A stretch of DNA of 61,154 bases. Origin: a plasmid. The stretch is from the sequence record NZ_CP121836.1. One strand, written 5' to 3'. The notes beneath the pieces are model-generated. The model did not search any database. It had not been told where the DNA came from and worked only from the letters and a program-made list of their open reading frames with translations. This document shows positions 1 to 61,154 of the stretch, in pieces; positions within the stretch are counted from its first letter, which is position 1; each line of letters opens with the position of its first letter. Position numbers and translations under genes: made by a program.

Positions 1-781
1 CAATTGCCACTGTGGCGAACAGCAGGCTGAAGCCAAGCTGAGACACACCTTGCCTGCCCATCATTAGTCCGGGCGCAATGGAGAAAAAGACGAAGAAGCT
101 ACCCATTCCAGCGGCGTAACACAACGTGTACAACCAGAAGTTCAGGCACTTAACGGGGAGTAGCAGCTGCGACCATTGCAAGCCCGCAACTCGTTGCACC
201 CGGGTTTCAGGCCAGAATCGCCACGCTGCTGCAGATGCAGCGATCATGCCCAAACCTAGAAACGCAAAGATAGCCCGCCACCCAAGCCACATGTCGACGA
301 GCGCTCCGAGCAATGGGCCTACCGCCGGGACCATGGCCAGCATGGATCCGAGTATGCCGTAAATGACATTACTTTCCTCGCGACCTGCGTAAATGTCACG
401 TACTGTTGCAAATGTGGAAACAAGGCACGCCGAGGCACCACAAGCCTGAAGAATCCGAAGCCCCAGAAAGACTTCAGCCGATGACGTAAGAGCGAGGCCC
501 ATTGACGCCACAACGTAGGCGAGGCCACCTCCCAGTAGAACGGGGCGGCGCCCCAGTCGGTCCGATAGCGGTCCAAACAAGAGCTGACCGGCACCAATCA
601 TGACCAAGTACGTTGTCAGCGTAAGCTGAATTGTGCTCGCTGTCGTACCAAGCGCGTTTGGCATAAACGGCACTGCTGGCAAGTACATGTCCATGCCGAG
701 TGATGCCAATAAATCGAACGGTGATAACAACAACACCGTGGCGGCAAGGGAGTACCGCCAACTAAAGTTTTTTGAGCGCAC
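1..781 (-). CDS. cmlA: Chloramphenicol efflux MFS transporter CmlA, N-terminal about 260 codons. The CDS wraps around the window end and joins 60676..61154; a GTG start near 781-782 gives MRSKNFSWRYSLAATVLLLSPFDL.
   Basis: Reverse-strand translation of 1..120 gives ...YAAGMGSFFVFFSIAPGLMMGRQGVSQLGFSLLFATVAIA, which continues in frame with MVFTARFMGR... encoded at 61152 downward. The full 419-aa CmlA1-like sequence is recognised. Confidence 0.93.
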   Translation of the reverse strand, partial: MRSKNFSWRYSLAATVLLLSPFDLLASLGMDMYLPAVPFMPNALGTTASTIQLTLTTYLVMIGAGQLLFGPLSDRLGRRPVLLGGGLAYVVASMGLALTSSAEVFLGLRILQACGASACLVSTFATVRDIYAGREESNVIYGILGSMLAMVPAVGPLLGALVDMWLGWRAIFAFLGLGMIAASAAAWRFWPETRVQRVAGLQWSQLLLPVKCLNFWLYTLCYAAGMGSFFVFFSIAPGLMMGRQGVSQLGFSLLFATVAI

Positions 782-960
782 GAAACCATCTCCTTGAACA
801 AAGGATTTGGCGGCGCTCCCGTAGAGCAAAAGGATTCATGAGAACGCCGCAACAACCGAAAAATGAAGGTTGCTGCGGCTTACTTGTCTGCGTTCTTGGA
901 AGTGCTCATCTGCTGACTATCTCATGATTGAATTTGAATCGTAACAACTTTCAAGCAACT
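782..960 (-). promoter_or_regulatory. cmlA cassette 5' region (own promoter plus leader/attenuator region). The motif TTGCGGCTTACTTGTCTG is shared with the floR leader at about 56325-56345.
   Basis: Conserved cmlA/floR-type leader motif seen at both loci. cmlA cassettes are known to carry an internal promoter and a translational attenuator. Confidence 0.45.
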
Positions 961-995
961 CTGCGAGGAGCCTTATTGTGCGCCCAACGTTTGAC

Positions 996-1550
996 TTAGG
1001 CATCACTGCGTGTTCGCTCGAATGCCTGGCGTGTTTGAACCATGTACACGGCTGGACCATCTGGGGTGGTTACGGTACCTTGCTTCTCAAACCCCGCTTT
1101 CTCGTAGCATCGGATCGCTCGCAAGTTGCTCGGCGACGGGTCCGTTTGGATCTTGGTGACCTCGGGATCATTGAACAGCAACTCAACCAGAGCTCGAACC
1201 AGCTTGGTTCCCAAGCCTTTGCCCAGTTGTGATGCATTCGCCAGTGACTGGTCTATTCCGCGTACTCCTGGATCGGTTTCTTCTTCCCACCATCCGTCCC
1301 CGCTTCCAAGAGCAACGTACGACTGGGCATACCCAATCGGCTCTCCATTCAGCATTGCAATGTATGGAGTGACGGACTCTTGCGCTAAAACGCTTGGCAA
1401 GTACTGTTCCTGTACGTCAGCAAGTGTCGGGCGTGCTTCTTCTCCGCCCCACCACTCGACGATATGAGATCGATTTAGCCACTCATAGAGCATCGCAAGG
1501 TCATGCTCAGTCATGAGGCGCAGTGTGACGGAATCGTTGCTGTTGGTCAC
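996..1550 (-). CDS. aac(6')-Ib: Aminoglycoside 6'-N-acetyltransferase AAC(6')-Ib (aacA4 cassette). Start is ambiguous: GTG at 1550, or ATG at 1514 giving MTEHDLAML. Trp102 and Asp179 are wild type, so it is not the -cr variant.
   Basis: Translation ...[39 protein letters not shown]...[10 protein letters not shown]...[23 protein letters not shown]. The cassette 5' end GTTAGGCATCACAAAGTACAGCATCGTGACCAACAGC is present at about 1575. Confidence 0.9.
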
Positions 1551-1575
1551 GATGCTGTACTTTGTGATGCCTAAC

Positions 1576-1716
1576 GCCCGCCTAAGGGGCTGGCAACGCA
1601 TGACACTAAACCCAAACACAACAGCCGTAACCACCACAGCTCATTGGGACTGGAAACGCCACGCGTTGACAGTCCCTCTTGAGGCGTTTGTTATGTGTGT
1701 GTTCAAACCATCAAAT
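1576..1716 (-). other. attC site of the qnrVC cassette, about 140 bp (VCR-like). It ends at the G|TTAGGC junction with the aacA4 cassette.
   Basis: Lies between the qnrVC stop (1717) and the aacA4 cassette start GTTAGGC (about 1569-1575). Imperfect palindromic organisation. Confidence 0.55.
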
Positions 1717-2373
1717 TTAGTCAGGAACTACTATTAAACCTAATTGCTCTAAAAGTTGTTCTTGCTGCCACGAACAGATTTTTACACCTGTAAGGTCAAC
1801 TTTCCGAGGGTCTAAACCATACAACTCCGAGTGGCTCAAATCACAACCTTGCAACCTACACTGGCTCCAACACCCTTCAGAAAATACTCCCCGACTTAAA
1901 TCAGACTCTTTAAATGATGCACCACTCAGATTTGCGCCAATCCATCTATTCTCAAACAAATCACACTTTTCGATACACTGCCTTTCAAAGTTGGCGTATG
2001 AAAGATTACAACCTGTTATATAAGCTGAACAAAAATACATTCTGTTCGATACCTGATTCATGAAGCTAGCTTGAGCAAAATTGGCACCCTTTAAATCGCA
2101 TTCTCTGAACTCGATACCAAAACAATTTGCACCTTTGAAATACGACATTGAAAGACTGCAGTTTTTAAAAGATGCATCTCTAAGATCCGAGTAAGAAAAA
2201 TCACACCCCTCTAATTCACCTCGTTCAATGAAAGAACAATCTACAAATTGTGTATCGCGGAGGTTCGCTCGTTTAAAGGAACAGCAGAAAAATTTGCAAT
2301 TTTTAAAATACTGACCACTCATGTCTTGATGTGAAAAGTCTGCTTGTACATATAACTGGTCTGTTTTATCCAT
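1717..2373 (-). CDS. qnrVC: Pentapeptide-repeat quinolone-resistance protein Qnr (218 aa), qnrVC-like cassette gene.
   Basis: 218-aa pentapeptide-repeat protein MDKTDQLYVQADFSHQ...CFGIEFRECDLKGANF...KICSWQQEQLLEQLGLIVVPD, typical of Qnr size and motifs. AT-rich cassette followed by a long VCR-like attC. Confidence 0.85.
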   Translation of the reverse strand: MDKTDQLYVQADFSHQDMSGQYFKNCKFFCCSFKRANLRDTQFVDCSFIERGELEGCDFSYSDLRDASFKNCSLSMSYFKGANCFGIEFRECDLKGANFAQASFMNQVSNRMYFCSAYITGCNLSYANFERQCIEKCDLFENRWIGANLSGASFKESDLSRGVFSEGCWSQCRLQGCDLSHSELYGLDPRKVDLTGVKICSWQQEQLLEQLGLIVVPD

Positions 2374-2486
2374 TTTCTAGCCCTCTTTCTATTTGAGTCG
2401 AAGACTAACATTTACCAACCAGTTCTCAAGAAAAATAAACACCTTAAAAACAGCAACTTACAACCACTTAAAATCGCAAAAATCGC

Positions 2487-3565
2487 GAATTCAACTTCGA
2501 AGTGCGACACTCGCCTATGCCGCCTGACGGTACTCTTCGAATACCTTGACAGGCTGCCTGAATCCGAGACATTTCCGAGGTCGTAGGTTGAGCCACTGCT
2601 CCGCTCTCCTGACATCCTCGTCCGTGACCTCTCTCAGGTCTGTTCCCTTTGGGATAAACTGCCTCAACAGCCCATTGCTGTTCTCGTTCAGACCGCGCTC
2701 CCACGAAGAGTAAGGGTGCGCAAAGTAAGTCTCGGCACCCAGCGCTTCCTCTATCGCCTTGTGTTCGGCAAACTCGCCGCCGTTGTCAAAGGTGATGGTA
2801 TGCACCTGCTCGATGTAGGGCGTTAACATCTCGATTATCGCATCCCGCACCACCCCAGCCTGTTTGCTCGCGACCCGCTTGACCAGATAGAGCCGGCTCT
2901 TGCGCTCCACCAGGGTGACCAGTGCACCTGTGCCTTGCTTGCCCAGCACCGTGTCCGCCTCCCAATCACCGAGCCGCTCCCGGCTATCGACGATAGCCGG
3001 CCGTTCATCAATAGAGCGGGCTTCCTTGATGGGAGAACGCAGGCTGCTCGCCCCCCTTGCGGTAGCGCTTGTGGCCCTGGCGCAGATGGCGGTACAACTG
3101 GCCACCCCGGGCTTTGTCGGCGGCCACATGGCGGTATATCCACTCGTGACTCACCATGAGGCCTATCTGCTTGCCCACCGCGCTTATCTGCTCCGGGCTC
3201 CACCACCAGGCGAGTGTCAGCTCGACAAACTGGATGACATCGGCAGATAGCCGAGATTTGGCCGCACTGGCCCGTCGGTGGGTGGCGTGCTGATGCGCAT
3301 TGTCTGGCTGGTAGCCCTGCGGCCCGGCGTTACGACGCAGCTCCCGGTAGAGGGTGGAGCGATGAACGCCAATGGCGCGTGCGGTGGCAAGGATGGACAT
3401 CCCCTGTGCGCGAAGCACCGATAACTGGTATCGTTGCCCCTCGGTCAACTGCTGATAGCTCATGGTGATACTGCTTTTACTTTGGCGAGCAGAAGGGTAC
3501 CACCAATCAGCAGTTGGCCACCTCTCGCCATTCATCCATGAGTGTCGCACTTATTATCTGAATTC
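2487..3565 (-). mobile_element. IS30-family insertion sequence (about 1079 bp). It is inserted in the 5'-UTR of the first (qnrVC) cassette, between attI1 and the qnrVC start.
   Basis: Imperfect 26-bp terminal inverted repeats GAGTGTCGCACTTATTATCTGAATTC (3540-3565) and GAATTCAACTTCGAAGTGCGACACTC (2487-2512) flank an IS30-type transposase. No clear target-site duplication seen. Confidence 0.75.
2515..3463 (-). pseudogene. IS30-family DDE transposase split into two overlapping ORFs (3008..3550 and 2515..3129). Frameshift is near a C7/G7 homopolymer at about 3050-3056.
   Basis: N-terminal HTH MSYQQLTEGQRYQLSVLRAQGMSILATARAIGVHRSTLYRELRRN. C-terminal DDE region GDWEADTVLG...TLVERKSRLYL...TFDNGGEFAEH...SWERGLNENSNGLLRQFIPKGTDL (IS30 signature). 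The two frames overlap at 3008-3129. Confidence 0.7.
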
Positions 3566-3676
3566 CCGAATAAGGTACCAAATTGACGCTCTAAGGCACT
3601 GTTTTTTAATTCACCCATGCCGCATGGCTAGAAAAAAAGTTTTGATTAATCATGGCGCTTGCAAGAAAAACACATA

Positions 3677-3741
3677 ACTTTGTTTTAGGGCGACTGCCCT
3701 GCTGCGTAACATCGTTGCTGCTCCATAACATCAAACATCGA
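3677..3741 (-). other. attI1 recombination site of the class 1 integron. Crossover point is G|TTATGT at about 3676/3677.
   Basis: Reverse strand reads ...GTTACGCAGCAGGGCAGTCGCCCTAAAACAAAGTTATGT, the characteristic 5'-CS/attI1 end. Confidence 0.7.
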
Positions 3742-3813
3742 CCCACGGCGTAACGCGCTTGCTGCTTGGATGCCCGAGGCATAGACTGTACAAAAAAACA
3801 GTCATAACAAGCC

Positions 3814-4827
3814 ATGAAAACCGCCACTGCGCCGTTACCACCGCTGCGTTCGGTCAAGGTTCTGGACCAGTTGCGTGAGCGCATACGCTACTTGCATTAC
3901 AGCTTACGAACCGAACAGGCTTATGTCCACTGGGTTCGTGCCTTCATCCGTTTCCACGGTGTGCGTCACCCGGCAACCTTGGGCAGCAGCGAAGTCGAGG
4001 CATTTCTGTCCTGGCTGGCGAACGAGCGCAAGGTTTCGGTCTCCACGCATCGTCAGGCATTGGCGGCCTTGCTGTTCTTCTACGGCAAGGTGCTGTGCAC
4101 GGATCTGCCCTGGCTTCAGGAGATCGGAAGACCTCGGCCGTCGCGGCGCTTGCCGGTGGTGCTGACCCCGGATGAAGTGGTTCGCATCCTCGGTTTTCTG
4201 GAAGGCGAGCATCGTTTGTTCGCCCAGCTTCTGTATGGAACGGGCATGCGGATCAGTGAGGGTTTGCAACTGCGGGTCAAGGATCTGGATTTCGATCACG
4301 GCACGATCATCGTGCGGGAGGGCAAGGGCTCCAAGGATCGGGCCTTGATGTTACCCGAGAGCTTGGCACCCAGCCTGCGCGAGCAGCTGTCGCGTGCACG
4401 GGCATGGTGGCTGAAGGACCAGGCCGAGGGCCGCAGCGGCGTTGCGCTTCCCGACGCCCTTGAGCGGAAGTATCCGCGCGCCGGGCATTCCTGGCCGTGG
4501 TTCTGGGTTTTTGCGCAGCACACGCATTCGACCGATCCACGGAGCGGTGTCGTGCGTCGCCATCACATGTATGACCAGACCTTTCAGCGCGCCTTCAAAC
4601 GTGCCGTAGAACAAGCAGGCATCACGAAGCCCGCCACACCGCACACCCTCCGCCACTCGTTCGCGACGGCCTTGCTCCGCAGCGGTTACGACATTCGAAC
4701 CGTGCAGGATCTGCTCGGCCATTCCGACGTCTCTACGACGATGATTTACACGCATGTGCTGAAAGTTGGCGGTGCCGGAGTGCGCTCACCGCTTGATGCG
4801 CTGCCGCCCCTCACTAGTGAGAGGTAG
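3814..4827 (+). CDS. intI1: Class 1 integron integrase IntI1 (337 aa).
   Basis: Full-length IntI1 sequence [57 protein letters not shown]...[61 protein letters not shown]. Confidence 0.97.
3901..3929 (-). promoter_or_regulatory. Integron cassette promoter Pc, weak PcW variant (-35 TGGACA, 17-bp spacer, -10 TAAGCT), located inside intI1.
   Basis: The plus strand shows AGCTTA (3901-3906), 17 nt, then TGTCCA (3924-3929). No TGN extended -10. Confidence 0.7.
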
Positions 4828-5004
4828 GGCAGCGCAAGTCAATCCTGGCGGATTCACTACCCCTGCGCGAAGGCCATCGGTGCCGCATCGAACGGCCGGT
4901 TGCGGAAAGTCCTCCCTGCGTCCGCTGATGGCCGGCAGCAGCCCGTCGTTGCCTGATGGATCCAACCCCTCCGCTGCTATAGTGCAGTCGGCTTCTGACG
5001 TTCA

Positions 5005-5029
5005 GTGCAGCCGTCTTCTGAAAACGACA
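5005..5029. repeat. IRi, the 25-bp inverted repeat at the intI1 end of the Tn402-family class 1 integron. Outer end at 5029.
   Basis: Plus strand GTGCAGCCGTCTTCTGAAAACGACA is the reverse complement of TGTCGTTTTCAGAAGACGGCTGCAC. Confidence 0.9.
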
Positions 5030-5036
5030 GTTTTTG

Positions 5037-5137
5037 TGTCATTTTCAGAAGACGACTGCACCAGACAACGCGGTTTGAAGGCTGTTGTGCAGTCGTCTAT
5101 TGAACGAACAGTATCAGGAGTCCGCTGCACGAATGAT
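5037..5137. repeat. Tn402-family IRt-like terminus: 25-bp IR TGTCATTTTCAGAAGACGACTGCAC at 5037-5061 plus about 75 bp of related end sequence. It lies in inverse orientation 7 bp from IRi.
   Basis: Exact IRt 25-mer. The following about 75 bp are roughly 70% similar to the 98 bp between IS6100 and IRt at 57727-57824 (shared GGCTGTTGTGCAG...TATCAG...CTGCAC). Confidence 0.7.
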
Positions 5138-5335
5138 GACCTCAAGCCGGTTCTGGTCGCGCTGGCGACCGATCTGCCCCTGGATGTGCGATACCGCGAC
5201 CACGATCTTTCCGGCGATTGGGCGGGCTACCGCGAATGCCACATCAAGCCCGACCTGCTGCTGATCTACCGCAAGTCCGACGCCGACACCCTGCGACTGG
5301 CGCGGCTTGGCTCCCATAGCGAGCTGTTCGGCTGA
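5138..5335 (+). pseudogene. RelE/ParE/YafQ-family toxin gene, 5'-truncated. Only the C-terminal about 65 codons remain and no antitoxin gene is present.
   Basis: Translation DLKPVLVALATDLPLDVRYRDHDLSGDWAGYRECHIKPDLLLIYRKSDADTLRLARLGSHSELFG matches the YafQ/RelE C-terminal consensus (GxWxGYRxxHIxPDxLLIY...RxGxHxxLF). Upstream residues show no toxin similarity and coincide with the IRt-like end. Confidence 0.7.
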
Positions 5336-5461
5336 TGCCAGTCGCCTTGTCCGCCAAACGATCATTAGGCGGCCAAACCGGACGCCTGTCCGAAAACATC
5401 TTGCGCAACGGGATGACGGACAATAAGATAGGCGGACGGTATAACGGACAAATGGGCGGAA

Positions 5462-6037
5462 ATGGCACTCATCGGCTATGCGCGGGTATCGACGGCGGAA
5501 CAGGACACCGCCTTGCAGACGGATGCGCTGCGCAATGCAGGCTGCGAACGGGTTTTCGAGGACACGGCATCCGGGGCCAAGGCAGACCGGCCCGGCTTGG
5601 CCGATGCGCTGGCTTATCTGCGCGATGGCGATGTGCTGGTCGTCTGGCGGCTGGATCGGCTTGGCCGCTCCCTGCCGCACCTGATTGAGACGGTCGGCAA
5701 GCTGGAAGCACGGGGCGTCGGCTTCCGCTCGTTGACTGAAAACATCGACACCACCACGCCGGGCGGACGGCTCATCTTCCATGTGTTCGGTGCGCTGGGC
5801 CAGTTCGAGCGCGACCTGATCCGCGAGCGCACCAAGGCCGGGTTGACCGCTGCCGCCGCACGCGGGCGCAAAGGCGGACGCAAGCCGGTTGTCACTGCCG
5901 ACAAGTTGCAACGAGCGCGGGAGCTTGTCGCCAACGGCTTGAATGTCCGCGAGGCCGCCGCACGCCTCAAGGTAGGAAAAACCGCTCTCTACGCTGCCTT
6001 GCAGGCGGCCAGTTCTGGCAGTGCAGCCGACTCCTGA
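5462..6037 (+). CDS. Serine recombinase / resolvase (191 aa). Either TniR/TniC-like of a Tn402-family element or a plasmid multimer-resolution resolvase targeted by res-site hunters.
   Basis: MALIGYARVSTAEQDTALQ...DVLVVWRLDRLGRSL...FHVFGALGQFERDLIRERT, with catalytic Ser in the YARVST motif and a C-terminal HTH. The roughly 400-bp upstream region could hold a res site. Confidence 0.85.
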   Translation: MALIGYARVSTAEQDTALQTDALRNAGCERVFEDTASGAKADRPGLADALAYLRDGDVLVVWRLDRLGRSLPHLIETVGKLEARGVGFRSLTENIDTTTPGGRLIFHVFGALGQFERDLIRERTKAGLTAAAARGRKGGRKPVVTADKLQRARELVANGLNVREAAARLKVGKTALYAALQAASSGSAADS

Positions 6038-6043
6038 TATTTC

Positions 6044-6068
6044 GTGCAGTCACCTTCTGAAAACGACA
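6044..6068. repeat. Third Tn402-type 25-bp repeat, an IRi-like variant with 3 mismatches, in the same orientation as IRi. Located immediately after the resolvase stop.
   Basis: Plus strand GTGCAGTCACCTTCTGAAAACGACA compared with GTGCAGCCGTCTTCTGAAAACGACA at 5005-5029. Confidence 0.7.
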
Positions 6069-6085
6069 CCCTGATAATCGAGTGC

Positions 6086-9000
6086 TTATAGTTGCCCGCC
6101 TACACCCTTGAACTTCTCAACAAAGGCAGCGATCTTCTGGAAGACAGTCTGCTTCTTGGTCAGGAATTGCGGGTTCAATGGGCTCATCTTAGGCAGAACC
6201 GCATTGAGCTCCGTGCCATTCTCAGTGGCGAACTCGCGCTTCAGTGAGTTGGTGATATAGCGCTTGGCGGCTTCTGCGTTCAGGCCCTCGTCGCTAATCA
6301 GCTCTGCAGCCTCTCGCTGCTGTTCCGCTTGAGCGAAAGTGAAGAAGGCCTCAATTACGCTGGCCTTGTCGCCGATCTGGTCCAAATCGGTCTGGTTGAT
6401 GAAGTCCACCACCAGACTTTCTTTCGCGCGGTTGCCCAGGCTGGCACGAATCACACGCCGCACTTCATCCACCAGTTCAGACTTGCTCTTGGTCTTCTTG
6501 TTGTGCTCGAAGATCAGTTCCAGGATGTAGTCCAGGTTGATTTCCTGAGACTTCAATAGGTCCACCTCAAAGACCACGTCATCCCAGTCAATGGTGGACT
6601 TCTCTTTCTCGGCCCCAGCCTTCTCACGGCGTAGCCAGTCGCGCACGTCGTTGTAGGTCGAGCGATAGTCCTGAACCTTCCGCTCGGGCGGGAGCGTGAT
6701 GGCTTGCAGCGCGGTCAGATCTTCATCACTCAGGTAGTGCTTGGCCTTGAATGCCTCGACCGCTGCCGGGTCGGTCATGTCGACGCTTTGCAATTCCTTC
6801 AAGCTGGCAAATTCGTCATAGTTCTGCAGCACGTTCTCGACGCGTAGGTACTCGCCGAACAGCTTGGCGAAGGCTTTTTTGTCAGCTTCCTTTTCAATGG
6901 CCGATGGATCGGGAAAGCGGGTTTCCAGCTCGTTCACCACGGCGACAAAACCACGTCGCGCCTCACCGGTGGCCGCATCGGTGAAGCCTTCCATGTACTC
7001 CTGGTAGCTCTTCTCCAGCACCACGTTCTTGGTGTTCTTATCACCGAACAAGGTGATGGCGTCGATGGTCGCCTGTTCCAGGTCGCGGAAGGTGACGATG
7101 TTGCCGAAGGTCTTGGTGGCGTCAAAGATGCGGTTAGTACGCGAATAGGCCTGCATCAGTCCGTGGAAGCGCAGATTCTTGTCGACAAACAACGTGTTGA
7201 GCGAGGGCGCATCGAAGCCGGTCAGGAACATACCCACCACGATGAGCAGGTCGATCTCCTTGGCCTTCACCTGCTTGGCCAGGTCTCGGTAGTAGTTCTG
7301 GAAGCCGTTGCTATCCACGCTGAAGTTGGTTTTGAACAGTGCGTTGTAATCCGCAATGGCCGCGCTCAAGAACTCCTTGGCGCTGCTGTTCATTGCGGAT
7401 ACATCAAAGCTTTCATCCTGAATATCGCCGATAGCATCCTGCTCCTCATTGGCGGCGAAGGAGAAGATGGTCGCCACGCGCAAAGGCTTGTCGCTATCCT
7501 TCTGCAAGGTCTTGAACGACTCGTAATACAGCTTGGCGGCATCGACGCTGCTCACGGCAAACATAGCGTTGAAGCCCTTGTTGCCCGCGTGCAGGCGGTG
7601 GGTTTTCTGCCGGAAGTTGTTCAGGATGTACTGGGTAATTTCGCGGATGCGGTCAGGATGCAGCAGGGCTTGCTTGTTCTCTGCCGCACTCAGCTTCTTT
7701 TCGTCCTTCTCGGTCTCGATGGCCTTGAACTGCGGGCGCACATCGTTGTAATCCACCTTGAACTTCAGCACCTTCTCATCGCGAATCGCGTCGGTGATCA
7801 CGTAGGAATGCAACTCGCGGCCGAACACGCTGGCGGTGGTTTCCGCACCCAGCGCGTTCTCCGGGAAGATTGGGGTGCCGGTAAAGCCAAACTGATAGAA
7901 CCTCTTGAACTTCTTCTGCAGGTTCTTCTGCGCTTCACCGAACTGGCTGCGGTGACATTCATCGAAGATGAACACGACCTGTTTGCCGTAGATGGGCAAA
8001 TCACCTTCACTCTTCATCAGGTTATTGAGCTTCTGGATGGTGGTGACGACGATCTTGTTGTCGTCCTTCTCCAGATTGCGCTTGAGGCCAGCCGTACTAT
8101 CAGAGCCATTCACGCTGTCGGGAGAAAAGCGCTGGTATTCCCGCATGGTCTGGTAGTCCAGATCCTTGCGGTCCACCACGAAGAACACCTTGTCGATGAA
8201 ATCCAGCTCCGTCGCCAAACGCGCCGCCTTGAAGCTGGTCAGCGTCTTGCCGGAACCGGTGGTGTGCCAGATAAAGCCACCGCCCTCAAGACTGCTCCAG
8301 CTCTTGGCCTGATAGGCGCTCTTGATCTTCCACAGAATGCGCTCGGTGGCTGCGATTTGATAAGGGCGCATCACCAGCAGTGTATCGCTCACGTCGAACA
8401 CCGAGTAATGCAGCAACACATTAAGCAGGGTGTGTTTCTGGAAGAAGGTGGCCGTGAAGTCCTTCAGGTCCTTGATCAGCGTGTTGTCCGCCTTCGCCCA
8501 GTTCATGGTGAAGTCGAAGCTGTTCTTGTTGCGCTGCGTGGTGTTGGCGAAGTAGCGGCTGTCGGTGCCGTTGGAGATCACAAACAGCTGCAAATACTTG
8601 AACAAGGAATTCTCGCTGTTGAAGCTCTCCTTGCTGTAGCGATGCACCTGGTTGAAAGCCTCGCGGATGGCCACGCCGCGCTTCTTCAGCTCTACTTGTA
8701 CCAGTGGCAGGCCATTGACCAGAATCGTCACGTCGTAGCGGTTGGCGTGGCTGCCGGCTTGCTCGAATTGCTTGATCACCTGCACCTTGTTGCGGGCAAT
8801 GTTCTTTTTATCGAGCAGATAGATGTTCTGAATGCGGCCATCGTCAAACACGAAGTCATGGATGTAGTCATCATGAATTTTGCGCGTCTTGTCGACGATG
8901 CTGTCGCTGGGCTTGTCCAACCAGGTCTCAACAAAACGCGCCCACTCGCCTTCGGCAAACTGCACGTTGTTCAGCGCCTGCAGCTGTACCCGCACATTCG

Positions 9001-9184
9001 CCAGCAAGGCTTGCGGCGTGTTCAGCGTGGGCAGAAATTCGTAACCCTGATTGACCAGATCCTGAATCAGCTCGCGCTCCAGATCACTTTCGCTCTGGTA
9101 GCCTTCTGCGACCTTCCACTCTGGGCTGTATTTATCCAGAACGATAAAGTTGTTCGATTCGGCGATGGTTTTGTAGTCGCTCAT
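6086..9184 (-). CDS. hsdR: Type I restriction enzyme R subunit HsdR (1032 aa).
   Basis: SF2 helicase motifs (TGSGKT, DECH box [10 protein letters not shown]) and typical HsdR N-terminus [25 protein letters not shown]. Confidence 0.95.
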
Positions 9185-10216
9185 TCTTTCGCACCTTTGT
9201 TTTGCAGCAGTTTTTTTACTTCACGGTCGAAATCAGATTCGATGCGCTGCTGCTTGTTGAATTTTTCATATTCGGCAAAGGCTTTTTGTTCCGCCTGCTG
9301 GCGGGAAACCGTTCCGAAACCGTCCAGAATCCGGTACTCATTGAAGGCAAGAAATTTGTTTACGCTCTCGGCAAAGCTCTCCATCGTGAAGGTATTGCGT
9401 CGCTCGATAATGCCTTCGATGTAGTCGAAAAAAAGCTGAAACAGCGCGCTCCAGTTTTTTGATATCGGCTTCGCTCAAATAATTCTTTGCCACGTTTGCA
9501 TCTGACTTCAACACGCGGCCATCCGGCGCATTTTTATAAGTGCTCATGCCCATCAAGGGCTTGCTGGCATCGGCATTCAAGGCAATGATTTCTGCCGCCG
9601 TATGGCCGGTAATCGCAAAATGGAACTTGTCCTGCACATGGGCGTAAAACAGCCGGGTAGTCTCCGATTTCGGGTCGTAATCGATGCTGCACTCGGCAAA
9701 AATATCGGTGATTTGTTGGTAAATCCGCCGCTCGCTGGCGCGGATCGAGCGCACCCGCTCCAGCAGCTCGCGGAAATAGTCTTTACCAAAGAAACGGCCA
9801 TTCTTCAGGCGCTCATCATCCATGGCAAAGCCCTTGATGATGTACTCCTTGATCAGCTGGGTGGCCCAAATGCGAAACTGTGTGGCCTGTGCGGAATTCA
9901 CCCGGTAACCCACCGAGATCACCGCATCCAGGTTGTAGTACTCCAGCTTGCGTGTAACCTGACGCGCTCCCTCTTGTTGAACTGTTTCCAAAACGGAAAG
10001 AGTTGCCTCGCGCTGCAATTCGCCCGATTCGTAGATGTTGTCCAAGTGCTTGGAGATCGCCGCCACGCCCACGCCAAACAACTCGGCCATGCGCTTTTGC
10101 GTCAGCCAGATGGTTTCATTGCTGAGCAGCACCTCAACCTTGATCGCGCCATTGGGGGCGGTGTAGAGCAGGAATTCTGTCGTTTCATCCCGCAGCGTGA
10201 GATTGTGCTTGGACAT
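9181..10216 (-). pseudogene. rhuM: RhuM-family protein gene embedded in the type I R-M locus, apparently frameshifted near a T7/A7 homopolymer (about 9427-9433). Split into ORFs 9338..10216 and 9181..9384.
   Basis: The first ORF carries the RhuM-family core (MSKHNLTLRDETTEFLLYT...). The second ORF encodes the family C-terminus ...[30 protein letters not shown] in another frame. Confidence 0.6.
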
Positions 10217-10227
10217 GGCAATTCCCT

Positions 10228-11442
10228 TTATGCCTGAGCAACTGTGGGGGCTTCAGGCTTCGGGAAGCTCAACAGCAGATCGCGGTAATACTCGTATTGC
10301 TTCTGGCGTAACTCGATTTCGCGGGGCAAGCCTGCGGTGAGGGAAGCTGTCAACGCGTCGAATTTGTCGAGGATGGCGACGATGCGAGCCTGCTCGGCAA
10401 GCGATTTTTCAGGGTCGTCTGCGTAGGGTATAGGCAGCGCAAAGCCCTTGATGATGCTTGAATTCAGGTCACCTCTAGCGCCCTGGCCGAGCGCCTTAAT
10501 GTTTTCATAATTAAAGCTTACCCAGTGAAAGACATAACGGTACAAGGCCTTGGTGCTATCAATCTCCAAACAGCCGCAGTGCTGATTGGTTGTTAAGGGT
10601 ATCTTGTTGATCGCAGACCTGCCTGCCGTTGCTCCCGATATGGCAATGATTACGCAATTCGCCGGAATCCACTTCGCTGCGGATTTTTCTAAAGCCTTCT
10701 GCGTAATCTTGATTTCAGTACTCTCGATGTCCGAAAACTTGACCTCTTGGGTTCTTAGCCAGGGAATATCCCCGTCATCGTAATACTCTGGGTTGCCGGC
10801 CGTTGGCGTTCCGCCCGAGTACCATTTTTTCGTAACATCTCCCAACGTCTTCCACGCCACTTCCCCCTCTTCAAAACTCAACAACTGGTCGCGATAGTAG
10901 TTGTATTGTTTTTTGCGGGCGGTCAGCTCGGCGGTCAGCTCGGCGGTCAGCTCGGCGGTCAGCTCGGTGAAGGCGTCCAGTATGCGGACGATTTCAGCCT
11001 GGATTTCAAGCGATTTTTTGGGGTTATCCGGACAAGGGATGGGAATCTTTAACTCGTTTAAGACGGATTGCGTTTGACTGGGAACGCCGCCCGCCTGGTT
11101 CATCTCGCCAAGACCTACCGTTGTCAAGAAATAGTAAAGATATTTCGGCCAAACCTGCGCTTCATTAATTTCCGTATAAAAGATAGTGTCGACGGTCCAA
11201 AACGGAACATCGACGAAGAATAGATTGCCAAGCGAGCCCTTTCTCGGAATCAAGACTGATGGCTTGTTGTAGGCGTAGGTGTCCGCATATCGCATGATCC
11301 CGCCGGAGCCATAAACAGGAAATTCGCCATCGCCAAGCGACTTGTGATCTTTACCGTTCTTGATGCGCACAATGTCGCCAAGACGCTTGAACTCAACCCC
11401 ATCCGGGCAGTGTTCAGCGATTAGGTCATCAATACGACTCAT
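10228..11442 (-). CDS. hsdS: Type I restriction-modification specificity subunit HsdS, type IC (EcoR124-like), with a central TAEL tetrapeptide repeat array.
   Basis: Two target-recognition domains separated by a conserved central region containing [34 protein letters not shown]-terminal conserved region [16 protein letters not shown]. Confidence 0.9.
10921..10971. repeat. 12-bp tandem repeat (GGTCAGCTCGGC x about 4) encoding the TAEL repeats in the central region of HsdS.
   Basis: Plus-strand ggtcagctcggcggtcagctcggcggtcagctcggcggtcagctcggtgaagg. Confidence 0.9.
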
Positions 11443-12998
11443 GCCTTCAGCTCCTCGCCTTCAATCTCCGCCACGATGGCGTCGATGTCTTTGCGTAGCC
11501 GGTCGATCCTGGCAACCGTGGTTTTCAGCTCGGCATTGAGTTGAACGATGTCCACCACCTCGCGGGTGTCTTTGGCTTCGACATAGCTGCTAACCGAGAG
11601 GTTGTAATCGTTGGCGGCGAGGGCATCCAGGCTCACCGACTTGGCAAAGTGGTCCACCTCTTTCTTGCTATCAAACACCGCCATGATCTGCTCGATGTGC
11701 GAGTCCAGCAGCACGTTGTTGTTGGTTTCTTTCTTGAACAGGCCGCTGGCGTCGATGAACTGGGTATTGGAGTCTTTCTTATTCTTCGCCAGCACCAGAA
11801 TGTTCACGGCGATAGTGGTGCCAAAGAACAGGTTGGGCGCGAGCGCGATCACCGTCTCCACGTAGTTGTTGTCCACCAGGTACTGGCGAATCTTCTGCTC
11901 AGCACCGCCCCGGTAGAAGATGCCAGGGAAGCAGACAATCGCCGCACGGCCTTTGCTGGAGAGGTAACTCAAAGCGTGTAGTACAAAGGCGAAGTCGGCC
12001 TTGGACTTGGGCGCGAGCACGCCCGCTGGGGCAAAGCGGTCGTCGTTGATCAGGGTGGGGTCGTCCGAACCGATCCACTTCACCGAATACGGCGGGTTGG
12101 AGACGATGGCATCGAAGGGCTTGTCGTCGCCGAAGTGCGGGTCGATCAGGGTGTTGCCGAGCTGGATGTTGAACTTGTCGTAGTTGATGTTGTGCAAGAA
12201 CATGTTCATCCGCGCCAGGTTGTAGGTGGTGTGGTTGATTTCTTGCCCGAAGAAGCCGTCTTCGATGATGTGTGCGTCAAAGTGCTTTTTGGCCTGCAGC
12301 AACAGCGAGCCGGAGCCACAGGCGGGGTCATAAATCTTGTTGACGCTGGTTTGCTTGTGCATCGCAAGCTGTGCGATCAGCTTGGACACATGCTGCGGCG
12401 TGAAGAACTCGCCGCCCGACTTGCCCGCGTTCGCTGCGTAGTTGGAGATCAGGAATTCGTAGGCATCGCCGAACAGATCAATGCGACTGGCGTCGAAGCC
12501 GCCGAAGTCCAGCTCCGCCACGCGTTTGAGCACTTTGGACAGACGATCGTTCTTGTCTTTGACGGTGTTGCCCAGACGATTGCTGGTGGTATCGAAATCA
12601 GCAAACAGGCCTTTGATGTCGCGCTCGGAGGGGTAGCCGTTGGCGGAAGCTTCGATAGCGGCAAAGATGTTGGCCAGATCGGTGTTCAGGCTCTCATTGG
12701 TGTTGGCGTTGGCTGCGATGTTCACGAACAGTTGGCTGGGGTAGATGAAGTAGCCCTTGGTCTTGATGGCGTCATCTTTGGCAGCCGCGATATTCGGATC
12801 ACTGTCTGCCATGGCGGCGTAATTGACAGAAGAGTCGCCGCCGGTGATGTAGTCGACGAAGTTCTCGCTGATGAAGCGATAGAACAGCGAGCCCAGCACG
12901 TATTGCTTGAAGTCCCACCCATCGACGGCGCCGCGGACGTCATTGGCAATATCCCAGATCTTGCGCTGTAGGGCTGCGCGTTGTTCATTGCTTGTCAT
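11439..12998 (-). CDS. hsdM: Type I restriction-modification N6-adenine DNA methyltransferase HsdM (519 aa).
   Basis: N-terminal HsdM domain [23 protein letters not shown], the AdoMet motif, and the catalytic NPPY motif ([11 protein letters not shown]). Confidence 0.95.
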
Positions 12999-13213
12999 TT
13001 TAAAGTCCTGTTTCGATTCGTTGAGCCCTGCTCAGGCGCAATGCTTGAGCAGGAGTAAATGGGTTGTTACGGCAATAGGGCCGCGTTCTATCTCCCGGCC
13101 TTCTTCGCCTTGGGTCGATAGAAATCCTCGATTCTTCAGGCGGTCACCAACATATCGCCCGGCTTCTATCGCCCACCTATCGACGATAGTGCGCAGGTTG
13201 TCCGATAGGCTGC

Positions 13214-14851
13214 TCATGCCAGCGCCCAGTAGCGCCGCCAGCGCTTGTTACCCTCAAAGCGGACTTCCCCGCGCTCGATCAGCTCTTCCAGCGCGCGCTT
13301 GACTTGCTTGGGATGGATTTCGCCGCCGACGCGCTGATGGATGTCGCTGATGGCCGACCTGGGGTAGCGCTGCAGGTCTTCCAGTACCAGCGCGGCCAAG
13401 CGGTGCGGCTCAATGCGCTTGAGTGTGGTCTCGCCGGTGAACTGGAGGCTGCGCAGCAAGCTGGGGTCAACAAAATAGCGTGTTGCCTGGGTACGCCCGG
13501 CGCTTTGCACCAACTGCCAGTCCAGTAGGCGCTTTAGCCAAGGTTGCAATGCTTCAACCGACGGCAGCTCAAGCGACGTTACCAGCTCGCGTGCCGTCAG
13601 GGCATCGTGCTGCGCCAAGAGGCCCAACGCGATCCGCTCGCGCTGCGTGAGCTGGTAGGTCTGATCTGCTTTCGCAATGAAGTCGATGACCTCAGGCTTG
13701 AGAATGCGGCGGCGCACTGTCACCTGCACACGATCGTGGGTCTCGATCAACTCGGGAGCCGGGCGGCCCTGTGAGAGCAGTACCTCGAAGATCTTGTCGA
13801 AGCCGCTGCCTTCCCGCTCCATCAGTTTCAAGTCATGGAACAGTCGTGCCAGGTGTTCGTTACGGCGTACCGTAGTGTGGAGCACGTTCTGCGGCGAGAC
13901 GCCCAGCGGTAGCGGTCCAGGGTTGACCACTTCCAGCCGGTCTGGATGCAGGTTCAAGAAGATGTCACCGCGCTGGGTGTAGGGACGATGTACCAACGCG
14001 TTGACCAACAATTCGCGCACCACGATTTCATCGAAGGCGGGCACGTTCTGGCGGTACAGGCCATCGGGTAGTTCGTAGCGCTCGCGAAAGTCAGGCACCT
14101 CCTGCCAGACCGCTTCGATCAATTCCATCGGGCTTTGCGTGTGGTCGTCCCAGACCAGCTTGTTGACCTTCTGTCCGTGCTCGTCGTACTTGATGAACTG
14201 GATGACCGGAGCGGTGGTCAGTTGAGCGCGATGATGCTGGCGACCGAGACTGAGCACGCCCAGATTGGTGAGGTTCGGCCCTTGTGCGAGCTGATAGTGA
14301 TCGAGCAACTCATCGTCAGACTTCTCTTTCACGGACGGCTTGACGCGATCCGATGCGCGCAAGGCTTCGAGCAGCTTGTCGCGTTTGGCAGGATCAATTT
14401 CGGTACGTGGAACATGCAAGGTGGTTTGCGTTTCCCATGGCAATGCGGAACGCTCGCTGGCGAGGCGCATAACGTCATCGCCCGTCACGGGCTTGCTTTG
14501 GTCGGCTACGCGCAGGAAGTAGCGGCCGTCCGTGGTAGATGCAACGGCCATGGCGCGCGGAATGAGCAATTCGATGTATTGGCCGCCATTCGGGGCGATG
14601 GTGACATCCGGCAGCACCGTCACGTTGACCGTGCGCTCTGCCAGCTTGCGACGCAGTGTGTCTGGCAGGTCTGGAGGGACACGCTGATCGGCGGGAGGCT
14701 CGCTCTGGCCATCCTCGATCCCCAGCAGTAGGCGGCCACCGGTTGCATTGGCAAAGGCAATGCAATCCTTAGCAATTTCGTTCCAGTCCGCCGTCTTGCC
14801 AGTCACGGCCCGCAAGGACTTTTGGTCAAGGAGTTGCCCTTCCAAGCTCAC
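13214..14851 (-). CDS. ATP-binding protein with a divergent-AAA (AlbA_2/Schlafen-like) N-terminal domain and an HATPase_c_4-like C-terminal region. Often mis-annotated as a RecG-like regulator and commonly linked to R-M loci.
   Basis: 545-aa protein; domain architecture inferred from sequence pattern only. Sits immediately upstream of hsdM on the same strand. Confidence 0.6.
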   Translation of the reverse strand: MSLEGQLLDQKSLRAVTGKTADWNEIAKDCIAFANATGGRLLLGIEDGQSEPPADQRVPPDLPDTLRRKLAERTVNVTVLPDVTIAPNGGQYIELLIPRAMAVASTTDGRYFLRVADQSKPVTGDDVMRLASERSALPWETQTTLHVPRTEIDPAKRDKLLEALRASDRVKPSVKEKSDDELLDHYQLAQGPNLTNLGVLSLGRQHHRAQLTTAPVIQFIKYDEHGQKVNKLVWDDHTQSPMELIEAVWQEVPDFRERYELPDGLYRQNVPAFDEIVVRELLVNALVHRPYTQRGDIFLNLHPDRLEVVNPGPLPLGVSPQNVLHTTVRRNEHLARLFHDLKLMEREGSGFDKIFEVLLSQGRPAPELIETHDRVQVTVRRRILKPEVIDFIAKADQTYQLTQRERIALGLLAQHDALTARELVTSLELPSVEALQPWLKRLLDWQLVQSAGRTQATRYFVDPSLLRSLQFTGETTLKRIEPHRLAALVLEDLQRYPRSAISDIHQRVGGEIHPKQVKRALEELIERGEVRFEGNKRWRRYWALA

Positions 14852-14873
14852 GCGTCACCTTCCCCAGCTGGAT

Positions 14874-15080
14874 TCATTTTTGTTCGCTCCCATCGCCCGA
14901 TTCTTCATCGGCACCTCCAGCTCGTACCCACTCATCCACTTCCGAGAGCTGGAACTTCCACAGCCGCCCTACGCGGTGCGCGGGCAGACCCTTGCGCTCG
15001 CGCCAGCGGTACACGGTGTCCTTGGCCACGCCCAAGTGCTGGGCGACGTGCTCGGCGGTAACCCACGGTTCTTTGCTCAT
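14874..15080 (-). CDS. alpA: AlpA/excisionase-family (HTH_17) DNA-binding protein, 68 aa.
   Basis: MSKEPWVTAEHVAQHLGVAKDTVYRWRERKGLPAHRVGRLWKFQLSEVDEWVRAG, a typical AlpA/Xis HTH pattern. Confidence 0.7.
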   Translation of the reverse strand: MSKEPWVTAEHVAQHLGVAKDTVYRWRERKGLPAHRVGRLWKFQLSEVDEWVRAGGADEESGDGSEQK

Positions 15081-15204
15081 GTCGTTGGCGCTCGGATTAT
15101 GCGATTCAAAGTCGTCTTAAATCGTTTGAAGTCTACCATTTAGGTGCTGTGGAAGCATCCCGATTGCCTTTGACTGCGTTCGCTGTAAGTTGAATGTGGT
15201 AACA

Positions 15205-15385
15205 CGGGGCGCAGTGCCACACTGTCACCATCATGGCTACACACTGTCACCACCATGGCTACACACTGTCGCCACAGGGTGACCACATTGCCACCATCAT
15301 CCTTGCCACACTTTCAACACCTTGTTCCCATAAGGTTGACACCCTGCTGCCACCATCCAACCACACTGTTCACACAGTGGGCCCG
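15205..15385. repeat. Cluster of direct repeats containing CACACTGT(C/T)ACC / CCATGGCTACACACTGTC. Possible arm-type or regulator-binding sites next to alpA.
   Basis: Five or more copies of the CACACTGT core seen at about 15215, 15240, 15262, 15310 and 15360. Confidence 0.5.
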
Positions 15386-15508
15386 CAGCCCGATCTGATC
15401 GCACTGACAATTTTTGCTGGTCACAAAGACCCACGCCCCGTTACTCCCTAACCTGGGCACAAGATAAGAAATAACAGTCGAGGGATTTGGAATGTACGTT
15501 GTACAACT

Positions 15509-16483
15509 TTGGAATGTACGTGGCCGGAAATTAGGGATGACATCCCTAATAGATGCGCAAACTTCCGAACCGGCAGCAAGGCAGAGAGCACCGGGCATAT
15601 CAATCCGAAGTATGGAAGTAGCCCTGGGCGGACGTTCTATACCCATATCTCCGACCAATACGCGCCCTTCAGCGCCAAGGTGGTCAACGTCGGCTTGCGC
15701 GACTCGACCTATGTGCTCGATGGCCTGCTGTACCACGAGTCTGACTTGCGTATCGAGGAACACTACACCGACACGGCGGGCTTCACCGATCATGTGTTCG
15801 GCCTGATGCACTTTCTGGGATTCCGGTTCGCGCCGCGCATCCGCGACCTGGGCGACACCAAGCTGTTCATTCCCAAGGGCCATACTGCCTACGATGCACT
15901 CAAGCCGATGATTAGCAGCGACAGGCTGAACATCAAGGCTATTCGCGCTCATTGGGATGAAATCCTACGGCTGGCCACTTCGATCAAGCAGGGCACGGTG
16001 ACGGCCTCGCTGATGCTGCGCAAGCTCGGCAGCTATCCGCGCCAAAACGGCTTGGCCGTCGCCCTGCGCGAGCTGGGGCGCATCGAGCGCACGCTGTTCA
16101 TTCTGGATTGGCTGCAAAGCGTGGAGCTGCGCCGCCGCGTCCATGCGGGGCTGAATAAGGGCGAGGCGCGCCACGCGCTGGCCAGGGCGGTCTTCTTCTA
16201 CCGATTGGGTGAAATCCGCGACCGCAGTTTTGAGCAGCAGCGCTACCGGGCCAGCGGCCTCAATCTGGTGACGGCGGCCATCGTGTTGTGGAACACGGTC
16301 TATCTGGAGCGTGCCACCAGTGCTTTGCGTGCCCACTGCAAGGCGCTGGACGATACGTTGCTGCAATATCTGTCCCCGCTGGGGTGGGAGCATATCAACC
16401 TGACCGGCGATTACCTATGGCGCAGCAGTGCCAAGGTCGGTGCGGGGAAGTTCAGGCCATTGCGACCGCTGCCACCGGCTTAG
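15509..16483 (+). pseudogene. tnpA: Tn3-family (Tn21/Tn1721/Tn5393-subgroup) transposase TnpA, C-terminal about 300-aa fragment. Recognisable similarity starts around 15590.
   Basis: [31 protein letters not shown]...[18 protein letters not shown]...KFRPLRPL, the Tn3-family DDE C-terminal region. The gene stop overlaps the 38-bp IR. Confidence 0.8.
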
Positions 16484-16516
16484 CGTGCTTTATTTTCCGT
16501 TTTCTGAGACGACCCC
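16479..16516. repeat. 38-bp terminal inverted repeat of a Tn21-subgroup Tn3-family transposon (GGGGTCGTCTCAGAAAACGGAAAATAAAGCACGCTAAG). Outer end at 16516.
   Basis: The plus strand reads the reverse complement CTTAGCGTGCTTTATTTTCCGTTTTCTGAGACGACCCC immediately at the tnpA stop. Confidence 0.85.
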
Positions 16517-16657
16517 AAGTTGCAAAACACTTTGGTGTGTCTAGGCCGACTTTAAACGCAGCATTGGCGAGATTGTCGCCATCTGATACCTAGCTGAAAG
16601 CCGCATCATAGCTCACTTCTCGCACTGCCATTTAACATAAAAAAGCAGGTTGCGCAG

Positions 16658-17053
16658 TCAATCGCGGGGGGTGCTTTGGCCATGTGAAAAGGTGCCATCA
16701 GCATTGAACCTGATCCCCATCACCTCAAAAGCGGCCAATATTTTATTAGCCGTCTCTCTCCTGATATTGGCCTTCCCTAATTCAAATTCCCTTAGAGCTG
16801 TTTTGCTTACTTTGGATAACGAGCAGAAATCATCCCTGGTCATTTTTAGAAATTCCCTGGCATGGCGGCATTGTAGATTTGTAAAGTCGTGAGAGGGGCT
16901 ATTATAGCCTTGCCGATTTAGCTTTATTCCTATGTCGGTAGTCCAACTAACGGCGGTGGGATATGAAATTCCTAACCTACTTGCTAATTTATGTAATGTA
17001 CCTTCTTCCTGGTAAGCCTTAATTATTTCTTCATCGGTAATATAATTAGTCAT
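16658..17053 (-). CDS. Predicted DNA-binding protein with an N-terminal HTH and a C-terminal XRE-type HTH (131 aa), encoded in an AT-rich segment.
   Basis: MTNYITDEEIIKAYQEEGTLHKLASRLGISYPTAVSW... and ...LKMTRDDFCSLSKVSKTALREFELGKANIRRETANKILAAFEVMGIRF. No close family recognised. Confidence 0.45.
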   Translation of the reverse strand: MTNYITDEEIIKAYQEEGTLHKLASRLGISYPTAVSWTTDIGIKLNRQGYNSPSHDFTNLQCRHAREFLKMTRDDFCSLSKVSKTALREFELGKANIRRETANKILAAFEVMGIRFNADGTFSHGQSTPRD

Positions 17054-17201
17054 TTTTTAACGCCAGCCACTCTTTAATTTCCTGACCATCAAAAAAGAAA
17101 TGACCGCCCCCACTAACAGAGTGGATCTTGGGCGGCAATTTCCCATTGATCATTTTTCCACTAAGCACGGCCAATCTAAGATCTGAAATCCTGATTTGCA
17201 T
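17046..17201 (-). CDS. Small excisionase/AlpA-like (HTH_17) protein. The ORF could extend upstream to 17342. Overlaps the downstream gene by 8 nt.
   Basis: MQIRISDLRLAVLSGKMINGKLPPKIHSVSGGGHFFFDGQEIKEWLALKND follows the HTH_17 pattern (PPxI...G...F...EIxEWL). Confidence 0.4.
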   Translation of the reverse strand: MQIRISDLRLAVLSGKMINGKLPPKIHSVSGGGHFFFDGQEIKEWLALKND

Positions 17202-17362
17202 TAGCCTGGCCGTATCTTCCAAACCCAATAATTGCTCCCAATAATCGCCAGATGCCCTAAATAGCTGTTCCGAATAGTAGATCACCGGAGGAAGGGAACT
17301 CAGTCCAGTTTGTGCGATCTGATTAGTCGCTAAACAAAACAAGCCACACCCAAAGGACTGAG

Positions 17363-18397
17363 TTGATGCCTATCCTACCACCTCTGCCACGACCACAACG
17401 GCGCCGCATTCACAAAATCATCCATGCCACCCGTGATAAAGGACATGCTCGTCGCTTGATGGCCATCTTGCTGTTACATGAAGGACGCACGATCACCGAT
17501 GTTCATCACCTTACCGGCGCTGCGCGCTCGACCATCGGTCGTTGGCTTCGGTGGTATCGAGATGAAGGCATAGATGCGCTAGAAGCCTTACCGGCTGGCC
17601 GTGCCCCAGTCTTACCTATCGCCAAGATTGTCACCTTACTGGTGCTGCTCATGCAGTTTTCTCCGCAAGATTTTGGTTATCAGCGCAGCCGTTGGTGTAC
17701 TGAACTATTGGCTATAAAAATCAATCGGTTAACAGGGCTCAATGTGGCAGCCTCCACGCTCCGCCGATGGTTACCTCGTATGGGCATTGTCTGGCGCAGG
17801 CCCGTGCCGACCTTGCGGATAAAAGACCCAGCCTATCAGGAAAAAATGGCGAATATCGACGCCGCGCTGGCCCGCTGTGATGCCGATAATCCGGTGTTTT
17901 ATGAGGATGAAGTCGATATAGACCTCAATCCCAAATTAGGAGCCGACTGGATGTTCAGAGCGCAGCAAAAGCGGGTTGTCACACCGGGGCAGAATGCCAA
18001 GCATTATCTGGCAGGCGTTCTCCACGCAGGCAACGGAAGGGTACTTTACGTCAGCGGGATCAAGAAAAACTCATCGCTGTTTATTGCCATGCTGGAAAAG
18101 CTGCGCCACCACTACCGACGAGCCAAAACCATCACGTTGATCCTCGATAACTACATCATTCACAAAAGCAAACAGACCGAGCGATGGTTGAAGAAGAATC
18201 CCAAGTTCTGCCTGGTGTTCCAGCCAGTTTACAGCCCTTGGGTTAATCACATAGAACGGCTATGGCACAAGTTACATGAAACCATCACGCGCAATCATCA
18301 ATGCAGAGGGATGGCAAACCTGCTGGCCCGAGTGAAACACTTCATGGATACCGTGTCTCCTTTCCCGGGGAATGGCTATGGTACAGCGAAGGTGTAG
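17363..18397 (+). CDS. IS630-family transposase (344 aa). The IS ends were not resolved.
   Basis: N-terminal HTH plus DDE region (...ILDNYIIHKSKQTERWLKKNPKFCLVFQPVYSPWVNHIERLWHKLHE...), typical of the IS630/Tc1 family. Confidence 0.85.
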   Translation: MMPILPPLPRPQRRRIHKIIHATRDKGHARRLMAILLLHEGRTITDVHHLTGAARSTIGRWLRWYRDEGIDALEALPAGRAPVLPIAKIVTLLVLLMQFSPQDFGYQRSRWCTELLAIKINRLTGLNVAASTLRRWLPRMGIVWRRPVPTLRIKDPAYQEKMANIDAALARCDADNPVFYEDEVDIDLNPKLGADWMFRAQQKRVVTPGQNAKHYLAGVLHAGNGRVLYVSGIKKNSSLFIAMLEKLRHHYRRAKTITLILDNYIIHKSKQTERWLKKNPKFCLVFQPVYSPWVNHIERLWHKLHETITRNHQCRGMANLLARVKHFMDTVSPFPGNGYGTAKV

Positions 18398-18485
18398 CAC
18401 TATTGGGATCAGTTATTTAGAACGCCTTCCAATCTCTGACAATGCCTTTCCATCAATGGAACCCATTAAGCAACCTCCCTGGTAA

Positions 18486-18875
18486 TTAAAGAGTGTTTAC
18501 CATGTCAGCCGGTGACAATAGGCCGAGCAGCAGATCATAAGCCCAAGCCAACAAAGCGGCGGTGACTCCCATCATCACGAACCCCGGCAGCATTGAATAA
18601 TCTTCATACAATAGCCAGGTCAGAAGGGAGCCAACAAGAGCCAATCCCGATATGATGCTGAACACCAGCTTAACCGGGAAGCGTAACCACAGGAGCACAG
18701 CAAACAACAGGTAACGGAGTATCTGAAGCGCCCCCATTACGGCCACTTTAGCCGCCCAAGCGGCCTTAGATGCTGGGTTTTCATCATCATTTGCTGATGT
18801 AGTGATGCCGGGTCGGATAGGAATAACCTTATCTGCCTCACCGCTAATTGAATGAATCCTATCATTTTTTTTCAT
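18486..18875 (-). CDS. Small inner-membrane protein (129 aa, 2-3 TM helices) of unknown function. Its promoter carries a TAGGCCAAAATGGCCTA-type operator.
   Basis: Hydrophobic segments LLFAVLLWLRFPVKLVFSIISGLALVGSLLTWLL and GFVMMGVTAALLAWAYDLLLGLL. The palindrome AATAGGCCATTTTGGCCTATT lies at 18924-18944 upstream. Confidence 0.45.
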   Translation of the reverse strand: MKKNDRIHSISGEADKVIPIRPGITTSANDDENPASKAAWAAKVAVMGALQILRYLLFAVLLWLRFPVKLVFSIISGLALVGSLLTWLLYEDYSMLPGFVMMGVTAALLAWAYDLLLGLLSPADMVNTL

Positions 18876-19038
18876 CTGCCGTACTCCTTAGCTTGTCGCT
18901 TTCATGGTACTGCCACACCTATATAATAGGCCATTTTGGCCTATTAGTGTATTTTTTTTCGTATGTACGAAGTTCATTTGTGGCTGTCCATATCATCAAA
19001 ATGGTGTACATTGATAATCGAAGTATATCACTTCAACA

Positions 19039-19554
19039 ATGAAAAGGAGCATAAAGACGATGAAGAATGCAGCAAAGGCCGTGGTTCTGATGGCTTTGTT
19101 TGGCGTCACAACCTCGATGTTCTCCCCCTCTGTGCAAGCTGCATCTGAGGATGAATGCGCGATCTGGTTGTGCCTACCTGGTGGGTTCCCCTCCGGTTGT
19201 GGTGGGGCTAAAAGCGCAATGCTGAAGCGCGTTAAAAAAGGGAAAAGCCCTCTCCCCGACTTCGTTTCGTGCGCGGTGAAAGGAGACAGCGGCGGCAGCT
19301 CGATGACATACGACTATAACTATGCGGCGGCTATCCAGGAGCAGCGCGTTTGCAAGCGAACCGAACGGCGCGGGCGTGACAATTATCAATGTGTGGAGTG
19401 GGAAACCGTACCGGCCCACTATAAGAAAGGGGAGGTTTGCAGGATCAACAACCGAACCGGCACCCACACCCCACGAGGTTGCACCTCAACATATCGCTAT
19501 GTTGATGTGTTCATTGATGGTGCCCTGGCGGGCGATACCTATTTCTGGCGCTGA
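19039..19554 (+). CDS. trbM: Secreted Cys-rich TrbM-like conjugal transfer protein (signal peptide, CAIWLCLPGGFP motif).
   Basis: N-terminal signal peptide ...SPSVQAASEDECAIWLCLPGGFPSGCGGAKS, which resembles the TrbM family signature. Confidence 0.55.
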   Translation: MKRSIKTMKNAAKAVVLMALFGVTTSMFSPSVQAASEDECAIWLCLPGGFPSGCGGAKSAMLKRVKKGKSPLPDFVSCAVKGDSGGSSMTYDYNYAAAIQEQRVCKRTERRGRDNYQCVEWETVPAHYKKGEVCRINNRTGTHTPRGCTSTYRYVDVFIDGALAGDTYFWR

Positions 19555-19564
19555 GGTCTAGGCT

Positions 19565-20302
19565 ATGGAGCTGTTTACTATCCTGGCCACTTGCTCGGCC
19601 CTGACGTTCGGCACGGGTAGCCCTGTCGAACAAGCATACCCATACACAAAAGAGGAGTGCCAACAGGCGGCCTCTGAATATAAAGGGATGCTGACAAAAG
19701 TTAAGCTGAATGAAGTAGATCGGGACGCCATAACAAGGGTTGCTTTTGCCGAGGCGGCCAATCAAGGTGATGCCGGAATTGCGGGCGTTGTATATACCAT
19801 AATTAACCGCTTCGTCAGTGGCAATTTTGGCGCGTCTATTTCTGACGTAGTAAACGCTCCCCGTCAGTTTGAACCAGTTTCCAAAGTTGGCGGCAATTGG
19901 AAGAAACTTCCCGAAGTTAATACCGCTCAACGTTCAAAAGTTGACACCATTATTAACCTTGCCCTGGATGGTCATTTACCCGACCTGACTAATGGGGCTC
20001 TTTTCTTCCAAAACCCTAAGATTGTTGCGGATAGGGAAAAGAAGGGAACCGTCTCAAAAGGTCTTACTAATTTCGGCGGCTCTGAGCCATCGGCTGTTAT
20101 CAATGACCATGCCTTTTTTGCCGCTGTTAGTAATGCAGCGCCGGTAACTGTTCAAGTAAATAAAGCGGCTGACATTCCAGAGCCTAAAAAATGGGATGTA
20201 TTCGGCAATTCCAGAAAGTCGATGAATGATAATAATGCCGCTTGGGATGTATTCGGCGGAAAGAGCACGGGAAATAAATCTGTTTTCGAGGGTGAACAAT
20301 GA
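19565..20302 (+). CDS. Cell-wall hydrolase of the SleB/Hydrolase_2 type. Likely the peptidoglycan-remodelling (VirB1-equivalent) component of the T4SS.
   Basis: Hydrolase_2-like motifs (ITRVAFAEAANQGDAGIAGVVYTIINR...NGALFFQNPK). Confidence 0.7.
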   Translation: MELFTILATCSALTFGTGSPVEQAYPYTKEECQQAASEYKGMLTKVKLNEVDRDAITRVAFAEAANQGDAGIAGVVYTIINRFVSGNFGASISDVVNAPRQFEPVSKVGGNWKKLPEVNTAQRSKVDTIINLALDGHLPDLTNGALFFQNPKIVADREKKGTVSKGLTNFGGSEPSAVINDHAFFAAVSNAAPVTVQVNKAADIPEPKKWDVFGNSRKSMNDNNAAWDVFGGKSTGNKSVFEGEQ

Positions 20303-22275
20303 AATTAATAATTGTGGAGAGCCCCGGCAAAGTTAAAAAAATATCTGAGATCCTGGGGGCAGGATGGCGAGTTGCGGCCAGCGTTGGCCACGTTCGTGAT
20401 CTGCCTGAGCGGGAAATGGGAGTTGAAGCGCCGGACTTCAAACCCAAGTACGTGAAGACTGAACGGGGCAAAGAGGTATTGGCCAAGCTGGCGGGGCTGG
20501 CGTCCGGTGCTGAGTCTGTATTTCTTGCAACGGACTTGGATCGAGAAGGGGAGGCAATAGCCTGGCATCTTCAGGCAGCCTTGCGCCTCAACAATGCCCA
20601 GCGCGTGACGTTCGCAGAAATCACGCCGAAAGCCATCAAGGCGGCCATCATGGCCCCCCGTTCTGTGAATATCCCAATGGTGGCGGCTCAAGAAGGGCGG
20701 CGCGTACTGGATCGCCTGGTTGGCTACATGGTATCGCCCAAGCTGTCTGACATGAGCGGGCGGCCTGGGCTGTCTGCCGGTCGTGTCCAGAGCCCTGCGG
20801 TGCGGATCATTGTTGAACGAGAAAAGGCCATCAAGAACTTCAAGCCAACGGCTCACTTTGGCGTTGAACTGCTTTTCAGTGGTGACTGGTCAGCCGAATG
20901 GGATTTAAAGCCGTGGCTTCCTGATGGCACTGAATACATTCTCGATGGCCAACTGGCCCAACGGATCGCCGGTATTCGCTCCCTTCAGGTGATCGGCTAC
21001 GAAGAAAAGGAGGCAACGAAAGCGCCCCCGCCCCCGTTCATCACTTCCACATTGCAACAGGCGGCATCTGTAAAGCTGAAGATGAAGCCAAAGGCCACGA
21101 TGGCAGCGGCTCAAAAGCTCTATGAGCAGGGCCAGATAACGTACATGAGGACGGATAGCCCCAACCTCTCGGATGACGCCCTGATCGAGATTTACCAGCT
21201 CTGCAAAGCCAAAGGGTTGCCGATGGTAGACAGACCCCGCACCTGGAAAGCCAAAGGCGACGCACAGGAGGCCCATGAAGCAATTCGGCCCTCTCACTTT
21301 GACCTAGAAGAAGCAGGCGAGACGCCAGAAGAAAAGGCGCTCTATCGGCTTATCTGGGGCCGAGCCGTTGCGTGTCAGCTTGCGGCGGCTCGATATGCCG
21401 TGAGATCTGTCCGTCTGCGGGCAACTGAGCCCCTTGATGGTCGCCCGGTAGAGTTCACCGCCGAAGGTCGCACCATGACGTTTAGCGGCTGGACAGGGCT
21501 GTTTAGTGACGATACCGAAGACGAAGACGACAAGGACACCAAGGCCAATAACCCGATCCCCGTTCTTGCACCTGGTCAGCGTCTGAGTGCCGAAAATGGC
21601 CGGGTTCTCAACAAGAAGACCCGCGCCCCTTCCCGCTTTACTGAAGCGTCCTTGATTGCCGAACTGGAACGACTCGGCATCGGTCGGCCCAGCACCTATG
21701 CGGCCATCATGGATAACATCATGCGCCGTCAGTACGTGGAGGCAGATAAAAGCGGCAAATACCTGGTGCCAACGGAAACGGGGAACCTGGTTATTGAAGC
21801 CCTGGTGTCTGGCCGGTTCTCATTTGTGGAATATGACTTTACCCGCGAAATGGAAGGCCGCTTAGACCTGATCGCTCAAGGGCGGCTTTCATATCGTGAT
21901 GTAGTCAGCGCCGTACATGGCCAGTTAGAACGGGAGTTATCCGGGTTGAAGATCACCGCCGCCCCGTTGCACCCGTGCCCGGATTGCGGAAAAGCCCTAC
22001 GCAGAATGAAAGGTAAAGATGGTTTCTTTTGGGGATGCACTGGATACCCTGACTGTTCTATCACGCTCCCGGATGCAGCAGGCAAACCAGGCAAACCCAA
22101 GCCCAAGCCTCAAGCGTCTGAGTTTGCCTGTCCAAAATGCGGCAAGCCCCTGATCCGAAGAAAGAAAGCGGCAACAGGCGGCAAGAAGGCTTTCGACTTC
22201 TTCGGCTGTAGTGGCTTCCCTACCTGCAACGAGAAATTCGACGTTGTGGGAGGAAAGCCAAAATTCACTAAATGA
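20299..22275 (+). CDS. topB: DNA topoisomerase III (type IA; TopB/TraE-like), 658 aa, with C-terminal zinc-ribbon repeats.
   Basis: TOPRIM N-terminus MKLIIVESPGKVKKISEILG...HVRDL, the catalytic Tyr region (YMRTDSPNLS), and C4 zinc fingers CPDCGK...GCTGYPDC and CPKCGK...GCSGFPTC. Confidence 0.9.
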   Translation: MKLIIVESPGKVKKISEILGAGWRVAASVGHVRDLPEREMGVEAPDFKPKYVKTERGKEVLAKLAGLASGAESVFLATDLDREGEAIAWHLQAALRLNNAQRVTFAEITPKAIKAAIMAPRSVNIPMVAAQEGRRVLDRLVGYMVSPKLSDMSGRPGLSAGRVQSPAVRIIVEREKAIKNFKPTAHFGVELLFSGDWSAEWDLKPWLPDGTEYILDGQLAQRIAGIRSLQVIGYEEKEATKAPPPPFITSTLQQAASVKLKMKPKATMAAAQKLYEQGQITYMRTDSPNLSDDALIEIYQLCKAKGLPMVDRPRTWKAKGDAQEAHEAIRPSHFDLEEAGETPEEKALYRLIWGRAVACQLAAARYAVRSVRLRATEPLDGRPVEFTAEGRTMTFSGWTGLFSDDTEDEDDKDTKANNPIPVLAPGQRLSAENGRVLNKKTRAPSRFTEASLIAELERLGIGRPSTYAAIMDNIMRRQYVEADKSGKYLVPTETGNLVIEALVSGRFSFVEYDFTREMEGRLDLIAQGRLSYRDVVSAVHGQLERELSGLKITAAPLHPCPDCGKALRRMKGKDGFFWGCTGYPDCSITLPDAAGKPGKPKPKPQASEFACPKCGKPLIRRKKAATGGKKAFDFFGCSGFPTCNEKFDVVGGKPKFTK

Positions 22276-22339
22276 CACATCAAAGTGTGGCGTTTTGATT
22301 ATCAAAATGATATGCTTTGATTGTGTCGGATGGTGATGA

Positions 22340-22696
22340 ATGAACAAAAAAGACTTTTGTCGTAAACCTCGTAAAATGTGCCCACCTGCCACACCAGATG
22401 AGCATATTGAAATGGGAAACGAGACTATTAGCGAGCTTGAACTTATCGACAACTTGGCCAGCGGAGCGGTGAAGCGGTTGAAACTCGTTCAAGGTGAAGA
22501 TTTGAAATTTTGTATATACATCCAACTGAGCTGGAAAGGAGGTGATCTCTTACTGGAAACCCAACGGAAAAAACCCCGTGTTTGGTCAAGTCTGGACAGA
22601 CTCGCAAAACACATAAACAGCAAATATGGATCTGTTCCTGTTGTAGAACTTTATCTTTGGAGTAAAGAATCAAATGGAAAAAATCGGCGTTGTTGA
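22340..22696 (+). CDS. Hypothetical protein (118 aa) positionally equivalent to the small regulator (KorB of IncN) that precedes the pilin gene. Its promoter carries the ATCAAAAT-N5-ATTTTGAT operator.
   Basis: ORF only; no family recognised. Operator at 22295-22323. Confidence 0.35.
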   Translation: MNKKDFCRKPRKMCPPATPDEHIEMGNETISELELIDNLASGAVKRLKLVQGEDLKFCIYIQLSWKGGDLLLETQRKKPRVWSSLDRLAKHINSKYGSVPVVELYLWSKESNGKNRRC

Positions 22697-22997
22697 CAAT
22701 AAAAAAGAAGTATCCAAGGCCCGCCAGGCTATCGCTACCCTGTGGCTGTTCCTGGGGATCATGTTCATCCCGTCCGTCGCCTTTGCGAACCCCATCGCTG
22801 ATGGTGTCGATTGGCTGCTGGATCTGCTGACCAACGGCATTGCCCGTTCCGTCGCCATCATTGCAATCGTTGTCCTGGGTTATATGGCCTGGGCTGGCCG
22901 CCTGACCGGTGAGGCCGCCGTTAAATTCATCGGTGGTATCGTCCTGGTGTTCGGTGGTGCGGCCATCGTTGACCTCATTATTGCGGCTGTGTCCTAA
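22674..22997 (+). CDS. virB2: T4SS pilin VirB2/TrbC family (TraM/TrwL-like).
   Basis: 107 aa, signal/leader plus two hydrophobic helices (...ATLWLFLGIMFIPSVAFA... and ...AIIAIVVLGYMAWAGRL...IGGIVLVFGGAAIV). Confidence 0.8.
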   Translation: MEKIGVVDNKKEVSKARQAIATLWLFLGIMFIPSVAFANPIADGVDWLLDLLTNGIARSVAIIAIVVLGYMAWAGRLTGEAAVKFIGGIVLVFGGAAIVDLIIAAVS

Positions 22998-23014
22998 CAG
23001 AGCTGAGGTGAACA

Positions 23015-23335
23015 ATGGCAACAGCAACAGATCCGCTGTTCGTTGGAGCCACACGCCCATCACTCGTGATGGGCGTTACCTACGAAGCGATCATTATCTG
23101 CGTTTCAATTGTCGGTATGCTGTTCCTCGCTACCAATAACCCTTTCTTATTGTTGTTTTATATCCCAATGCACGGGGCTTGTTATTTAATTTGCCTCAAA
23201 GACCCTCGTTTTTTCAGGTTCTTGCTGTTGTGGCTTGGGACTAAAGCAAAATCAATATCATGGCGTTATTGGGGCGCGGCCACCGCAAGCCCTCGGGTTA
23301 GCACTCGCAAGCAATCACGGAGAATGCCGGGATGA
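23015..23335 (+). CDS. virB3: T4SS protein VirB3.
   Basis: About 106-aa membrane protein directly upstream of, and overlapping, virB4. Conserved position. Confidence 0.7.
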   Translation: MATATDPLFVGATRPSLVMGVTYEAIIICVSIVGMLFLATNNPFLLLFYIPMHGACYLICLKDPRFFRFLLLWLGTKAKSISWRYWGAATASPRVSTRKQSRRMPG

Positions 23336-25779
23336 AGGAAAATACTCTACGGGATAATAACTGGCATCGTGAAAATGATGTTTCAGAATTCATTCCCTAT
23401 GCTGTGCAGCTTAACGAGAATACCGTTAAGAACCACAGCGGCGATTATCTCCATGTGATTAAACTTGATGGTCGAGCGCATGAAAGCGCCGACCCGTCAG
23501 ACGTTATTACATGGAAAGAGCAATTGAATATTGCCCTTAAAAATATTGCGTCGCCAAATCTCGCCATATGGACGAACACAATCCGCCGTGAGGAAAATAC
23601 TTTCCCTGGTGGTGACTTTGAGCCTGGCTTTGCGGCGAGTTTTAACGAGAAGTACAAAGCGCACCTGGGCAAAAATAACATGATGGTCAATGAACTTTAT
23701 TTGACTATTCTTCTGCGCCCTGGTGTGAACAAAGCCGATGGTTATTTCCAGAAGTTTGAGAAAAACGAGCAGGCTATCAGACGCCAGCAACAAGAGGCCA
23801 TCGAGAAACTGACTGAAGTTTCAAACCTGGTATGCAGTAGCCTTTCATCCTATGGCCCTAAGCTGCTGGGGACATATGAGCGGCGCGGGATTCTTCATTC
23901 TGAGGTGCTGGAATTCCTCTCTTTCTTGGTAAATGGCGAGTGGTATCCCAGGGCTTTGCCCCGCCAAGACCTTGCCCAAACATTGGCATTTAATCGCCCA
24001 TTCTTCGGCTCTGATGCGTTCGAGCTGCGGGGTGTAGTGGATTCCAAAGTTGGCGCAATACTTGGCATTGGCGAATATCCAGAAGGCACCGAAGCGGGGC
24101 TGTTGAATGCCCTGTTGTCTGCTCCGTTCCCCCTGGTACTGACGCAATCTTTCAATTTCCTGTCAAAGCCGATAGGGATTGAGCTGTTGCGCCGTCAGCA
24201 ACGCCGTATGCGCAACGCTGGCGACCTGGCCACCTCACAGATTGACGAGATCGATGATGCCCTGGACGACCTGACAGCAGGCCGCTTTGTATTTGGCGAG
24301 CATCACCTTTGCCTGACCGTGTTCGGGACTGACGGGGCCGACCTGAAAAAGAACTTGTCAGACGCACGGGCCGAGCTGGCTAACTGCTCGATGGTTGTCA
24401 GCCGTGAGGATTGGGCTGTTGCTGCGGCGTTCTGGTCTATGCTGCCCGGTAACTTTAAGTTTCGCCCGCGCCCTGCCCCGCTGAGTTCCAAGAACTTTGC
24501 CGGGTTCTCTAGCTTCCATAACTATCCGACCGGTCGCCGGTTGGGCAACCAATGGGGGCCAGCCGTGACGATGTTCAAGACCACTTCCGGCGCTCCGTTC
24601 TATTTCAACTTCCATGAGCCCCTGGATGTAAACAAGGCGAAGAAACAAGCCCAGCTCGAAGCAGAGTTAGGCGCTAACAAAATGGCCGAATCCAAGGAAG
24701 AACAAAAGGCGCTGGGGAATACCCTGATTATCGGCCCGTCTGGTTCCGGTAAAACTGTTGTCCAAGGTGTCTTGCTGGCCCAAAGCAAGAAGTTCAACCC
24801 GACCCAAATCATCTTTGATAAAGATCGCGGTTTAGAAATTTACGTCCGGGCCGAGGGTGGTGTTTATCTCCCGCTGAAGAAAGGCGTTCGCACCGGCTGC
24901 AATCCGTTCCAGCTAGAACCTACCGAAAGCAACCTGCTTTTCCTCGAAAGCCTGGTGAAGAAATGCGCCGGGGGGAAATTCACGGTTAATGATGAACAAG
25001 AGGTTTCCCGTGCTGTTCGTGGCGTTATGCGTTTGCCTAAAGCGCATCGCCGCATTAGCTCATGCCTGGAATTCCTCGACCCGGTGAACCGGGAAGGTGT
25101 TCACGCCAGATTAGGGAAATGGTGCGGCTCTGGCTCCCTGGCTTGGGTATTCGATTGCGCTGAAGATCAGATTATCTTTGATGGTAATTCGATGTTCGGC
25201 TTTGACGTTACCGAATTCCTGGATGATCCCGAAGTACGTACCCCGCTGGTTATGTACCTGTTCCATCGCATCGAGCAACTGATTGATGGGCGACGGGTTC
25301 AAATCTTCATGGATGAATTTTGGAAATTGCTTCTGGATGAATTCTTTGAAGACTTGGCCCAAAACAAACTGAAGGTTATTCGTAAACAAAACGGCATCCT
25401 GACGTTTGGCACACAGTCAGCAAAAGACGTTCTGAATTCCCCCATTGCTCACAGCATCATAGAGCAGTGCGCCACCATGATTTTCATGCCTAACCCCAAG
25501 GCTGCGCATAAAGACTATGTGGACGGGCTCAAGCTGACCGAGCGGGAATTTCAGCTTATCAAAGAAGAAATGCAACCCGGCTCCCGCCGTTTCCTTATTA
25601 AACAAGGGCATAATTCTGTTGTCGCGGAATTGGACTTGAAGGGGTTCAGTGATGAACTGGCCGTTATTTCAGGTACTACCGATAACGTGGAGCTGATGGA
25701 GCGCGTTATTGCCGAATATGGTAACGACCCGAAAGAGTGGTTGCCGGTTTTCCACCAAAAAAGGAAGTATGGCCAATGA
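23332..25779 (+). CDS. virB4: T4SS ATPase VirB4 (815 aa).
   Basis: Walker A IIGPSGSGKTV, CagE/TrbE/VirB4 size and motifs. Confidence 0.95.
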   Translation: MKENTLRDNNWHRENDVSEFIPYAVQLNENTVKNHSGDYLHVIKLDGRAHESADPSDVITWKEQLNIALKNIASPNLAIWTNTIRREENTFPGGDFEPGFAASFNEKYKAHLGKNNMMVNELYLTILLRPGVNKADGYFQKFEKNEQAIRRQQQEAIEKLTEVSNLVCSSLSSYGPKLLGTYERRGILHSEVLEFLSFLVNGEWYPRALPRQDLAQTLAFNRPFFGSDAFELRGVVDSKVGAILGIGEYPEGTEAGLLNALLSAPFPLVLTQSFNFLSKPIGIELLRRQQRRMRNAGDLATSQIDEIDDALDDLTAGRFVFGEHHLCLTVFGTDGADLKKNLSDARAELANCSMVVSREDWAVAAAFWSMLPGNFKFRPRPAPLSSKNFAGFSSFHNYPTGRRLGNQWGPAVTMFKTTSGAPFYFNFHEPLDVNKAKKQAQLEAELGANKMAESKEEQKALGNTLIIGPSGSGKTVVQGVLLAQSKKFNPTQIIFDKDRGLEIYVRAEGGVYLPLKKGVRTGCNPFQLEPTESNLLFLESLVKKCAGGKFTVNDEQEVSRAVRGVMRLPKAHRRISSCLEFLDPVNREGVHARLGKWCGSGSLAWVFDCAEDQIIFDGNSMFGFDVTEFLDDPEVRTPLVMYLFHRIEQLIDGRRVQIFMDEFWKLLLDEFFEDLAQNKLKVIRKQNGILTFGTQSAKDVLNSPIAHSIIEQCATMIFMPNPKAAHKDYVDGLKLTEREFQLIKEEMQPGSRRFLIKQGHNSVVAELDLKGFSDELAVISGTTDNVELMERVIAEYGNDPKEWLPVFHQKRKYGQ

Positions 25780-26420
25780 AAATGAAGACGTTAGCCCTTA
25801 GCCTGGCCCTCACTATGGGGGCTATTTCCCCGGCGTTTGCTGGTATCCCGGTGACTGTTGTTGCCGACCCTCAAGCGTTGGCAAACCATATCACCGAACT
25901 GGCCAAGATGGTCGAGCAGATCCGCCAGCTTGAAAATCAGTTGAGGCAGATGGAGCGTGAATATACGTCAATGACCGGCTCCCGTGGGCTGGGTAGCTTG
26001 ATCAACTCGGCCTATGACAAGGATGTGCTGAAGGATCTCGACCTGAAGGGGCTTATGAGCCAAAACGGCCTGAAGTCGTCCAACGATTACAACCTGGGGC
26101 AAGGCGTGGGCGAAGTATTCGACCTGTCGAACAAGAACGCCGCCCAATACTCCGGGCAGGCAACCAAGAGCCTTTCCCAAGCCCAGGAACGCTTTGACGA
26201 GCTGAAAGGGCTGGTCAGCAAGGTGAACAATTCGAGCGACCCGAAAGAAGTAATGGATCTGCAAGCCCGGATTGGTGCCGAGCAAAGTTTCCTGCAAAAC
26301 GAAGTGGCCAAGCTGCAAATCTTGGAGCAGCAGGCCCAGGCCAATGAGCAAATCCGAAGCCAGCGCGTGAAACAAATGGCTGTTGAGTCGTCCGGCTCAC
26401 TGCGTCAAGTAGCCTGGTAA
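25776..26420 (+). CDS. virB5: T4SS minor pilus subunit VirB5 (TraC/TrwJ-like). ATG overlaps the virB4 stop (ATGA).
   Basis: Signal peptide MKMKTLALSLALTMGAISPAFA followed by a coiled, alpha-helical 200-aa protein. Confidence 0.8.
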   Translation: MKMKTLALSLALTMGAISPAFAGIPVTVVADPQALANHITELAKMVEQIRQLENQLRQMEREYTSMTGSRGLGSLINSAYDKDVLKDLDLKGLMSQNGLKSSNDYNLGQGVGEVFDLSNKNAAQYSGQATKSLSQAQERFDELKGLVSKVNNSSDPKEVMDLQARIGAEQSFLQNEVAKLQILEQQAQANEQIRSQRVKQMAVESSGSLRQVAW

Positions 26421-26454
26421 TCGGCACAACATCCAAGAGAGAACGGGAGAGAAA

Positions 26455-26724
26455 ATGAACAAGATGACCGCGATTTCGTACGTACGAAATTTTGCCCTGG
26501 TAAGCCTGGCCAGCCTCGCGCTGGCCGGGTGCTTTGAACAAAAGCCGCTCGAAGAAACCAAGTCGGTTGAATTCTATTCGCAGAATTCCGCCGACCGGGC
26601 GGCAATGGTCAAGCGGTGCGCCGACAACCCCGGCGAGCTGAAAGAAACCCCCAATTGCGTCAATGCAATGCAGGCTGAGAAGGCCGCAACAAGCGGCTCT
26701 CTGAAGAAGCTGAATAACTGGTAA
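26455..26724 (+). CDS. eex: Small lipoprotein between virB5 and virB6. Candidate entry-exclusion (Eex-like) protein.
   Basis: Lipobox LALAGC. The position corresponds to eex in IncN/IncW T4SS operons. Contains an internal 18-bp palindrome ATTTCGTACGTACGAAAT. Confidence 0.55.
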   Translation: MNKMTAISYVRNFALVSLASLALAGCFEQKPLEETKSVEFYSQNSADRAAMVKRCADNPGELKETPNCVNAMQAEKAATSGSLKKLNNW

Positions 26725-26735
26725 GGAGTCGGGCC

Positions 26736-27746
26736 ATGTCAACAAACCTGTTTGAGCGCATTTTTGCGAATGTTGACGACGCCCTGAATACCTACGTTGT
26801 GGATACGGTCGGGAATGTCGTTGGTTTTGCCTCCCCTCTGTTCACCTCGATGATGATCGTCTTTGTGGCCATGTGGGGCTATCTGATGATGTTCGGCAGG
26901 GTGCAAGAGCCGTTACAAGACGGGGTTTTCAGGATCATTCGTATAGGTGGCATCATGGCCCTTGGCCTGACGGTTGGCACTTATATGGGTGTTGTCGTGA
27001 CGTTCCTTCAGCAAGGGCCAGAGCATATTTCGGCTGTCGTATCCGGTGCCGGTGGCACCAGTGCCGACACGCTGGATGCCCTTTTTAGCCAGGTGTTTGC
27101 CGTGTCAAAGGCAGCCTGGGAAAAAGGCGGGGTTCTGGATGGTAACTTTGGCCTGTACCTGATTGCCTTGATTGTCCTGGTAATTGGTAGCGGCCTGACG
27201 TTGTTTGTTGCCTTCCTGATCTTGCTGGCCAAGTTGATGACTACGGTTCTCCTGGGAATTGGGCCGCTGTTCATCATTTGCCTGCTGTTCAAAGTAACCC
27301 AGCGTTTCTTTGAAAGCTGGATCGCTATGGTGTCTAACTTTGGCTTGCTTCTGGTGCTTGCCTCGTCGGTCGGTACGCTAATGACTAGCTTGGCGCAAAC
27401 CTACATAGACAAGCTGGCCCCCAACGAAGCAGCCGCCGCCGATGCCGCAAACCTCGGGGATGCTGCCATGCTCTGCCTTGTGTTCGCCCTGTGTATCCTG
27501 GTGGTTCGTCAGGTTCCATCAGTTGCGGCAGCCCTGGGCGGTGGTATTGCCCTGGCTACGCAAGGCGCGTTTGGTTCAGCTATGAATGCCCTCCGCCCTT
27601 CCTCCATGCAACGCGCCTCCCGTCAGGTTCAACGGGAGTACCGCGCCACTAAGCAAGCTGTTACAGCCCCCGTAAGAGCTGGCCAACGAGTAGCATCTGC
27701 ATATCAAAAACGGTTCGGTAGTGGTAACTCCGTGGCAAGCATGTAA
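26736..27746 (+). CDS. virB6: T4SS inner-membrane protein VirB6 (TrbL/TraD/TrwI-like).
   Basis: 336-aa polytopic membrane protein at the conserved position. Confidence 0.8.
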   Translation: MSTNLFERIFANVDDALNTYVVDTVGNVVGFASPLFTSMMIVFVAMWGYLMMFGRVQEPLQDGVFRIIRIGGIMALGLTVGTYMGVVVTFLQQGPEHISAVVSGAGGTSADTLDALFSQVFAVSKAAWEKGGVLDGNFGLYLIALIVLVIGSGLTLFVAFLILLAKLMTTVLLGIGPLFIICLLFKVTQRFFESWIAMVSNFGLLLVLASSVGTLMTSLAQTYIDKLAPNEAAAADAANLGDAAMLCLVFALCILVVRQVPSVAAALGGGIALATQGAFGSAMNALRPSSMQRASRQVQREYRATKQAVTAPVRAGQRVASAYQKRFGSGNSVASM

Positions 27747-27842
27747 CCCAAAAAACTAATAATGCGGGATGAAAAATCCCGCATCAATCTTTTGCGCTTT
27801 GACTATCAAAATGGTATATTTTGATTCTCAAAGCGCATAACT

Positions 27843-28067
27843 TTGATGAGGCACAGGATAATGAAGAAAACCCTTTTGATGATTGCTTTGGCTCTGTCTG
27901 CCACTGGCTGCACCCTTTCCCCGCCTCCACCTCCGCAATGTGTGGATGATGGGCGCGGGATGGTTCCGCTTAACCCGGAAATGCTGACCCAGGAGCAGAT
28001 CAAGGCCGTGAAGGCCAAATACCAGGAAACAACCTGGAAGGACGAACGTACTAAGGGAGCACGGTAA
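27843..28067 (+). CDS. virB7: T4SS lipoprotein VirB7. The start may be the internal MKKTLLM.
   Basis: Lipobox LSATGC, Pro-rich, about 55 aa mature protein. The upstream promoter carries the ATCAAAAT-N5-ATTTTGAT operator (27798-27827). Confidence 0.7.
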   Translation: MMRHRIMKKTLLMIALALSATGCTLSPPPPPQCVDDGRGMVPLNPEMLTQEQIKAVKAKYQETTWKDERTKGAR

Positions 28068-28816
28068 TGACGGCTAAAGGTGACAATAAAAAGCCTGGCA
28101 AGGGTAAAACCATCGACCAGCAATATTTTGAGGAAGCGCGGGGCTGGGATAGCGATGCTATCGCCAAAACCAAGCAATCAGAGCGGCGGGCCTGGCGAGT
28201 TGCTGGCGTGGCCGTGACAGTGGCCATCCTGGAAGCTATCGGGATCTCGTCTGTCCTCCCCCTCAAAACCGTTGAGCCGTTTGTTATTCGGGTTGATAAC
28301 AATACCGGCCTGACTGACGTTGTAAGCACCCTGAAGGAGAAGGACGAAGGCGTAAAAGCCACAGCTCAAGAGGCGCTGAATAAATACTGGCTGGCGCAAT
28401 ATATCCGGCACCGTGAGGGCTATTTGTGGGATACCCGTGACTATGATCGGGAAATGGTCGGCTTGCTCTCCGCACCGACGATACAACAGCAATATGCCGA
28501 ATACACCGACCCCCGCAAAAACCCACAAGCGCCGATTGTGGTATATGGCCAAAACTCCGAAGTAGAAACCAAGGTTAAAGCCATTTCCATGCTGAACACA
28601 GGGGAGGAGCTGGAAGGCGAAACCCGTTATACCGCCCTGGTTCGCTATACCAAGCAGGTGCGCCGTGCCGGTGAGTTCTCACCGATCACCCACTGGGCCG
28701 CGACGATCACGTTTGCTTATCGCAATGAGCCTATGAGGCTCGACGACCGCACCAAAAACCCGCTTGGCTTCCAAGTGATTTCCTATCGCAATGACCAAGA
28801 AGCCGGGGGACTCTAA
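28067..28816 (+). CDS. virB8: T4SS protein VirB8.
   Basis: Bitopic protein with an NTF2-like periplasmic domain of VirB8 size (249 aa), located between virB7 and virB9. Confidence 0.85.
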   Translation: MTAKGDNKKPGKGKTIDQQYFEEARGWDSDAIAKTKQSERRAWRVAGVAVTVAILEAIGISSVLPLKTVEPFVIRVDNNTGLTDVVSTLKEKDEGVKATAQEALNKYWLAQYIRHREGYLWDTRDYDREMVGLLSAPTIQQQYAEYTDPRKNPQAPIVVYGQNSEVETKVKAISMLNTGEELEGETRYTALVRYTKQVRRAGEFSPITHWAATITFAYRNEPMRLDDRTKNPLGFQVISYRNDQEAGGL

Positions 28817-28818
28817 TC

Positions 28819-29652
28819 ATGCAAAAGAAGATGAAAGCCCTTCCTTTGGCGTTGCTTCTGGCCAGCTTGGCCGGTTCTGCCCTGGCGGTGGAAATCCCAG
28901 CCGGTGGCATCTATGACAAGCGGGTGAAATATATCAATTACAACCCCGCCCAGGTGACAAAAGTAATTGGCCATTATGGCTTTTCTACTCATGTGCAATT
29001 TGGTGCAAATGAAGTAATCGCCAATATTGCCATCGGTGATAAAGAGGCTTGGGATGTTGCCCCGGTAGAAAATCACCTCTTTATTAAGCCTCTCGGTGAA
29101 ATGGCCGAAACAAACATGACCGTTATCACCAACGTTCGGGTTTATAACTTTGAGCTGACCGCCCATGAATCCAAGAACGGCGCTCACCCCATCCCGAACG
29201 ATATGTTTTTCCAAGTCAATTTCCGTTACCCGGATGAAGAATTGGCCAAGGCAAAAGCAGAGGCAGAAGCCGCCAGACTGAAGGCCAGAATGAGCCAGAA
29301 CGACGCGCCGAAAGCGACGAACTGGAACTATTGGGCCAAGGGTAGCCAAGATGTGTCGCCAATCAGTGCGTTTGATGATGGCCGCTTTACTTATCTGAAA
29401 TACCCAGGCAACCGCGAAATGCCAGCAATCTATATCGTTAACCCGGACGGTTCTGAAAGCCTGGTAAATACAACGGTTGATTCCAAACACCCTGACACAA
29501 TTATTGTCCAGAAAATTGCGCGGCAATTTACATTGCGAATCGGCAACCGTGTTGCATGTATTTTCAATGAAAATTATGACCCGGATGGAATCGCCAATAA
29601 GACAGGGACAACAGCCCCAGGAGTTGAGCGCGTGATTAAGGGAGGCCAGTAA
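28819..29652 (+). CDS. virB9: T4SS outer-membrane core protein VirB9.
   Basis: Signal peptide MQKKMKALPLALLLASLAGSALA, VirB9/CagX/TrbG family size and position. Confidence 0.9.
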   Translation: MQKKMKALPLALLLASLAGSALAVEIPAGGIYDKRVKYINYNPAQVTKVIGHYGFSTHVQFGANEVIANIAIGDKEAWDVAPVENHLFIKPLGEMAETNMTVITNVRVYNFELTAHESKNGAHPIPNDMFFQVNFRYPDEELAKAKAEAEAARLKARMSQNDAPKATNWNYWAKGSQDVSPISAFDDGRFTYLKYPGNREMPAIYIVNPDGSESLVNTTVDSKHPDTIIVQKIARQFTLRIGNRVACIFNENYDPDGIANKTGTTAPGVERVIKGGQ

Positions 29653-30866
29653 TGTCAGACCAGAACGAAAAAAATCTACCGGTCGAAGAAGTCGGCGGGG
29701 ATGAAGTTGATCGCGGTATGCCCAGCATATCGAAGAAAAAACGCCAGCCAGGCAGCGGCGGCGTGATGCAAAAAATCGTCGTGGCCGTTATCGGTATCTT
29801 CGTGGTTCTCGCCCTGGTAGCTGTAAACGGCGGCTTTAGCAGTGGCAAGAAGGATGAAGACAAGCCGAAAACTGGCAAGGGGTCAAACTCCGAGGTGGTG
29901 AACCGGCTCGGCCCTGCGCCGTCTTTGCCTGCACCGCCACCGCCGCCGAAAGCGCCGGAGGAAGATAAGCCAGCCACCGCCACAGTGGTAAGAACTGGTG
30001 ACGTTGCACCGCCGCCCCCATCTTCTGCAATGGAGCGCCCAAGAGGGAACAACGGCAAGCAAGAGCCGACCCCTCAAGAGCGCAAGCGTAACCCTTCTTT
30101 GCTGGCGTTTGGCAATATGTCAAAGCCTCCCAAGCAAGGGGCTGATGATGGCCAAGGCGGCGCGGCCTACCAGGCTACAGCGGCGGGCGGTGATGGCTCC
30201 CTGGCTGAGAGTGACACCGCAGACGGGTTAGGCGCTCGACTGAAGGGGACAACGGTACAGGGCACCCGTGCGGGCCTCCTGCGTGATCGCTCTTTCTTTA
30301 TCACGCAAGGTACTTTCCTTGATTGCGCCTTGGAAACTGCTCTTTCAAGCGACGTACCAGGTATGACCGCTTGCCGCCTTACCAGGGACGTTTACAGCAC
30401 CGATAGCAAGGTTTTGTTGCTGGAACGTGGTTCTAAAGTTGTTGGCCAATACCAAGGCGGGCTGAAACGTGGCCAAGCACGGATCTTTGTGCTCTGGACT
30501 CGCGTTGAAACACCGAACGGCGTCATTGTGAACATCGACAGCCCCGGCACCGATGCGCTCGGTCGCAGTGGCCTGGATGGCTTTGTTGATACCCACTTTT
30601 GGGAACGCTTCGGCGGGGCTGTCATGTTGAGCCTGATAGATGACGTTGGCACGTTCGTAGCGAACAAGGCCAGCGGCGACGGCAACAACAATCAGGTTCA
30701 ATTCGGCAGCACAGCAGATGCAGCAACCCAGGCGGCAGGTATCGCGCTGGAAAACTCGATCAACATTCCGCCAACACTGCTAAAAAACCAAGGCGACCAC
30801 ATCAATATTTTCGTGGCCAGGGATCTTGATTTCAGGGGGGTATATGACCTCAAGCCCGCATATTAA
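29652..30866 (+). CDS. virB10: T4SS core protein VirB10 (Pro-rich linker, C-terminal beta-barrel domain).
   Basis: TM helix plus a Pro-rich region (PAPPPPPKAPEEDKP...APPPPSS) and a conserved C-terminal domain. Confidence 0.9.
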   Translation: MSDQNEKNLPVEEVGGDEVDRGMPSISKKKRQPGSGGVMQKIVVAVIGIFVVLALVAVNGGFSSGKKDEDKPKTGKGSNSEVVNRLGPAPSLPAPPPPPKAPEEDKPATATVVRTGDVAPPPPSSAMERPRGNNGKQEPTPQERKRNPSLLAFGNMSKPPKQGADDGQGGAAYQATAAGGDGSLAESDTADGLGARLKGTTVQGTRAGLLRDRSFFITQGTFLDCALETALSSDVPGMTACRLTRDVYSTDSKVLLLERGSKVVGQYQGGLKRGQARIFVLWTRVETPNGVIVNIDSPGTDALGRSGLDGFVDTHFWERFGGAVMLSLIDDVGTFVANKASGDGNNNQVQFGSTADAATQAAGIALENSINIPPTLLKNQGDHINIFVARDLDFRGVYDLKPAY

Positions 30867-31872
30867 GGGCGTCGCACTGATGGAGAATCTTCGGATTCTC
30901 CATCCTTATTTGAACCGCGACGGCGTTACAGAAATCGTCATTAATCAACCAGGTGAGGTTATTACAGAAAGCCGCTCTGGCTGGGAACGCTTTGACGTAC
31001 CCGAGTTGAATTTCAACCTTTGCCAGGACATAGCCAAACTTACCGCCACGTTTTCCGGTCAGTCTCTCGATGAACGGAAGCCGATAATCTCGGCCACCCT
31101 ACCAGAGGGGGAACGTGTTCAAATTGTCGTGCCTCCGGTAACACTGTCTGGCCGTGTCAGCCTGACAATCCGAAAGCCGCCTACATTTAACCCCACGCTG
31201 GATGATTACGAGAAAAGCGGGGCGTTTGACCAGGTAATTGATTATTCATCTGACCTTAGCGAAGTTGAACGAACTCTTTTAGAACTCAAGCAAGGCCGGA
31301 AGTTTAAGGCGTTTTTTGAGCTGGCGATCAAGTCTCGCCTAAACATCATTGTGTCAGGCTCAACCGGTAGCGGTAAGACTACGTTTATGCGCTCCCTGCT
31401 TCAGCTTGTGCCTGATGATGAACGCCTGATTAGCATCGAGAACGTGGATGAATTGGGGCTCTATAAGACACACTGGAACACCGTTCCGCTGTTCTATTCA
31501 GCCGGTGGGCAAGGGGTATCTGAAGTTAGTCAGCAACACCTGTTGGAAAGCTCATTGCGCATGAAGCCAGACCGGATTTTTGTGGCTGAGTTGATCCGGG
31601 GGGATGAAGCCTTTTACTACCTGAGAAACGTCAACTCTGGCCACCCTGGATCGATTACCTCCATGCACGCCAACAGCGCCAGAATGGCTATAGAACAACT
31701 GGTTTTGTTCTTGAAGGAAAGCCAAAGCGGCAGCTCGATGAATAGAGAGGATATTAAGCAACTTCTCTTTATGTGCGTCGATATTATCGTGCAGATTAAA
31801 AACATTCGCGGGAAACGGGTAATAACGGAGATTTACTATGACCCAGAATTCAAACGGACACAAATGGCGTAA
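30826..31872 (+). CDS. virB11: T4SS ATPase VirB11.
   Basis: Walker A GSTGSGKTT, a His box, and VirB11/TrbB family size. Confidence 0.9.
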   Translation: MISGGYMTSSPHIKGVALMENLRILHPYLNRDGVTEIVINQPGEVITESRSGWERFDVPELNFNLCQDIAKLTATFSGQSLDERKPIISATLPEGERVQIVVPPVTLSGRVSLTIRKPPTFNPTLDDYEKSGAFDQVIDYSSDLSEVERTLLELKQGRKFKAFFELAIKSRLNIIVSGSTGSGKTTFMRSLLQLVPDDERLISIENVDELGLYKTHWNTVPLFYSAGGQGVSEVSQQHLLESSLRMKPDRIFVAELIRGDEAFYYLRNVNSGHPGSITSMHANSARMAIEQLVLFLKESQSGSSMNREDIKQLLFMCVDIIVQIKNIRGKRVITEIYYDPEFKRTQMA

Positions 31873-33763
31873 ATACGCCATTTTATTTGGCGTCCCTCTT
31901 TTTATATTGGCTTGGGTTTGGCTGGCTGGCGCAATTTTTATGGCTGGCAATGGTCTGAACGCCAAGGAAGCAACCCCGTTGACCCTTTACCAATATTGGT
32001 ACTATTACGGGGACATTAAAAAAACTCAAGCATGGATAACCGGGGCGGCCTTTGGCTCCCTGCTTATTTTTCTCCTGCCAGTATTCCTTTACTTCATGCC
32101 AAAGAAAGAAAGCCTCTTTGGCGATGCCAGGTGGGCAACTGAAAAAGAAATAAAGGATTCCGGTCTTTATTCTGAAGATGGGATTATTGTTGGCGTCAAA
32201 ACTGCTTTTTTCGGCCTGATAAAAAAATATCTTATTTTCGGCGGGGCTCAACATGTCTTAATGGCGGCCCCGACCCGTTCCGGTAAAGGTGTGAGTATTG
32301 TTATCCCCAATCTTTTGAGCTGGAAAGATAGCGTTGTTGTGCTGGATATAAAGCAAGAAAACTGGGATATAACTTCAGGTTTTCGCGCCAAACATGGCCA
32401 AGAGTGCTATTTGCTGAACCTAGCTCCCCGAGATTATCGCTCGCACCGTTGGAATCCACTTTTTTATATCTCTGATGACCCGAATTTCCGCATCAACGAT
32501 ATACAGAAAATCGGTCAGATGCTTTTCCCGAAAGTCGAGAATGAAGCGCCTATTTGGCAATCCTCCGCTCGTAGCCTTTGGCTGGGCCTGGTGCTTTACC
32601 TTATCGAGACTGAGGAACTGCCGGTTACGATGGGCGAGGCTCTGCGTCAGCTCACTATGGGCGATGAACGTCTGGCCGAAATCGTAGAGCAGCGGCAAGA
32701 GTCTGATAACCCCTTATCAGATGAATGCTATCTAGCACTGAAAGAGTACCTGGACACCCCGGACAAGACTCGCGGCTCCGTTCGTAAAGGTTTCACGGCC
32801 TCCCTGGAGCTGTTTTATAACCCGGTGATCGATGCAGCAACCAGTGGCAATGATTTTGACCTGCGCGACCTGCGCAAACGCCGTATGTCGGTTTATGTAG
32901 GGATTACCCCGGATGACCTGGATCGCCTGGCACCGTTGATTAATCTCTTTTTCCAGCAGGTAATCGATCTCAATACCCGTGAGCTGCCCGAGCAAAATCC
33001 AGACCTGAAACATAGCTGTTTGCTGCTTATGGATGAATTTACCGCTATGGGCAAGGTTGGCATTCTGTCAAAAGGTATTAGTTATATTGCAGGTTATGGC
33101 CTGCGTATGCTGCCAATTATCCAATCACCGGCACAGTTGCGTGAAACATATGGGGCTGATGCGGCGGAAACATTCATTGATAACCACGCCTTGCAAATTG
33201 TTTTTGCTCCAAAAAACATCAAGGTAGCAAAGGAAATATCCGACAGCCTGGGCACCAAGACAGTAAAAAACAAATCACGTAGTCGGCAACTCACCGGGAA
33301 AACAAGCCGTTCTGAGAATGCCAGCGATACAGGCCGCGCCCTGCTTATGCCTCAAGAGGTTAAGCAGATTGGCCAAAAGGCTGAAATATTGTTGTTGGAA
33401 AACTGCCCTCCTATTAAGTGCAGCAAAATAACTTGGTACGCCGACCAGACTTTCAACGAGCGCGGCAACGGTCGTGATGGGGTTAAATTCCCCTCGCCTG
33501 CCGTTCCCCTGGTTGACCCTAACAACAGGCCGAAAGGTGAGGTTTCATTCCACTCCAACAAAATTGAAGACGCTGAAACTTCAGAAAAAACTGTTGTGGA
33601 GCGGGATATTACCGTTGCTGACATTGAGAACATCGACAATTTGAACCTTGACGATTTTTCTTGTGACTTCTCCAAGATTGAAATCCCTGAAGGCTCAATA
33701 TCTGATGATGCAATGGACGACCTTGTAAGCCAGTTTTTTAATGGCTTGGCTGAAGCGGCATAA
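31838..33763 (+). CDS. virD4: Type IV coupling protein (VirD4/TraG family), 641 aa.
   Basis: N-terminal TM helices and Walker A LMAAPTRSGKGVSIVIPNLL, TraG/VirD4 signature. Directly follows virB11. Confidence 0.9.
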   Translation: MTQNSNGHKWRKYAILFGVPLFILAWVWLAGAIFMAGNGLNAKEATPLTLYQYWYYYGDIKKTQAWITGAAFGSLLIFLLPVFLYFMPKKESLFGDARWATEKEIKDSGLYSEDGIIVGVKTAFFGLIKKYLIFGGAQHVLMAAPTRSGKGVSIVIPNLLSWKDSVVVLDIKQENWDITSGFRAKHGQECYLLNLAPRDYRSHRWNPLFYISDDPNFRINDIQKIGQMLFPKVENEAPIWQSSARSLWLGLVLYLIETEELPVTMGEALRQLTMGDERLAEIVEQRQESDNPLSDECYLALKEYLDTPDKTRGSVRKGFTASLELFYNPVIDAATSGNDFDLRDLRKRRMSVYVGITPDDLDRLAPLINLFFQQVIDLNTRELPEQNPDLKHSCLLLMDEFTAMGKVGILSKGISYIAGYGLRMLPIIQSPAQLRETYGADAAETFIDNHALQIVFAPKNIKVAKEISDSLGTKTVKNKSRSRQLTGKTSRSENASDTGRALLMPQEVKQIGQKAEILLLENCPPIKCSKITWYADQTFNERGNGRDGVKFPSPAVPLVDPNNRPKGEVSFHSNKIEDAETSEKTVVERDITVADIENIDNLNLDDFSCDFSKIEIPEGSISDDAMDDLVSQFFNGLAEAA

Positions 33764-33775
33764 GGAATAATTGAA

Positions 33776-36700
33776 ATGGCAAATATTGCACAGGAAAAAA
33801 CATATCTGGCCATTCCTTTTGAAGAACGGAAAGACGCTTTTCGAGCTGCGGGCAAACTGCCAGACGGCAAGAACGCTTTGGGGCTGGATGAAGATAGCAA
33901 ACTCTGGTTTGCCAATCCTGGTGCGGATCTCGACAAGCTGAAAAAGTGGATACCGGACACCACTCGCCGGGCCGAACAAGGCGAAACAGATCCGGTCATT
34001 GAGTTTGGCCAGGCACTTGAAGACGCCGGTTTCATCCTCGATGGCGAACCACAGATGGACGGCAAGAAACACCGGGTTAGCACTGTAGACGACAGAGGCG
34101 GCCAGAAGTCGGGCGTTTATGTCGGATACCTGGACGGTGTACCGGCTGGCTGGTATCAAGATCACCGCATCCATAGCGAACCGCAGAAGTGGAAGGCTAC
34201 CGGCAATCGTATTGATCCCGAAGCACAAGCGCACCTGAAGGCAGTAGCGGCACAGCGCAAGATAGAACGCGACCAGGCACAGGCAAGACAGTACGACCAC
34301 AACGCCCACAGAAGCCAGCAAGCGGCCAGCCTAATGCCCGACGCCAACGGCCAAGAGCAATACTTGGTCAATAAGGGGGTGAAGGCTTTCCCTGGCGTGA
34401 AAACTGATAAGCGCGGGCGCGTTGTAATTCCGCTTCAGAATGAAAAGGATGAAGTAAGAACCCTGCAACGCATTAGCGGAAATGGCTTTAAATCCCTAAA
34501 GAAGAATGGCCAGAAATCAGGGAGTTATTTTGTTGTTGGCGGCGAGCTAAAAAATGGCGACCCGATTCTATACGCTGAAGGCTATTCAACATCGGCAACT
34601 ATCAGTGAAGCCACCGGGCGGCCTGTTGTGATGACTGTTGACGCTGGAAATATGCCGACAGTTGCCGCAAAGCTATTGGAAAAATACCCAGATAGCCAGC
34701 ATGTTTTTTTGGCAGACGATGACCGTAAAAACACAGCAAACAAGGGTAAGGAAAAAGCCGAGCAAGCAGCCACCATAACAAATGGCATTGCTCAAACCCC
34801 TATTTTCAATAATCAAGAGATTGAAAAAGGCTTTTCGGATTTTAATGACCTTGGCCAGTCAAGAGGGCTTGAGGTTGTACGGGAACAAGTTGAAGCAACT
34901 CTTAATAAGGTGGCGACCGTGGATAAAGTAGAAGAAAACACCGGGCCGGTAATTACGGATAAATTCGAGCGTGAAATTGATACCGCCCTGTCTAATTCAG
35001 AAGACAATCAAAAACTCGGTATTCTGCGTGATGACCAAGGACGTTTTTGGGACGGGCAAGAATTTGGCGACCTGGAAGACGCCAAGCGTTATGAACCAGT
35101 GGAAGCCCTGAAAGTGGCTGTCCATGTTTCCCGTCAATACGAATCAGAGTTAGAGGGAAGCCATATTTATATTCGCGCCGTTGAACAAGACGAGCCAAGC
35201 GATAGCGACGGGGTTCACGTTGTAAACACTGACCAGGCTATGAACTGGCCACACCTTGAAGCCGCTTATAAGAGAGGGTTCGGCTTGAATCTGGATCGTG
35301 ATGAAGCCCTGGCCATAACGGCCCGTTCGCCTGCTGCCGCCCTGGACAACCAAGAACAAGCCGCCGCCCCTGCTGCTGCCCTGGACAACCAGGAACAAGC
35401 CGCCGCCCCTGCTGCTGCCCTGGACAACCAGGAACAAGCCGCCGCCCCTGCTGCTGCCCTGGACAACCAGGAACAAGCCGCCGCCCCTGCTGCTGCCCTG
35501 GACAACCAGGAACAAGCCGCCGCCCCTGCTGCTACCCTGGACAACCAGGAGCCCGAAGAAAACGCCGTGGAGCCATTTATTGAGCGGAAAATAGAAACGG
35601 CTGACGCTGACGTTAGGGCATGGCTGACCAACAGCCGTCAACCCATAGGTGAGCTGATCGAGGAAGACGAGCGGAAGGCTCAACATAGACCACAAGCGGA
35701 AGGTGAATTTTCATCTGAACCAAGCCAGACACCGAAGGGCCAAGCCTCAAACTCTGACTTTGAAGCGACCACGTTCAAACCGATTGTTCCTGAGAAGGTC
35801 GCAAAGTCTTATATCGAGGTAGACGGCAAATATTACTTTGGCAATCGGCCTGATTCGCTGGCTTTCGTCGATAAAGGGGCCAAGTTGCAAACCAAGCTGT
35901 CGAGCGAGCAAGTAGCGGCCTCAATGGTCGATATTGCTGAAGCTCGGGGCTGGACTGAATTACAGCTCTCCGGTACTGAAGATTTCAGACGGGCCGCCTG
36001 GCTTGAGGCCGCATCACGGGGCTTGGCTTCTAGGGGTTACAAACCGAAAGAGGAAGACTTGGCCAGGCTCAAAAAGCTGACCAATGACCGGACTTCAAAC
36101 GAGATTGAGCCCAGGGAACAAGCTGACGTTGTACCGCCAGCAGCCAAGGGCAAAGAACAGCCGACGAACCAAGATAAGCAACAAGGCCAGCAGGCGGCCC
36201 AATCTCCCCAGATGGCCAAAGCGGCAGCCGCAACAGCGACCGCTGATAAGCAACAGCCTGAAGCGGCGGCCCCAGCTCAAGAAGTTAACCGGCTCGCGGG
36301 TAAGCTGGTTGAGCATGGTAAAGCCCCTTATGAGCACAACCCCGACAATAACGGGAGTTACTTTGTCACCCTTGAGAATGCAGACGGCCAACAAAGCACA
36401 ACTTGGGGTGTGGGCCTAGAAAAGGCGATTGAAGAATCCCAGGCCGAAGCTGGCCAGCATGTCGAGCTGGAAAACTTGGGACGCAAACCGGTACAAGTTG
36501 AAAAGCAGATCAAGGATGAAAAGGGTAATGTTACCGGCACCAAAACGGTTAACTCGTATCGCAACGAATGGGCTGTTAAGGCCGAAGCAATCCGCGATTC
36601 TTCCCGTGACGCTAAAGAGTTGGTCAAGGAGCACCCGGACTTAATCAACGAAATCACGGCGGTTAAGCTCGCTGAAAAATTCGCGGCGGCAAATTTGAGC

Positions 36701-36841
36701 GCAGTCGATCAAGCCCGTTTCATGGAGCGAGTTCGCGGCCAGGTAGCGGATAACGTATCGACCGGTCAGCAAGCCCCTGAGCTGAAGATTAGGGAAGAAA
36801 CAACCATCGAACGCACGAAGGAGACAGAGAATGAACGATAA
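33776..36841 (+). CDS. traC: Large TOPRIM-domain plasmid primase-like protein (TraC-like, 1021 aa) with an internal 13-aa tandem repeat (AALDNQEQAAAPA x5) and a Q/A-rich C-terminal region.
   Basis: TOPRIM signature (YAEGYSTSATISEATGRPVVMTVDAGN...VFLADDDRKN). 39-bp tandem repeat at 35330-35545. Confidence 0.65.
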   Translation: MANIAQEKTYLAIPFEERKDAFRAAGKLPDGKNALGLDEDSKLWFANPGADLDKLKKWIPDTTRRAEQGETDPVIEFGQALEDAGFILDGEPQMDGKKHRVSTVDDRGGQKSGVYVGYLDGVPAGWYQDHRIHSEPQKWKATGNRIDPEAQAHLKAVAAQRKIERDQAQARQYDHNAHRSQQAASLMPDANGQEQYLVNKGVKAFPGVKTDKRGRVVIPLQNEKDEVRTLQRISGNGFKSLKKNGQKSGSYFVVGGELKNGDPILYAEGYSTSATISEATGRPVVMTVDAGNMPTVAAKLLEKYPDSQHVFLADDDRKNTANKGKEKAEQAATITNGIAQTPIFNNQEIEKGFSDFNDLGQSRGLEVVREQVEATLNKVATVDKVEENTGPVITDKFEREIDTALSNSEDNQKLGILRDDQGRFWDGQEFGDLEDAKRYEPVEALKVAVHVSRQYESELEGSHIYIRAVEQDEPSDSDGVHVVNTDQAMNWPHLEAAYKRGFGLNLDRDEALAITARSPAAALDNQEQAAAPAAALDNQEQAAAPAAALDNQEQAAAPAAALDNQEQAAAPAAALDNQEQAAAPAATLDNQEPEENAVEPFIERKIETADADVRAWLTNSRQPIGELIEEDERKAQHRPQAEGEFSSEPSQTPKGQASNSDFEATTFKPIVPEKVAKSYIEVDGKYYFGNRPDSLAFVDKGAKLQTKLSSEQVAASMVDIAEARGWTELQLSGTEDFRRAAWLEAASRGLASRGYKPKEEDLARLKKLTNDRTSNEIEPREQADVVPPAAKGKEQPTNQDKQQGQQAAQSPQMAKAAAATATADKQQPEAAAPAQEVNRLAGKLVEHGKAPYEHNPDNNGSYFVTLENADGQQSTTWGVGLEKAIEESQAEAGQHVELENLGRKPVQVEKQIKDEKGNVTGTKTVNSYRNEWAVKAEAIRDSSRDAKELVKEHPDLINEITAVKLAEKFAAANLSAVDQARFMERVRGQVADNVSTGQQAPELKIREETTIERTKETENER

Positions 36842-36979
36842 ATTACTGAAGCTGAATCAGCCCGGTCAGATTGTCGAACTGACCAAACAAGAGGCTGAAG
36901 AATTGGGCGCTTTCGAGGAAAGCGCCCTTTCCGAACAAGACGCCCTCGATGCGATTGAAACAGAACAGGAGGCGTAAAC

Positions 36980-38674
36980 ATGGCCAAGGGTAAAGAGTCG
37001 AGCGGAGAGAAAAAGCCCTATTACGAGCTGATTGCTGAAACACTTATCAAGCAGCTCGAAGAAGGCACCGCGCCGTGGCAAAAACCCTGGGAACCGGGCA
37101 CCTCTATGGTGCCCCATAACCCTGTGAGCGGTACAAAATACCGGGGCGGCAACGCCCTATGGTTGACCATGCAAGGTAGGTCAGATCCGCGCTGGATGAC
37201 CTACAAGCAGGCGCAAAGCGTCAATGCCCAGGTGAAACGAGGTGAAAGCGGTACGCTGATCCAGTATTTCAAGTTCCAAGACCAAGTGCCCAAGTTAGAC
37301 GCCAGCGGAAAACCTGAGATTGATAGCGACGGCAAAAAGAAGATGATCACCGTCCAACTGGATAAGCCTAAAGTCTTCTCGGCTGTTGTCTTCAACGGTG
37401 AGCAGATCCAAGGACTCCCCCCAATTGAGACAGAAAAGAAAGATCCCGCATGGAATAGACACGAACGGGCGGAAGCCATTCTAACCAATGCCGGTATCCC
37501 CATTTCACACGATCAAGCTGATAACGCTTTTTACCTCCCTGGCAAAGATGAAATCCACTTACCAGGGCGCGACCAGTTCGCCACCGCTGATAGGTACTAT
37601 GCAACAGCTCTGCATGAACTTGGCCACGCAACCGGCCATGCCAGCCGCTTGAATAGGGACTTATCCGGGCGCTTTGGCTCGGAGTCCTACGCAAAGGAAG
37701 AATTACGCGCTGAGATCGGTTCCCTGCTGATAGGGGATGAATTAGAGATCGGGCATGACCCTGGCCAACACGCTGCCTATGTCAAAAGCTGGGTAAAAGT
37801 GCTGAAGGAAGACCCCAAGGAAATTTTGCGAGCAGCTAGAGACGCTGAAGCGATCAAAGATTGGGTTATTGCCAGGGAACGGGAAAGCACCCTAACCGGC
37901 GACAACGCCAGACCTCCCCAAACGCAACAAGAAGATCAGGCGGTATCCCTGGCTGAAACCCGCAAGCTGATGGAGATTGTAGCGAACCAGAACAAAGGGG
38001 CCACCCTGGGGGATTCTGCTTCCCTCGCCCTGAAAGCATTGGGGCTCAACGAAACCAAACAGGTGATCGATGTTATCTCTACACTCAATGACCTGGTGAA
38101 ACACCCCGCCTTAGCTCAACAGGTGAAAAAGGCTGAAGCTGAGTTAGCACTATTGAAACCCCAGCACCAGGAGCAACACCAGGAGCCCAAGGCAACTGAA
38201 TCAGCGGCAACGGATAACAAGCCCCAGACTGAGGCTTTCAGTGAAACTCGCAAGCTGATGGAGATTGTAGCGAACCAGAACAAAGGGGCGGCCCTGGGGG
38301 AATCTGCGGCTGTTGCTTTGGAAGGATTGGCCCGTAATCAACCTGACCAGGCAAACGATGTTATCTCTAATTTGAGTGACCTACAGAAACACCCAGCATT
38401 AGCCAAGCAGATTGAGAAGGCCAAGGCCGAACAGGAAGCGATTAGAGCCACGCAAGGGGCTGACCAAGGGCAACGCATTGACCCTATCAGCAAATTGCCT
38501 CTGGCGCTTGCTGAGAAGCTATCTAGTCGGTTTGCGAATGAGGAAGATAGGGCAAAATTCCTTGAAAAGGTTCAAGCCCGACTTTCTGACGCTCCCCAGC
38601 CTGAAATCAAGATCCGGGAGGCCGTGGCAACAAGCAAAGAGCCCAAGGCACAAGCGGAAGATATGGAACGCTAA
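36980..38674 (+). CDS. ardC: Antirestriction protein ArdC (N-terminal ssDNA-binding ArdcN domain plus HExxH metalloprotease domain) with an extra C-terminal extension of about 270 aa containing a duplicated 65-aa module.
   Basis: PWQKPWEPGTSMVPHNPVSGTKYRGGNALWL (ArdcN) and ALHELGHATGH (metalloprotease). Repeats ETRKLMEIVANQNKGA(T/A)LG...KHPALA appear twice. Confidence 0.85.
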   Translation: MAKGKESSGEKKPYYELIAETLIKQLEEGTAPWQKPWEPGTSMVPHNPVSGTKYRGGNALWLTMQGRSDPRWMTYKQAQSVNAQVKRGESGTLIQYFKFQDQVPKLDASGKPEIDSDGKKKMITVQLDKPKVFSAVVFNGEQIQGLPPIETEKKDPAWNRHERAEAILTNAGIPISHDQADNAFYLPGKDEIHLPGRDQFATADRYYATALHELGHATGHASRLNRDLSGRFGSESYAKEELRAEIGSLLIGDELEIGHDPGQHAAYVKSWVKVLKEDPKEILRAARDAEAIKDWVIARERESTLTGDNARPPQTQQEDQAVSLAETRKLMEIVANQNKGATLGDSASLALKALGLNETKQVIDVISTLNDLVKHPALAQQVKKAEAELALLKPQHQEQHQEPKATESAATDNKPQTEAFSETRKLMEIVANQNKGAALGESAAVALEGLARNQPDQANDVISNLSDLQKHPALAKQIEKAKAEQEAIRATQGADQGQRIDPISKLPLALAEKLSSRFANEEDRAKFLEKVQARLSDAPQPEIKIREAVATSKEPKAQAEDMER

Positions 38675-38685
38675 ATACCTGAAAA

Positions 38686-38712
38686 CAAAAACCGGCCAAC
38701 AGGCCGGTTTTT
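38686..38712. terminator. Bidirectional rho-independent terminator between the convergent ardC and mobA genes.
   Basis: AAAACCGGCCAACAGGCCGGTTTTTTT: a perfect 8-bp stem flanked by A-run and T-run. Confidence 0.7.
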
Positions 38713-39708
38713 TTATCTCTCGTCTTCGTCCCTCTCTGATTTTGCCTTGCCCTGCCCTACGTCCTGGGCTTTCTGTTGGGGCTTCATCTGCTCGGCCAGC
38801 TTGGCGGCTATCTCATGCCGTTCTGTTGCCAGTGGTGGCATAGACGAAACAAAGCCAACTATCTTGCTCGCCAGTTCCCTATCTTCGGCATCGCCTTGGT
38901 TCAGGTCTTTGGCCGCCGACAACCAGGATTTTCTAACCTCCTGCTGTCGCTGCTGGATCTTGTCTTCCCACGGTTTCGCCTTCGGCGGCTTGCCTGCCTG
39001 CTTATCTTTGAACTCGGAAACGATCTCTTTGACCTTAGCCTTATCGACCTCCGGGATCTCGCCCCGACTCCGAATATTCTTGATGACCTGGGAGACGGCT
39101 TTTTTAACTACGCCTCTCGGTGCCCTGGGTGTGGCTTCAGCATCAATGCCGCGCCGTTGAAGCTGCTCCGCGAACCCTTCGCGCCACTTCTGCGGATCAC
39201 CCTTCTTGATGTGGAGACGGCGGCCATCATGCCCTAGCGTTTTAATGGTCAGATGCACATGCGGGTGATCAACGTCAGTATGCAGGGCAAAAACATACTG
39301 GTAGTTATCCCCGAACTGCCCCTTAGCAAAATCCCGGGCCGAGTCTCGGACAGCTTTCGGATCAGTTCCCTTTGGCATGGACAGCACCAGGTTAGCGGTA
39401 TCCCTGGTATTGGCTCGGCGTTTCCCGCCGTCTTGCGTCCATTCCTTGTGAACCTCCTTTACCGCTGCCTTTCCCTTGATAACTTCTCCCCGCTCGTTCT
39501 CAAGCTCTAGCTTTCCGTTTCGGCTGATATAGTCCAGGTGAGCTTTTACGTGCTCGGCCCCTTTGGCCGCGCCAGATACCTTAACCATCACCTCGGAGGC
39601 TTTATCCGTGACTCGCTTAACTCGGCCTTTCAGATCGCCGGTCTTATTGGCCTTGGTCTTGACCTTCCCCTCTAGCAACCCGGCTAGAGTGTCATAGCCC
39701 TTATTCAT
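38713..39708 (-). CDS. mobA: Conjugative relaxase (MobA/VirD2-like, MOBQ/MOBP-type 3-His motif), 331 aa.
   Basis: His-triad motif FALHTDVDHPHVHLTIKTLG and an N-terminal Tyr (MNKGYDTL...). A mobC gene lies upstream and overlaps. Confidence 0.8.
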   Translation of the reverse strand: MNKGYDTLAGLLEGKVKTKANKTGDLKGRVKRVTDKASEVMVKVSGAAKGAEHVKAHLDYISRNGKLELENERGEVIKGKAAVKEVHKEWTQDGGKRRANTRDTANLVLSMPKGTDPKAVRDSARDFAKGQFGDNYQYVFALHTDVDHPHVHLTIKTLGHDGRRLHIKKGDPQKWREGFAEQLQRRGIDAEATPRAPRGVVKKAVSQVIKNIRSRGEIPEVDKAKVKEIVSEFKDKQAGKPPKAKPWEDKIQQRQQEVRKSWLSAAKDLNQGDAEDRELASKIVGFVSSMPPLATERHEIAAKLAEQMKPQQKAQDVGQGKAKSERDEDER

Positions 39709-40231
39709 CGATCCCCCACTTGTTTAAGTTGCGTTGAAGCAAACCGGCGACTTCCTCGCGGTGGGAATCGATCTTTTCAGATAGAGCTAGAACCGCCTGG
39801 CGGTTGAGCTTATCCGACTCTCTAAACTCGGTGTTCAGTACCTTGGCGATCTGGTTCAGGTTCCGGCCTATTGCCGCCAACTCCCTGTTTGACGTTCGCA
39901 GTGCTTGGATCTCGCTCTCGGTAAGAACCGGCTCGCGGTTCAGGTTGGCCATTGCAACAGCCGTTAGCCACGCCGTCCGACTGGTGAACCCTTCGGCCTT
40001 CGCTCGCTTCGTGATGCGCTTCATGTCTCTGGTGTTCAACCTGATATTGAGCTGATCCGTCTTGGTTTCCTTCAGCCCCTTATGGTCAAGGGCAACACTG
40101 CCCGCCGTAACCTTCTCGATCATTAGGCCCAGCATGTCGGATTCAGATACGCCCTGAGCGTGGCAGAAAGCCTGCCAGGCTTCTTTTTGCTCCTTAGTGA
40201 CGCGCCTTTCGATCCGATAGCTCTTTGCCAT
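39701..40231 (-). CDS. mobC: Relaxosome accessory protein MobC. The likely start MAKSYRIERR has a good AAGAGG ribosome-binding site.
   Basis: MobC family pattern ...NRELAAIGRNLNQIAKVLNTEFRESDKLNRQAVLALSEKID. Overlaps the relaxase start. Confidence 0.8.
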   Translation of the reverse strand: MAKSYRIERRVTKEQKEAWQAFCHAQGVSESDMLGLMIEKVTAGSVALDHKGLKETKTDQLNIRLNTRDMKRITKRAKAEGFTSRTAWLTAVAMANLNREPVLTESEIQALRTSNRELAAIGRNLNQIAKVLNTEFRESDKLNRQAVLALSEKIDSHREEVAGLLQRNLNKWGIDE

Positions 40232-40520
40232 TAACGACCTCTTTAAACATGGGGGGGCAGGGGGGGACAGGTGCAATTTTAGCACAAGCGGCGGCAGACG
40301 CTAGCAAATTGCGAATCCTGCCCTAGTTCTAACCCCCCCATGTTTTTTCGTACGTACGAAATTTTTCGGTTTTGCAGTGGCTTTTGGCCTTCGGCCAGGC
40401 TCACCAGGTCGCGGGGCTCCCTGGCTCGTCGGCTTCCCCTAACTTTGGATTGTGCAATCCAAAAGGCTGCCGCATAATGGTTATAGATTGTGCAATCCAA
40501 TACACGGAGCAGGGCACTAG
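40232..40520. promoter_or_regulatory. Putative oriT and divergent promoter region between mobC and the SprT-like gene. Contains poly-G/C tracts, the 18-bp palindrome TTTTCGTACGTACGAAAT and two TTGGATTGTGCAATCCAA-type operators.
   Basis: Position upstream of the mobC-mobA operon, with inverted repeats and G-rich tracts (GGGGGGGCAGGGGGGGACAGGTGCAATTTTAGCACAAGCGGCGGC). The nic site was not identified. Confidence 0.45.
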
Positions 40521-41252
40521 ATGAAACCAACATTGCAGGCTTACGACGAACTACAGCGGGCATATGATCACTTTAACAACGAGCTGTTTGATGGTGTCCT
40601 GCCCGATTGCCTGATCACCCTCCAACGAGAAAAACAAACCTATGGCTATTTCAGCCCGGAGAGGTTCGTTAACTCCCAAGGAACCCGGACGGACGAAATC
40701 GCCATGAATCCGGCTTACTTCGCCGTATGCCCCCCCGAAGAAATTATGCAAACGCTTTGCCACGAAATGTGCCACCTATGGCAGCACCATTTCGGCAAGC
40801 CTGGGCGGCGTGGCTATCACAACAAGGAATGGGCCGACTTCATGGAAGCTATCGGACTAATGCCAAGCAGCACCGGCGCACCTGGTGGAGCACGAACCGG
40901 CGACAAGATGGCGGATTATGCCATTGAGGGCGGGCGCTTCTTGGAAGCATATGAAAGCCTGATGACGGATGACTATCGGATCAGTTGGATGGATCGCTTC
41001 CCCAGTCGTGAAAAGCTGATGGCAGCAATCGCCAACGGCACCACCGATGAAATGGCCGGGGATCTTTCTATCATGGGGCTGGCTGGGATCTCTGTTGAGG
41101 ATGGAGAAATCACATTTGAGCCAGGGGAGCGCCCGAATAAGTCGAATCGGGAAAAATATACTTGCCCGCTCTGCCAGGCGAACATTTGGGGCAAGCCTGG
41201 CCTAAACGTCCTATGCGGAGACTGTGACACGGCTTTTGAGGCCGCTAACTGA
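40521..41252 (+). CDS. SprT-like zinc metalloprotease domain protein with a C-terminal zinc ribbon (243 aa). It is the first gene on the putative leading side of oriT.
   Basis: HExxH motif LCHEMCHLWQHH within a SprT-like fold pattern. C-terminal CPLCQ...CGDC. Confidence 0.7.
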   Translation: MKPTLQAYDELQRAYDHFNNELFDGVLPDCLITLQREKQTYGYFSPERFVNSQGTRTDEIAMNPAYFAVCPPEEIMQTLCHEMCHLWQHHFGKPGRRGYHNKEWADFMEAIGLMPSSTGAPGGARTGDKMADYAIEGGRFLEAYESLMTDDYRISWMDRFPSREKLMAAIANGTTDEMAGDLSIMGLAGISVEDGEITFEPGERPNKSNREKYTCPLCQANIWGKPGLNVLCGDCDTAFEAAN

Positions 41253-41377
41253 CGCGCTTCGCTTGTCGGCCCTCGGTTCGTGGTGAACAGACTTCGCTAG
41301 TTCACCACGCCCCAAGGGCTAGATTAAACGCCAAAAGTAAGGGGGCCGATTTTGGCCCCCTTGTTCGTTCTGTGACT

Positions 41378-41605
41378 TCAGTTGTTCCCGCCATTTGCCA
41401 GCTTGCGCCAGGCGGCTAACGTCGCCTGGTAAAAGCTGCGGCCTATTCTCGACGGCACCGCCAGCACAAGCACGGCCACCGTTGCAATAATGGCCAGCCA
41501 GGCCAACAGGGTTTGACTGTCCTTCAGCAATGGATAGGCCGCGAACAACAACAGCACTCCAACGGCAACAGCAGCGGCAAAGTAGGTTTTCGCTTTTGCC
41601 GTCAT
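41378..41605 (-). CDS. Small two-TM membrane protein (75 aa), the last gene of the korA-incC-korB operon.
   Basis: Two hydrophobic helices. Starts 3 nt after the korB stop. Confidence 0.4.
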   Translation of the reverse strand: MTAKAKTYFAAAVAVGVLLLFAAYPLLKDSQTLLAWLAIIATVAVLVLAVPSRIGRSFYQATLAAWRKLANGGNN

Positions 41606-41607
41606 GG

Positions 41608-42909
41608 TCAGCCCTCGATAACAGCAACAAGCTGAACTTGGTTCAGATCAACTTCGATTTCTTCCCCGTCGTCGTCGTACTTCAGCCAGCCCAAACCATA
41701 TGCAGCGCGGCGACTGGACAACAGGCGAGCCGGTCGCTCGTCATAGCGCACCTGAATGATCGGCTTCTTGATTTTGCCTTGTTGCTCGTCAGCGTTCAGC
41801 AGGGCATTAGCCGCCGCATCCGGCCCGCCCCCGCCAATCGGGGCACCGTCGATGGTCAACGGCTGTTGCTTGTCCTTATCGCCTTCACCTGGCCAGCCTG
41901 TGCCGCCTTGGTCGTCACTGTCCGGCTCCTTGTCGCCGCCTGCACCTGGCCAGCCTGCGCCGCCCTGGTCGTCACTGTCCGGCTCTTTGTCGCCGCCTGC
42001 ACCTGGCCAGCCTGCGCCGCCCTGGTCGTCACTGTCCGGCTCTTTGTCGCCGCCTGCACCTGGCCAGCCTGCGCCGCCCTGGTCGTCACTGTCCGGCTCT
42101 TTGTCGCCGTCTGCACCTGGCAAGCCTGCGCCGCCCTGGTCGTCACTGTCCGGCTCCGTGCTCGGGTTCTTCAGGTCATTACAGAAGCGGCGAACGTCTG
42201 CCGTTGTCAGTTCGTCCCCATCCTCGGCAACCATGCTTTCGATGCAATAGGTTTCCACCTCGTCGGGGTAGTTCTTGAATGAACGATGCAGGATAGCCAA
42301 GGCTTGAACGGACACGCATCGGCCCGAGTCGTACAGCTCACGAATGCAATCCGGCAACTCGAAAAAGCTGATATGGTCAGACACGAACGAAGCGGGCTTA
42401 CCCAGCTTTCCGGCAATCTCTGATTTCTTGTCTCCGTTGTCGATTTGACGCTGGATGAAGTGGGCCATTTCGAGGGCCGTCAGCCCCTCCCGTTGAATGT
42501 TATCGACGGCGTTATCGTACTCGTCGGCGTCAGAGTCGATAAACGCCGGGACGGTATCAAGGCCCGCTTCCTGTGCGGCCAGGTAACGCCGATAACCGGC
42601 GTTAATCATAAACTCGCCTTCAAGCTCCGGGTGAGGCTTCAGGCTAAGGGGGTTTTTCACCCCCCGTTGTTTGCCTGTTACCTTACTGACCGCCTTCATA
42701 GAGTCAGCCAGTTCGGTGATTTTTGCCGGGTCTACTCGCTGGCGACTGTTGTTAGGGTCTGGATGGATTTTGCTGATCGGTACTTCACGAATCAGCAGGT
42801 TGTTATTCTCTGGTTCCGCCGCCTCTACTGGCGCGGCACCAGGCCCGCCCATCAGGTCGGACAGGTTGAACGAATCCAGCCCGCTGAGGTCTGCCCCTTT
42901 ACCACTCAT
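41608..42909 (-). CDS. korB: ParB/KorB-family partition and global regulator protein, with an acidic Gly/Asp-rich 19-aa tandem repeat (x4-5).
   Basis: ParB N-terminal box KIHPDPNNSRQ...GYRRYLAAQEAGLDTVPAFI and a central HTH. Repeats DSDDQGGAGWPGAGGDKEP (57-bp unit, 41880-42160). Confidence 0.85.
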   Translation of the reverse strand: MSGKGADLSGLDSFNLSDLMGGPGAAPVEAAEPENNNLLIREVPISKIHPDPNNSRQRVDPAKITELADSMKAVSKVTGKQRGVKNPLSLKPHPELEGEFMINAGYRRYLAAQEAGLDTVPAFIDSDADEYDNAVDNIQREGLTALEMAHFIQRQIDNGDKKSEIAGKLGKPASFVSDHISFFELPDCIRELYDSGRCVSVQALAILHRSFKNYPDEVETYCIESMVAEDGDELTTADVRRFCNDLKNPSTEPDSDDQGGAGLPGADGDKEPDSDDQGGAGWPGAGGDKEPDSDDQGGAGWPGAGGDKEPDSDDQGGAGWPGAGGDKEPDSDDQGGTGWPGEGDKDKQQPLTIDGAPIGGGGPDAAANALLNADEQQGKIKKPIIQVRYDERPARLLSSRRAAYGLGWLKYDDDGEEIEVDLNQVQLVAVIEG

Positions 42910-43700
42910 TCAGCCACCCCCATTTTTTCAAAGATAATGCTAAAGGCTTCCTGGAACTCTTTAGCTGCCTCCCGTGCTGCGGTTTTCTTCAGATGCCAGA
43001 CCGGCTTACCTTCAGAAAGCGCCTCGGGAATAGATGAACGGATGCCAATCTTGGCGGCAATCAGCAGGTGAGCATATTTGCTCAACAGTTGCTTGAGCGT
43101 TTCCCGTTGGGCTTCGCTGCGCGGATTGAAGCGGTTGGGGAGCATACCCAGGAAATTAAGATCCGGGTTCCACTTGTTCTTTACCCCGAAGACGGTTTTT
43201 AGCATCTTCTCGATCCCGTCGATTGAGTATTCTTCCAGCTCGATAGGGGAAAGCACGTAGTTGGCCACAATCAGGGCGGCAGTCATGCGAAGGCCCAAAG
43301 TCGGCGGGGTGTCGATGATGCAAAAATCAAACTCGCTGGCCAGCGTGGCCACCTGCTTTTTAAAGTTGGCTAGGACGGCAGGATCAGCCCGTTCCATATC
43401 AGCCATCAGGGGATCGGCCTCGATTAGGGTAATAGCGTCTCCCGCCGCCAGACTGAAAGGCTCGACGCCAAAAAGAGCACTAGCGGCCAATGCTACAGGG
43501 CTCCCGGATACGGTAAGGGTCTTCGTCGCGTTCGCTTGCGGATCAAGGTCAACAAAGACGACACGCATACCCTTTTCGCGCAACGCCATAGCCAGATGAA
43601 CCGCTGTAGTGGACTTGCCAACGCCACCTTTTTGATTCGATACAGTAACAATTTTCATATGCTCAACCCTTTGGTTTATTAGCCTGTTTATATGCCTCAT
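42906..43700 (-). CDS. incC: ParA/IncC partition ATPase. An alternative short form could start at 43658.
   Basis: Deviant Walker A KIVTVSNQKGGVGKSTTAVHLA. The start is nested in the 3' end of korA, as in IncP korA-incC. Confidence 0.9.
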   Translation of the reverse strand: MRHINRLINQRVEHMKIVTVSNQKGGVGKSTTAVHLAMALREKGMRVVFVDLDPQANATKTLTVSGSPVALAASALFGVEPFSLAAGDAITLIEADPLMADMERADPAVLANFKKQVATLASEFDFCIIDTPPTLGLRMTAALIVANYVLSPIELEEYSIDGIEKMLKTVFGVKNKWNPDLNFLGMLPNRFNPRSEAQRETLKQLLSKYAHLLIAAKIGIRSSIPEALSEGKPVWHLKKTAAREAAKEFQEAFSIIFEKMGVAE

Positions 43701-44001
43701 CCTCGATGGCCTTAACTATTGGGGCCATATCGACCGGCACACATACCGAAACACGTACCCAGCCCGCCGGAGGGGTGCCGTGCTTTTCGTGCGCTTGGCG
43801 CACCTTCCTAACCAAAGCCGCTACCGCCGAACGGCTTAGGCCGGACTCTTTCACTAAATCAACCTGCCGCCGCCCCTGCACCAGGATTGCCCTGGCGATC
43901 TCAACATTCTTGGCAGCCAAGCGGCGGGGAAGGTGTTTTAGTGCTGATTCAAATTCCTCGTTGGTCAGCGCCATGACCTTCACCCTATCACAGGCGGCCA
44001 T
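43663..44001 (-). CDS. korA: KorA/TrfB-like HTH transcriptional repressor (112 aa).
   Basis: Resembles IncP KorA in size and HTH region (...AKNVEIARAILVQGRRQVDLVKESGLSRSAVAALVRK...). Heads the incC-korB operon. Confidence 0.7.
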   Translation of the reverse strand: MAACDRVKVMALTNEEFESALKHLPRRLAAKNVEIARAILVQGRRQVDLVKESGLSRSAVAALVRKVRQAHEKHGTPPAGWVRVSVCVPVDMAPIVKAIEDEAYKQANKPKG

Positions 44002-44054
44002 TTTGGCCGCCGTTTAAAGATAACACTTTATCTGTTTACGTCAATAGATAGGGG

Positions 44055-45122
44055 TTACTCTTTGGTGTCGGCTGCGTCTTTTTTCTGTTGGCGTTTCGCT
44101 GTTGGCTTAGTCAACTTGTCGATCTCCTGGTTGGCTGCCTTCAGGCTTGCGGTGAGCGTGGCCCGTTCTTCCTTCAGCGCCTCGATGCTGCCCTGGTTGT
44201 CCTGGTTGGCCTTGGCCAGCTTGCCGATCTCCTGGTTGGCTGCCTTCAGGCTTGCGGTGAGCGTGGCCCGTTCTTCCTTCAGCGCCTCGATGCTGCCCTG
44301 ATTGTCCTGGTTGGCCTTGGCCAGCTTGTCGATCTCCTGGTTGGCCGCCTTCAGGTTCGCGGTGAGCGTGGCCCGTTCTTCCTTCAGCGCCTCGATGCTG
44401 CCCTGGTTGTCCTGGTTGGCCTTGGCCAGCTTGTCGATCTCCTGGTTGGCTGCCTTCAGGTTCGCGGTGAGCGTGGCCCGTTCTTCCTTCAGCGCCTCGA
44501 TGCTGCCCTGGTTGTCCTGGTTGGCTTTGGCCAGCTTGTCGATCTCCTGGTTGGCCGCCTTCAGGTTCGCGGTGAGCGTGGCATTATCAGAGGTAAACGA
44601 CTCGATAGACTGGCGACAAACGGCGAGTTCCTGAGTCAGCCGCTCAACCTCTGAAGCCAAGCCGATTGCCTTCTGCTCGATAGTGATCTTTTCAGAGAGG
44701 GCGGCCCGAGTCTCGGCCTCCTTTTCGCTCACAGCAACACGACAGCGATCTAGTTCACTTTCCAGGCGGGCCACTTCGTCCAGGGCTTCATCACGCTCCT
44801 GATCTGCCATAGCCACATGCTCGGCGGCATGAGCTTTAACCGCTTCAATATCAGCAGCAGCCAATTTACTAGCCACCTGCCACAACTCGGCAGCCACACG
44901 ATCAAACCCGGCTTTCAGCTCCCCCGGCAGCTCAATTACAACAATGTCCGATTGCTCTTGAGAGGCCCGCCACTCACGCATAACCGGCGAGATATGAGAC
45001 AAAGAGCCGCCGCCCATGCGCTCGCGCACCTGCTCATTTGTTGGCTTTGCTACCCCTTCAGATCGAAGTGATTCAGCAGCTCGGACGATCTTTTCTTTCA
45101 TTTCAGGCTTAATCATGGTCAT
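44055..45122 (-). CDS. kfrA: KfrA-like DNA-binding coiled-coil protein with 35-aa tandem repeats (x4).
   Basis: N-terminal DNA-binding region MTMIKPEMKEKIVRAAESLRSEGVAKPTNEQVRERMGGGSLSHISPVMREWR, then a long heptad-rich helix. 105-bp tandem repeat at about 44100-44600. Confidence 0.8.
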   Translation of the reverse strand: MTMIKPEMKEKIVRAAESLRSEGVAKPTNEQVRERMGGGSLSHISPVMREWRASQEQSDIVVIELPGELKAGFDRVAAELWQVASKLAAADIEAVKAHAAEHVAMADQERDEALDEVARLESELDRCRVAVSEKEAETRAALSEKITIEQKAIGLASEVERLTQELAVCRQSIESFTSDNATLTANLKAANQEIDKLAKANQDNQGSIEALKEERATLTANLKAANQEIDKLAKANQDNQGSIEALKEERATLTANLKAANQEIDKLAKANQDNQGSIEALKEERATLTASLKAANQEIGKLAKANQDNQGSIEALKEERATLTASLKAANQEIDKLTKPTAKRQQKKDAADTKE

Positions 45123-45251
45123 GGCTTCGGCTCCCTGTATTGTATGTATTGTATTTTAATACAATGCATACAATACATACAATACAACGGAGTGAAAAAC
45201 GAACAAAAAAAACCCGGCGCAATGGCCGGGGTCGGTGACAGGGTAGCGGCT

Positions 45252-46319
45252 TCACCGCTCTAGATCGTCTTCATGGTTCCGGGGCTTGGGCTCTACAGCC
45301 TCGGCAATCTTCGGGGTTGGGTTATCCTTCCCGAGGGCCAGGTTATCAGCGAGTCGCGCCCTTACTGAGTCAACGAATCGCCCCCGTTCTGCATCGTCTT
45401 GAATTTTTACCTGGGCGAACTTATCCGCGACAGCGTACACGCTTGCGGCATCCTGGATCGCCTTATCGCCGGGATACTTCTTCAGAAGCTCTTGGTTTGA
45501 TAGCTGCCTGAAGTCTTCGGCCTTCGCCTGTTCTGGCGTTAACTCTTGCTTTCCTGGGCGTTCAGGCGCTTCAGCTCCGCTTTTGCCCATTCCCCAGCCT
45601 GCCGCATCTCTTGCCGCAGTGATTCGATCTCTGATGGCGTCAACTGATAATGCTTTTCTGAGGTGTCCGGCTTCGCCTTGGGTGAGTTGTTCGATTCCAT
45701 AGCCAAATGTAGACCTCCAATATTCATCCATTGCCTTGCCGTGCTTCTGCTCAATTGCTGCCAACATTTGAGGCTTAACAGGCATATCAACCGATCCGGG
45801 GTGAGCGGTCATTACAGCGGCCCCTAAGACCTTGCCGCCTCTGTTCTCAATGTAGCCCCTCAAGCTGGCCAGGGTGCCGCCCATCGCCAGCGTATCATCG
45901 ACAATCAGATAAGGCTGGTCACGCTCGACCTCCCCGACAAAAGCCGGGTTAATGGCCAGCCGATGATCAGCATTTGAGTTTGTACGACCGACCTTTTCCG
46001 CTTGGACAATGCTGTATTCAACCTCAAGCCCTAGACGGTCAGCGAGCACATGCGCGGCCATTAACGGGATCTTGTTGTTTCCCCCTGACTCAACAGCCAG
46101 GACAGGCACAACCTTGGGTTTCTGGTCGCCTATCATGGCCTTCACTGAATCGACCGTCTCCGGTTTCATCAAACGCCTGGCAATGGCCAAGGCGGCGGCA
46201 GGGTCGCCATGTTTGGCGGCTTCGTATTCAGGTTCTTTAGAGAGATCCTTTAGATCGCCGTTCCTCACTACTGCCGGGAAGTCTCCCCAGGGAGCACGTT
46301 CGGCCTTATGTTCGGTCAT
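45252..46319 (-). CDS. Phosphoribosyltransferase (type I PRTase fold) domain protein with a long Ala/Glu/Lys-rich C-terminal extension. Function unknown.
   Basis: PRPP-binding motif YLIVDDTLAMGGTLASL preceded by a Rossmann-like core. ATG at 46319 lies 4 nt after the upstream ORF stop. A terminator hairpin follows at about 45205-45235. Confidence 0.65.
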   Translation of the reverse strand: MTEHKAERAPWGDFPAVVRNGDLKDLSKEPEYEAAKHGDPAAALAIARRLMKPETVDSVKAMIGDQKPKVVPVLAVESGGNNKIPLMAAHVLADRLGLEVEYSIVQAEKVGRTNSNADHRLAINPAFVGEVERDQPYLIVDDTLAMGGTLASLRGYIENRGGKVLGAAVMTAHPGSVDMPVKPQMLAAIEQKHGKAMDEYWRSTFGYGIEQLTQGEAGHLRKALSVDAIRDRITAARDAAGWGMGKSGAEAPERPGKQELTPEQAKAEDFRQLSNQELLKKYPGDKAIQDAASVYAVADKFAQVKIQDDAERGRFVDSVRARLADNLALGKDNPTPKIAEAVEPKPRNHEDDLER

Positions 46320-46323
46320 GGTT

Positions 46324-46635
46324 TCAATCCCGGTCAGCGTCCCATATAGCCCCGAAACCTGCCAGGTGGGCCAAGATAGACCAAGCACCATAAGCAATAG
46401 GGCTAGGGTTGGTTTTGCTCACCCAACGTCTGAAGGTTCGGGTTCCCTTTCCGCTGCCCCTCTCACCAGGCAAACCAACTAGATCAGCAACATCAACACC
46501 ACTGAGCGGCTTACTAAGCCCTTTTCGTTGCCTAATCAGCTCCAACACCTCTTTGATTTCATCGACTGTTGGAGCCTGCCAATCTTCAGCAAACGGCCTA
46601 AGCGTTTCAGGTCTAATCATGCAATAAATCCTCAA
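46324..46635 (-). CDS. Hypothetical protein (103 aa), translationally coupled to the PRTase-domain gene.
   Basis: ORF only; no family recognised. Confidence 0.35.
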   Translation of the reverse strand: MRIYCMIRPETLRPFAEDWQAPTVDEIKEVLELIRQRKGLSKPLSGVDVADLVGLPGERGSGKGTRTFRRWVSKTNPSPIAYGAWSILAHLAGFGAIWDADRD

Positions 46636-46948
46636 ATAGCCCCGGACAATGCCGGGGCTTTTTCATCAATGGGAAACGGTCGCGGCGGCCTCCCGATACG
46701 CCTTCAGTTCAACCAAGAGCAAGCCAAGCTCCCGCATCTTCATGCGTGGCATATGAACGGGGCGGCGGGCCGTCAGAGCGTCGCCAATGTGTTTTGCAAG
46801 TGATACAATATCCGTATTCATCGCGTTTATCCTCAAATTGACCGGTGAAAGCCCCTGTGATTGGTTGCAGCCATACCAGGGGCACCATTTCTTTTTCTAC
46901 CTATGCACCTCCTTTAAGAGCCCCGGCCATCACCGGGGCTTTCTGTTG

Positions 46949-47374
46949 CTAGTCTATTGCGGCCAAGATGGCCTCTTTTTCGTCATGCTCACAAGCCCAA
47001 TCCCGCAAGCTGTGATACAGCCTTGAAAACCGCTCCTGGTCAGCGCCTTCCGTGTGAAATGACAGATGGCTATAGAGGTAGAGGCAAGCGGTAATCCCGG
47101 CAGCATCGGCGCTCATTTGGCCACTAAAGTAGTTCATAGCCTCGATGTTCAGCATTTCATCACGACGCCCAGGAGCCATATAAAAGCCGCCGTTCGACAG
47201 CTCCCACATAAGCCAATAAGCCCCGCGATACTCGCGGCAGAGCCCTTTCATTTGCTGGTAAAGCATCGACTCGAACACCACATAGAAGCGGCCTACATGG
47301 CGAGGCATTGCAGCCATACGGCGAGGGGTGGCGACCAGGGAGCAGATCAGGGGATTAAGTTCTGTTTGCATCAT
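46949..47374 (-). CDS. klcA: KlcA/ArdB-family antirestriction protein (141 aa).
   Basis: Family pattern ...YQQMKGLCREYRGAYWLMWELSNGGFYMAP...SADAAGITACLY..., comparable to RK2 KlcA. Confidence 0.85.
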   Translation of the reverse strand: MMQTELNPLICSLVATPRRMAAMPRHVGRFYVVFESMLYQQMKGLCREYRGAYWLMWELSNGGFYMAPGRRDEMLNIEAMNYFSGQMSADAAGITACLYLYSHLSFHTEGADQERFSRLYHSLRDWACEHDEKEAILAAID

Positions 47375-47484
47375 CGGAGTTCTCCGGTATTGACCGTGGC
47401 GGGTGCCCGGCCTTCTGAGATAAATAATAGGCCATTTTGACCTATTGTGTCAAGCGGGTACAATAAAAAATAGGCCAAATCGGC

Positions 47485-47763
47485 CTACTTTTTTTCGCTC
47501 CAACTGAGCCACATTTTATTCAGCTCCAGGCTGCGGGCTGGCCAATCTGGCAGATTCACCGCATGGGCGCGGTAGTTGATCCGAGTATTCAGAGTGCAAC
47601 GGGGAAAGGGGTTGGCCACCTTGCAGTAACGATAAAACAGACCGACGAGACGAGCACCGTAACGATCACGCTCCCAGGTCAAAACGTTGTGCATATGCTC
47701 GCGGCGTTCGCGTATCCATTCTCGATAGAGTTGGTGAAAGGTGCGGTTAGCTGTGTGGATCAT
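47485..47763 (-). CDS. Hypothetical protein (92 aa). It shares its 45-bp 5' leader and upstream operator with klcA.
   Basis: ORF plus the duplicated upstream region (47761-47805 compared with 47375-47419). Confidence 0.4.
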   Translation of the reverse strand: MIHTANRTFHQLYREWIRERREHMHNVLTWERDRYGARLVGLFYRYCKVANPFPRCTLNTRINYRAHAVNLPDWPARSLELNKMWLSWSEKK

Positions 47764-47940
47764 CGGAGTTCTCCGGTATTGACCGTGGCGGGTGCCCGGT
47801 CTTCTTGATTAAGATTATAGGCCAAAATGGCCTACCTTGGCAATAAAAAGCGCGCTCTACGTTAAAAAAATCACGTAGTCACGGGGGATTGCTGCCAAGA
47901 TTTCGCATAGCGTCGCCTGATTTCGTACGTACGAAATGGG

Positions 47941-48420
47941 CCACCTGGTCGAGCTGCTGCCGGTGCCTGGTGAGTTGGCCACCTGGTTGATTTCCTTCTG
48001 GCGTCCAGATCTGAACTTGGCCACCTGGTCGAGCTGCTGCCGGTGCCTGGTGAGTTGGCCACCTGGTTGATTTCCTTCTGGCGTCCAGATCTGAACTTGG
48101 CTACCTGGTCGAACTGCTGCCGGTGCCTGGTGAGTTGGCCACCTGGTTGAGCTGCTGCCGGTGCCTGGTGAGTTGGCCACCTGGTTGATTTCCTTCTGGC
48201 GTCCAGATCTGAACTTGGCCACCTGGTCGAGCTGCTGCCGGTGCCTGGTGAGTTGGCCACCTGGTTGATTTCCTTCTGGCGTCCAGATCTGAACTTGGCC
48301 ACCTGGTCGAGCTGCTGCCGGTGCCTGGTGAGTTGGCCACCTGGTTGATTTCCTTCTGGCGTCCAGATCTGAACTTGGCTACCTGGTCGAACTGCTGCCG
48401 GTGCCTGGCAAGTTGATCTA
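47941..48420. repeat. Iteron array 1: about 5.5 direct copies of an 80-bp unit, each containing two GGCCACCTGGTYGA sub-repeats. Putative oriV.
   Basis: Tandem units ccacctggtcgagctgctgccggtgcctggtgagttggccacctggttgatttccttctggcgtccagatctgaacttgg. Lies adjacent to repA. Confidence 0.8.
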
Positions 48421-48550
48421 AAGGTGGAAGATTAAGCGGGTAGTGATAGACTGAGATCCAGCATGGCTATACGCCTGCTAACCCCTCAAAAGAAAGCAGC
48501 CTCTAGGGCTGCCATCAGTTACAAAATCTCACTCACTTTGAAATAGCCAT

Positions 48551-49930
48551 CTAAACGGCTTTACACCTAGCCGCCTGTAGCGCTGGGGCTGAGGCTTCGC
48601 CATTAGTAATAGGGGAGGGACTTGTCTCACTGTTTTGTTGAGGTGAAGGCTTGCCCAGGCGATACCATTTAGCCCGGCTCATGCCCATTGCCTCCCAGGG
48701 CTTTTGCCTGCTCAATGAGTTGGCTTCATAGGCTTCACGCTCAAGCTGGCCAGCGGCGCGGCGACGTTCTTCATCACGCAGTCTATCGCGCTCTCTGCGG
48801 CGCTTCTGAGCCTCGTCAGTGCTGATAATCGTCTTCAGTTGCTCTTGTTCTTGCTGTGAGATCTGGAATAGGTTGATCAGCGTGTCGTTTTTGGGCGTGT
48901 ATAGCGGTGCAAACGACTTTCCGCCGAACTCGACACGTTCCCCAGCCTCATAGGATTTCGCCTTGCTGTAGAGCGTCATAAGCTCTTTGGAGCGGTAAGA
49001 CCAACGAGTATCCAGCTCGGAGGAAAGAGCGGCGGCCTCATGGTACATCTGGGCGCTGTTTGTCGCCCCAGAGAGAAGGAGAAAGTTAAGACGCCAGAAA
49101 AGATGCCTCATTCGCTCGCCTTCGTTGATTCCGCCTCTGAGCTGGCCCAACTTGCGTAGGTCTTCCAGTCTGTCCCAGGCCAGTTGACGACCGCTGAAGG
49201 TGCGCAGGTTCCCGACCTTGCCACCATTAACGACCGTCAGCCTGGCTTGCTGCCGTTCCGCCTTTTGCTTCTCGATGTCCCAGCGAGCCACCGGCAACAG
49301 CATTTCAGCCAGATACTCGAAGTTGTAGCGAATGGGTAAGCCCCCTTCTTCCAGTACGTGAACCACACGGCACACGGCCCCGCTCTTTGAATTCACGGTA
49401 TTGACCAGGCGAAGCACTCGGCTTGCATCCTTTGCCCCTGGATCAGCGCCCAGCTCGGCCAGCTTGTTGATTAGATGGGTTTGGCAAGCATTCCAGCGGG
49501 GCAGGGCTTGGCGAGGTACTGGCCTTTCCAGTAGCCATTTAGCCTGAATGCCACGCCCTGAATAGACCATGATGGATGGCTGCGGTATGCCTTCAGACTG
49601 GCAAAAGTACGTGATGGCCGCCGCCAGTTCTTCAGGCTTGCGACCTTGAGCCCAGGGCATCTTGTAGGTATCGAGATCAGCGAATAACAAACCAATCCGA
49701 AGGAGGTTCACGACTCGCCTGTTTGGCCGCATAAACTCGGCCTGTGATAGCCAGGTATCAAGACGATGATCAACAGCATTAAGGACTGTTGGCATCTGCT
49801 CAAGAGGGAAAGAGGATTGACGTTTGCCGGTTGGCCATTGCACCAGGAGCGAGAAAAAGCCCCTTGCGCTTGTGTCGTGATATGTTTCTGCCTCGTTCTG
49901 ACCGAACAAGGACAACTGAGCTTGCGCCAT
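48551..49930 (-). CDS. repA: Replication initiator protein RepA (459 aa), iteron-type.
   Basis: Flanked on both sides by iteron arrays. Size and basic C-terminus fit a Rep initiator. Family assignment is by context and inference. Confidence 0.75.
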   Translation of the reverse strand: MAQAQLSLFGQNEAETYHDTSARGFFSLLVQWPTGKRQSSFPLEQMPTVLNAVDHRLDTWLSQAEFMRPNRRVVNLLRIGLLFADLDTYKMPWAQGRKPEELAAAITYFCQSEGIPQPSIMVYSGRGIQAKWLLERPVPRQALPRWNACQTHLINKLAELGADPGAKDASRVLRLVNTVNSKSGAVCRVVHVLEEGGLPIRYNFEYLAEMLLPVARWDIEKQKAERQQARLTVVNGGKVGNLRTFSGRQLAWDRLEDLRKLGQLRGGINEGERMRHLFWRLNFLLLSGATNSAQMYHEAAALSSELDTRWSYRSKELMTLYSKAKSYEAGERVEFGGKSFAPLYTPKNDTLINLFQISQQEQEQLKTIISTDEAQKRRRERDRLRDEERRRAAGQLEREAYEANSLSRQKPWEAMGMSRAKWYRLGKPSPQQNSETSPSPITNGEASAPALQAARCKAV

Positions 49931-50102
49931 TATTGATGCACCCCTAACTTGCCAAGGGGTACACTCCCGCTATAATAGGAGGTGCAATCCTTAGCCTTAT
50001 CCAGGCTCCGGCACCTCGGTTGCCGCCAAGCTCACCGAAAGTGCCACCAAATTTAGACCCCGGTAAACCGCCCGCCAAGTTGGTTTCCGGGGTTTTCCCT
50101 TT

Positions 50103-50414
50103 CTATGCCGCTAACGGCCTCACCTGTCCTAGACGACTACGCAACGCCTCGTCATTCTCTGCGTCCCATAGATCCACGGCACTTTGCAGCCCTAGCCAGT
50201 ATTCCGGCTCTGTTCGTGTAGCTGCTGCCAGGATAAACGCGCTATCGACTGTAACAGGCACTCGCCCGCGACATAGCTGATTAACGTGCTTTCTTGTCCA
50301 TCCGGTATGGGTGGCCAAGTCTGTTTGAGTGATTCCGTACGGGGCCAAGAATTCCCTTTCAAGTATCTGGCCAGGTGTGGCCGGTCGTGATTGGTTCATG
50401 TAATAAGCCCTCAT
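50103..50414 (-). CDS. higA: HigA-family XRE-type HTH antitoxin-like protein (103 aa). No adjacent toxin gene.
   Basis: ...GQILEREFLAPYGITQTDLATHTGWTRKHVNQLCRGRVPVTVDSAFILAAATRTEPEYWLGLQ, the HigA/VapI pattern. Confidence 0.7.
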   Translation of the reverse strand: MRAYYMNQSRPATPGQILEREFLAPYGITQTDLATHTGWTRKHVNQLCRGRVPVTVDSAFILAAATRTEPEYWLGLQSAVDLWDAENDEALRSRLGQVRPLAA

Positions 50415-50459
50415 CAGAATGATGTGTTTTGAAGTGTAACCTAGTTGGTAAACTTCAAC

Positions 50460-50870
50460 AATAGATCAGGCCCGCCCTGTAATAGGGGAGGGACTTGTCT
50501 CACAACATTGAGGCGATCACCTGGTTGAGCTGCTGCCGGTGCCTGGTGAGTTGGCCACCTGGTCGAGCTGCCGCCTGTAATAGGGGAGGGACTTGTCTCA
50601 CCGCATCGAGGCGATCACCTGGTTGAGCTGCTGCCGGTGCCTGGTGCGTTGGCCACCTGGTCGAGCTGCCGCCTGTAATAGGGGAGGGACTTGTCTCACC
50701 GCATCGAGGCGATCACCTGGTTGAGCTGCTGCCGGTGCCTGGTGAGTTGGCCACCTGGTCGAGCTGCCGCCTGTAATAGGGGGGGACTTGTCTCACCGCA
50801 TCGAGGCGATCACCTGGTTGAGCTGTTGATTTACTTCTGGCGTCCAGATCTGAACTTAGCAACAGCCATC
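50460..50870. repeat. Iteron array 2: 4+ copies of a roughly 97-bp unit. It shares the ACCTGGTTGAGCTGCTGCCGGTGCCTGGTGAGTTGGCCACCTGGTCGAGCTG core with array 1 and adds a TAATAGGGGAGGGACTTGTCTCAC motif.
   Basis: Direct repeats seen at about 50460, 50570, 50665 and 50760. The extra motif also occurs at the repA 3' end (about 48595-48620). Confidence 0.7.
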
Positions 50871-50988
50871 ACCAACACAACATCTTGTGCGCCGGCAGCT
50901 GATCGCGGCCACCATATCTAGTGTTTCAATTTTGGATTGCGCAATCCAAAATAGGCGTAAAAATAACGATGGTTTTCTTTACATGATT

Positions 50989-53900
50989 GGGGTTCTAGGG
51001 ATTTTCCGTCCAAAAACGACAAAGTGCTCTGGAGGCCGCGCCGTCCGTGGCCTCCAGAGGGGTATTACTTTTCGCTGACGGGTAAATATCCCTCGATTGA
51101 GCGCATAAGCTCCTCCAGATCTGGCAATTTTTCGCTCAATTCGAAGTGGTAAGTCCCCTTGAGGTTAATGTTGTGCCAGGCCACAGGGGATGCCTGTTTG
51201 ACGATATCTATTCTCTTGGTATCTCCTTGGTATTCGAAGCTGGTCAACAGCTGGCTGAGTATCCTGGAGTTGAAGTAAACGATGGCATTGGTGACCAGGC
51301 GAGCGCACTCATTCCATAGCTGGATTTCTTCGTCTGAACTGCCCCGGAACTGATCCCCATTGACGCTGCTCACGGCCCGACGCAGTTGGTGATAGGCCTC
51401 TCCCCGGTTCAGCGCGCGCTGAACATAGTTTCTTAAACTGGCATCATCGATGTAGCACAGTAGATAATTCGCTTTCACCAGGCGATTGTATTCCGTCAGG
51501 GCTTCCAGCAGCGGGTGATTGCGCTTGTACTCCGAGAGCTTTCTCACCAAGGTGGCTTGCGTTGTTTTCCGCTGCTTAAGTGATACTGCAATCCGTTGGA
51601 TGGTATCCCAGTGCTGCGCAATACGATGGGTATTGATTGGCTTTTTTAAGCACAGCTGAATTCGGTGTTCTTTGTCTTCCTTGACATCAAACATGTCATT
51701 GATCACTTTGCCAACCTGGGCATAGCGTGGGGCAAACTGGTATCCGAACAGATCCAGTAACGCGAAGTTCACATGGTTCACCCCATGGGTATCGGTTGAG
51801 AGCACATCCGGAATGATGTCTGACGTATTGCTCATCAACAAATCAAAGATGTAGTGCGATTCATGTTCGTTGGCGCCGATCACTCTGGCGTTGATCGCAG
51901 CGTGATTGGCGATCAAGGTCATGGCAGAAACACCTTTTTGAGTGCCAAAGTACTTCGACGAATAACGGGTTTTGAAGGTCTCGCGCCGGGCTTCGAACTT
52001 TTGACCATCGGCACTGGCGTGGATCACATCTTCCTGGATGTTGTAGTACCGGAAGATGGGTAGCTTGGCTGTCGCGTTATTGATGTTGTCGTTAGCAGCA
52101 TTCAATGTTTCCAGGCGAAGATAGTTCGCCTGGATAGTGCTGAGCTGATCATAGGTACGATCAGAGATCTGTGCCATGCCGTAAATGCCTTGATTGGTTG
52201 CATTGCCGACCAGAATTGCCAACAGGTCATATTCATGGGAACGGCTTCTGGATTGGGAACCCAGCACATGAGCGAAGCAGTCAATGAAACCGGTGTCACG
52301 ATCAACCATGCGCAGTACATCCGCAATCCCCGTTGTGGGAATTTGCTGGAAGAAGGGATTGTTGACCAGATGATGTTTGCTGGCCGAAGGCAGGCGCCAG
52401 AAGCGTTTACCCTGCGGATTACGCAAGATGATATTCCGGTTGTCTTCCTGTTCAAGATATTCGCCGACTTCGTACAAACGGGTATCCAATTCCATGGCCA
52501 TCTGTTTGATCAGCTTTTCAGGCTCCTCCGCTAATTTTGTAAAATGGCTCTGTTGAAGCAGCGTATATTTGTTTTTTCGCCAATGTTCCCCGTCGATCAG
52601 GTCGGCGTCGAGTGCCCGGTATTTAGTGATATCAGGCAGCGTCAGCTGGCCATTCAGGCGATCAGGAATCTGTTGATAGAGGAACCACTCATAACGATCG
52701 ATCAGGATATTCCCTTCACCATCCAGCAGGAATTCACGTGATTTTTTGGAAAGGAGTCTGGTGTCGGCAGTTTGCAACTGAGCGTCCTGGCCGTTGAGTT
52801 CGTTTTGTGTTTTCGCCAAGGCGGCCGCTAAGTGCTGGGTGCCGTCGCAGCCTTCGAAGCGCAGACATAGGAACAACTCTCGCAGCAAACCTTTCCGCAG
52901 ACTTTCTTTCTCGTCGCAGTACTGCCACATGGCTTCATCGACCGATCGTCGCTGCTCGTTCAGGAAGAGACATACAGATTCCAGATCCCTTTTGGTCAGC
53001 AGGCTCAGTGCTTGCTGTCTTACTGTTGCAAACGGTAGTTGCAGATCAATGCTGTCATCAATGAACAGGTGCAGTACTTCAGCTGCCTTGCTGACATTTT
53101 TAGCTGCTTTTTGCCAATCCTTAAACACCGCTTCCTGCGCATAATCCTTTGCCTTCTGTTTGGTCTGTCTGACATGATGCACAAAGCCATCGGCAATACG
53201 TTCCAGCGCTTGCTGCCATCGCGTTTGAAGATAGCACAATAAATACAGCCATTGGCTGCCTACGGTTTGACGTTTCAGTTTGGCACCGTAGTAGTCGACT
53301 TTCTCTGCCAGGTGTTGCAGATTTTTCTGCGACAGTGATAGCGTGCTCAACAGCAGATCCACTTCCGGCATCCAATGCTGGATATGGCGATAGACAATCA
53401 GTTCTTTCTCCAACTCGGTTCCGGTGAAGTTACGAGCCGATTGTCGCAACTGTCGGAACGGCAGTGGACCTGTGCCGTTCACGAGCTCCGCCAGTGCTTG
53501 CTTAAGACCGCGTGACATTGCACGCTCAAGGTGCGCGGCCATGTGTTCCTGTTCGTCTCCCACCACCTGACTGATGATCTTTTGCAGCGTGCTGTAGGCA
53601 GGGATTGCGATCTTCTGCCCCGAACAATATTCAATGGCCGCATCGAAGAGGTGCCTAGGCGCTGTCCAGGCTCTGGCTTGCTGGGATAAGTAATCTCTCA
53701 ACGCCGCTCCATGGTCTTTGACATTCCAGCGCTGGTAGTTGCAGAGCTGGAAAACACGTTGGTAAATCCGTTCGTTCTCTTTTGGCGTGAGATTAAAGGG
53801 TCTACAGCCTGGGCCTGGTAGAACGGTTTGATAAACGTATTTGAGGTCCTGCTTGATCTGATGAAAGCCGGGATTCAGCACCACCGGCTTGGCTTTGAAA

Positions 53901-54226
53901 TAGCCCAGCAGTACCACCAGCATGTAACGCTGGCCCCGATGACGGAGGCTTTTAGCGATCGCCAGTTCCTTATCGTTCAGCGAGAAAAAGAAGCGTTGGT
54001 CGGCGGAGGTGAAAGCGGGGGGGTCCATATAACTCATCTTGTTCTGCCTCGGACAAGATTTGGACACGTTCTTCGAATGCCATGGATTTAGCCCAAAAAG
54101 ACTAAATCTTACTCAAACAGAGCCCAAATAGGGATCTCGAAAAAAAGTAATACCCCTCTGGAGGCCACAGACGGCGGGGCCTCCAGAGCACTTTGTCGTT
54201 TTTGGACGGAAAATCCCTAGAACCCC
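50989..54226 (-). mobile_element. IS1071-like Tn3-family insertion sequence (3238 bp): tnpA only, flanked by inverted repeats of about 88 bp starting GGGGTTCTAGGGATTTTCCGTCC. No direct target duplication.
   Basis: Left end 50989-51076 and right end 54139-54226 are near-identical inverted repeats. The 5-bp flanks are TGATT and TTGGT, not identical. Confidence 0.8.
51065..54067 (-). CDS. tnpA: Tn3-family transposase TnpA (1000 aa).
   Basis: DUF4158-like N-terminus (RFFFSLNDKELAIAKSLRHRGQRYMLVVLLGYFKAKP) and a DDE_Tnp_Tn3 C-terminal region. Confidence 0.9.
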   Translation of the reverse strand: MSKSCPRQNKMSYMDPPAFTSADQRFFFSLNDKELAIAKSLRHRGQRYMLVVLLGYFKAKPVVLNPGFHQIKQDLKYVYQTVLPGPGCRPFNLTPKENERIYQRVFQLCNYQRWNVKDHGAALRDYLSQQARAWTAPRHLFDAAIEYCSGQKIAIPAYSTLQKIISQVVGDEQEHMAAHLERAMSRGLKQALAELVNGTGPLPFRQLRQSARNFTGTELEKELIVYRHIQHWMPEVDLLLSTLSLSQKNLQHLAEKVDYYGAKLKRQTVGSQWLYLLCYLQTRWQQALERIADGFVHHVRQTKQKAKDYAQEAVFKDWQKAAKNVSKAAEVLHLFIDDSIDLQLPFATVRQQALSLLTKRDLESVCLFLNEQRRSVDEAMWQYCDEKESLRKGLLRELFLCLRFEGCDGTQHLAAALAKTQNELNGQDAQLQTADTRLLSKKSREFLLDGEGNILIDRYEWFLYQQIPDRLNGQLTLPDITKYRALDADLIDGEHWRKNKYTLLQQSHFTKLAEEPEKLIKQMAMELDTRLYEVGEYLEQEDNRNIILRNPQGKRFWRLPSASKHHLVNNPFFQQIPTTGIADVLRMVDRDTGFIDCFAHVLGSQSRSRSHEYDLLAILVGNATNQGIYGMAQISDRTYDQLSTIQANYLRLETLNAANDNINNATAKLPIFRYYNIQEDVIHASADGQKFEARRETFKTRYSSKYFGTQKGVSAMTLIANHAAINARVIGANEHESHYIFDLLMSNTSDIIPDVLSTDTHGVNHVNFALLDLFGYQFAPRYAQVGKVINDMFDVKEDKEHRIQLCLKKPINTHRIAQHWDTIQRIAVSLKQRKTTQATLVRKLSEYKRNHPLLEALTEYNRLVKANYLLCYIDDASLRNYVQRALNRGEAYHQLRRAVSSVNGDQFRGSSDEEIQLWNECARLVTNAIVYFNSRILSQLLTSFEYQGDTKRIDIVKQASPVAWHNINLKGTYHFELSEKLPDLEELMRSIEGYLPVSEK

Positions 54227-54464
54227 TTGGTGTGGGGTTTAGCGGGCTTTGCCCGCCTTTCCCCCCTGCCGCGCAGCGGTGGGGCGGTGTGTAGCCTAGC
54301 GCAGCGAATAGACCAGCTATCCGGCCTCTGGCCGGGCATATTGGGCAAGGGCAGCAGCGCCCCACAAGGGCGCTGATAACCGCGCCTAGTGGATTATTCT
54401 TAGATAATCATGGATGGATTTTTCCAACACCCCACCAGCTCCCCCCCTTCCTGGGTTTGCAGGT

Positions 54465-54560
54465 TTAGGGGCGTGACAGTTACGCCGGGGGTTCGTGACA
54501 GTTACGCCGGGGGGGGCGTGACAGTTACGCCGGGGGCGTGACAGTTGCGCCGGGGGACGG
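54465..54560. repeat. Four direct repeats of a 22-bp unit (GCGTGACAGTTACGCCGGGGG) immediately upstream of the truncated MobV relaxase gene.
   Basis: Copies at about 54470, 54492, 54517 and 54538; the last has T to G. Confidence 0.7.
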
Positions 54561-54911
54561 ATGGCGTTTGCGATCATGAGGGCGAAGAAGCTCAACAGCA
54601 TGGGCACGGTGGCGGCTGCGTTGCAGCACTGCTACCGCGACCGCGAGACGCCGAACGCCGATCAGGAGCGCACACCGGACAACGATCACCTGGCGGCCAG
54701 ATCGACCGATGAGGCGATGGGCAAGCTCAGGGAGCGGTTGCCGGAGAAGCGGCGCAAGGATGCGGTGCTGGCGGTCGAATACGTGATGAGCGCCTCGCCG
54801 GAGTGGTGGCAGACCGCAAGCGCCGACCAGCAGCGGGAGTTCTTCAAGCGATCGACCGAGTGGCTGGCCGCATGCCGAAAATTCAGATGCTCGGCGACGG
54901 CGATGAACTGA
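54561..54911 (+). pseudogene. MobV/Pre-family relaxase N-terminal fragment (the so-called truncated virD2 of floR contexts).
   Basis: MAFAIMRAKKLNSMGTVAAALQHCYRDRETPNADQERTPDN resembles the MobM-type N-terminus. The ORF ends after 116 aa. Confidence 0.55.
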
Positions 54912-55012
54912 ACAAGGGAAATGAGCGGTATCCTGCCAGACAGGATACCGACATTCACGAGGTTTCGATGGTTAGTGCGCCGCATCGGAGCGGGCCTGCT
55001 ACCAGTCGTCGG

Positions 55013-56227
55013 TTAGACGACTGGCGACTTCTCGGTGGCAGCCCCACGGAGCCGAAGGAGCACCAGCCCCAACGAAACCAGTACCGCCATCGCCGTGGCG
55101 TAACAGATCACGGGCCACGCTGTGTCACCGTTTAAAAGTGCCACCGCCAATGTCCCGACAATGCTGACTATCAGGCTTTGAACGCAGAAGTAGAACGCGA
55201 CCGCTGATCCCGCGATGTCGTCGAACTCTGCCAAAGCGCCGTTCGCGGTAACGGACACCGTGAAGACAATACCGACCGCGACAACCCACATCGGTAGGAT
55301 GAAGGTGAGGAATGACGGCGAGCCGTAAAGTTCGCCGATCCCCAACAGGACCGCTCCGCAAACAAGCAACGCCATCCCACGCGCCACGCATCCTGCGATG
55401 CCCCATCTGGCGACAAAGGACTTCGCGAAACGGGTTGTCACGATCATTACAAGCGCGACAGTGGCGAAGGCAAAGCTGAATCCGATCTCGGAATATTCCG
55501 CTTGGCCTATGAGCACACGGGGAGCCGTCGAGAAGAAGACGAAGTAGGTGCCCATACCGGCGCTAAAGCCGACAGTGTAAACCCAAAAAGCCGGACTCGC
55601 GAAGATCGGCAAGACAGATCGGCGCGTCTTGACTTGATCCAGAGGGCGGGTTTCGTGCCACCTGAAACCCGCATTTAGGAGTGCGAGCATCGCCAGTATA
55701 GCCAAAGTAATGAATATCGCCTGCCATCCCAAGAACTCGCCGATCAATACTCCGGCGATAGGGCCGAGCGCAGGCACGAACGCCAGCATCGAACTGAAAA
55801 GGCCGTAGATGACGACACCCTCAGGACGGTTGGCATAAACGTCGCGAACCGTCGCGAACGTCGCCACCAGCATGGCCGACGCGCCCACTGCTTGAAGTAG
55901 ACGGAAAGCGACAAAGGCCGGTGCAGTTGAAGACCAAGCTGCTCCCAGAGACGCAATGACGAAAGCCGTTGCGCCCGCAAGTAGAATTGGCCGTCGCCCG
56001 ATTCTGTCTGAGAGCGGACCAAAAATCACCTGGCCCACGCCGAGCATCACCATATAGAGGCTCAACGTGAGTTGGATCATAGCGGGCGTCGTGTTCAGGA
56101 TGCCGGGCATCGCTGGAACGACAGGGAGATAAATATCCATCGCCAGTGAAGCGAGGATGTCGAAAGGAGCCATCAGCAGCAGTGCTGCCGGCAGCGTATA
56201 GGCCCACGCGGGGCGTGTGGTGGTCAT
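55013..56227 (-). CDS. floR: Florfenicol/chloramphenicol efflux MFS transporter FloR (404 aa).
   Basis: Full-length FloR sequence MTTTRPAWAYTLPAALLLMAPFDILASLAMDIYLPVVPAMPGILNTTPAMIQLTLSLYMVMLGVGQ...LRLRGAATEKSPVV. Confidence 0.97.
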   Translation of the reverse strand: MTTTRPAWAYTLPAALLLMAPFDILASLAMDIYLPVVPAMPGILNTTPAMIQLTLSLYMVMLGVGQVIFGPLSDRIGRRPILLAGATAFVIASLGAAWSSTAPAFVAFRLLQAVGASAMLVATFATVRDVYANRPEGVVIYGLFSSMLAFVPALGPIAGVLIGEFLGWQAIFITLAILAMLALLNAGFRWHETRPLDQVKTRRSVLPIFASPAFWVYTVGFSAGMGTYFVFFSTAPRVLIGQAEYSEIGFSFAFATVALVMIVTTRFAKSFVARWGIAGCVARGMALLVCGAVLLGIGELYGSPSFLTFILPMWVVAVGIVFTVSVTANGALAEFDDIAGSAVAFYFCVQSLIVSIVGTLAVALLNGDTAWPVICYATAMAVLVSLGLVLLRLRGAATEKSPVV

Positions 56228-56420
56228 GACGAATCAACCCTCGATTAAGGAATACCGGGCGACGTCTGCTCGTCAGCAATCAGATGAGACTAGCCTTACA
56301 GAGCGCCGCAACAACAATACTGGTTGTTGCGGCTTACTTGTCTGCTGACTTGGAATTTCCCATCTGATTACTCCACGCTTACGAATATGAATTGCTACAT
56401 TTTATCCGATTATCTTTGGT

Positions 56421-56862
56421 TCATCGCGGCTTTCCGGGGAAGGCCGCCTTGATTTTCAGGAAAAAGTATTCTGAGTCCCGAAATCCATAGGCCATGCGTT
56501 TGATCACCTTGATTCGATTATTCACTCCCTCCAGCAGGCTGGTGTGCATTGGAAAACGGGAGCTGGCCAAGATGCCTCGGATGTAACGTCGAAGGTTTTT
56601 GGCAAAATTCTGCAGGGGCGCCAGACCACTTTCTCTGGCTTGGCGCATCCAGGCCCGCCATCGTTGCCAACCTTCCCGGATGCTGGGGGCGTACCAGATT
56701 TCCTTCAGTGCATCTTTGAGGACATAGGCTGTGGCCAAGGGCTTATTGGCTTCCAGTAGCTCTTGTAATTGCACCGCTTGTCCTTCCTTTAGATTTTCTC
56801 GATTGCGCAGTAGCAGCCAACGCGCTTGCTTGACCACCTTGCGAGCTGGCTTGTCATGCTGT
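56421..56862 (-). pseudogene. ISL3-family transposase C-terminal fragment, truncated by IS6100.
   Basis: ...ARWLLLRNRENL... and ...GVNNRIKVIKRMAYGFRDSEYFFLKIKAAF match ISL3-family C-terminal motifs. Confidence 0.65.
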
Positions 56863-57726
56863 TTGGCGGCAGTCAGAGGTAGGCTGTCGCTCTGCGCCGA
56901 TCAGGCGGCTGCTGCGAAATGGTGGTTGAGCATGCCCATGGCCTCCGTCAGCGCCGAGGGCCCAATGCCAAAAGCTCTCTCCACAAGGCGCACCTCGCCC
57001 CTGATGCCGGGCTGCAGGCACCAGGGGCGAGCCTGTCCTTTGCGCAGGGCTCGCATGACTTCGAATCCCTTGATCGTGGCATAGGCCGTGGGGATCGATT
57101 TGAAACCGCGCACCGGCTTGATCAGTATCTTGAGCTTTCCGTGATCGGCCTCGATCACGTTATTGAGATACTTCACCTGCCGGTGGGCCGTCTCCCGGTC
57201 CAGCTTTCCTTCGCGCTTCAATTCGGTGATCGCTGCACCATAGCTCGGCGCTTTGTCGGTATTGAGCGTGGCAGGCTTTTCCCAGTGCTTCAGGCCTCGC
57301 AGGGCCTTGCCCAGGAACCGCTTCGCTGCCTTGGCGCTGCGGGTCGGCGACAGGTAGAAATCGATCGTGTCGCCCCGCTTGTCGACTGCCCGGTACAGGT
57401 AGGTCCACTTGCCCCGCACCTTGACGTAGGTTTCATCCAGGCGCCAGCTCGGATCAAAGCCACGCCGCCAGAACCAGCGCAGCCGCTTCTCCATCTCCGG
57501 GGCGTAGCACTGGACCCAGCGATAGATCGTCGTATGGTCGACCGAAATGCCGCGTTCCGCCAGCATTTCCTCAAGGTCGCGATAGCTGATCGGATAGCGA
57601 CAATACCAGCGCACCGCCCACAGGATCACATCACCCTGGAAATGGCGCCACTTGAAATCCGTCATCGTTCCGTCCGTCCAATCTCCGCCAAGCATGCTCA
57701 AGCTTCACGATTTTTGCAACAGAGCC
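56863..57726 (-). mobile_element. IS6100 (IS6 family) lacking about 16 bp including the terminal IR at the transposase C-terminal end. The intact 14-bp IR GGCTCTGTTGCAAA is at 57713-57726.
   Basis: Transposase gene plus right IR. At the other end the identity stops after ...CTGACTGCCGCCAA and continues into ISL3-like sequence instead of TCTTTGCAACAGAGCC. Confidence 0.8.
56901..57701 (-). CDS. tnpA: IS6100 transposase.
   Basis: MTDFKWRHFQGDVILWAVRWYCRYPISYRDLEEMLAERGISVDHTTIYRWVQCYAPEMEKRLRWFWRRGFDPSWRLDETYVKVRGKWTYLYRAVDKRGDTIDFYLSPTRSAKAAKRF... matches IS6100 Tnp. Confidence 0.92.
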   Translation of the reverse strand: MSMLGGDWTDGTMTDFKWRHFQGDVILWAVRWYCRYPISYRDLEEMLAERGISVDHTTIYRWVQCYAPEMEKRLRWFWRRGFDPSWRLDETYVKVRGKWTYLYRAVDKRGDTIDFYLSPTRSAKAAKRFLGKALRGLKHWEKPATLNTDKAPSYGAAITELKREGKLDRETAHRQVKYLNNVIEADHGKLKILIKPVRGFKSIPTAYATIKGFEVMRALRKGQARPWCLQPGIRGEVRLVERAFGIGPSALTEAMGMLNHHFAAAA

Positions 57727-57824
57727 CACACGAGTATTGAGCATAGTCGAGATTGGTGCAGATCACTTCTGATATTGAACTGTCAGGAGCTGGCTGCACA
57801 ACAGCCATTACGCCCAATCAACTG

Positions 57825-57849
57825 GTGCAGTCGTCTTCTGAAAATGACA
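57825..57849. repeat. IRt, the 25-bp inverted repeat of the Tn402-family tni end, with the In4-type 123-bp end next to IS6100. Outer end at 57849, facing the cassette array.
   Basis: The plus strand reads GTGCAGTCGTCTTCTGAAAATGACA, separated from IS6100 by 98 bp. Confidence 0.85.
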
Positions 57850-58083
57850 ATCGTGCCACCGGCTCCAGGTCTTATCGAACAGCTCAGACACATGGTCCAA
57901 ATGCTGGTCGATCCGTTCGGCCAGTTTTTCGATGGCCTCTTGCTTGAGCTTGTCACTTTCCCTGAACTCGATGTTCAAGGCCCTGGCCACCTGGTTGAGG
58001 TTCCGGCCGATAGCTCCAAGCTGCCGGCACGATTCCCGTACGGTGTTCACTTCTTCATCAGTGAGGACCGGCATCCGGTTCAA
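57850..58083 (-). pseudogene. Truncated mobC-like gene. The internal 78 codons are similar to MobC (39701..40231) but cut at both ends, with read-through into IRt.
   Basis: ...PVLTDEEVNTVRESCRQLGAIGRNLNQVARALNIEFRESDKLKQEAIEKLAERIDQHLDHV compared with the full MobC ...PVLTESEIQALRTSNRELAAIGRNLNQIAKVLNTEFRESDKLNRQAV. Confidence 0.6.
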
Positions 58084-58212
58084 CGACCGCAGTCATTTCT
58101 GTACCTAAACAGTCCTGCGAATATGTGAGTTTTGACCTAATGAGCCACAAAAACTCATTTTCGCCCACGATAATTTTTCTACTTCCTTTCTTTGGAATGC
58201 TCATTTCAATAT

Positions 58213-58296
58213 TCACATAACGTCGCTATCAATCGCGGAAAAGGCGTAGTGCGCGAAGCGAACGAAGCTTTTTGCCGTCGATTGCATAGCTTTGTT
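58213..58296 (-). other. attC of the dfrA cassette (about 84 bp): inverse core GTTAAC at the gene stop, core GTTATGT at the distal end.
   Basis: Imperfect palindrome GTTAACAAAGCTATGCAATCGACGGCAAAAAGCTTCGTTCGCTTCGCGCACTACGCCTTTTCCGCGATTGATAGCGACGTTATGT on the reverse strand. Confidence 0.55.
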
Positions 58297-58777
58297 AACC
58301 CTTTTTCCAAATTTGATAGCAATAGTTAATGTTTGAAGTAAAGTGTTGCTCAAAAACAACTTCGAAGGTATTTGGAATACTCGGGAAGAAAACATCCCCC
58401 TCTGGCTCGATGTCGATCGTCGATAAGTGGAGCGTAGAGGCCATGGGTAATGTTTCTCGGTAAATTTCTCCGCCACCAGACACTATAACGTGACCGGTGA
58501 ATTCAGCTAGCCTGTCCATGGCCTCTTCGATTGACTGAAATACAACTACATTGTCATCATTTGATGTCCAACCTGAGCGGGTAACGACCGCGTATTTCCT
58601 ATTGGGGAGTGCGCCCATAGATTCAAACGTCTTGCGACCCACCAGAAGCCACTGATTGTAGGTCAATGCTTTAAAAAGTAGCTGCTCCCCTTTCGCGGAC
58701 CAGGGTATGTCTGGACCGCAACCAATCACGCCGTTTTTCGCTTTCGCAGCCATCAATGATACTTTCAAGGTTCTCAT
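58295..58777 (-). CDS. dfrA: Trimethoprim-resistant dihydrofolate reductase, DfrA1-group (dfrA5/dfrA14-like).
   Basis: ...[64 protein letters not shown]...[15 protein letters not shown]...[12 protein letters not shown]. Confidence 0.9.
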
Positions 58778-58802
58778 CCTGGGTTAACGCTTGAGTTAGA
58801 CA

Positions 58803-59594
58803 TTATTTGCCGACTACCTTGGTGATCTCGCCTTTCACGTAGTGAACAAATTCTTCCAACTGATCTGCGCGCGAGGCCAAGCGATCTTCTTCTTGTCCAA
58901 GATAAGCCTGTCTAGCTTCAAGTATGACGGGCTGATACTGGGCCGGCAGGCGCTCCATTGCCCAGTCGGCAGCGACATCCTTCGGCGCGATTTTGCCGGT
59001 TACTGCGCTGTACCAAATGCGGGACAACGTAAGCACTACATTTCGCTCATCGCCAGCCCAGTCGGGCGGCGAGTTCCATAGCGTTAAGGTTTCATTTAGC
59101 GCCTCAAATAGATCCTGTTCAGGAACCGGATCAAAGAGTTCCTCCGCCGCTGGACCTACCAAGGCAACGCTATGTTCTCTTGCTTTTGTCAGCAAGATAG
59201 CCAGATCAATGTCGATCGTGGCTGGCTCGAAGATACCTGCAAGAATGTCATTGCGCTGCCATTCTCCAAATTGCAGTTCGCGCTTAGCTGGATAACGCCA
59301 CGGAATGATGTCGTCGTGCACAACAATGGTGACTTCTACAGCGCGGAGAATCTCGCTCTCTCCAGGGGAAGCCGAAGTTTCCAAAAGGTCGTTGATCAAA
59401 GCTCGCCGCGTTGTTTCATCAAGCCTTACGGTCACCGTAACCAGCAAATCAATATCACTGTGTGGCTTCAGGCCGCCATCCACTGCGGAGCCGTACAAAT
59501 GTACGGCCAGCAACGTCGGTTCGAGATGGCGCTCGATGACGCCAACTACCTCTGATAGTTGAGTCGATACTTCGGCGATCACCACTTCCCTCAT
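58803..59594 (-). CDS. aadA1: Aminoglycoside 3''-adenylyltransferase AadA1 (263 aa), fused cassette with blaOXA-10.
   Basis: MREVVIAEVSTQLSEVVGVIERHLEPTLLAVHLYGSAVDGGLKPHSDIDLLVTVTVRLDETTRRALINDLLETSASPGES...VKGEITKVVGK. Confidence 0.95.
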   Translation of the reverse strand: MREVVIAEVSTQLSEVVGVIERHLEPTLLAVHLYGSAVDGGLKPHSDIDLLVTVTVRLDETTRRALINDLLETSASPGESEILRAVEVTIVVHDDIIPWRYPAKRELQFGEWQRNDILAGIFEPATIDIDLAILLTKAREHSVALVGPAAEELFDPVPEQDLFEALNETLTLWNSPPDWAGDERNVVLTLSRIWYSAVTGKIAPKDVAADWAMERLPAQYQPVILEARQAYLGQEEDRLASRADQLEEFVHYVKGEITKVVGK

Positions 59595-59610
59595 GATGTT
59601 TAACTTTGTT

Positions 59611-60411
59611 TTAGCCACCAATGATGCCCTCACTTTCCATGATTTTGGTGGGAATGGATTTTCTTAGCGGCAACTTACTTTCGTTGTCTATATCCATGTT
59701 AAAGGCGAAAAAGTAAACCTCTGTCTCCTTCTCAACCCACCCAACCCACCATGCGACACCAGGATTTGACTCAGTTCCCACACCAGAAAAACCAGTTTTT
59801 GAATGCACTAGATATTCAGGTGCCGCCTCCGTTACCAAAGCCTCTTTTACTATTAGCTGGTTTTCTTTAGATGCTGACAATTTATTTAAATATAGAGACT
59901 CTAGAAACTCCACTTGATTAACTGCGGAAATTCTAAGCTGGCCTTCCAACCAGAATTTGTCAATGCCACCACTGATATTCTGGTTGCCATAGGAAAATTT
60001 TTTAAGGTATTTCTGCATTCTTACTTCGCCAACTTCTCTGGCGATTTGTTGAAATACGGGAACAGCTGAAACTTGTATTGCCCCTCTTAAGGTCAAGTCT
60101 CTTTCCCATTGCTTCATGGCTCTTGGCTTTCCGTCCCATTTGAAAACCTGATGCTCATTCTTTATGACACCAGTTTCTAGGCCGATAATTGCGTTGGGGA
60201 TCTTAAATGTTGATGCTGGAAGATATTCCTTTGATGCACGAGCTAAGTCATTGGTAGCGCAGGATTTACTGCTACTTTTACAAAGCACGAAGACACCATT
60301 GACGGCTTCGGCAGAGAACTCTTTGTTCCAAGACGTATTTTCTGTAATTGAACCAGCTAATGCCGTACTCGAAAGACACGCGATAATTACATATGCGGCA
60401 AATGTTTTCAT
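59611..60411 (-). CDS. blaOXA-10: Class D beta-lactamase OXA-10 family (266 aa).
   Basis: [95 protein letters not shown]...[12 protein letters not shown]. Confidence 0.95.
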
Positions 60412-60424
60412 GGCACCTTCTTGG

Positions 60425-60597
60425 TGGCTAACGTTAATTCGACCTCAGAGGCGTTTAAGTCAAAATACCTCTGACGTCTAACATGATTAATCAAAGTCTG
60501 ATTTTTTAACAAAATCAGAAAGATAGACGCGAAACTTTAAAACAAAGGCGTCAACACTTCAAGTAGCGATCTTTCGCTTCGGCGAGGCCTAACGCCT
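60425..60597 (-). other. Short ORF-less gene cassette of about 170 bp between cmlA and blaOXA-10, with its own attC-like palindrome ending GTTAGCC at the blaOXA-10 cassette boundary.
   Basis: Reverse strand: the cmlA attC ends ...GGCTGAGCTCAGGCGTTAGGC. Then 170 bp follow, ending in the palindrome GTTAGACGTCAGAGGTATTTTGACTTAAACGCCTCTGAGGTCGAATTAACGTTAGCC, directly followed by ACCAAGAAGGTGCCATG (blaOXA-10). Confidence 0.45.
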
Positions 60598-60675
60598 GAG
60601 CTCAGCCGACCGAAACCGCGTAGCGGTTTTGGGTCGGCTGCAGCGATTTGTTGGGCGATAGCTTGCCACATTCTC
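60598..60675 (-). other. attC of the cmlA cassette.
   Basis: Imperfect inverted repeats CGCCCAACAAATCGCTGCAGCCGACCCAAAACCGCTACGCGGTTTCGGTCGGCTGAGCTCAGGCGTTAGGC downstream of the cmlA stop. Confidence 0.55.
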
Positions 60676-61154
60676 TCAACGATTGGGATTTGATGTACTT
60701 TCCGCACTTTGTAGCGCGACCACATCATGCTCCCCCTGGCCGCGAGAGCCCTTCACTCGGGAAACACAAGACAGACCGAGCACGACTGTTGCAAGGGTCA
60801 AACAGTACACGACAACCGGCCAAGCCGTGTTGCGCGGCAACAGCGAAATGATCAACGTTCCGATGCTTCCTAGCAGTACACCGCCCAAGCAGAAGTAGAC
60901 TGCCGTGACCGTTCCAGCAACATGGTCGAATCCTCGAAGAGCGCCATTGGGCGACACAGATACCGCTGTGGCGACACCAATACCCACTAGCCACATTGGA
61001 GCAATAAAGCCTAACACGGACTGCGAAGCCCATATTTCGGTGATGGCAAGCAATACTGCTCCAGCTATCAGGCATCCCATTCCCATTCGCAAGACACTTG
61101 GGCTGCCCCACTTGGGTATCACACGCCCCATAAAACGAGCCGTAAACACCATGG
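60676..61154 (-). CDS. cmlA: CmlA C-terminal 159 codons (continuation of the CDS that starts at about 781 and wraps through position 1).
   Basis: MVFTARFMGRVIPKWGSPSVLRMGMGCLIAGAVLL...SCVSRVKGSRGQGEHDVVALQSAESTSNPNR, which is the CmlA C-terminus. Confidence 0.95.
   Translation of the reverse strand, partial: MVFTARFMGRVIPKWGSPSVLRMGMGCLIAGAVLLAITEIWASQSVLGFIAPMWLVGIGVATAVSVSPNGALRGFDHVAGTVTAVYFCLGGVLLGSIGTLIISLLPRNTAWPVVVYCLTLATVVLGLSCVSRVKGSRGQGEHDVVALQSAESTSNPNR

Follow-up and report, generated by a model that had tools for sequence, protein, structure and literature searches.

Which of the Tn402-type ends beside the class 1 integron on this plasmid (sequence record NZ_CP121836.1) belong together, and do they delimit a mobile unit? 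We analysed a stretch of 61,154 nucleotides of the plasmid (the window), to which all positions refer. IRi of the integron is followed by an IRt repeat in inverse orientation, a truncated toxin gene, a serine resolvase gene and a further 25-bp repeat. The preliminary description saw here either res-site hunting by Tn402-family elements next to a resolvase, followed by deletion and inversion, or alternatively a 1-kb mini-element bounded by Tn402-type repeats. Boundaries and the architecture of the ends, duplicated targets, an empty site, breakpoints in mosaics, identities between proteins and the resolvase genes nearby were all read directly from the sequences. They make it very probable that positions 5037-6068 are a non-autonomous Tn5053/Tn402 res-site hunter of the ISPa17/IS4782 group.

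A 1,032-bp segment between Tn402-type ends

A search of the window with the IRi 25-mer, allowing up to three mismatches, gave four matches where none was expected from 100 shuffles. The three repeats described around the resolvase gene were borne out base for base and are not chance matches. The second and third are TGTCRTTTTCAGAAGRCGRCTGCAC-type 25-bp terminal inverted repeats (5037-5061, plus strand, and 6044-6068, minus strand) whose outer TGTC faces outward. From left to right, the 1,032 bp that they delimit hold the t-type end, yafQ without its 5' part, a predicted res with three subsites, the gene for an intact serine resolvase and the i-type end (Table 1).

Table 1. Features of the integron boundary, the mini-element and the distant IRt fragment (window positions)
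Feature	Position	Strand	Details
intI1, class 1 integron	3814-4827	+	337-aa ORF; cassettes run leftwards from the gene
Integron i-end	4982-5029	-	Exact IRi 5005-5029 and adjoining second direct repeat
IRi 25-mer, integron	5005-5029	-	0 mismatches
7-bp spacer GTTTTTG	5030-5036	.	GTTTT, one integron target-duplication copy; TG, leftover between target and element
t-type end, mini-element	5037-5134	+	25-bp repeat 5037-5061, inverted sub-terminal repeat 5087-5110, direct sub-terminal repeat 5111-5130
Exact IRt 25-mer, left end of mini-element	5037-5061	+	2 mismatches to IRi 25-mer
'yafQ/relE toxin remnant, 5'-truncated	5138-5335	+	Pfam YafQ_toxin positions 26-88/88; TIGR00053 29-91/92
Predicted res	5348-5452	+	Six GTCCG/CGGAC cores, three subsites; block conserved in the family and TnPsy42 begins exactly at 5348
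Predicted res site I	5348-5375	+	Sequence TGTCCGCCAAACGATCATTAGGCGGCCA; putative crossover within 5355-5368, where all mosaic breakpoints fall
Serine resolvase, 191 aa	5462-6037	+	Full-length PF00239, E = 1e-48
i-type end, mini-element	6021-6068	-	25-bp repeat 6044-6068, then directly second direct repeat 6021-6043
Right-end 25-bp repeat of mini-element	6044-6068	-	3 mismatches to IRi 25-mer
IRt-end fragment, 123 bp	57727-57849	-	About 25 bp from IS6100 transposase ORF (56901-57701)
Exact IRt 25-mer, integron 3' side	57825-57849	-	IRi 25-mer search

The two ends are asymmetric. The left (repeat, spacer, inverted repeat, direct repeat) is IRt-like, and the right, with its tandem direct repeats, is IRi-like. 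The Tn402 IRt end at 57849 shares the left architecture, as do all family members at their left ends; every member combines, as Tn402 does, a t-type left end with an i-type right end. An alignment of 5037-5137 to the IRt end elsewhere in the window (57849 down to 57727) shows identity at 74 of 100 positions, 25/25 within the repeat and 49/75 beyond it, and the sub-terminal repeats occur in the same order. This confirms an exact IRt 25-mer 7 bp from IRi, accompanied by about 75 bp of IRt-end-like sequence. The right repeat is IRi-like, as had been noted, but it starts 6 bp past the resolvase stop codon and not immediately after it. The stop codon itself (6035-6037) lies inside the tandem sub-terminal repeat. 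One of the three mismatches, a C to T change at 6052, is private to the window (all other copies examined have GGCGAC); apart from this change the repeat is the published IRR of ISPa17 (PMC9952335).

Only the 'yafQ remnant and the resolvase gene are present in the 1,032 bp. ORF and Pfam analysis revealed no tniA, tniB or tniQ there, and the element is therefore non-autonomous. The sole tni trace found in the window is the 123-bp IRt fragment so that, with no tniABQ in the window, mobility cannot be exercised here. From the partial YafQ_toxin and TIGR00053 matches, 25-28 N-terminal codons of the toxin gene are missing, in agreement with the original estimate of about 27. No cognate antitoxin gene was found beside it within the element; the intact pair, relB and a 93-aa yafQ, occurs in a 1,479-bp relative. 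The remnant is probably a pseudogene and would be inactive.

The ORF following the toxin remnant had rightly been called a serine resolvase. The protein begins MALIGYARVST, which includes GYARVST, the active-site motif of serine recombinases. Its identity to TnpR of TnPsy42 is 90-96%, against 53-60% to Tn402 TniR (reference sequence taken from R751). Judged by these identities, it is a putative functional analogue of TniR and not its orthologue. A match labelled 'tinR' (H48) was dropped as a reference when it proved not to be Tn402 TniR. At least 1,000 contigs encode exactly this resolvase protein, never under more than a generic name.

On the integron side, the intI1 region is 99.9% identical in DNA to the annotated intI1 regions of two other loci (L001 and L002). 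The IRt fragment at 57727-57849, the window's only other IRt copy, is inverted as read from the integron, and we take it to be the inverted fragment at the 3' end of In4-type integrons. It belongs to the integron 3' end and is not the partner of 5037. A search for target duplications at 5029, 57849 and 6068 had been suggested; no 5-bp duplication was found in the window for any pairing of 5029, 5037, 6068 and 57849 (the pentamers are GTTTT to the right of 5029, TTTTG to the left of 5037, CCCTG to the right of 6068 and ATCGT to the right of 57849).

The right neighbour of the element is hsdR, whose stop codon follows 16 bp after 6068, and no foreign resolvase gene lies beside this copy. The hsdRSM module is 98-99% identical to that of Aeromonas plasmids, with homology starting only at the hsdR stop codon. 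A search for an empty site corresponding to this right junction gave none, and the 16 bp were untraceable. The arrangement in IncN (L089), with the element, resP and hsdRSM, was compared as well and rejected: it is only 72% related and the 6 bp apparently shared are an alignment artefact.

Recurrence, target duplications and exchange at res

The exact unit is present in at least 329 PLSDB plasmids and is adjoined by IRi in at least 125. Back-to-back IRi and IRt-like ends, thought atypical in the preliminary description, are thus common, and they are also known from published cases: ISPa17 abuts IRi of ΔTn402 integrons in pNOR-2000, pAX22, pPC9, pJB12 and pMOS94-like plasmids (PMC6409357, PMC6614342). 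Among 42 complete copies with this left module there are 33 flank combinations. Four assembly contigs span just a unit (1,032, 1,025 and 2,145 bp, and 1,027 bp in the case of a 1,025-bp element plus 2 bp). The junction between the t-end and 'yafQ is identical in 42/42 metagenome matches, and none shows the ancestral state looked for, in which this t-end would adjoin tni genes or a complete toxin-antitoxin pair. The only deletion needed is this old, fixed junction inside the element.

Longer relatives (1,479-3,292 bp) carry intact toxin-antitoxin pairs and are flanked by perfect 5-bp target duplications: ATATA, GCGCG, CGCCC and GCTCA for the 2,145-bp form, CGCGC, CGGCG and AATTT for the 1,479-bp form, GGCGT for the 1,993-bp form and TGCCT for the 3,292-bp form. 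One 1,032-bp copy is flanked by AACTG; the window copy has no duplication (TTTTG|CCCTG). Overall, a duplication accompanies one of the 33 flank combinations of 'yafQ-bearing forms compared with 9/15 for the longer forms. Hence the 'yafQ-bearing form either seldom undergoes standard transposition or soon loses the trace of it.

Foreign resolvase genes that point away from the element lie within 450 bp of it in 13 contexts (735 bp in one), on the i-end side at nine loci and on the t-end side at five (for example, resP of IncN in L089 and a parA-type resolvase gene in L088). Tn5053/Tn402 transposons usually insert with their i-end closest to the resolvase gene of the target. The siting of the longer relatives, mostly just upstream of foreign resolvase genes, is res-site hunting. 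Other Tn402-type ends occur 4-190 bp from family members (L027, L023, L001, L006, L024/L025, L028/L029), and on one plasmid (L095) the element is co-resident with a complete Tn402-type tniABQ.

These results support the 1-kb mini-element that had been offered as the alternative, with exact boundaries that recur, contigs limited to the unit and relatives with 5-bp duplications. From the first reading, res hunting survives as the explanation of why IRi is the integron end nearest the resolvase. Since the outer TGTC of each end faces outward as it stands, an inversion need not be invoked, and deletion is limited to the 'yafQ junction.

The integron has its own insertion history. Alone, in L090 (IRt 6156 to IRi 14411), it is flanked by GTTTT|GTTTT, while integron and element together are flanked in L088 by ATTTA|ATTTA. 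KJ850907.1 carries the reconstructed empty site of L088 uninterrupted (160/160), upstream of the gene for a parA resolvase; the window lacks this site. The spacer GTTTTTG is unchanged in 13 PLSDB records. IRi at 5005-5029 derives from one ancestral insertion of the integron 2 bp outside the element, and en-bloc movement came later. A second, partial (150-bp) copy of the t-end occurs in IncP-6 KPC plasmids, but does not clarify the original insertion.

Relatives also differ from one another in a way that points to recombination. In four independent sequence pairs, identity falls from approximately 99-100% to approximately 84% at 5368/5369, and a fifth pair switches the opposite way at 5354/5355. 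All five switches fall inside predicted res site I, which indicates that family members swapped halves at one point within it. The res-resolvase-right-end module of the window is 99.6% identical to the type carrying the published ISPa17 IRR.

Proposed mobility and alternative explanations

The element keeps complete t-type and i-type transposase-binding ends, with a Tn3-family-type segment (toxin-antitoxin remnant, res and tnpR) where tniABQ and cargo would otherwise lie. We propose that its movement depends entirely on a resident Tn402/Tn5053-type element that provides TniA, TniB and TniQ in trans, and that it inserts with a 5-bp duplication, preferably within the res region preceding a foreign resolvase gene. 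The resolvase, acting on the predicted res, may resolve cointegrates and plasmid multimers, from which an adjoining integron could benefit. The same res would make the element a target for other res hunters and could recombine with the res of related copies, exchanging element halves together with flanking DNA. The history may have begun in a small IncP-6-like plasmid where the element lay upstream of parA. A class 1 integron of In4 type would then have transposed into the target pentamer GTTTT, leaving 2 bp before the t-end and placing IRi closest to the resolvase. From then on the two could have spread together, either by en-bloc transposition from the integron IRt to the element i-end or by exchange at res. 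In the window the integron's own IRt was probably lost through a rearrangement involving IS6100, and the composite would so be stranded at present.

In published work, ISPa17-type elements are interpreted as autonomous ISs with a transposase of their own that also moves adjacent integrons (PMC6409357, PMC9952335, PMC10537328). The enzyme would be the resolvase-like protein and/or a small neighbouring ORF, and the resolvase does give a match to the IS607 transposase family, if a weak, sub-threshold one (25 bits against a cut-off of 110). Certain serine recombinases do act as transposases, but the 1,032- and 1,479-bp forms encode no enzyme other than a canonical small serine resolvase, whose gene sits behind a three-subsite res. 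The extra ORFs fare no better: that of ISPa17 has no Pfam match, that of IS4782 only a sub-threshold one to WYL, and both are missing from forms that still bear target duplications. Moreover, 5-bp duplications and end repeats of 19-25 bp in asymmetric arrays, identical to the Tn402 repeats, are a signature of TniA and not of serine transposases. We therefore consider an own transposase unlikely. Unlike the published papers, the sequence argues for TniABQ in trans rather than an 'ISPa17 transposase'.

Two further explanations deny that the element is a Tn402-type unit at all. In the first, Tn402-family elements would have inserted three separate times round a plasmid resolvase, and deletion and inversion would then have left relic ends, so that the 1,032 bp would not be a unit. 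Res hunters do accumulate at res sites, as the Tn402-type ends close to family members at several loci illustrate. However, insertions flanking the resolvase would have given the opposite orientation to the outward TGTC of both repeats, and the shared boundaries in 33 flank combinations, the unit-only contigs and the target duplications of relatives with the same ends make this history highly improbable. The remaining possibility, a trapped fragment of a Tn3-family element resembling TnPsy42 with chance or secondary Tn402-like repeats, takes account of the similarity of resolvase and res (85% in DNA, 90-96% in protein) to TnPsy42, where tnpA follows tnpR. Tn3-family elements have long (about 38-bp) terminal repeats, as would be expected of TnPsy42, but those of the unit are of the 25-bp Tn402 type and form complete arrays, not lone 25-mers. 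No Tn3-type TnpA was found in the unit, and homology with TnPsy42 stops at the 3' end of the resolvase gene, exactly at the second i-repeat. We regard this as the least probable explanation of all.

The non-autonomous res hunter that we favour may be one of many. ISPa17-type elements could constitute a modular family of such hunters, with Tn3-type toxin-antitoxin, res and TnpR as their only payload, serving as portable resolution sites. We offer this generalization tentatively, and are doubtful that it is both correct and not previously stated. If true, ISPa17-type elements would attract tni-defective class 1 integrons, which would regain a res, a resolvase and a usable end, giving composites able to transpose and resolve. 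Exchange between res sites at one fixed point would reshuffle whole flanking resistance regions between plasmids, and this would explain the near absence of target duplications in 'yafQ-type copies.

Clinical class 1 integrons no longer possess transposition and resolution genes of their own, and their movement from plasmid to plasmid is therefore only partly understood. In well over 100 sequenced resistance plasmids, carriers of NDM, KPC, IMP and VIM among them, the elements adjoin integrons, and composites of element and integron can transpose as one unit. Because genome annotation gives the elements no labels beyond 'YafQ toxin' and 'recombinase family protein', routine analyses fail to show them. 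Recognizing them accounts for odd back-to-back integron ends, flags res site I as a recombination hotspot that swaps flanking resistance regions and corrects a likely mis-assignment of the resolvase as transposase. The overall picture is unchanged: the element is an unnamed member of the described ISPa17/IS4782 group, in an arrangement that is common and already reported.

Comparison with known systems

ISPa17 was reportedly described by Haines et al. in 2005, from Rms149. The features of the ISPa17/IS4782 group, compared via published descriptions and locus L096, are found in the window element. ISPa17 has Tn402-like 25-bp repeats and a toxin-antitoxin pair, lies beside IRi and is reported to move en bloc with 5-bp direct repeats (PMC6409357, PMC9952335, PMC6614342); it is also described in PMC12607642. 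Like the window element, it combines 25-bp repeats close or identical to IRi and IRt of Tn402 with a resolvase-type gene and a toxin-antitoxin module, and it adjoins IRi of ΔTn402 class 1 integrons, forming the en-bloc units Tn7516 and Tn7517. By published repeats and gene content, ISPa17 appears to be the form of approximately 2.15 kb (L004, L006), with a hypothetical gene, vapC, vapB and the resolvase gene. The window element differs in its length of 1,032 bp, its t-end and the truncated yafQ that replaces the hypothetical gene and vapBC.

IS4782, in Tn7700 of p4782-IMP (locus L096), shares the yafQ and resolvase arrangement and is described with Tn402/ISPa17-like 25-bp repeats as perhaps mobile alone or with the integron (PMC10537328). 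Its left part and the adjoining integron end (IRi, GTTTTTG, t-end and 'yafQ) are identical to the window sequence up to 5368, but IS4782 is 1,430 bp long and has a third type of right module, encoding a 188-aa resolvase and a 127-128-aa ORF. The divergence from 5369 onward corresponds to exchange at res.

In0, In2 and Tn6606 (PMC7765201) resemble the family in having intact 25-bp ends but no complete tni, and in inserting in or near res; they generate 5-bp direct repeats and depend on tni in trans. For In0 and In2 this dependence has been demonstrated by experiment with Tn502, according to PMC7765201. All three keep tni remnants and mer or int cargo, whereas the window family has no tni remnant and, unlike them, a resolvase of Tn3-family (Tn3000 subgroup) type.

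Integron and element in L088 behave as one unit with outermost ends and a single 5-bp duplication. The same is true of Tn6006, in which the adjacent Tn402-type elements Tn6007 and Tn6008 transpose as one with a single 5-bp duplication (PMC5460862), and of the composite of a class 1 integron and Tn512, which transposes from its outermost ends (bioRxiv 10.1101/2022.09.12.507718). In those composites one partner is large and has some or all tni genes; here it is a 1-kb res-resolvase module.

TnPsy42 (PMC7157771) shares with the family the gene order vapBC-res-tnpR, with 85% DNA identity and the toxin-antitoxin genes adjoining res/tnpR. The gene that comes after tnpR in TnPsy42 encodes a Tn3-family DDE transposase (ISPsy42 family); in our family the module lies inside Tn402-type ends instead. 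A degenerate repeat after tnpR in TnPsy42 was considered as a sign of descent from a mini-element, but its 16/25 matches are not significant. With the Tn5053/Tn402 elements themselves, the window element shares outward 25-bp repeats and asymmetric sub-terminal arrays, and the family shares their preference for res.

A repeat-bounded unit beside the integron

A search of the window with the 25-bp IRi of the class 1 integron, allowing up to three mismatches, returned four matches, compared with none in 100 shuffled sequences. The three Tn402-type repeats placed around the resolvase and truncated toxin gene in the preliminary description are therefore real and correctly located. The outer TGTC of the 25-mers at 5037 and 6068 faces outward, so that they enclose 1,032 bp as transposon ends do. 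Separate insertions flanking a resolvase, which would orient the repeats oppositely, were rejected.

Coordinates of features in the window
Feature	Position	Strand	Remarks
IS30-family transposase gene	2515-3550	-	Between attI1/intI1 and qnrVC cassette; overlapping ORFs 3008-3550 and 2515-3129
intI1	3814-4827		Cassettes extend leftwards
IRi of integron	5005-5029	-	Exact match
Spacer	5030-5036		GTTTTTG, integron IRi to mini-element t-end
Mini-element	5037-6068		1,032 bp
t-end 25-mer	5037-5061	+	IRt sequence, exact
'yafQ remnant	5138-5335		
Predicted res	5348 to about 5452		Six GTCCG/CGGAC cores
Serine resolvase	5462-6037		Full length, PF00239, E = 1e-48
Second tandem repeat of i-end	6021-6043		Overlaps resolvase stop codon
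i-end 25-mer	6044-6068	-	IRi with three mismatches
Type I restriction-modification module	6086-14851		hsdR, RhuM/Fic-like gene (9338-10216), hsdS, hsdM, 545-aa ORF
hsdS	10228-11442	-	Perfect 12-bp tandem repeat, 4.2 copies, at 10918-10967
Tn3-family (TnAs1/ISPa38-like) transposase	15509-16483		C-terminal 324 aa
IncU (pRA3/pFBAOT6-like) backbone	about 16.5 to 49.9 kb		
floR and IS3000-type Tn3-family transposase	51065-56227		Other side of IS6100
IS6100 transposase ORF	within 56901-57849		IRt fragment its only neighbour on one side
IRt fragment	57727-57849		123 bp, about 25 bp from IS6100 ORF, inverted relative to integron
Fourth 25-mer	57825-57849	-	IRt

The 42 complete copies with the window's left module, gathered from plasmids, genomes and metagenomes, represent 33 flank combinations (24 left and 28 right flanks) and are always cut exactly at the 25-mers. 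This bears out the alternative already proposed, a mini-element of about 1 kb bounded by Tn402-type repeats. At least 329 PLSDB plasmids carry it at >99% identity, and its exact resolvase protein is encoded on at least 1,000 contigs, always under a generic name. Four assembly contigs correspond to an element alone (1,032, 1,025, 1,027 and 2,145 bp; the third is 1,025 bp with 2 bp added), as expected since short-read assembly of a repeated mobile unit yields such contigs.

The IRt-like sequence noted beyond the left 25-mer also holds: 5062-5137 agrees at 49/75 positions with the IRt end at 57849 in the same window, and the sub-terminal repeats come in the same order. The right 25-mer begins 6 bp past the resolvase stop codon rather than immediately after it. 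No 5-bp duplication was found at any pair of ends in the window, those at 5029, 6068 and 57849 included. The fourth repeat belongs to what we take, from the structure of In4, to be an In4-type inverted fragment and has no part in the mini-element arrangement.

Cargo, predicted res site and module exchange

The toxin ORF matches only positions 26-88 of 88 in Pfam YafQ_toxin and 29-91 of 92 in TIGR00053, confirming that its N-terminus is missing. In the related 1,479-bp form the cargo is relB, a 93-aa yafQ, res and the resolvase; in the form of about 2.15 kb, res and the resolvase follow a hypothetical gene, vapC and vapB. The mini-element in the window has another t-end than these two, joined to yafQ near codon 26. 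The same junction recurs unchanged in 42/42 metagenome matches to the t-end, which marks the deletion as an old, fixed one.

The resolvase shares 90-96% identity with the TnpR protein of TnPsy42, a Tn3-family transposon, compared with only 53-60% for the Tn402 TniR (R751) considered in the preliminary description. In TnPsy42, tnpA lies downstream of tnpR; the 25 bp between them (L005 5665-5700) match the family i-end repeat at 16/25 and terminate in the same AAAATGACA, at the precise point where homology to the mini-elements ends. Either a decayed repeat or chance may explain this.

A conserved non-coding block starts exactly at 5348, and the layout of its cores is that of a predicted three-subsite res. 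The window and the 1,025-bp form show 2 differences in 5037-5368 and 113 in 5369-6068; compared with the 1,479-bp form there are 21 in 5138-5354 and 3 in 5355-6068. The switch falls at the same point between the window and L095 or L096 (p4782-IMP) and between two further loci (L006 and L004). Every breakpoint thus lies within 5355-5368 (CAAACGATCATTAG), in the middle of an imperfect palindrome, TGTCCGCCAAACGATCATTAGGCGGCCA, predicted to be res site I. Their shared position is evidence for use of res. Most of the possible pairings of three left with at least three right modules are represented. Flanks re-assort as well: the integron-linked left flank is joined to seven different right flanks and to three right modules, and one right flank to three different left flanks.

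The target duplication is kept in 1/33 flank combinations of the 'yafQ forms versus 9/15 for longer forms. Half exchange at res, swapping the flanks too, is a plausible cause, as are adjacent deletions (for example, in L011, where the element i-end abuts about codon 40 of another resolvase gene).

Transposition and association with integrons

One genome per species was scanned with the resolvase and bracketing repeats were then sought. This identified related elements of 1,025, 1,032, 1,479, 1,495, 1,993, 2,143-2,152 and 3,292 bp. On the left, every one of them ends in a t-type array (25-mer, about 25 bp, inverted repeat, direct repeat); on the right, in an i-type array whose 25-mer is directly followed by GRAATRTCAGGAGTCGGCTGCAC. 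These mirror the IRt and IRi ends of Tn402. Perfect 5-bp duplications flank nine distinct insertions of the longer forms: 2,145 bp (ATATA, GCGCG, CGCCC, GCTCA), 1,479 bp (CGCGC, CGGCG, AATTT), 1,993 bp (GGCGT) and 3,292 bp (TGCCT). One copy of the 1,032-bp form is flanked by AACTG.

Published papers credit movement to 'ISPa17 transposases' (PMC6409357, PMC9952335, PMC10537328), which implies that such elements encode their own transposase. We consider this very unlikely: a classical resolvase is the sole enzyme that all family forms share, Pfam gives no significant match for the extra ORFs, and target duplications still flank forms that lack these ORFs. Tn402-like ends and a 5-bp duplication are TniA-type features. 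Complete, repeat-bounded family elements all lack tniABQ; a full Tn402-type tniABQ is present on the same plasmid as the element in L095. The common resolvase, uninformative extra ORFs, TniA-type ends and co-resident tniABQ lead us to infer that the mini-element would be mobilised in trans by TniABQ, the resolvase probably serving resolution and exchange at res. The sequence evidence thus points away from 'ISPa17 transposases'.

In 13 contexts a foreign resolvase gene adjoins an element end, directed away from it and at most 450 bp distant in all but one (735 bp). These include IncN resP (L089), a parA-type resolvase (L088, Aeromonas salmonicida pS28-3) and the recombinase of pKPX-1 (L001). 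Such placement is res-site hunting, as described for the Tn5053/Tn402 family (PMC7765201).

In an IncP-6-like small plasmid (L090), GTTTT|GTTTT brackets just the integron, IRt to IRi; the integron's target was therefore a pentamer lying 2 bp beyond the mini-element t-end, and it inserted with IRi nearest the resolvase and about 310 bp from res. The 7-bp spacer is identical in the window and 13 PLSDB records (Pseudomonas, Aeromonas, Vibrio, Klebsiella, Escherichia, Citrobacter), which points to one ancestral event. In pS28-3 the block from integron IRt to mini-element i-end lies between ATTTA|ATTTA, and the reconstructed empty site is intact in KJ850907.1 (160/160), upstream of a parA resolvase gene; integron and mini-element thus transposed en bloc. 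A separate, independent insertion of an integron, 190 bp away from the element, is characteristic of about 112 Klebsiella plasmids of pKPX-1 type. Family members in L027 and L023 have further Tn402-type ends at distances of 4 bp and 39 bp, respectively; in L027 there is, in addition, an identical copy of the Tn402 tniR gene 2.2 kb away. Back-to-back IRi and t-ends, previously called atypical, are a common and documented outcome of res hunting followed by en-bloc spread. The earlier proposal of res-site hunting stands for the integron; its relic ends do not, since the repeats face outward.

In the window, the outer IRt expected of an In4-type integron is missing, so that no usable pair of ends now encloses the integron. 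The split of the IS30-family gene suggests a frameshift or pseudogene. An hsdRSM module of Aeromonas type adjoins the mini-element on the right, starting 17 bp from the i-end. It matches large Aeromonas plasmids at 98-99% identity and the hsdRSM after resP in L089, where the same mini-element precedes resP, at 72%. The hsdS tandem repeat encodes a TAEL run in the central region of the specificity subunit. In type IC systems such as EcoR124I/II, TAEL copy number sets recognition-site spacer length, and the repeat may be a specificity-switching site. The Tn3-family transposase remnant marks the junction of the accessory region with the IncU backbone.

Relation to ISPa17 and IS4782

A 150-bp partial second copy of the t-end plus 'yafQ start occurs at L087 11113-11262 and in IncP-6 KPC plasmids (for example, L099). 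In many IncP-6/IncG plasmids it delimits the blaKPC-2 accessory region on one side, and its junction query is covered to at least 80% in 99 PLSDB records. In p4782-IMP (L096 8516-12300), another Tn402-type t-end followed by a resolvase, dps and katG replaces the integron 3' part, suggesting cargo-carrying relatives of the same family.

ISPa17, from the IncP-6 plasmid Rms149 (Haines 2005), has been called an atypical insertion sequence with a toxin-antitoxin pair, 'two putative transposases' and 25-bp repeats close or identical to Tn402 IRi/IRt; it adjoins IRi of ΔTn402 integrons in pNOR-2000, pAX22, pPC9, pJB12 and pMOS94-like plasmids (PMC6409357, PMC6614342, PMC9952335, PMC12607642). En-bloc movement with the integron was proposed from 5-bp direct repeats (PMC6409357, PMC6614342, PMC12607642; Tn7516 and Tn7517: PMC9952335). 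The window's element is apparently an unnamed 1,032-bp member of this ISPa17/IS4782 group of non-autonomous Tn402-type elements. Its right repeat equals the published ISPa17 IRR except for a private change at 6052, and its left half is exactly that of IS4782 (Tn7700, p4782-IMP; PMC10537328). Composite movement has precedents in Tn6006, with two Tn402-type elements (PMC5460862), and in an integron plus Tn512 (bioRxiv 10.1101/2022.09.12.507718).

Follow-up and report, generated by a model that had tools for sequence, protein, structure and literature searches.

A plasmid-borne type IC restriction-modification system of the EcoR124 family with three TAEL repeats in HsdS and a predicted EcoR124II-type target spacing

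The hsdS gene of the plasmid sequenced as NZ_CP121836.1 carries a short tandem repeat in its central region, and this raises three questions: to which family of type I restriction-modification (R-M) systems the locus belongs, what spacing of the DNA target the repeat would set, and whether changes in repeat number switch the specificity of the enzyme. Spacer-length switching was reportedly first described for EcoR124I/II in 1989. The plasmid stretch that was analysed, 61,154 nt long, is referred to here as the window, and all coordinates count from its first letter.

Tandem Repeats Finder called one array in this region, the only one, at 10918-10967, consisting of 4.2 copies of a 12-bp unit with the consensus GGCGGTCAGCTC, 100% matches and zero indels, and the raw sequence agrees with the call. 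The original prediction, that a perfect 12-bp tandem repeat at 10921-10971 encodes three to four TAEL, referred to this same tract and was right about the repeat, while its coordinates were off by 3-4 bases. The unit, GAGCTGACCGCC on the minus strand, codes for E-L-T-A in frame with the 404-aa hsdS ORF, and the tract as a whole translates to T-EL-(TAEL)3-TA, which can be read as 3 complete TAEL or as 4 complete ELTA, so that the predicted count was accurate. The 17 residues encoded by the tract lie between ILDAF and RKKQYNYYR in the central coiled-coil region of HsdS. A chance or low-complexity origin of the repeat is ruled out by the Tandem Repeats Finder call together with the chance expectation for such a tract, which by a rough estimate (38 successive lag-12 matches with p ~0.27 each) is ~1.5e-17 per 61 kb.

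The hsdS gene is part of an operon on the minus strand, 12998-6086, with the order hsdM-hsdS-rhuM-hsdR (Table 1). The start of hsdS overlaps the stop of hsdM (ATGA). The translation of HsdM contains the motifs DPACGSGS and NPPY, and that of HsdR contains the nuclease motif E-x-K (VQVELKK) and a DEAD-box (FDECH); judged by its reading frame and motifs, hsdR looks intact.

Table 1. Features of the R-M operon and of its surroundings in the window
Feature	Coordinates	Strand	Basis or description
qnr-like pentapeptide-repeat gene	1717-2373		
intI1	3814-4827		
Resolvase gene	5462-6037		
hsdR, 1032 aa, restriction/translocase subunit	6086..9184	-	Pfam HSDR_N, SWI2_SNF2/ResIII, T1R_D3-like, EcoR124_C
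rhuM-family gene, frameshifted	9181..10216 (repaired extent)	-	Pfam PF13310; MAFFT against Aeromonas relatives; PADLOC PDC-S05
hsdS, 404 aa	10228..11442	-	Pfam Methylase_S x2 (E=4e-45); PADLOC Specificity_I; aligned to 7bst_A and relatives
hsdS C-terminal conserved region D2	aa 346-404		
hsdS target-recognition domain 2 (TRD2)	~aa 196-345, nt 10408-10857	-	
hsdS central conserved region D1	~aa 141-195, nt 10858-11022	-	
12-bp tandem repeat	10918..10967	-	coding-strand unit GAGCTGACCGCC; 4 full units and 2 bases; helix D1 of HsdS
hsdS target-recognition domain 1 (TRD1)	~aa 1-140, nt 11023-11442	-	alignments to EcoR124I HsdS and relatives
hsdM, 519 aa, N6-adenine methyltransferase subunit	11439..12998	-	Pfam N6_Mtase and HsdM_N
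Schlafen AlbA_2 / HATPase_c_4 protein gene, 545 aa	13214-14851	-	Pfam
HTH_17 protein gene, 68 aa	14874-15080	-	Pfam, translation
Tn3-family transposase gene	51065-54067		
MFS efflux gene	55013-56227		

The gene order hsdM-hsdS-hsdR is typical of type IC systems, and the minus-strand order found here, with rhuM intervening before hsdR, fits it. The protein comparisons point to the same family. Residues 5-1031 of HsdR align to residues 6-1037 of EcoR124I HsdR (2w00_A) with 1851.7 bits, and the C-terminal domain of HsdR is Pfam PF12008 EcoR124_C, matched over profile positions 1-260 of 260 (E=1.5e-73). HsdM is identical to EcoR124 HsdM (7bst_D) at 420 of 517 positions (81%, 932 bits) and scores only 69 bits against HsdM of the type IA enzyme EcoKI. 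In HsdS, both conserved regions and TRD2 are matched by EcoR124I HsdS (7bst_A, E=5e-81). Type I families have been defined via complementation, antibody cross-reaction, and amino-acid sequence (PMC3874165), and type IC is characterized by tandem repeats of four amino acids (TAEL or the like) in the central region of HsdS (PMC10030836); the HsdS of the window has TAEL repeats in its central conserved region. Every sequence criterion tested thus makes it close to certain that the locus belongs, as had been predicted, to the type IC systems of the EcoR124 family.

What is known of the relation between repeat number and target comes from the characterized members of this family. EcoR124I has two TAEL and recognizes GAAN6RTCG, EcoR124II has three and recognizes GAAN7RTCG, and EcoDXXI and EcoprrI have three each; three TAEL has been called 'the optimum number', altered repeat numbers in hybrids shifted the gap as predicted, and the change in repeat number between EcoR124I and EcoR124II was attributed to unequal crossing-over (PMC3874165). 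This rule for type IC enzymes is supported in PMC3874165 and in PMC10030836, and the former bears out the original claim that a TAEL array sets the spacer length in EcoR124I/II. When the window HsdS is aligned with EcoR124I HsdS (7bst_A), a comparison that had been proposed with the prediction, there is one 4-residue insertion only and it lies inside the TAEL tract. The D1 linker, from ILDxF to RKKQY, is 17 residues long in the window HsdS as against 13 in EcoR124I, a length equal to that in EcoR124II (EcoR124/3), the three-TAEL form. Since HsdS is one TAEL longer than EcoR124I, it falls into the three-TAEL class with EcoR124II, EcoDXXI, and EcoprrI, for which a spacer of ~N7 is predicted by extrapolation from these four characterized enzymes. 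The N7 class is defined by a 7-bp nonspecific spacer with methylated adenines 8 nt apart, and because the reading of the half-sites by the TRDs also affects the number of N, the target could be written with N6 or N8 even if the adenines are separated as predicted. That the DNA has four perfect units (4.2) and not three is due to the flanks of the array, which are the repeat-like TEL and TA here and TAL and NM in EcoR124I; the first and last units of the window thus stand where EcoR124I has TAL and NM, which are not repeat residues. The reading in which four DNA units mean four TAEL and an N8 spacer is ruled out because the alignment with EcoR124I gives one extra unit only. The D2 linker of the window HsdS is also 17 residues long, as are the D2 linkers of its relatives, and with D1 and D2 linkers of equal length the three-TAEL form of D1 is the symmetric state.

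It had been suggested that the copy number may be unusual, and this did not hold up, because the tract is one unit longer than in EcoR124I, the 17-residue linker is common among relatives, and two Aeromonas plasmids have the identical tract. Among 73 loci of species-representative genomes the D1 linker was 13 residues long in 41 and 17 in 28, with 5 residues in two loci and 9 and 25 residues in one each. Several of the 17-residue loci, from taxa as distant as Limnobacter, Cyclobacteriaceae, Dorea, and Shimia, share with the window the exact 17-residue linker and the 50-bp perfect tract. Of the best 120 database relatives, a set skewed to enterobacterial alleles with similar TRDs, 107 matched the D1 pattern, and in these the linker had 13 residues in 93, 17 in 6, and 9 in 8. 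Metagenomes were also scanned with the lineage-specific flanks enclosing 1-5 units, and 25 contigs with the exact flanks were found, one with 1 unit, three with 2, 15 with 3, six with 4, and none with 5; none of the 25 shares the TRDs of the window. As read from these alignments, the three-TAEL spacer repeat is a standard textbook feature at its canonical copy number. At the two ends of the distribution, a Thiothrix MAG (L021, ~8414) has a 25-residue linker, TAL-(TAEL)5-SM, encoded by a 63-bp perfect tract, and loci from Nitrosomonas (L006, ~8147) and Ileibacterium (L052, ~4101) have a single ELTA unit in a 5-residue linker; provided that these enzymes are active, such numbers would predict spacers well outside N6/N7.

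The window HsdS itself has no identical counterpart in the protein database that was searched, where the best matches, from read-archive assemblies, are 92% and 90% identical. When hsdS was searched against PLSDB plasmids and the complete genomes of E. coli, only partial matches at 77-80% were obtained, except for the central region, which was matched at 93% in Aeromonas media, and so the allele is not an E. coli one; none of the annotated records gives a recognition motif. The window is a resistance-bearing IncU plasmid of the Aeromonas type: 18419-41000 is 100% identical to pRA3 of Aeromonas hydrophila, and 41000-49931 is 100% identical to the replication/partition region of an A. caviae plasmid. 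Near the R-M module there are genes for a class 1 integron integrase, a resolvase, a qnr-like pentapeptide protein, an IS630-like transposase, a Tn3 transposase, and an MFS pump, and the resistance and mobile-element region as a whole occupies 1717-6068 and 51065-56227. The part from 4000 to 6068 is 100% identical to a segment of thousands of plasmids, and the 3' end of hsdR lies 17 bp beyond it.

The closest relatives of the whole module are on two Aeromonas plasmids, pMC64A of A. media (NZ_CP047963) and pWP2-S18-CRE-03_1 of A. veronii (AP021941). Both have the same module of genes for an HTH protein, a Schlafen-like ATPase, hsdM, hsdS, rhuM, and hsdR, the Schlafen-like and HTH_17 gene pair upstream of hsdM being conserved with the R-M genes in each. 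Both also have the identical 4-unit tract, whereas both TRDs of their HsdS are entirely different from those of the window; one of them shares with the window the C-terminal tail of HsdS, ...PEAPTVAQA. The identity to these plasmids is 87-88% in hsdM and ~90% in the central region of hsdS, and it rises to 96.8-97.2% at the DNA level in the stretch that begins at the 3' end of hsdS and takes in rhuM and hsdR. This difference between hsdM and the rhuM-hsdR part indicates a mosaic operon with recombination breakpoints inside hsdS. As far as the three sequences tell, in this Aeromonas plasmid lineage it is TRD replacement that diversified specificity while the repeat count was held at four units.

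Between alleles the count does change on a constant pair of TRDs. The two database proteins closest to the window HsdS share both of its TRDs, TRD1 at 96-97% and TRD2 at 90-95%, and on this one TRD pair there are 2 units (L084/L085), 3 units (L083), or 4 units (the window), with the unit and its flanks alike; the three-unit tract has one point substitution in its middle unit. By sequence comparison, these 2-, 3-, and 4-unit alleles form a naturally occurring series that shares one TRD pair. In addition, in 52 genes that have two or more units coding for ELTA, pairs of units were identical in DNA in 73% of cases within a gene and in 12% between genes, a difference reached in 0 of 2000 permutations. 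Such identity within genes is, on this statistic, the signature of concerted evolution via repeated contraction and expansion of the array, although codon preference shared within a genome contributes to this identity and could account for part of it. The original prediction that slippage in the tract would switch specificity is therefore upheld as an evolutionary process, the same TRD pair being found with 2, 3, and 4 units, and not as switching within a host population.

It may nevertheless be asked whether the tract is an active contingency locus, with a minority of plasmid copies having 3 or 5 units and giving subclones of N6, N7, and N8 specificity. The allelic series and the concerted evolution of the units would both be expected of such a locus, the perfect tract is 50 bp long as against 28 bp in an EcoR124I-like allele (L003), and interconversion of EcoR124I and EcoR124II through unequal crossing-over is documented (PMC3874165). 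However, exactly 4 units have been kept in three plasmids despite a difference of ~12% in hsdM and the replacement of the TRDs, the 5-unit allele with these flanks was absent from the metagenome scan, and a switch makes new unmodified sites and is expected to be costly. We therefore consider an active contingency locus unlikely. In its bolder form, the idea would be that a 50-bp tract on a broad-host-range IncU plasmid flips between N6, N7, and N8 at a measurable rate, and that the danger after a switch is buffered by the assembly-based restriction alleviation of type IC enzymes and perhaps by KlcA/ArdB. If true, the plasmid could keep re-tuning which incoming DNA gets excluded, and we regard this as a long shot.

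The other alternative that has to be weighed concerns the gene between hsdS and hsdR. That a rhuM-family gene lies in this position had been predicted, and position and family (PF13310) are as predicted; the copy, though, is frameshifted. As sequenced, the rhuM ORF (9338-10216) encodes 292 aa and matches Pfam PF13310 (Virulence_RhuM) with 290 bits over profile positions 2-196 of 252 only. In a MAFFT alignment with the genes of the two Aeromonas plasmids (L081 and L082) the only gap is 1 bp long and lies at gene column 783, and it corresponds to an extra T: the window has T7 at 9428-9434 (minus strand) where both relatives have T6. The frame shifts after residue ~261 and the ORF ends 154 nt upstream of hsdR. 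With one T removed the gene codes for a 344-aa protein that is identical to RhuM of the A. veronii plasmid at 341 of 345 positions and would overlap the start of hsdR, as does the intact 344-aa gene in both relatives. The gene thus belongs to the RhuM family by descent and, with a profile match that is less than full length, is not intact as sequenced. The extra T is either a homopolymer sequencing error or a recent inactivating mutation.

In the latter case the frameshift could reduce the expression of HsdR, and the system could be decaying or reduced to a methylase, the frameshift in rhuM being polar on hsdR so that DNA is modified and restriction is poor. The extra T truncates RhuM and uncouples it from hsdR, with which it overlaps in both intact relatives, and a consensus scan of 5900-13400 for promoters and terminators, which is weak evidence either way, found no promoter-like site directly upstream of hsdR and fewer sites overall than in shuffled sequence. 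On the other hand, hsdR, hsdM, and hsdS are full length with their catalytic motifs present, and the additional T, lying in a homopolymer, could be an error of sequencing. We think it improbable that the system is in decay or reduced to a methylase, and the best-supported reading of the intact genes is that the enzyme is functional or was so until recently. Finally, that the repeat count is an assembly artefact, since assemblies can expand or collapse tandem repeats, is hardly credible for a tract of only 50 bp, which is below the length of any read type, keeps the reading frame, and recurs with exactly 4 units in six metagenome contigs and two complete, independent Aeromonas plasmids.

RhuM genes are strongly enriched beside type I systems, including between the core genes (PMC9881135), and the RhuM ORF of the window matches the PADLOC candidate defence family PDC-S05. 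Our literature search on RhuM in type I operons returned this enrichment statistic and one listed example only, and no function was found. The position is occupied by other genes elsewhere. Directly after hsdS, in place of rhuM, L083 has an AAA_13 ATPase gene (2419-3312), and a homologue of it, seen as a truncated translation only, follows hsdS in L084 (3946-4215); pMC64A has, besides rhuM, a DUF1016/YhcG PDDEXK nuclease gene (9483-10523) between hsdM and hsdS. Since the embedded genes vary between close relatives, the type IC operon appears to have slots in which the cargo can be exchanged, a theme that is already known.

A few other genes of the window deserve mention. The 545-aa Schlafen AlbA_2 protein has weak PADLOC matches to Argonaute-associated models (E=2e-9). 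The IncU backbone has at 46949-47374 (minus strand) a gene, annotated as klcA in related plasmids, for an antirestriction protein of 141 aa (Pfam PF03230, 93 bits). To judge from its title, a paper in the reference list of PMC3874165 reports that type I restriction is countered in vivo by KlcA/ArdB proteins, and the plasmid thus combines a type I R-M system with a gene directed against such systems. A KfrA-like protein (Pfam KfrA_N; 44055-45122, minus strand) has about four tandem copies of a ~35-residue repeat, EALKEERATLTANLKAANQEIDKLAKANQDNQGSI. Spurious ORFs at 47857-48302 translate to repeated peptide blocks, AKFRSGRQKEINQVANSPGTGSSSTRWP, which indicate direct repeats in the DNA just upstream of a putative replication gene of 459 aa (48551-49930, minus strand), and these are possibly the iterons of the IncU origin.

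Taking the evidence together, the explanation that we favour, and which we hold to be likely correct, is a plasmid-borne type IC system of the EcoR124 family with a three-TAEL HsdS, an EcoR124II-type target of ~N7, and a tract that changes in frame over evolutionary time. In such an enzyme the two TRDs of HsdS would be spaced by helices D1 and D2, which form an antiparallel coiled coil, with the 12-bp repeat encoding the variable-length part of D1; with three TAEL (four ELTA) the D1 linker is one helical turn longer than in EcoR124I. The M2S1 methylase would then recognize a bipartite target of EcoR124II/EcoDXXI-type spacing, with ~N7 between the half-sites and the methylated adenines one bp further apart than for EcoR124I, and R2M2S1 would cut DNA that is without such methylation. 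The tract would change its length in frame via slipped-strand mispairing or unequal crossing-over, this being the presumed mechanism, and each unit gained or lost would move the spacer by 1 bp. In the lineage of the window plasmid the 4-unit state looks to be stably inherited, and diversity would come mainly from TRD replacement.

The locus is a new allele, but its kind has long been known. It adds one HsdS allele to the type IC family, with a TRD combination for which no protein in the searched database exceeds 92% identity, and it matters little beyond annotation. It also exemplifies a type IC module that lies next to the resistance region on an IncU plasmid. What is most useful is the comparison that came with it, namely one TRD pair with 2, 3, and 4 units and units that are homogenized within genes across many phyla. 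The series and the homogenized units together give natural support to the mechanism of spacer-length switching in EcoR124I/II, and the series predicts a set of motifs with the same half-sites and N5/N6/N7-type spacing.

Three groups of known systems can be compared with this locus. The phase-variable type I hsdS genes with simple sequence repeats (SSRs) described by Atack et al. 2020 (PMC7383803) also have an in-frame repeat between the TRD-coding regions whose change in length is predicted to alter spacing and specificity; those loci were found via short SSRs and mostly switch on and off by frameshift, whereas the unit here is 12 bp, always in frame, and its variation is known between alleles only. 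EcoDXXI and EcoprrI, by their description in PMC3874165, have three TAEL as does the window HsdS, and EcoprrI has a defence gene, prrC, embedded in its type IC operon at a position comparable to that of rhuM; the window operon embeds a frameshifted RhuM-family gene and not the PrrC anticodon nuclease. The third group is EcoR124I/II of plasmid R124, the type IC prototypes, which have the same hsdM-hsdS-hsdR order, the same D1 and D2 conserved regions, and the 12-bp TAEL repeat at the equivalent place. The window operon differs from them in having rhuM between hsdS and hsdR and in its IncU replicon, and both TRDs of its HsdS are different, so that its half-sites are expected to be other than GAA and RTCG.

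Follow-up and report, generated by a model that had tools for sequence, protein, structure and literature searches.

The window analysed here is a 61,154-nt stretch of plasmid DNA (NZ_CP121836.1), in which positions 45,252 to 47,763 hold a block of minus-strand reading frames in the order orf02, klcA, orf04, korC and kfrC (Table 1). Between 45.0 and 48.0 kb the window is 99.9% identical in nucleotide sequence to the IncU plasmid RA3 (pRA3, NC_010919) over 3001 bases, with matching annotation, and pFBAOT6 likewise shows 99.9% identity over 3 kb with the genes arranged in the same order. The block thus corresponds to the opening half of the stability/central-control module of IncU plasmid RA3, an identification that, taken jointly with the regulation described below, we regard as virtually certain. 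The module has been studied by Kulinska, Ludwiczak, Lewicka and Mitura in the Jagura-Burdzy laboratory (PMC7414963, PMC8124265), and because the genes, regulation and PRT domain of the block are already published for RA3, its value as a discovery is small. The larger size of the window's plasmid (61 kb) relative to RA3 is due to resistance transposons elsewhere on it.

All features described in the original prediction are present in the sequence, with small coordinate corrections only. The limits given for the 92-aa reading frame (47763-47485) and for klcA (47374-46949) were exact, the latter gene being supported by its Pfam match. The small reading frame exists, but lies at 46821-46666 rather than 46823-46676 and encodes 51 aa from an ATG or 56 aa from a TTG at 46836. 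The 103-aa frame at 46635-46324 likewise exists when read from a TTG, whereas the experimental and GenBank start is the ATG at 46620, giving 98 aa, and KfrC (46319-45252) is 355 aa long, not 356. The 4-nt gap between korC and kfrC is as described, with the korC stop codon (46326-46324) followed by aacc and the kfrC ATG at 46319. Compared with related IncU plasmids, orf02 shows 2-3 synonymous and no nonsynonymous codon differences, and its distribution is almost confined to IncU-derived DNA; korC shows 10-22 synonymous versus 2-6 nonsynonymous differences. For orf04 the same comparison gave 0 synonymous versus 4-5 nonsynonymous differences, and the pMBUI7 copy carries an in-frame 15-nt duplication; judged from these sequence data, its coding status is doubtful. 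A PADLOC scan of KfrC, KorC, orf04 and orf02 returned no matches.

Table 1. Features of the block and of its context in the window (a dot in the strand column marks palindromes)
Feature	Position	Strand	Basis
oriT nick motif ATCCTG|C (cleavage predicted between 40320 and 40321)	40315..40321	+	sequence reading; RP4-type topology
KorC operator palindrome TAGGCCATTTTGGCCTA (read on - strand), overlaps -10 region of orf02p	47818..47834	.	palindrome scan; PMC7414963, PMC9455977
Leader and start codon of orf02, one copy of 55-nt duplicated leader; Shine-Dalgarno GGAGAA, ATG	47751..47805	-	
orf02, 92 aa, first gene of RA3 stability module	47485..47763	-	ORF call; pRA3 annotation
Third operator-like palindrome TAGGCCGATTTGGCCTA, overlaps orf02 stop codon	47471..47487	.	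palindrome scan
KorC operator palindrome in klcAp: TTGACA, TAGGTCAAAATGGCCTA, TATTAT in order	47428..47444	.	palindrome scan; PMC7414963
Leader and start codon of klcA, second copy of 55-nt duplicated leader	47362..47416	-	
klcA, ArdB/KlcA-family antirestriction protein, 141 aa	46949..47374	-	PF03230 E 9.7e-27; annotated klcA in pRA3 and pMBUI3
klcA terminator, GC-rich hairpin 3' of klcA	46916..46945	-	repeat/hairpin analysis; klcAt construct at matching RA3 coordinates (PMC7414963)
orf04, small ORF, 51 aa, holding weak constitutive promoter korCp	46666..46821	-	korCp within putative orf04 (PMC7414963)
GC-rich hairpin between orf04 and korC	46633..46662	-	repeat/hairpin analysis
korC, global transcriptional repressor, 98 aa	46324..46620	-	pRA3 annotation; homology to IncP-1 KorC; PMC7414963
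kfrC head, residues 1-243, ComFC-like type I PRTase module of polyvalent-protein clade	45591..46319	-	
kfrC tail, residues 244-355, disordered linker and helical bundle, IncU-lineage adaptor; stop codon included	45252..45590	-	
kfrA, DNA-binding coiled-coil partner of KfrC (context)	44055..45122	-	PF11740 E 4.1e-20; PMC7783346
VirD4 coupling protein, published binding partner of KfrC tail (context)	31838..33763	+	PMC8124265
TraC-like conjugative primase, DUF5710, Toprim region and LPD7 (context)	33776..36841	+	
Fourth, distant KorC operator palindrome, far end of transfer module	18927..18943	.	palindrome scan

The protein encoded upstream of kfrC, originally taken for an unknown, is KorC, the global repressor of RA3 (PMC7414963). 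Pfam and NCBIfam scans returned no matching model for it, and its membership of the KorC repressor family follows from tblastn, in which it is 41-47% identical over 94-97% of its length to annotated korC genes of IncP-1-type plasmids. Palindromes of the form TAGGNCN5GNCCTA (17 bp) occur four times in the window, where chance alone would give 0.03. In RA3, such 17-bp palindromes are the binding sites of KorC, both at orf02p and klcAp, which are strong duplicated promoters, and within the transfer module, consistent with the sequence; orf02p is repressed by KorC and KorB (PMC7414963, PMC9455977), klcAp by KorC (PMC7414963), and KorC control extends to orf033p and orf034p (PMC7414963). A direct repeat of 55 nt (47362-47416 and 47751-47805, 95% identity) and the same type of palindrome at both genes bear out the operator and conserved leader that klcA and orf02 had been predicted to share, and thereby support their co-regulation. 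With the same near-certainty as the identity of the block, these elements are operators through which KorC acts on two duplicated promoters. A single operon comprises korC and kfrC and is transcribed from the weak constitutive korCp inside orf04 and by read-through from orf02p and klcAp (PMC7414963, PMC9455977). By the kil/kor logic, orf02p and klcAp would be fully active in a fresh recipient that contains no KorC, and the new recipient would experience a burst of Orf02, KlcA, KorC and KfrC, which KorC would then shut down.

The window carries a MOBP nick motif, AATCCTG|CC, on the plus strand, with mobC-nic on its 5' side; the motif lies 50 nt upstream of the mobC transcription start, in agreement with the description in PMC4175270. 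The site was found by reading the sequence, as the pattern YATCCTGY failed here because the base before ATCCTG is A. The relaxase gene nic (38713-39708) and mobC lie on the minus strand to the left of oriT. On the opposite side all genes had been said to point toward oriT, which holds from orf11 through orf02, the only exception being the SprT-like mpR (40521-41252, plus strand). This topology matches that of the IncP-1alpha plasmid pBS228, in which the nick (CTTCACCTATCCTG|CCCGG) is followed on its 3' side by the leader operon traK-L-M and, beyond it, kfrC. Given the conserved motif on the plus strand, the block's side of oriT should enter the recipient first, and we consider it likely, by analogy with RP4, that it does so with the transferred strand as the template for the block genes. 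The region is therefore predicted to be transferred first rather than last, in keeping with the leading-side location originally proposed.

The block had been read as an undescribed two-component anti-defence module, pairing a small unknown protein, by translational coupling, with a novel PRTase. In favour of this reading, the 4-nt gap exists, the plasmid does carry klcA, ArdC and SprT-like genes, the block falls on the leading side as predicted from the nick motif, and supplementary file 3 of Samuel et al. 2024 lists families annotated KfrC/TraN-like and KorC (PMC11541004). However, both proteins have been named and studied experimentally (PMC7414963, PMC8124265), the one encoded upstream is a repressor that binds DNA at operators of its own, and the pair is not conserved across homologues. 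The gene upstream of the PRT gene differs in every other lineage examined: it is kfrB in IncP-1, an ORF with no BLASTP similarity to KorC in two other elements, and an LPD7/HTH gene in a Vibrio element. An NCBIfam scan of these upstream genes and of RK2-type KfrB gave no matches, so that no conserved partner could be defined. Conversely, korC survives without intact kfrC in hundreds of KPC plasmids, and about 800 Klebsiella plasmids keep korC with a truncated kfrC. As the pairing is not conserved elsewhere, korC and kfrC do not constitute a two-component module; the anti-defence reading as stated is already refuted, and we attach very little probability to it. A type II toxin-antitoxin pair of korC and kfrC was also considered and rejected, as the upstream genes differ in each other lineage and korCp is constitutive (PMC7414963). 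The part of the block from korC to klcA, with the truncated kfrC, adjoins blaKPC-2 in hundreds of Klebsiella plasmids, which gives the block a practical reach.

The supposedly uncharacterised PRTase is KfrC of RA3, for which the PRT domain, an active-site mutant and the partners KfrA, KorB, VirD4 and VirB4 were published in 2021 (PMC8124265). Its residues 137-150 form the PRPP-binding motif YLIVDDTLAMGGTL, PF00156 matches at 30.6 bits (gathering score 26.3), and the head displays the type I PRT hallmarks, namely the PRPP loop (a hydrophobic stretch, DD and T-x-G-G-T), a PPi loop, a flexible loop and a Rossmann-like core. Together with an AF2 model (mean pLDDT 81.8) and its structural neighbours, the profile match confirms the predicted type I PRTase fold. 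When PDB sequences were searched with a profile, the matches were to APRTs and were limited to their PRPP loop (E about 1e-3), and Foldseek against viral predicted structures recovered only generic giant-virus and phage PRTases (TM about 0.25). An NCBIfam match to the XopC/Rsp1239 type III effector family was set aside as too weak (16 bits, E 0.002, for a model whose cut-off is 1000).

That kfrC might simply be a metabolic accessory gene for a routine salvage phosphoribosyltransferase (APRT, HGPRT, XPRT or OPRT) would agree with the PF00156 score and with the RefSeq product name 'phosphoribosyltransferase'. Yet every NCBIfam salvage equivalog falls far below its cut-off, the best reaching 22.9 bits against 188, and the similarity is limited to about 40 residues around the PRPP loop. 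The head also has conserved helical N- and C-terminal extensions specific to its own module (Y32, K36, T213, E216 and R230), and it occurs in plasmids, conjugative elements and polyvalent proteins, a restriction to mobile elements that, with the equivalog scores, upholds the original view that KfrC is not a routine salvage PRTase. The salvage explanation is effectively refuted, its residual probability being negligible. We infer that KfrC is neither a housekeeping salvage enzyme nor a partner of KorC.

Codon differences in the kfrC head are overwhelmingly silent (28-32 synonymous versus 3-4 nonsynonymous). Among 143 representatives of the head, none more than 50% identical to another, D141, D142, T149 and P85 are invariant (100%), N82 and E216 are conserved in 99%, E77 and R120 in 97%, and R112 in 76%. 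Experimentally, a DDT141-143AAA mutation abolishes the toxicity of overexpressed KfrC (PMC8124265), and the nucleoid condensation caused by overexpression also depends on the DDT motif (PMC8124265). On the basis of the codon differences, the conservation and the DDT mutant, the head is under selection and predicted to be ligand-competent.

A search with the KfrC head returned 1976 representatives at E<=1e-3, and of the best 150 among them 90 are longer than 600 aa and 55 longer than 1500 aa. The matches cover query residues 5-240 at 40-70% identity and lie as internal domains in proteins of 600-4400 aa. When 34 large relatives were scanned with Pfam, they contained hallmark polyvalent-protein domains (LPD7 with Toprim_3 and PriCT_2, InPase with LPD38, ART-PolyVal, MuF_C, LPD1/5/23/39, Fic and helicase-methylase). 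By domain context, the KfrC head belongs to the polyvalent-protein PRTase clade, whose giant proteins are predicted to be delivered into new hosts by plasmids and phages. It also occurs as an internal domain in relatives of the window's own TraC-like primase: this primase aligns with one such protein (P0123) on both sides of its PRT insert, through the Toprim block (E 2e-19) and the LPD7 block (E 1e-14). In other genomes the neighbours of PRT genes include traM, mobC with an LPD7 gene, and ArdC, topoisomerase III and an orphan methylase. The original statement that a PRTase fold has not been described in such a function does not hold, since a PRTase domain in invasion-stage proteins, including solo versions, was described computationally by Iyer, Burroughs, Anand, de Souza and Aravind in 2017 (PMC5512222). 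That report, the only one describing the class, calls its function "enigmatic" (PMC5512222). Our literature search found no experiments that address a PRTase acting in anti-defence or in the establishment of plasmids.

The charged C-terminal tail noted originally was confirmed: it spans 112 aa with 19 K+R and 22 D+E (pI 5.25). In the AF2 model residues 243-258 form a linker with pLDDT <50, and helices follow at 262-328. The tail is homologous only to IncU-like solo proteins, and its candidacy as a domain of polyvalent proteins was accordingly rejected. Dimerisation, KorB binding and VirD4 binding have been mapped to it; KfrC as a whole contacts KfrA, KorB, VirD4 and VirB4, the tail binding both VirD4 and VirB4 (PMC8124265).

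These contacts underlie the model of the RA3 authors, in which KfrC acts in the donor as a switch or scaffold: mainly as a structural adaptor, it would with KfrA link the partition complex (KorB) to the coupling protein, biasing vertical versus horizontal spread, and the head, rather than catalysing a reaction, would sense the PRPP or nucleotide status, as PurR, PyrR and possibly ComFC do. Besides the four interactions (PMC8124265), the model accommodates the host dependence of the stability and transfer effects of kfrC deletion (PMC8124265) and the fusion of heads to diverse DNA-binding or adaptor tails (the IncP KfrC domain, an RHH domain, the RA3 tail). It is harder to reconcile with the same head in phage-type polyvalent proteins (MuF_C, InPase, LPD38), which have no partition system to switch, with the DDT-dependent toxicity and nucleoid condensation, which point to a host-directed activity (PMC8124265), and with the recurrent co-occurrence of an inorganic pyrophosphatase domain, which suggests a PPi-releasing reaction. 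We consider this model possible, if on the unlikely side.

The toxicity raises another explanation, in which the head is a kil-type toxin that depletes or diverts PRPP or nucleotides like the PRTase toxin ShosT, serving as a plasmid-checked addiction or host-growth control function with the upstream korC antitoxin-like. Attempts to clone the isolated head under tacp failed, overexpressed full-length KfrC is toxic if its DDT motif is intact (PMC8124265), and an HTH gene followed after 4 nt by a toxic enzyme gene resembles a type II toxin-antitoxin layout. Against this, the KorC pairing is not conserved, korCp is constitutive rather than autoregulated and KorC is documented to act on promoters other than its own (PMC7414963), plasmids deleted for kfrC are viable and lack the behaviour expected when an addiction module is lost (PMC8124265), ordinary salvage enzymes match the head structurally better than ShosT does, and PADLOC gave no match. 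A toxin-like role is thus improbable.

Our own tentative preference, which does not reach an even chance, is that the KfrC head may use PRPP or a nucleotide, as an enzyme or a ligand-binding module of the invasion stage, in concert with the machinery that processes DNA for conjugation. While the plasmid is transferred and established, the head would act with the coupling protein and the TraC-type primase on the transferred strand, or alternatively on the cell's nucleotide/PRPP pool. In a more far-reaching version, which we regard as doubtful, the head would represent a new class of ComFC-like establishment or anti-defence effector, delivered by plasmids and phages or expressed first in the target cell, acting with the TraC/LPD7 primase on incoming single-stranded DNA or on the recipient PRPP/nucleotide pool; in RA3 it would have split off as a solo protein whose tail docks to VirD4 for export or channel positioning.

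Several observations count against an invasion-stage role. Because korCp is constitutive, KfrC is present in established cells too. RA3 without kfrC still transfers between laboratory strains, and in P. putida kfrC deletion raises transfer and lowers stability (PMC8124265), a phenotype that fits a donor-side switch or a maintenance role at least as well. The mildly acidic tail is unlike the C-terminal signals of classical VirB/D4 substrates, which carry positive charge, and in one Vibrio element the PRT gene is found not on the leading side but behind the operon on the relaxase side. Taken as a whole, the explanation comprising identity, regulation, polarity and an invasion-stage function of the head seems to us somewhat probable. 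Its interest is that few polyvalent-protein domains have a solo version that is tractable and genetically characterised, and RA3 KfrC, with its mutants, known partners and toxic phenotype, is one of them. Combining the KfrC experiments with the polyvalent clade, the insertion in TraC-type primases and the ComFC fold, which no paper found in our literature search had joined, yields a testable question, namely the role of a PRPP-binding module for DNA entering a new cell.

Among known systems, the RA3 stability module (IncU/IncP-6) shares DNA, genes, order, operators and duplicated promoters with the window, with no material difference inside the block. KfrC of IncP-1alpha plasmids (Upf54.4/TraN; RK2, RP4, pBS228) has a homologous N-terminal PRT head of 240 aa (52-58% identity), and its gene likewise points toward oriT on the leading side next to kfrA, but the gene upstream is kfrB, not korC. 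The C-terminal domain NF042916 (IncP_KfrC_dom, 152 positions) scores 215.5 bits in an IncP-1alpha protein (P0030) and has no match in the window's KfrC, so that the name KfrC is shared with the IncP family through the PRT head only. IncP-1beta KfrC has the NF042916 domain without a PRT head, and no interaction of IncP KfrC with the IncP coupling protein TraG was found (PMC8124265).

The leading-region anti-defence islands of Samuel et al. 2024 (PMC11541004) resemble the block in its position (predicted leading side, at a distance of 4.9-7.4 kb from the nick), in its uniform orientation with the T-strand as template and in the presence of a KlcA/ArdB antirestriction gene. In contrast to those islands, the window region consists mostly of partition and regulatory genes (korA, incC, korB, kfrA, korC) rather than ssb, psiB and ardA, and expression of the block is under a kor-type repressor circuit.

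The top structural neighbour of the head is ComFC (H. pylori structure 7p0h, PMC9005727), a PRT-fold protein with an intact PRPP loop whose biology concerns single-stranded DNA entering the cell during natural transformation. The two share only 11% sequence identity; ComFC has an N-terminal four-cysteine zinc finger, whereas KfrC contains no cysteine and has helical N- and C-terminal extensions of its own; the likeness is one of fold. For the PRTase domain of polyvalent proteins (PMC5512222) the resemblance extends to the DD motif and the loop arginine, both also conserved in the KfrC clade, with R120 or R112 as candidate arginines. KfrC is absent from that study, just as polyvalent proteins are from the papers on KfrC; compared with the domains it describes, RA3 KfrC is a solo head joined to an adaptor tail with experimentally mapped partners.

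All ORFs listed in the original prediction are present on the − strand, and window 45000-48000 shares 99.9% identity with the IncU plasmids pRA3 (NC_010919), pFBAOT6 and numerous relatives, which identifies the block, on sequence grounds, as the initial half of the "stability module" of RA3. This module comprises ten genes with a single direction of transcription; a duplication gave rise to the strong promoters orf02p and klcAp, both repressed by KorC, which acts as the global regulator across the replication, stability and transfer modules, and korC-kfrC is a bicistronic operon served by a weak constitutive promoter within orf04 and by read-through from upstream (PMC7414963, PMC9455977). The predicted small ORF exists, with corrected coordinates (orf04), and the 103-aa ORF is present from a TTG at 46635, but GenBank and published primers place its start at an ATG further downstream (korC). 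The 98-aa KorC shares 41-47% identity with IncP-1 genes annotated as KorC. Considering this identity and the published RA3 work, the supposedly unknown ORF upstream of kfrC is a well-studied repressor, and the proposed co-regulation of klcA and orf02 by a common operator and leader is sound and corresponds to the already known KorC circuit. The leader shared by the two genes extends over 55 nt (95% identity), each gene is preceded by the 17-bp palindrome TAGGNCN5GNCCTA, and the window contains 4 such palindromes against 0.03 expected by chance. The fourth is presumably the orf033p/orf034p control site, its position at the distal end of the transfer module agreeing with the reported action of KorC there.

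Positions of the features discussed, in window coordinates
Feature	Coordinates	Strand	Remarks
Fourth perfect KorC-type palindrome TAGGCCATTTTGGCCTA	18927-18943		28 kb away, far end of transfer module
TraC-like primase	33776-36841		DUF5710 + LPD7
ArdC	36980-38674		
nic (relaxase)	38713-39708	−	
mobC	39701-40231	−	
Nick motif AATCCTG/CC (slash, nick), intergenic oriT region	40315-40321	+	50 nt upstream of mobC promoter elements
kfrA	44055-45122		Coiled-coil tail with five near-identical ~35-aa tandem repeats (…ATLTANLKAANQEIDKLAKANQDNQGSIEALKEER…)
kfrC	46319-45252	−	355 aa; ATG four bases past korC stop codon
korC	ATG at 46620	−	98 aa
orf04	46821-46666	−	51 aa
klcA	47374-46949	−	141 aa; PF03230 E 9.7e-27
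orf02	47763-47485	−	92 aa
80-bp repeat unit x seven (DR2/iteron region)	47853-48495		Between orf02p and repB
Accessory region	50000-61154		Made up of resistance elements that occur in thousands of plasmids

Outside the block, the 80-bp length difference in BLAST matches suggests that the copy number of the 80-bp repeat differs from pRA3 by one unit. Matches to the accessory region include an IS3000-family Tn3-like transposase, cmlA5, sul1, aadA1 and floR-type sequences.

The conserved RA3 nick site occupies the same position as the window motif (PMC4175270). In the IncP-1alpha plasmid pBS228, the 3' direction of the strand with the canonical CTTCACCTATCCTG/CCCGG leads to the traK-traL-traM leader operon, with traJ and traI on the 5' side of the nick. 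The RA3 oriT has the same topology, so that, by inference, the + strand would be transferred and DNA above 40321 would enter the recipient first, in the predicted order mpR, orf11, korB, incC, korA, kfrA, kfrC, korC, orf04, klcA and orf02. All of these genes except mpR lie on the − strand, and the transferred strand would therefore be their template, an orientation also reported for leading-region genes by Samuel et al. The suggested leading-region location is thus compatible with the polarity of oriT, as read from a nick motif rather than a mapped nick. Supplementary file 3 of Samuel et al. 2024 contains leading-region families 224 (TraN-like/KfrC, ~226 members) and 304 (KorC, 169 members).

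The kfrC product has the predicted phosphoribosyltransferase (PRT) fold, with intact loops in its head (residues 1-243). Residues 137-150 are YLIVDDTLAMGGTL, and PF00156 matches with 30.6 bits (gathering score, 26.3). In the AF2 model (mean pLDDT 81.8), the PRT core lies between N- and C-terminal helices of its own, and is followed by a disordered linker (residues 243-258) and a helical tail (residues 262-328). The head was also correctly predicted not to be a salvage protein: the best NCBIfam equivalog (cut-off, 188 bits) reached 22.9 bits, with the likeness confined to the PRPP loop, making a plain salvage enzyme highly improbable. The protein is not uncharacterised, as the RA3 authors had noted a PRT type I domain at V56-H173 and described a mutant and interaction partners (PMC8124265); the block, its regulation and the PRT domain are already known. 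When overproduced, full-length KfrC causes host-dependent growth retardation and nucleoid condensation, the head alone could not be cloned under tacp, and toxicity is lost in DDT141-143AAA (PMC8124265). A toxin-like role, the reading on which these phenotypes bear, is in our estimate improbable. The tail (residues 244-355) forms dimers and interacts with KorB and VirD4, VirB4 and KfrA are further interactors of KfrC, and kfrC deletion has host-dependent effects on stability and transfer, with lower stability and higher transfer in P. putida (PMC8124265). The RA3 authors' own model, a sensor or switch acting in the donor, we consider possible but rather doubtful; their KfrC paper (PMC8124265) makes no mention of polyvalent proteins or translocation.

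Among 30 aligned KfrC homologues, the head (residues 1-240) is strongly conserved and the tails are unrelated. The RA3-type tail, stated by the RA3 authors to have no homologues (PMC8124265), occurs in the current database in ~20 IncU-like proteins at 40-65% identity. IncP-1alpha KfrC carries the C-terminal "IncP_KfrC_dom", whereas the NCBIfam scan found this domain absent from RA3 KfrC, so that proteins going by the name KfrC have in common with the RA3 protein the head alone (RK2) or nothing (R751; PMC8124265). RefSeq annotation of kfrC is inconsistent, the pRA3 gene (locus L001, 6253-7392) being called as 379 aa from an upstream start overlapping korC, and the pBS228 annotation (locus L007, 6492-7016) being limited to the C-terminal 174 aa, although the 448-aa ORF is intact.

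korC and the two parts of kfrC are all under purifying selection. Codon differences from three IncU variants amount to 28-32 synonymous and 3-4 nonsynonymous in the kfrC head, 17-18 and 4-6 in the tail, and 10-22 and 2-6 in korC. Unlike these strongly constrained neighbours, orf04 shows 0 synonymous and 4-5 nonsynonymous differences (pMBUI3 and pRHBSTW-00821_4 being among the plasmids compared); it is open in all four plasmids, the pMBUI7 copy having an in-frame 15-nt tandem duplication. Its coding status appears doubtful, and it may be a spacer that carries a promoter, not a gene.

In a full HMMER scan for this family, which covered 1.84 billion representatives, 1976 matched at E<=1e-3, 353 of them at E<=1e-30. 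Among the best 150 of the 1976, 90 exceed 600 aa and 55 exceed 1500 aa, and the entire 5-240 module is embedded in the large matches. Ligand-binding residues are essentially invariant across 143 representatives (D141, D142, T149 and P85, 100%; N82 and E216, 99%; E77 and R120, 97%). Other head proteins (P0061, P0121 and P0106) include a fusion to a PutA/RelB-type ribbon-helix-helix domain, a Fic-head-AAA arrangement and an unassigned 215-aa N-terminal extension ahead of the head.

The window TraC-like primase aligns in two blocks (Toprim, E 2e-19; LPD7, E 1e-14) with P0123, a relative in which these blocks directly flank a KfrC-type head. To judge from these alignments, the primase gene and kfrC, 8 kb apart in RA3, are related by fusion or fission. 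The head is likewise internal, between Toprim and LPD7 blocks, in P0134, another relative of the window primase. In IncP-1alpha, the end of kfrC is 53 bp from traM and the gene lies 1.85-3.2 kb from the nick, a layout repeated in a Shewanella IncP-like element. A Vibrio mediterranei element has its PRT gene directly behind mobC and an LPD7/HTH gene, near genes for a Toprim primase, ArdC, topoisomerase III and a coupling protein, and the neighbours of the PRT gene in another element are an orphan C5 methylase, ArdC and a topoisomerase. The gene directly upstream differs in every lineage examined, and ~800 Klebsiella plasmids carry orf02-klcA-orf04-korC beside blaKPC-2 at 95-99% identity with kfrC cut to a stub. 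Because of this, korC-kfrC is an operon of convenience in IncU rather than a conserved two-part system, and the novel two-component module originally proposed has very little chance of being correct. In K. pneumoniae pCT77-KPC (locus L008, 3858-5297; window 46324-47763), the IncU fragment adjoins ISKpn27-blaKPC-2 and the stub retains ~residues 6-79.

We tentatively favor a role of the KfrC head in the invasion stage. The block would enter the recipient early with the T-strand as template; in a new cell lacking KorC, a burst from orf02p and klcAp would also drive korC-kfrC, and the head could then serve as a PRPP- or nucleotide-dependent module, working either on the transferred strand alongside primase and coupling protein, or on the nucleotide pool. 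Against such an invasion-stage role, kfrC deletion caused no drop in transfer in laboratory matings, and the tail is acidic (pI 5.25), unlike classical secretion signals.

RA3 KfrC offers an experimental way into a domain class that occurs in ~two thousand representative plasmid and phage proteins. Iyer et al. 2017 reported this PRTase clade from invasive elements, pointed out a ComFC-like arginine and the existence of solo versions, and called its role "enigmatic". Pfam scans of 34 large members revealed the conjugative primase-type architecture PriCT_2 + Toprim_3 + PRT + LPD7 in ~14, along with InPase with LPD38, helicase-methylase, and architectures with ART-PolyVal, MuF_C, LPD1/5/23/39, Fic and GGDEF, domains that are the hallmarks of the "polyvalent proteins" described in that work.

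Follow-up and report, generated by a model that had tools for sequence, protein, structure and literature searches.

Class 1 integrons in which mobC and IS6100 follow a dfr cassette have already been described. In191 was reported with the order 'mobC-IRt-IS6100, IRt' and with the loss of the 3'-CS (PMC7319535), a 'dfr-mobC-IS6100' arrangement was described in pRSB107 (PMC3639385), and In1832 of Aeromonas veronii has a qnrVC4-...-dfrA14b array, an IRt 'repeated directly to the IRi' and IS6100 at its end (PMC10614715). The integron studied here is carried by a window of 61,154 nucleotides (the whole stretch of plasmid DNA that was analysed, record NZ_CP121836.1). The In191-type integrons (dfrA14b-mobC-IRt-IS6100-IRt, as in pHCM1, pKPN3-307 and pRSB107) are 100% identical to the window from the attC through a 371-bp interval, the inner IRt and 98 bp up to nt 17-880 of IS6100, and they lack the 3'-CS too. 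The window has an array of six cassettes, whereas the In191-type integrons have dfrA14 alone, and its IS6100 is short of the terminal 16 bp and is not followed by the 152-bp outer copy of IRt, so that an outer IRt with its 5-bp duplication is not present. The In4-type integrons (the family of In4 of Tn1696, for which the pRA3 integron and 52 genome loci stand here) share with the window the same IS6100, the 123-bp inner IRt, its orientation and the lack of tni genes, and they have in common with the In191-type tail a 1,155-bp module, IRt(123)-IS6100-(152)IRt. Yet the inner IRt of the In4-type integrons adjoins the 3'-CS (orf6-orf5-sul1-qacEdelta1), whereas that of the window adjoins a mobC fragment and a cassette remnant, and the window is without their outer 152-bp IRt.

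Two other groups of integrons resemble the window in their cassettes. Over 5,870 bp, the cmlA5-blaOXA-10-aadA1-dfrA14 cassettes and the tail match those of pVAS3-1 (KU160531), an IncC plasmid from Vibrio alginolyticus, at 100% identity; related integrons occur in Aeromonas, Providencia, Klebsiella and E. coli. pVAS3-1 bears a qacF/H cassette that the window does not have, it lacks the IS30-family insertion, and its IS6100 is complete and followed by an mphR-mrx-mph(A)-IS26 unit, whereas that of the window is truncated. In1832 (A. veronii Tn6737, PMC10614715) and pJARB-RN-0061_VEB-1 (LC745731) share with the window the qnrVC4-...-dfrA14b layout, the direct IRt and IS6100, but carry blaVEB-1-aadB where the window has blaOXA-10-aadA1. 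The latter plasmid also has the same mini Tn402-like element beside IRi and, unlike the window, it retains the outer IRt together with a target duplication of 5 bp. Very probably, the window inherited a known In191-type tail as a block, and the event private to it was a homology-independent deletion or join that removed the outer IRt. The structure amounts to a known and very common tail of integrons that bears a trivial truncation of its own, and not to a new type of rearrangement.

The plasmid and its integron

The window is a circular IncU plasmid whose backbone is of the pRA3 type, and it carries a class 1 integron. The backbone is 99.9% identical to that of pRA3 (IncU) and, when the end of the window is joined to its start, the pVAS3-1 integron aligns at 100% over 5,870 bp, through cmlA5 and across positions 61154/1. 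The integron has what defines class 1, namely a 5'-CS with IRi, intI1 and attI1 and an array of cassettes with attC sites (qnrVC4-aacA4-cmlA5-blaOXA-10-aadA1-dfrA14), and its orientation relative to the backbone is opposite to that in pRA3. The last complete cassette, dfrA14 (58221-58800, minus strand; CDS 58295-58768, attC 58221-58294), was recognised by its match to the DfrA family and is 100% identical to dfrA14 of pVAS3-1 and pHCM1. The upstream cassettes (58803-61154, minus strand), for which the 100% alignment to the pVAS3-1 integron runs across the window ends, comprise aadA1 (58803-59594), blaOXA-10 (59611-60411) and cmlA5 (60676-61154, continuing at 1-781), all on the minus strand. 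The remainder of the integron after the wrap-around (1-5029, minus strand) extends from the 5' part of cmlA5 through IRi and contains aac(6')-Ib (996-1637, minus strand), qnrVC4 (1717-2373, minus strand), an IS30-family insertion (2484-3569), intI1 (3814-4827, plus strand), with attI1 between the insertion and intI1, and IRi itself (5005-5029).

The products of the ORFs in the accessory region are a small resolvase, RhuM, an AlbA_2 protein, a type I R-M system and IS elements; none of these ORFs resembles TniA/B/Q, in keeping with the lack of tni genes in In4-type integrons. The 3'-CS (qacEdelta1, sul1) was not found anywhere in the window with probes that match 49 other loci at 99.5-100%, which bears out the initial annotation on the absence of both genes.

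The tail from dfrA14 to IS6100

IS6100 is adjoined by 98 bp (57727-57824) and a 25-bp IRt (57825-57849), which together make up the 123-bp inner copy of the Tn402 IRt end (57727-57849, minus strand). The outer end of this IRt, TGTCATTTTC at 57849, points toward dfrA14. Both the 123-bp end and its direction had been recognised, correctly to the base, in the initial annotation, which took the IRt to be unusually inverted and attributed this, the missing 3'-CS and the link with floR to a deletion or inversion mediated by IS6100. The orientation was studied in a survey in which the exact joint between the IRL of IS6100 and the 123 bp was scanned in one genome per species, yielding 66 loci from very diverse bacteria; the rule for In4 orientation used here rests on these loci and on pRA3. 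The outer end of the 123-bp IRt adjoins one constant sequence, the 3'-CS, in 52 of the 66 loci, on the cassette strand and with orf5 first (sul1 at +1074 to +1913, qacEdelta1 at +1907 to +2254). In five loci it adjoins a second constant flank, provisionally assigned to the chrA-padR region, and in four the same mobC sequence as in the window. The order in pRA3, the prototype of the plasmid's backbone, is outer IRt, 152 bp, IS6100, 123 bp, inner IRt, 3'-CS, cassettes and intI1, and there as in the surveyed loci sul1 and qacEdelta1 lie on the strand equivalent to that of dfrA14 in the window. The orientation of IRt is the same in the window as in the canonical In4-type loci, which contradicts an inversion; by this comparison it is the canonical inner copy of the module IRt(123)-IS6100-(152)IRt.

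The usual boundary of the integron is the 152-bp copy. IS6100 of the conserved In4-type module is flanked by a 123-bp and a 152-bp copy of IRt and not by an 8-bp target duplication. The 152-bp copy is found at the other end of IS6100 in pHCM1 and in pJARB-RN-0061_VEB-1; in pHCM1 it lies on the IRR side with its outer end pointing away from the integron, and its first 123 bp are identical to the 123 bp of the window. The inner IRt has a constant flank within each type, but different sites have different flanks at the outer IRt, and in pJARB-RN-0061_VEB-1 a 5-bp direct repeat, AAAAC, beside IRi and the outer IRt, encloses the whole integron with its mobC-IRt-IS6100-IRt tail. Because of these variable outer flanks and of this direct repeat, the outer 152-bp copy is considered the functional terminus. 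A transposition of the 1,155-bp IRt-IS6100-IRt module as a unit into mobC was considered and rejected, as the inner and outer 5-bp flanks match in none of 19 loci.

No outer 152-bp copy exists anywhere in the window, which consequently does not have the paired IRt copies of In4-type integrons. Neither the 16 bp missing from IS6100 nor the 29 bp unique to the 152-bp copy was found elsewhere in the window with up to three mismatches allowed; since these segments are absent and there is only one IS6100, the outer end would have been lost and not inverted or moved. The tail side has a single IRt of class 1 (57825-57849), which is direct to IRi with its outer end inward, an arrangement that does not form a unit of the Tn402/Tn5053 family. 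The flank of IRi, GTTTT, is that of pJARB (AAAAC on the other strand), and its partner repeat is missing together with the outer IRt.

The interval between IRt and the dfrA14 attC has 371 bp (57850-58220) and is made up of the 3' half of mobC and a 128-bp 5' remnant of a cassette. The mobC fragment (about 57850-58092, minus strand, with a Pfam MobC match) has a 5' limit that is uncertain within 58072-58092 and covers codons ~92 to ~175 of a MobC of ~173 aa. In an exhaustive HMMER search its full-length relatives have 171-176 aa, the fragment aligns to residues ~92-175 of them, and their identity to it is 54-62%, none being closer; a word-based search for the source plasmid gave just copies of the fragment itself. 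About 92 codons are missing at the 5' end and at most one to three at the 3' end, where the fragment finishes with ...SRWHD against ...NRWDET*, ...KRWD* and ...NRWN* in the relatives, so IRt adjoins the extreme 3' end of mobC. The initial annotation had called mobC doubly truncated, a description that holds for its 5' end and only marginally for its 3' end.

The other 128 bp (58093-58220, minus strand) had been described as about 130 bp of unknown DNA. The size agrees, but these bases can be assigned. They begin exactly at a cassette crossover, G|TTATGTG (boundary G|TT at 58221/58220), and an ORF that starts 16 bp past this boundary (MSIPKKGSRK...) encodes MSIPKKGSRKIIVGENEFLWLIRSK... A homologue (P0174) on a TARA marine metagenome contig (L073) has a protein 69% identical and DNA ~75% identical, and an attC-like inverted repeat, ending ...GCAGCGTTATGTG, lies before its gene too, with the attC-like end GTTATGTG. 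Going by the G|TT boundary and the attC-like end before the marine homologue, the 128 bp represent the 5' end of another gene cassette. Frameshifted N-terminal sequence of mobC was discarded as an alternative, as no frame has significant similarity to MobC. It is conceivable, although rather doubtful, that two minor aspects of the locus are undescribed. One is the identity of the 128 bp, which every In191-type tail contains, as a cassette remnant with relatives in marine integron-like contexts; the array of the common ancestor would then have extended further and lost its end to a mobC/IRt joint created through a Tni-type insertion. The other is the blunt, homology-free loss of the outer IRt, which would lock the integron beside an IS6100 with a single end.

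The tail as a whole is widespread. The block from IS6100 to dfrA14 (56863-58800) is found over its full length at 99.9-100% identity in the 30 best plasmid matches, 12 of which are at 100% to the query end; their hosts are Aeromonas, Vibrio, Klebsiella, E. coli, Salmonella, Pseudomonas and Providencia, and pHCM1 of S. Typhi CT18 is among them. A 441-bp probe that spans IRt, mobC, the 128 bp and the attC end, counted as present at a coverage of 80% or more, was detected in at least 1,071 PLSDB plasmids. Chance resemblance is excluded, with matches 98.7-100% identical over hundreds of bases. The tail is thus an already known, widespread In191-type block that was inherited unchanged. Its missing 3'-CS and the direction of its IRt are likewise inherited and older than the plasmid, as its occurrence in these 30 best matches and in at least 1,071 plasmids indicates. 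The replacement of the 3'-CS, which the initial annotation saw as a local event, is at odds with this distribution and with the presence of the tail in the literature.

The joint between IS6100 and the floR region

Alignment with the complete 880-bp IS6100 of pHCM1 shows that the window has nt 17-880 (56863-57726, minus strand) at 100% identity (864/864). The absent 16 nt on the IRR side, GGCTCTGTTGCAAAGA, include the 14-bp terminal IR, and the only match to an IS6100 IR in the whole window is IRL (57713-57726); the copy therefore differs from a complete IS6100, which has 880 bp and 14-bp IRs at both ends. The transposase gene is intact (254 aa, 56901-57665, minus strand), 100% identical to that of pHCM1, and matches the NCBIfam profile transpos_IS6 with 285.6 bits for a cutoff of 125. 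There is no second copy of IS6100, and no inverted duplicate, in the window. The loss of the terminal 16 bp with its IR beside an ISL3 fragment had been correctly reported.

On the other side of the joint, the 3'-terminal 451 bp of an ISL3-family IS (56412-56862, minus strand) are 98.7% identical to the IS in pKAZ2. The fragment covers positions 240-368 of the 370 of the NCBIfam profile and 113-240 of the 240 of Pfam DDE_Tnp_ISL3. Its IR end is intact on the floR side, at 56412, about 185 bp upstream of floR (55013-56227, minus strand, in the ORF list), and it is at 56412 that widespread floR contexts diverge from the window. The floR unit itself (2,189 bp, 54229-56417) carries a Mob_Pre fragment (Pfam Mob_Pre match for 54561-54911) and is found at 99% identity in 59 plasmids. 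The ISL3 side thus looks like an ordinary ISL3 insertion upstream of floR.

The joint at 56862/56863 links nt 17 of IS6100 to an internal point of the ISL3-family transposase gene and is the only feature specific to this plasmid. Comparison with the intact IS in pKAZ2 and with intact IS6100 gives a microhomology of 0 bp. The 35-mer across the joint (GCTGGCTTGTCATGCTGTTTGGCGGCAGTCAGAGG) was not found in PLSDB, in one genome per GTDB species or in the JGI metagenomes, nor was a sibling plasmid found with a full ISL3 beside floR, or with the whole intact arrangement, which would also include a complete IS6100 and outer IRt.

Several scenarios may explain this joint. One of them is the IS6100-mediated event already mentioned, in which a local inversion or adjacent deletion would have turned an In4-type IS6100/IRt end around, eliminated the 3'-CS and joined the integron with the floR module. 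Adjacent deletions and inversions are indeed a known activity of the IS6 family, IncU relatives such as pRA3 bear an In4-type integron with IS6100, and the reversal of the integron relative to the pRA3 backbone could be seen in the same light. Such deletions and inversions stop exactly at the IR and keep the IS intact, and inversions leave a second, inverted copy. The window has a single IS6100 and no inverted duplicate, and the IR itself is deleted, which is impossible for its own transposase. With the canonical orientation of IRt and a tail lacking the 3'-CS that predates the plasmid also against it, this scenario is extremely unlikely. Since the IR of IS6100 has been deleted, IS6100 could not have made the joint; what stands of the original proposal is a deletion-type join of the tail to the floR module. 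An ISL3-mediated joint is excluded by the same rule about an element's own ends, as ISL3 is itself cut internally, and a crossover by IntI1 at secondary GTT/GWT sites predicts GCTGATTGG, which does not match the observed GCTGTTTGG.

With IS6100, ISL3 and IntI1 ruled out as origins, a homology-independent illegitimate recombination or an assembly artefact is left. In the latter case, chimeric reads or misassembly would have created the joint and the real plasmid would have a complete IS6100 with an outer IRt. The uniqueness of the 35-mer is what would be expected of a chimera, the joint is without microhomology or transposition signature, and IS6100 and ISL3 are repeats of the kind that often break assemblies. 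Nevertheless, misassemblies at repeats fall within shared homology, and the two sides of this joint share none; the record holds no other copy of IS6100 or ISL3 to cause a collapse, and the window can be closed into a circle that fits an IncU plasmid with an uninterrupted integron. An artefact is for these reasons improbable.

Illegitimate recombination could also have been intermolecular. A block like that of pJARB, made up of the mini Tn402-like element and the integron up to nt 17 of IS6100, would then have entered an IncU plasmid that already had IS3000, floR and ISL3. The succession of mini element, 7 bp, IRi and integron is common to non-IncU plasmids with the same IRi flank, and both flanks of the block differ from pRA3. 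The other boundary of such a block would be at 6068/6069, and the join would be indistinguishable from an intramolecular deletion after a cointegrate; we regard this origin as very unlikely.

The history favored here is that of the inherited tail followed by a deletion or join. The dfrA14 attC, the 128-bp cassette remnant, the 3' half of mobC, the 123 bp of the inner IRt and IS6100 were inherited together; in intact relatives they continue into the 152-bp IRt copy, which is the real, Tni-recognised terminus of the integron. An ISL3-family IS would have inserted about 185 bp upstream of floR, and the breakpoints of an illegitimate deletion or join would have fallen just past nt 16 of IS6100 and within the ISL3 transposase gene. 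The outermost 168 bp of the tail, that is, the end repeat of IS6100 and the true terminal repeat of the integron, would have been lost in this way. We infer the deletion from its end points, and likewise the order of the events and the mechanism of the junction.

Predicted mobility and use in annotation

From established IS6 and Tn402 biology, some consequences for mobility may be expected. The IS6100 copy encodes its transposase but, having one end, would be unable to form cointegrates or to move. The integron, with IRi but without a correctly oriented IRt, would not be mobilised by Tni proteins provided in trans. The independent mobility of the integron and of IS6100 is probably lost, and the resistance genes would travel with the conjugative IncU plasmid or by recombination. 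For annotation, an IRt that faces inward beside IS6100 is best read as the normal inner copy and gives no evidence of inversion. The globally spread dfrA14-mobC-IS6100 tail, being devoid of the 3'-CS, explains the failure of 3'-CS-based PCR on such integrons.

The miniature Tn402-like element and the IRt-bounded unit of pRA3

The IRi of the integron (5005-5029) lies back-to-back with a miniature Tn402-like element of about 1 kb (5037-6068), from which it is separated by a 7-bp spacer. This element combines an IRi-like repeat with a 25-bp IRt that has the same sequence as the class 1 IRt, and it carries a gene for a serine resolvase and part of a YafQ-toxin gene. The joint made up of the element, the 7 bp and the IRi is also present in 113 plasmids. 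In the IncU prototype pRA3, the same 5 bp (GTGGC) adjoin both the outer IRt of the integron and the IRt of the miniature element (32966-32995 and 44812-44841), so that an 11.9-kb unit with an IRt at each end has a 5-bp direct repeat. This repeat suggests that the unit moved by Tni-type transposition using IRt/IRt ends.

The cassette array of the integron

The integrons of the Vibrio alginolyticus IncC plasmid pVAS3-1 and of pJARB-RN-0061_VEB-1 both lack the 1,086-bp IS30-family insertion found at 2484-3569. This insertion, in which two overlapping ORFs share the transposase, has the attI1/intI1 side on one flank and the qnrVC4 cassette on the other, and it separates the Pc promoter from the entire cassette array. 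In both of these integrons, qnrVC4 and aac(6')-Ib have a qacF/H/L cassette of about 503 bp between them, the absence of which from the window (around 1571-1578) looks like a clean cassette loss. At the other end of the array, the cassette remnant that follows dfrA14 (58093-58220) is matched by a full-length but diverged relative on a contig from the TARA ocean metagenomes (L073, 80-250). An attC-like site precedes this relative, and an ORF of 161-172 amino acids without known function comes after it.

Accessory DNA and repeats in the IncU backbone

After the Tn3-like IS3000 (about 50975-54228) comes a floR unit of 2,189 bp with a Mob_Pre relaxase fragment, the two together covering about 50975-56417; the pRA3-type backbone resumes at position 50990. 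The floR unit is unchanged in 59 plasmids, including IncQ1 plasmids of 7.8 kb. Compared with pRA3, the backbone is broken by a 1,158-bp IS630-family insertion (17260-18417), and the window has an accessory block (6086-14851) that pRA3 lacks, which encodes a type I restriction-modification system (hsdR, a rhuM-family gene, hsdS and hsdM) and a protein with AlbA_2/RecG-C-terminal domains. Staggered, self-offset matches in the comparison with pRA3 also revealed five arrays of tandem repeats in the backbone. Their periods are about 39 bp (35330-35550), 57 bp (41880-42156), 105 bp (44101-44582), 80 bp (47939-48415) and 98 bp (50472-50828), and they are presumably iterons or repeat-containing genes.
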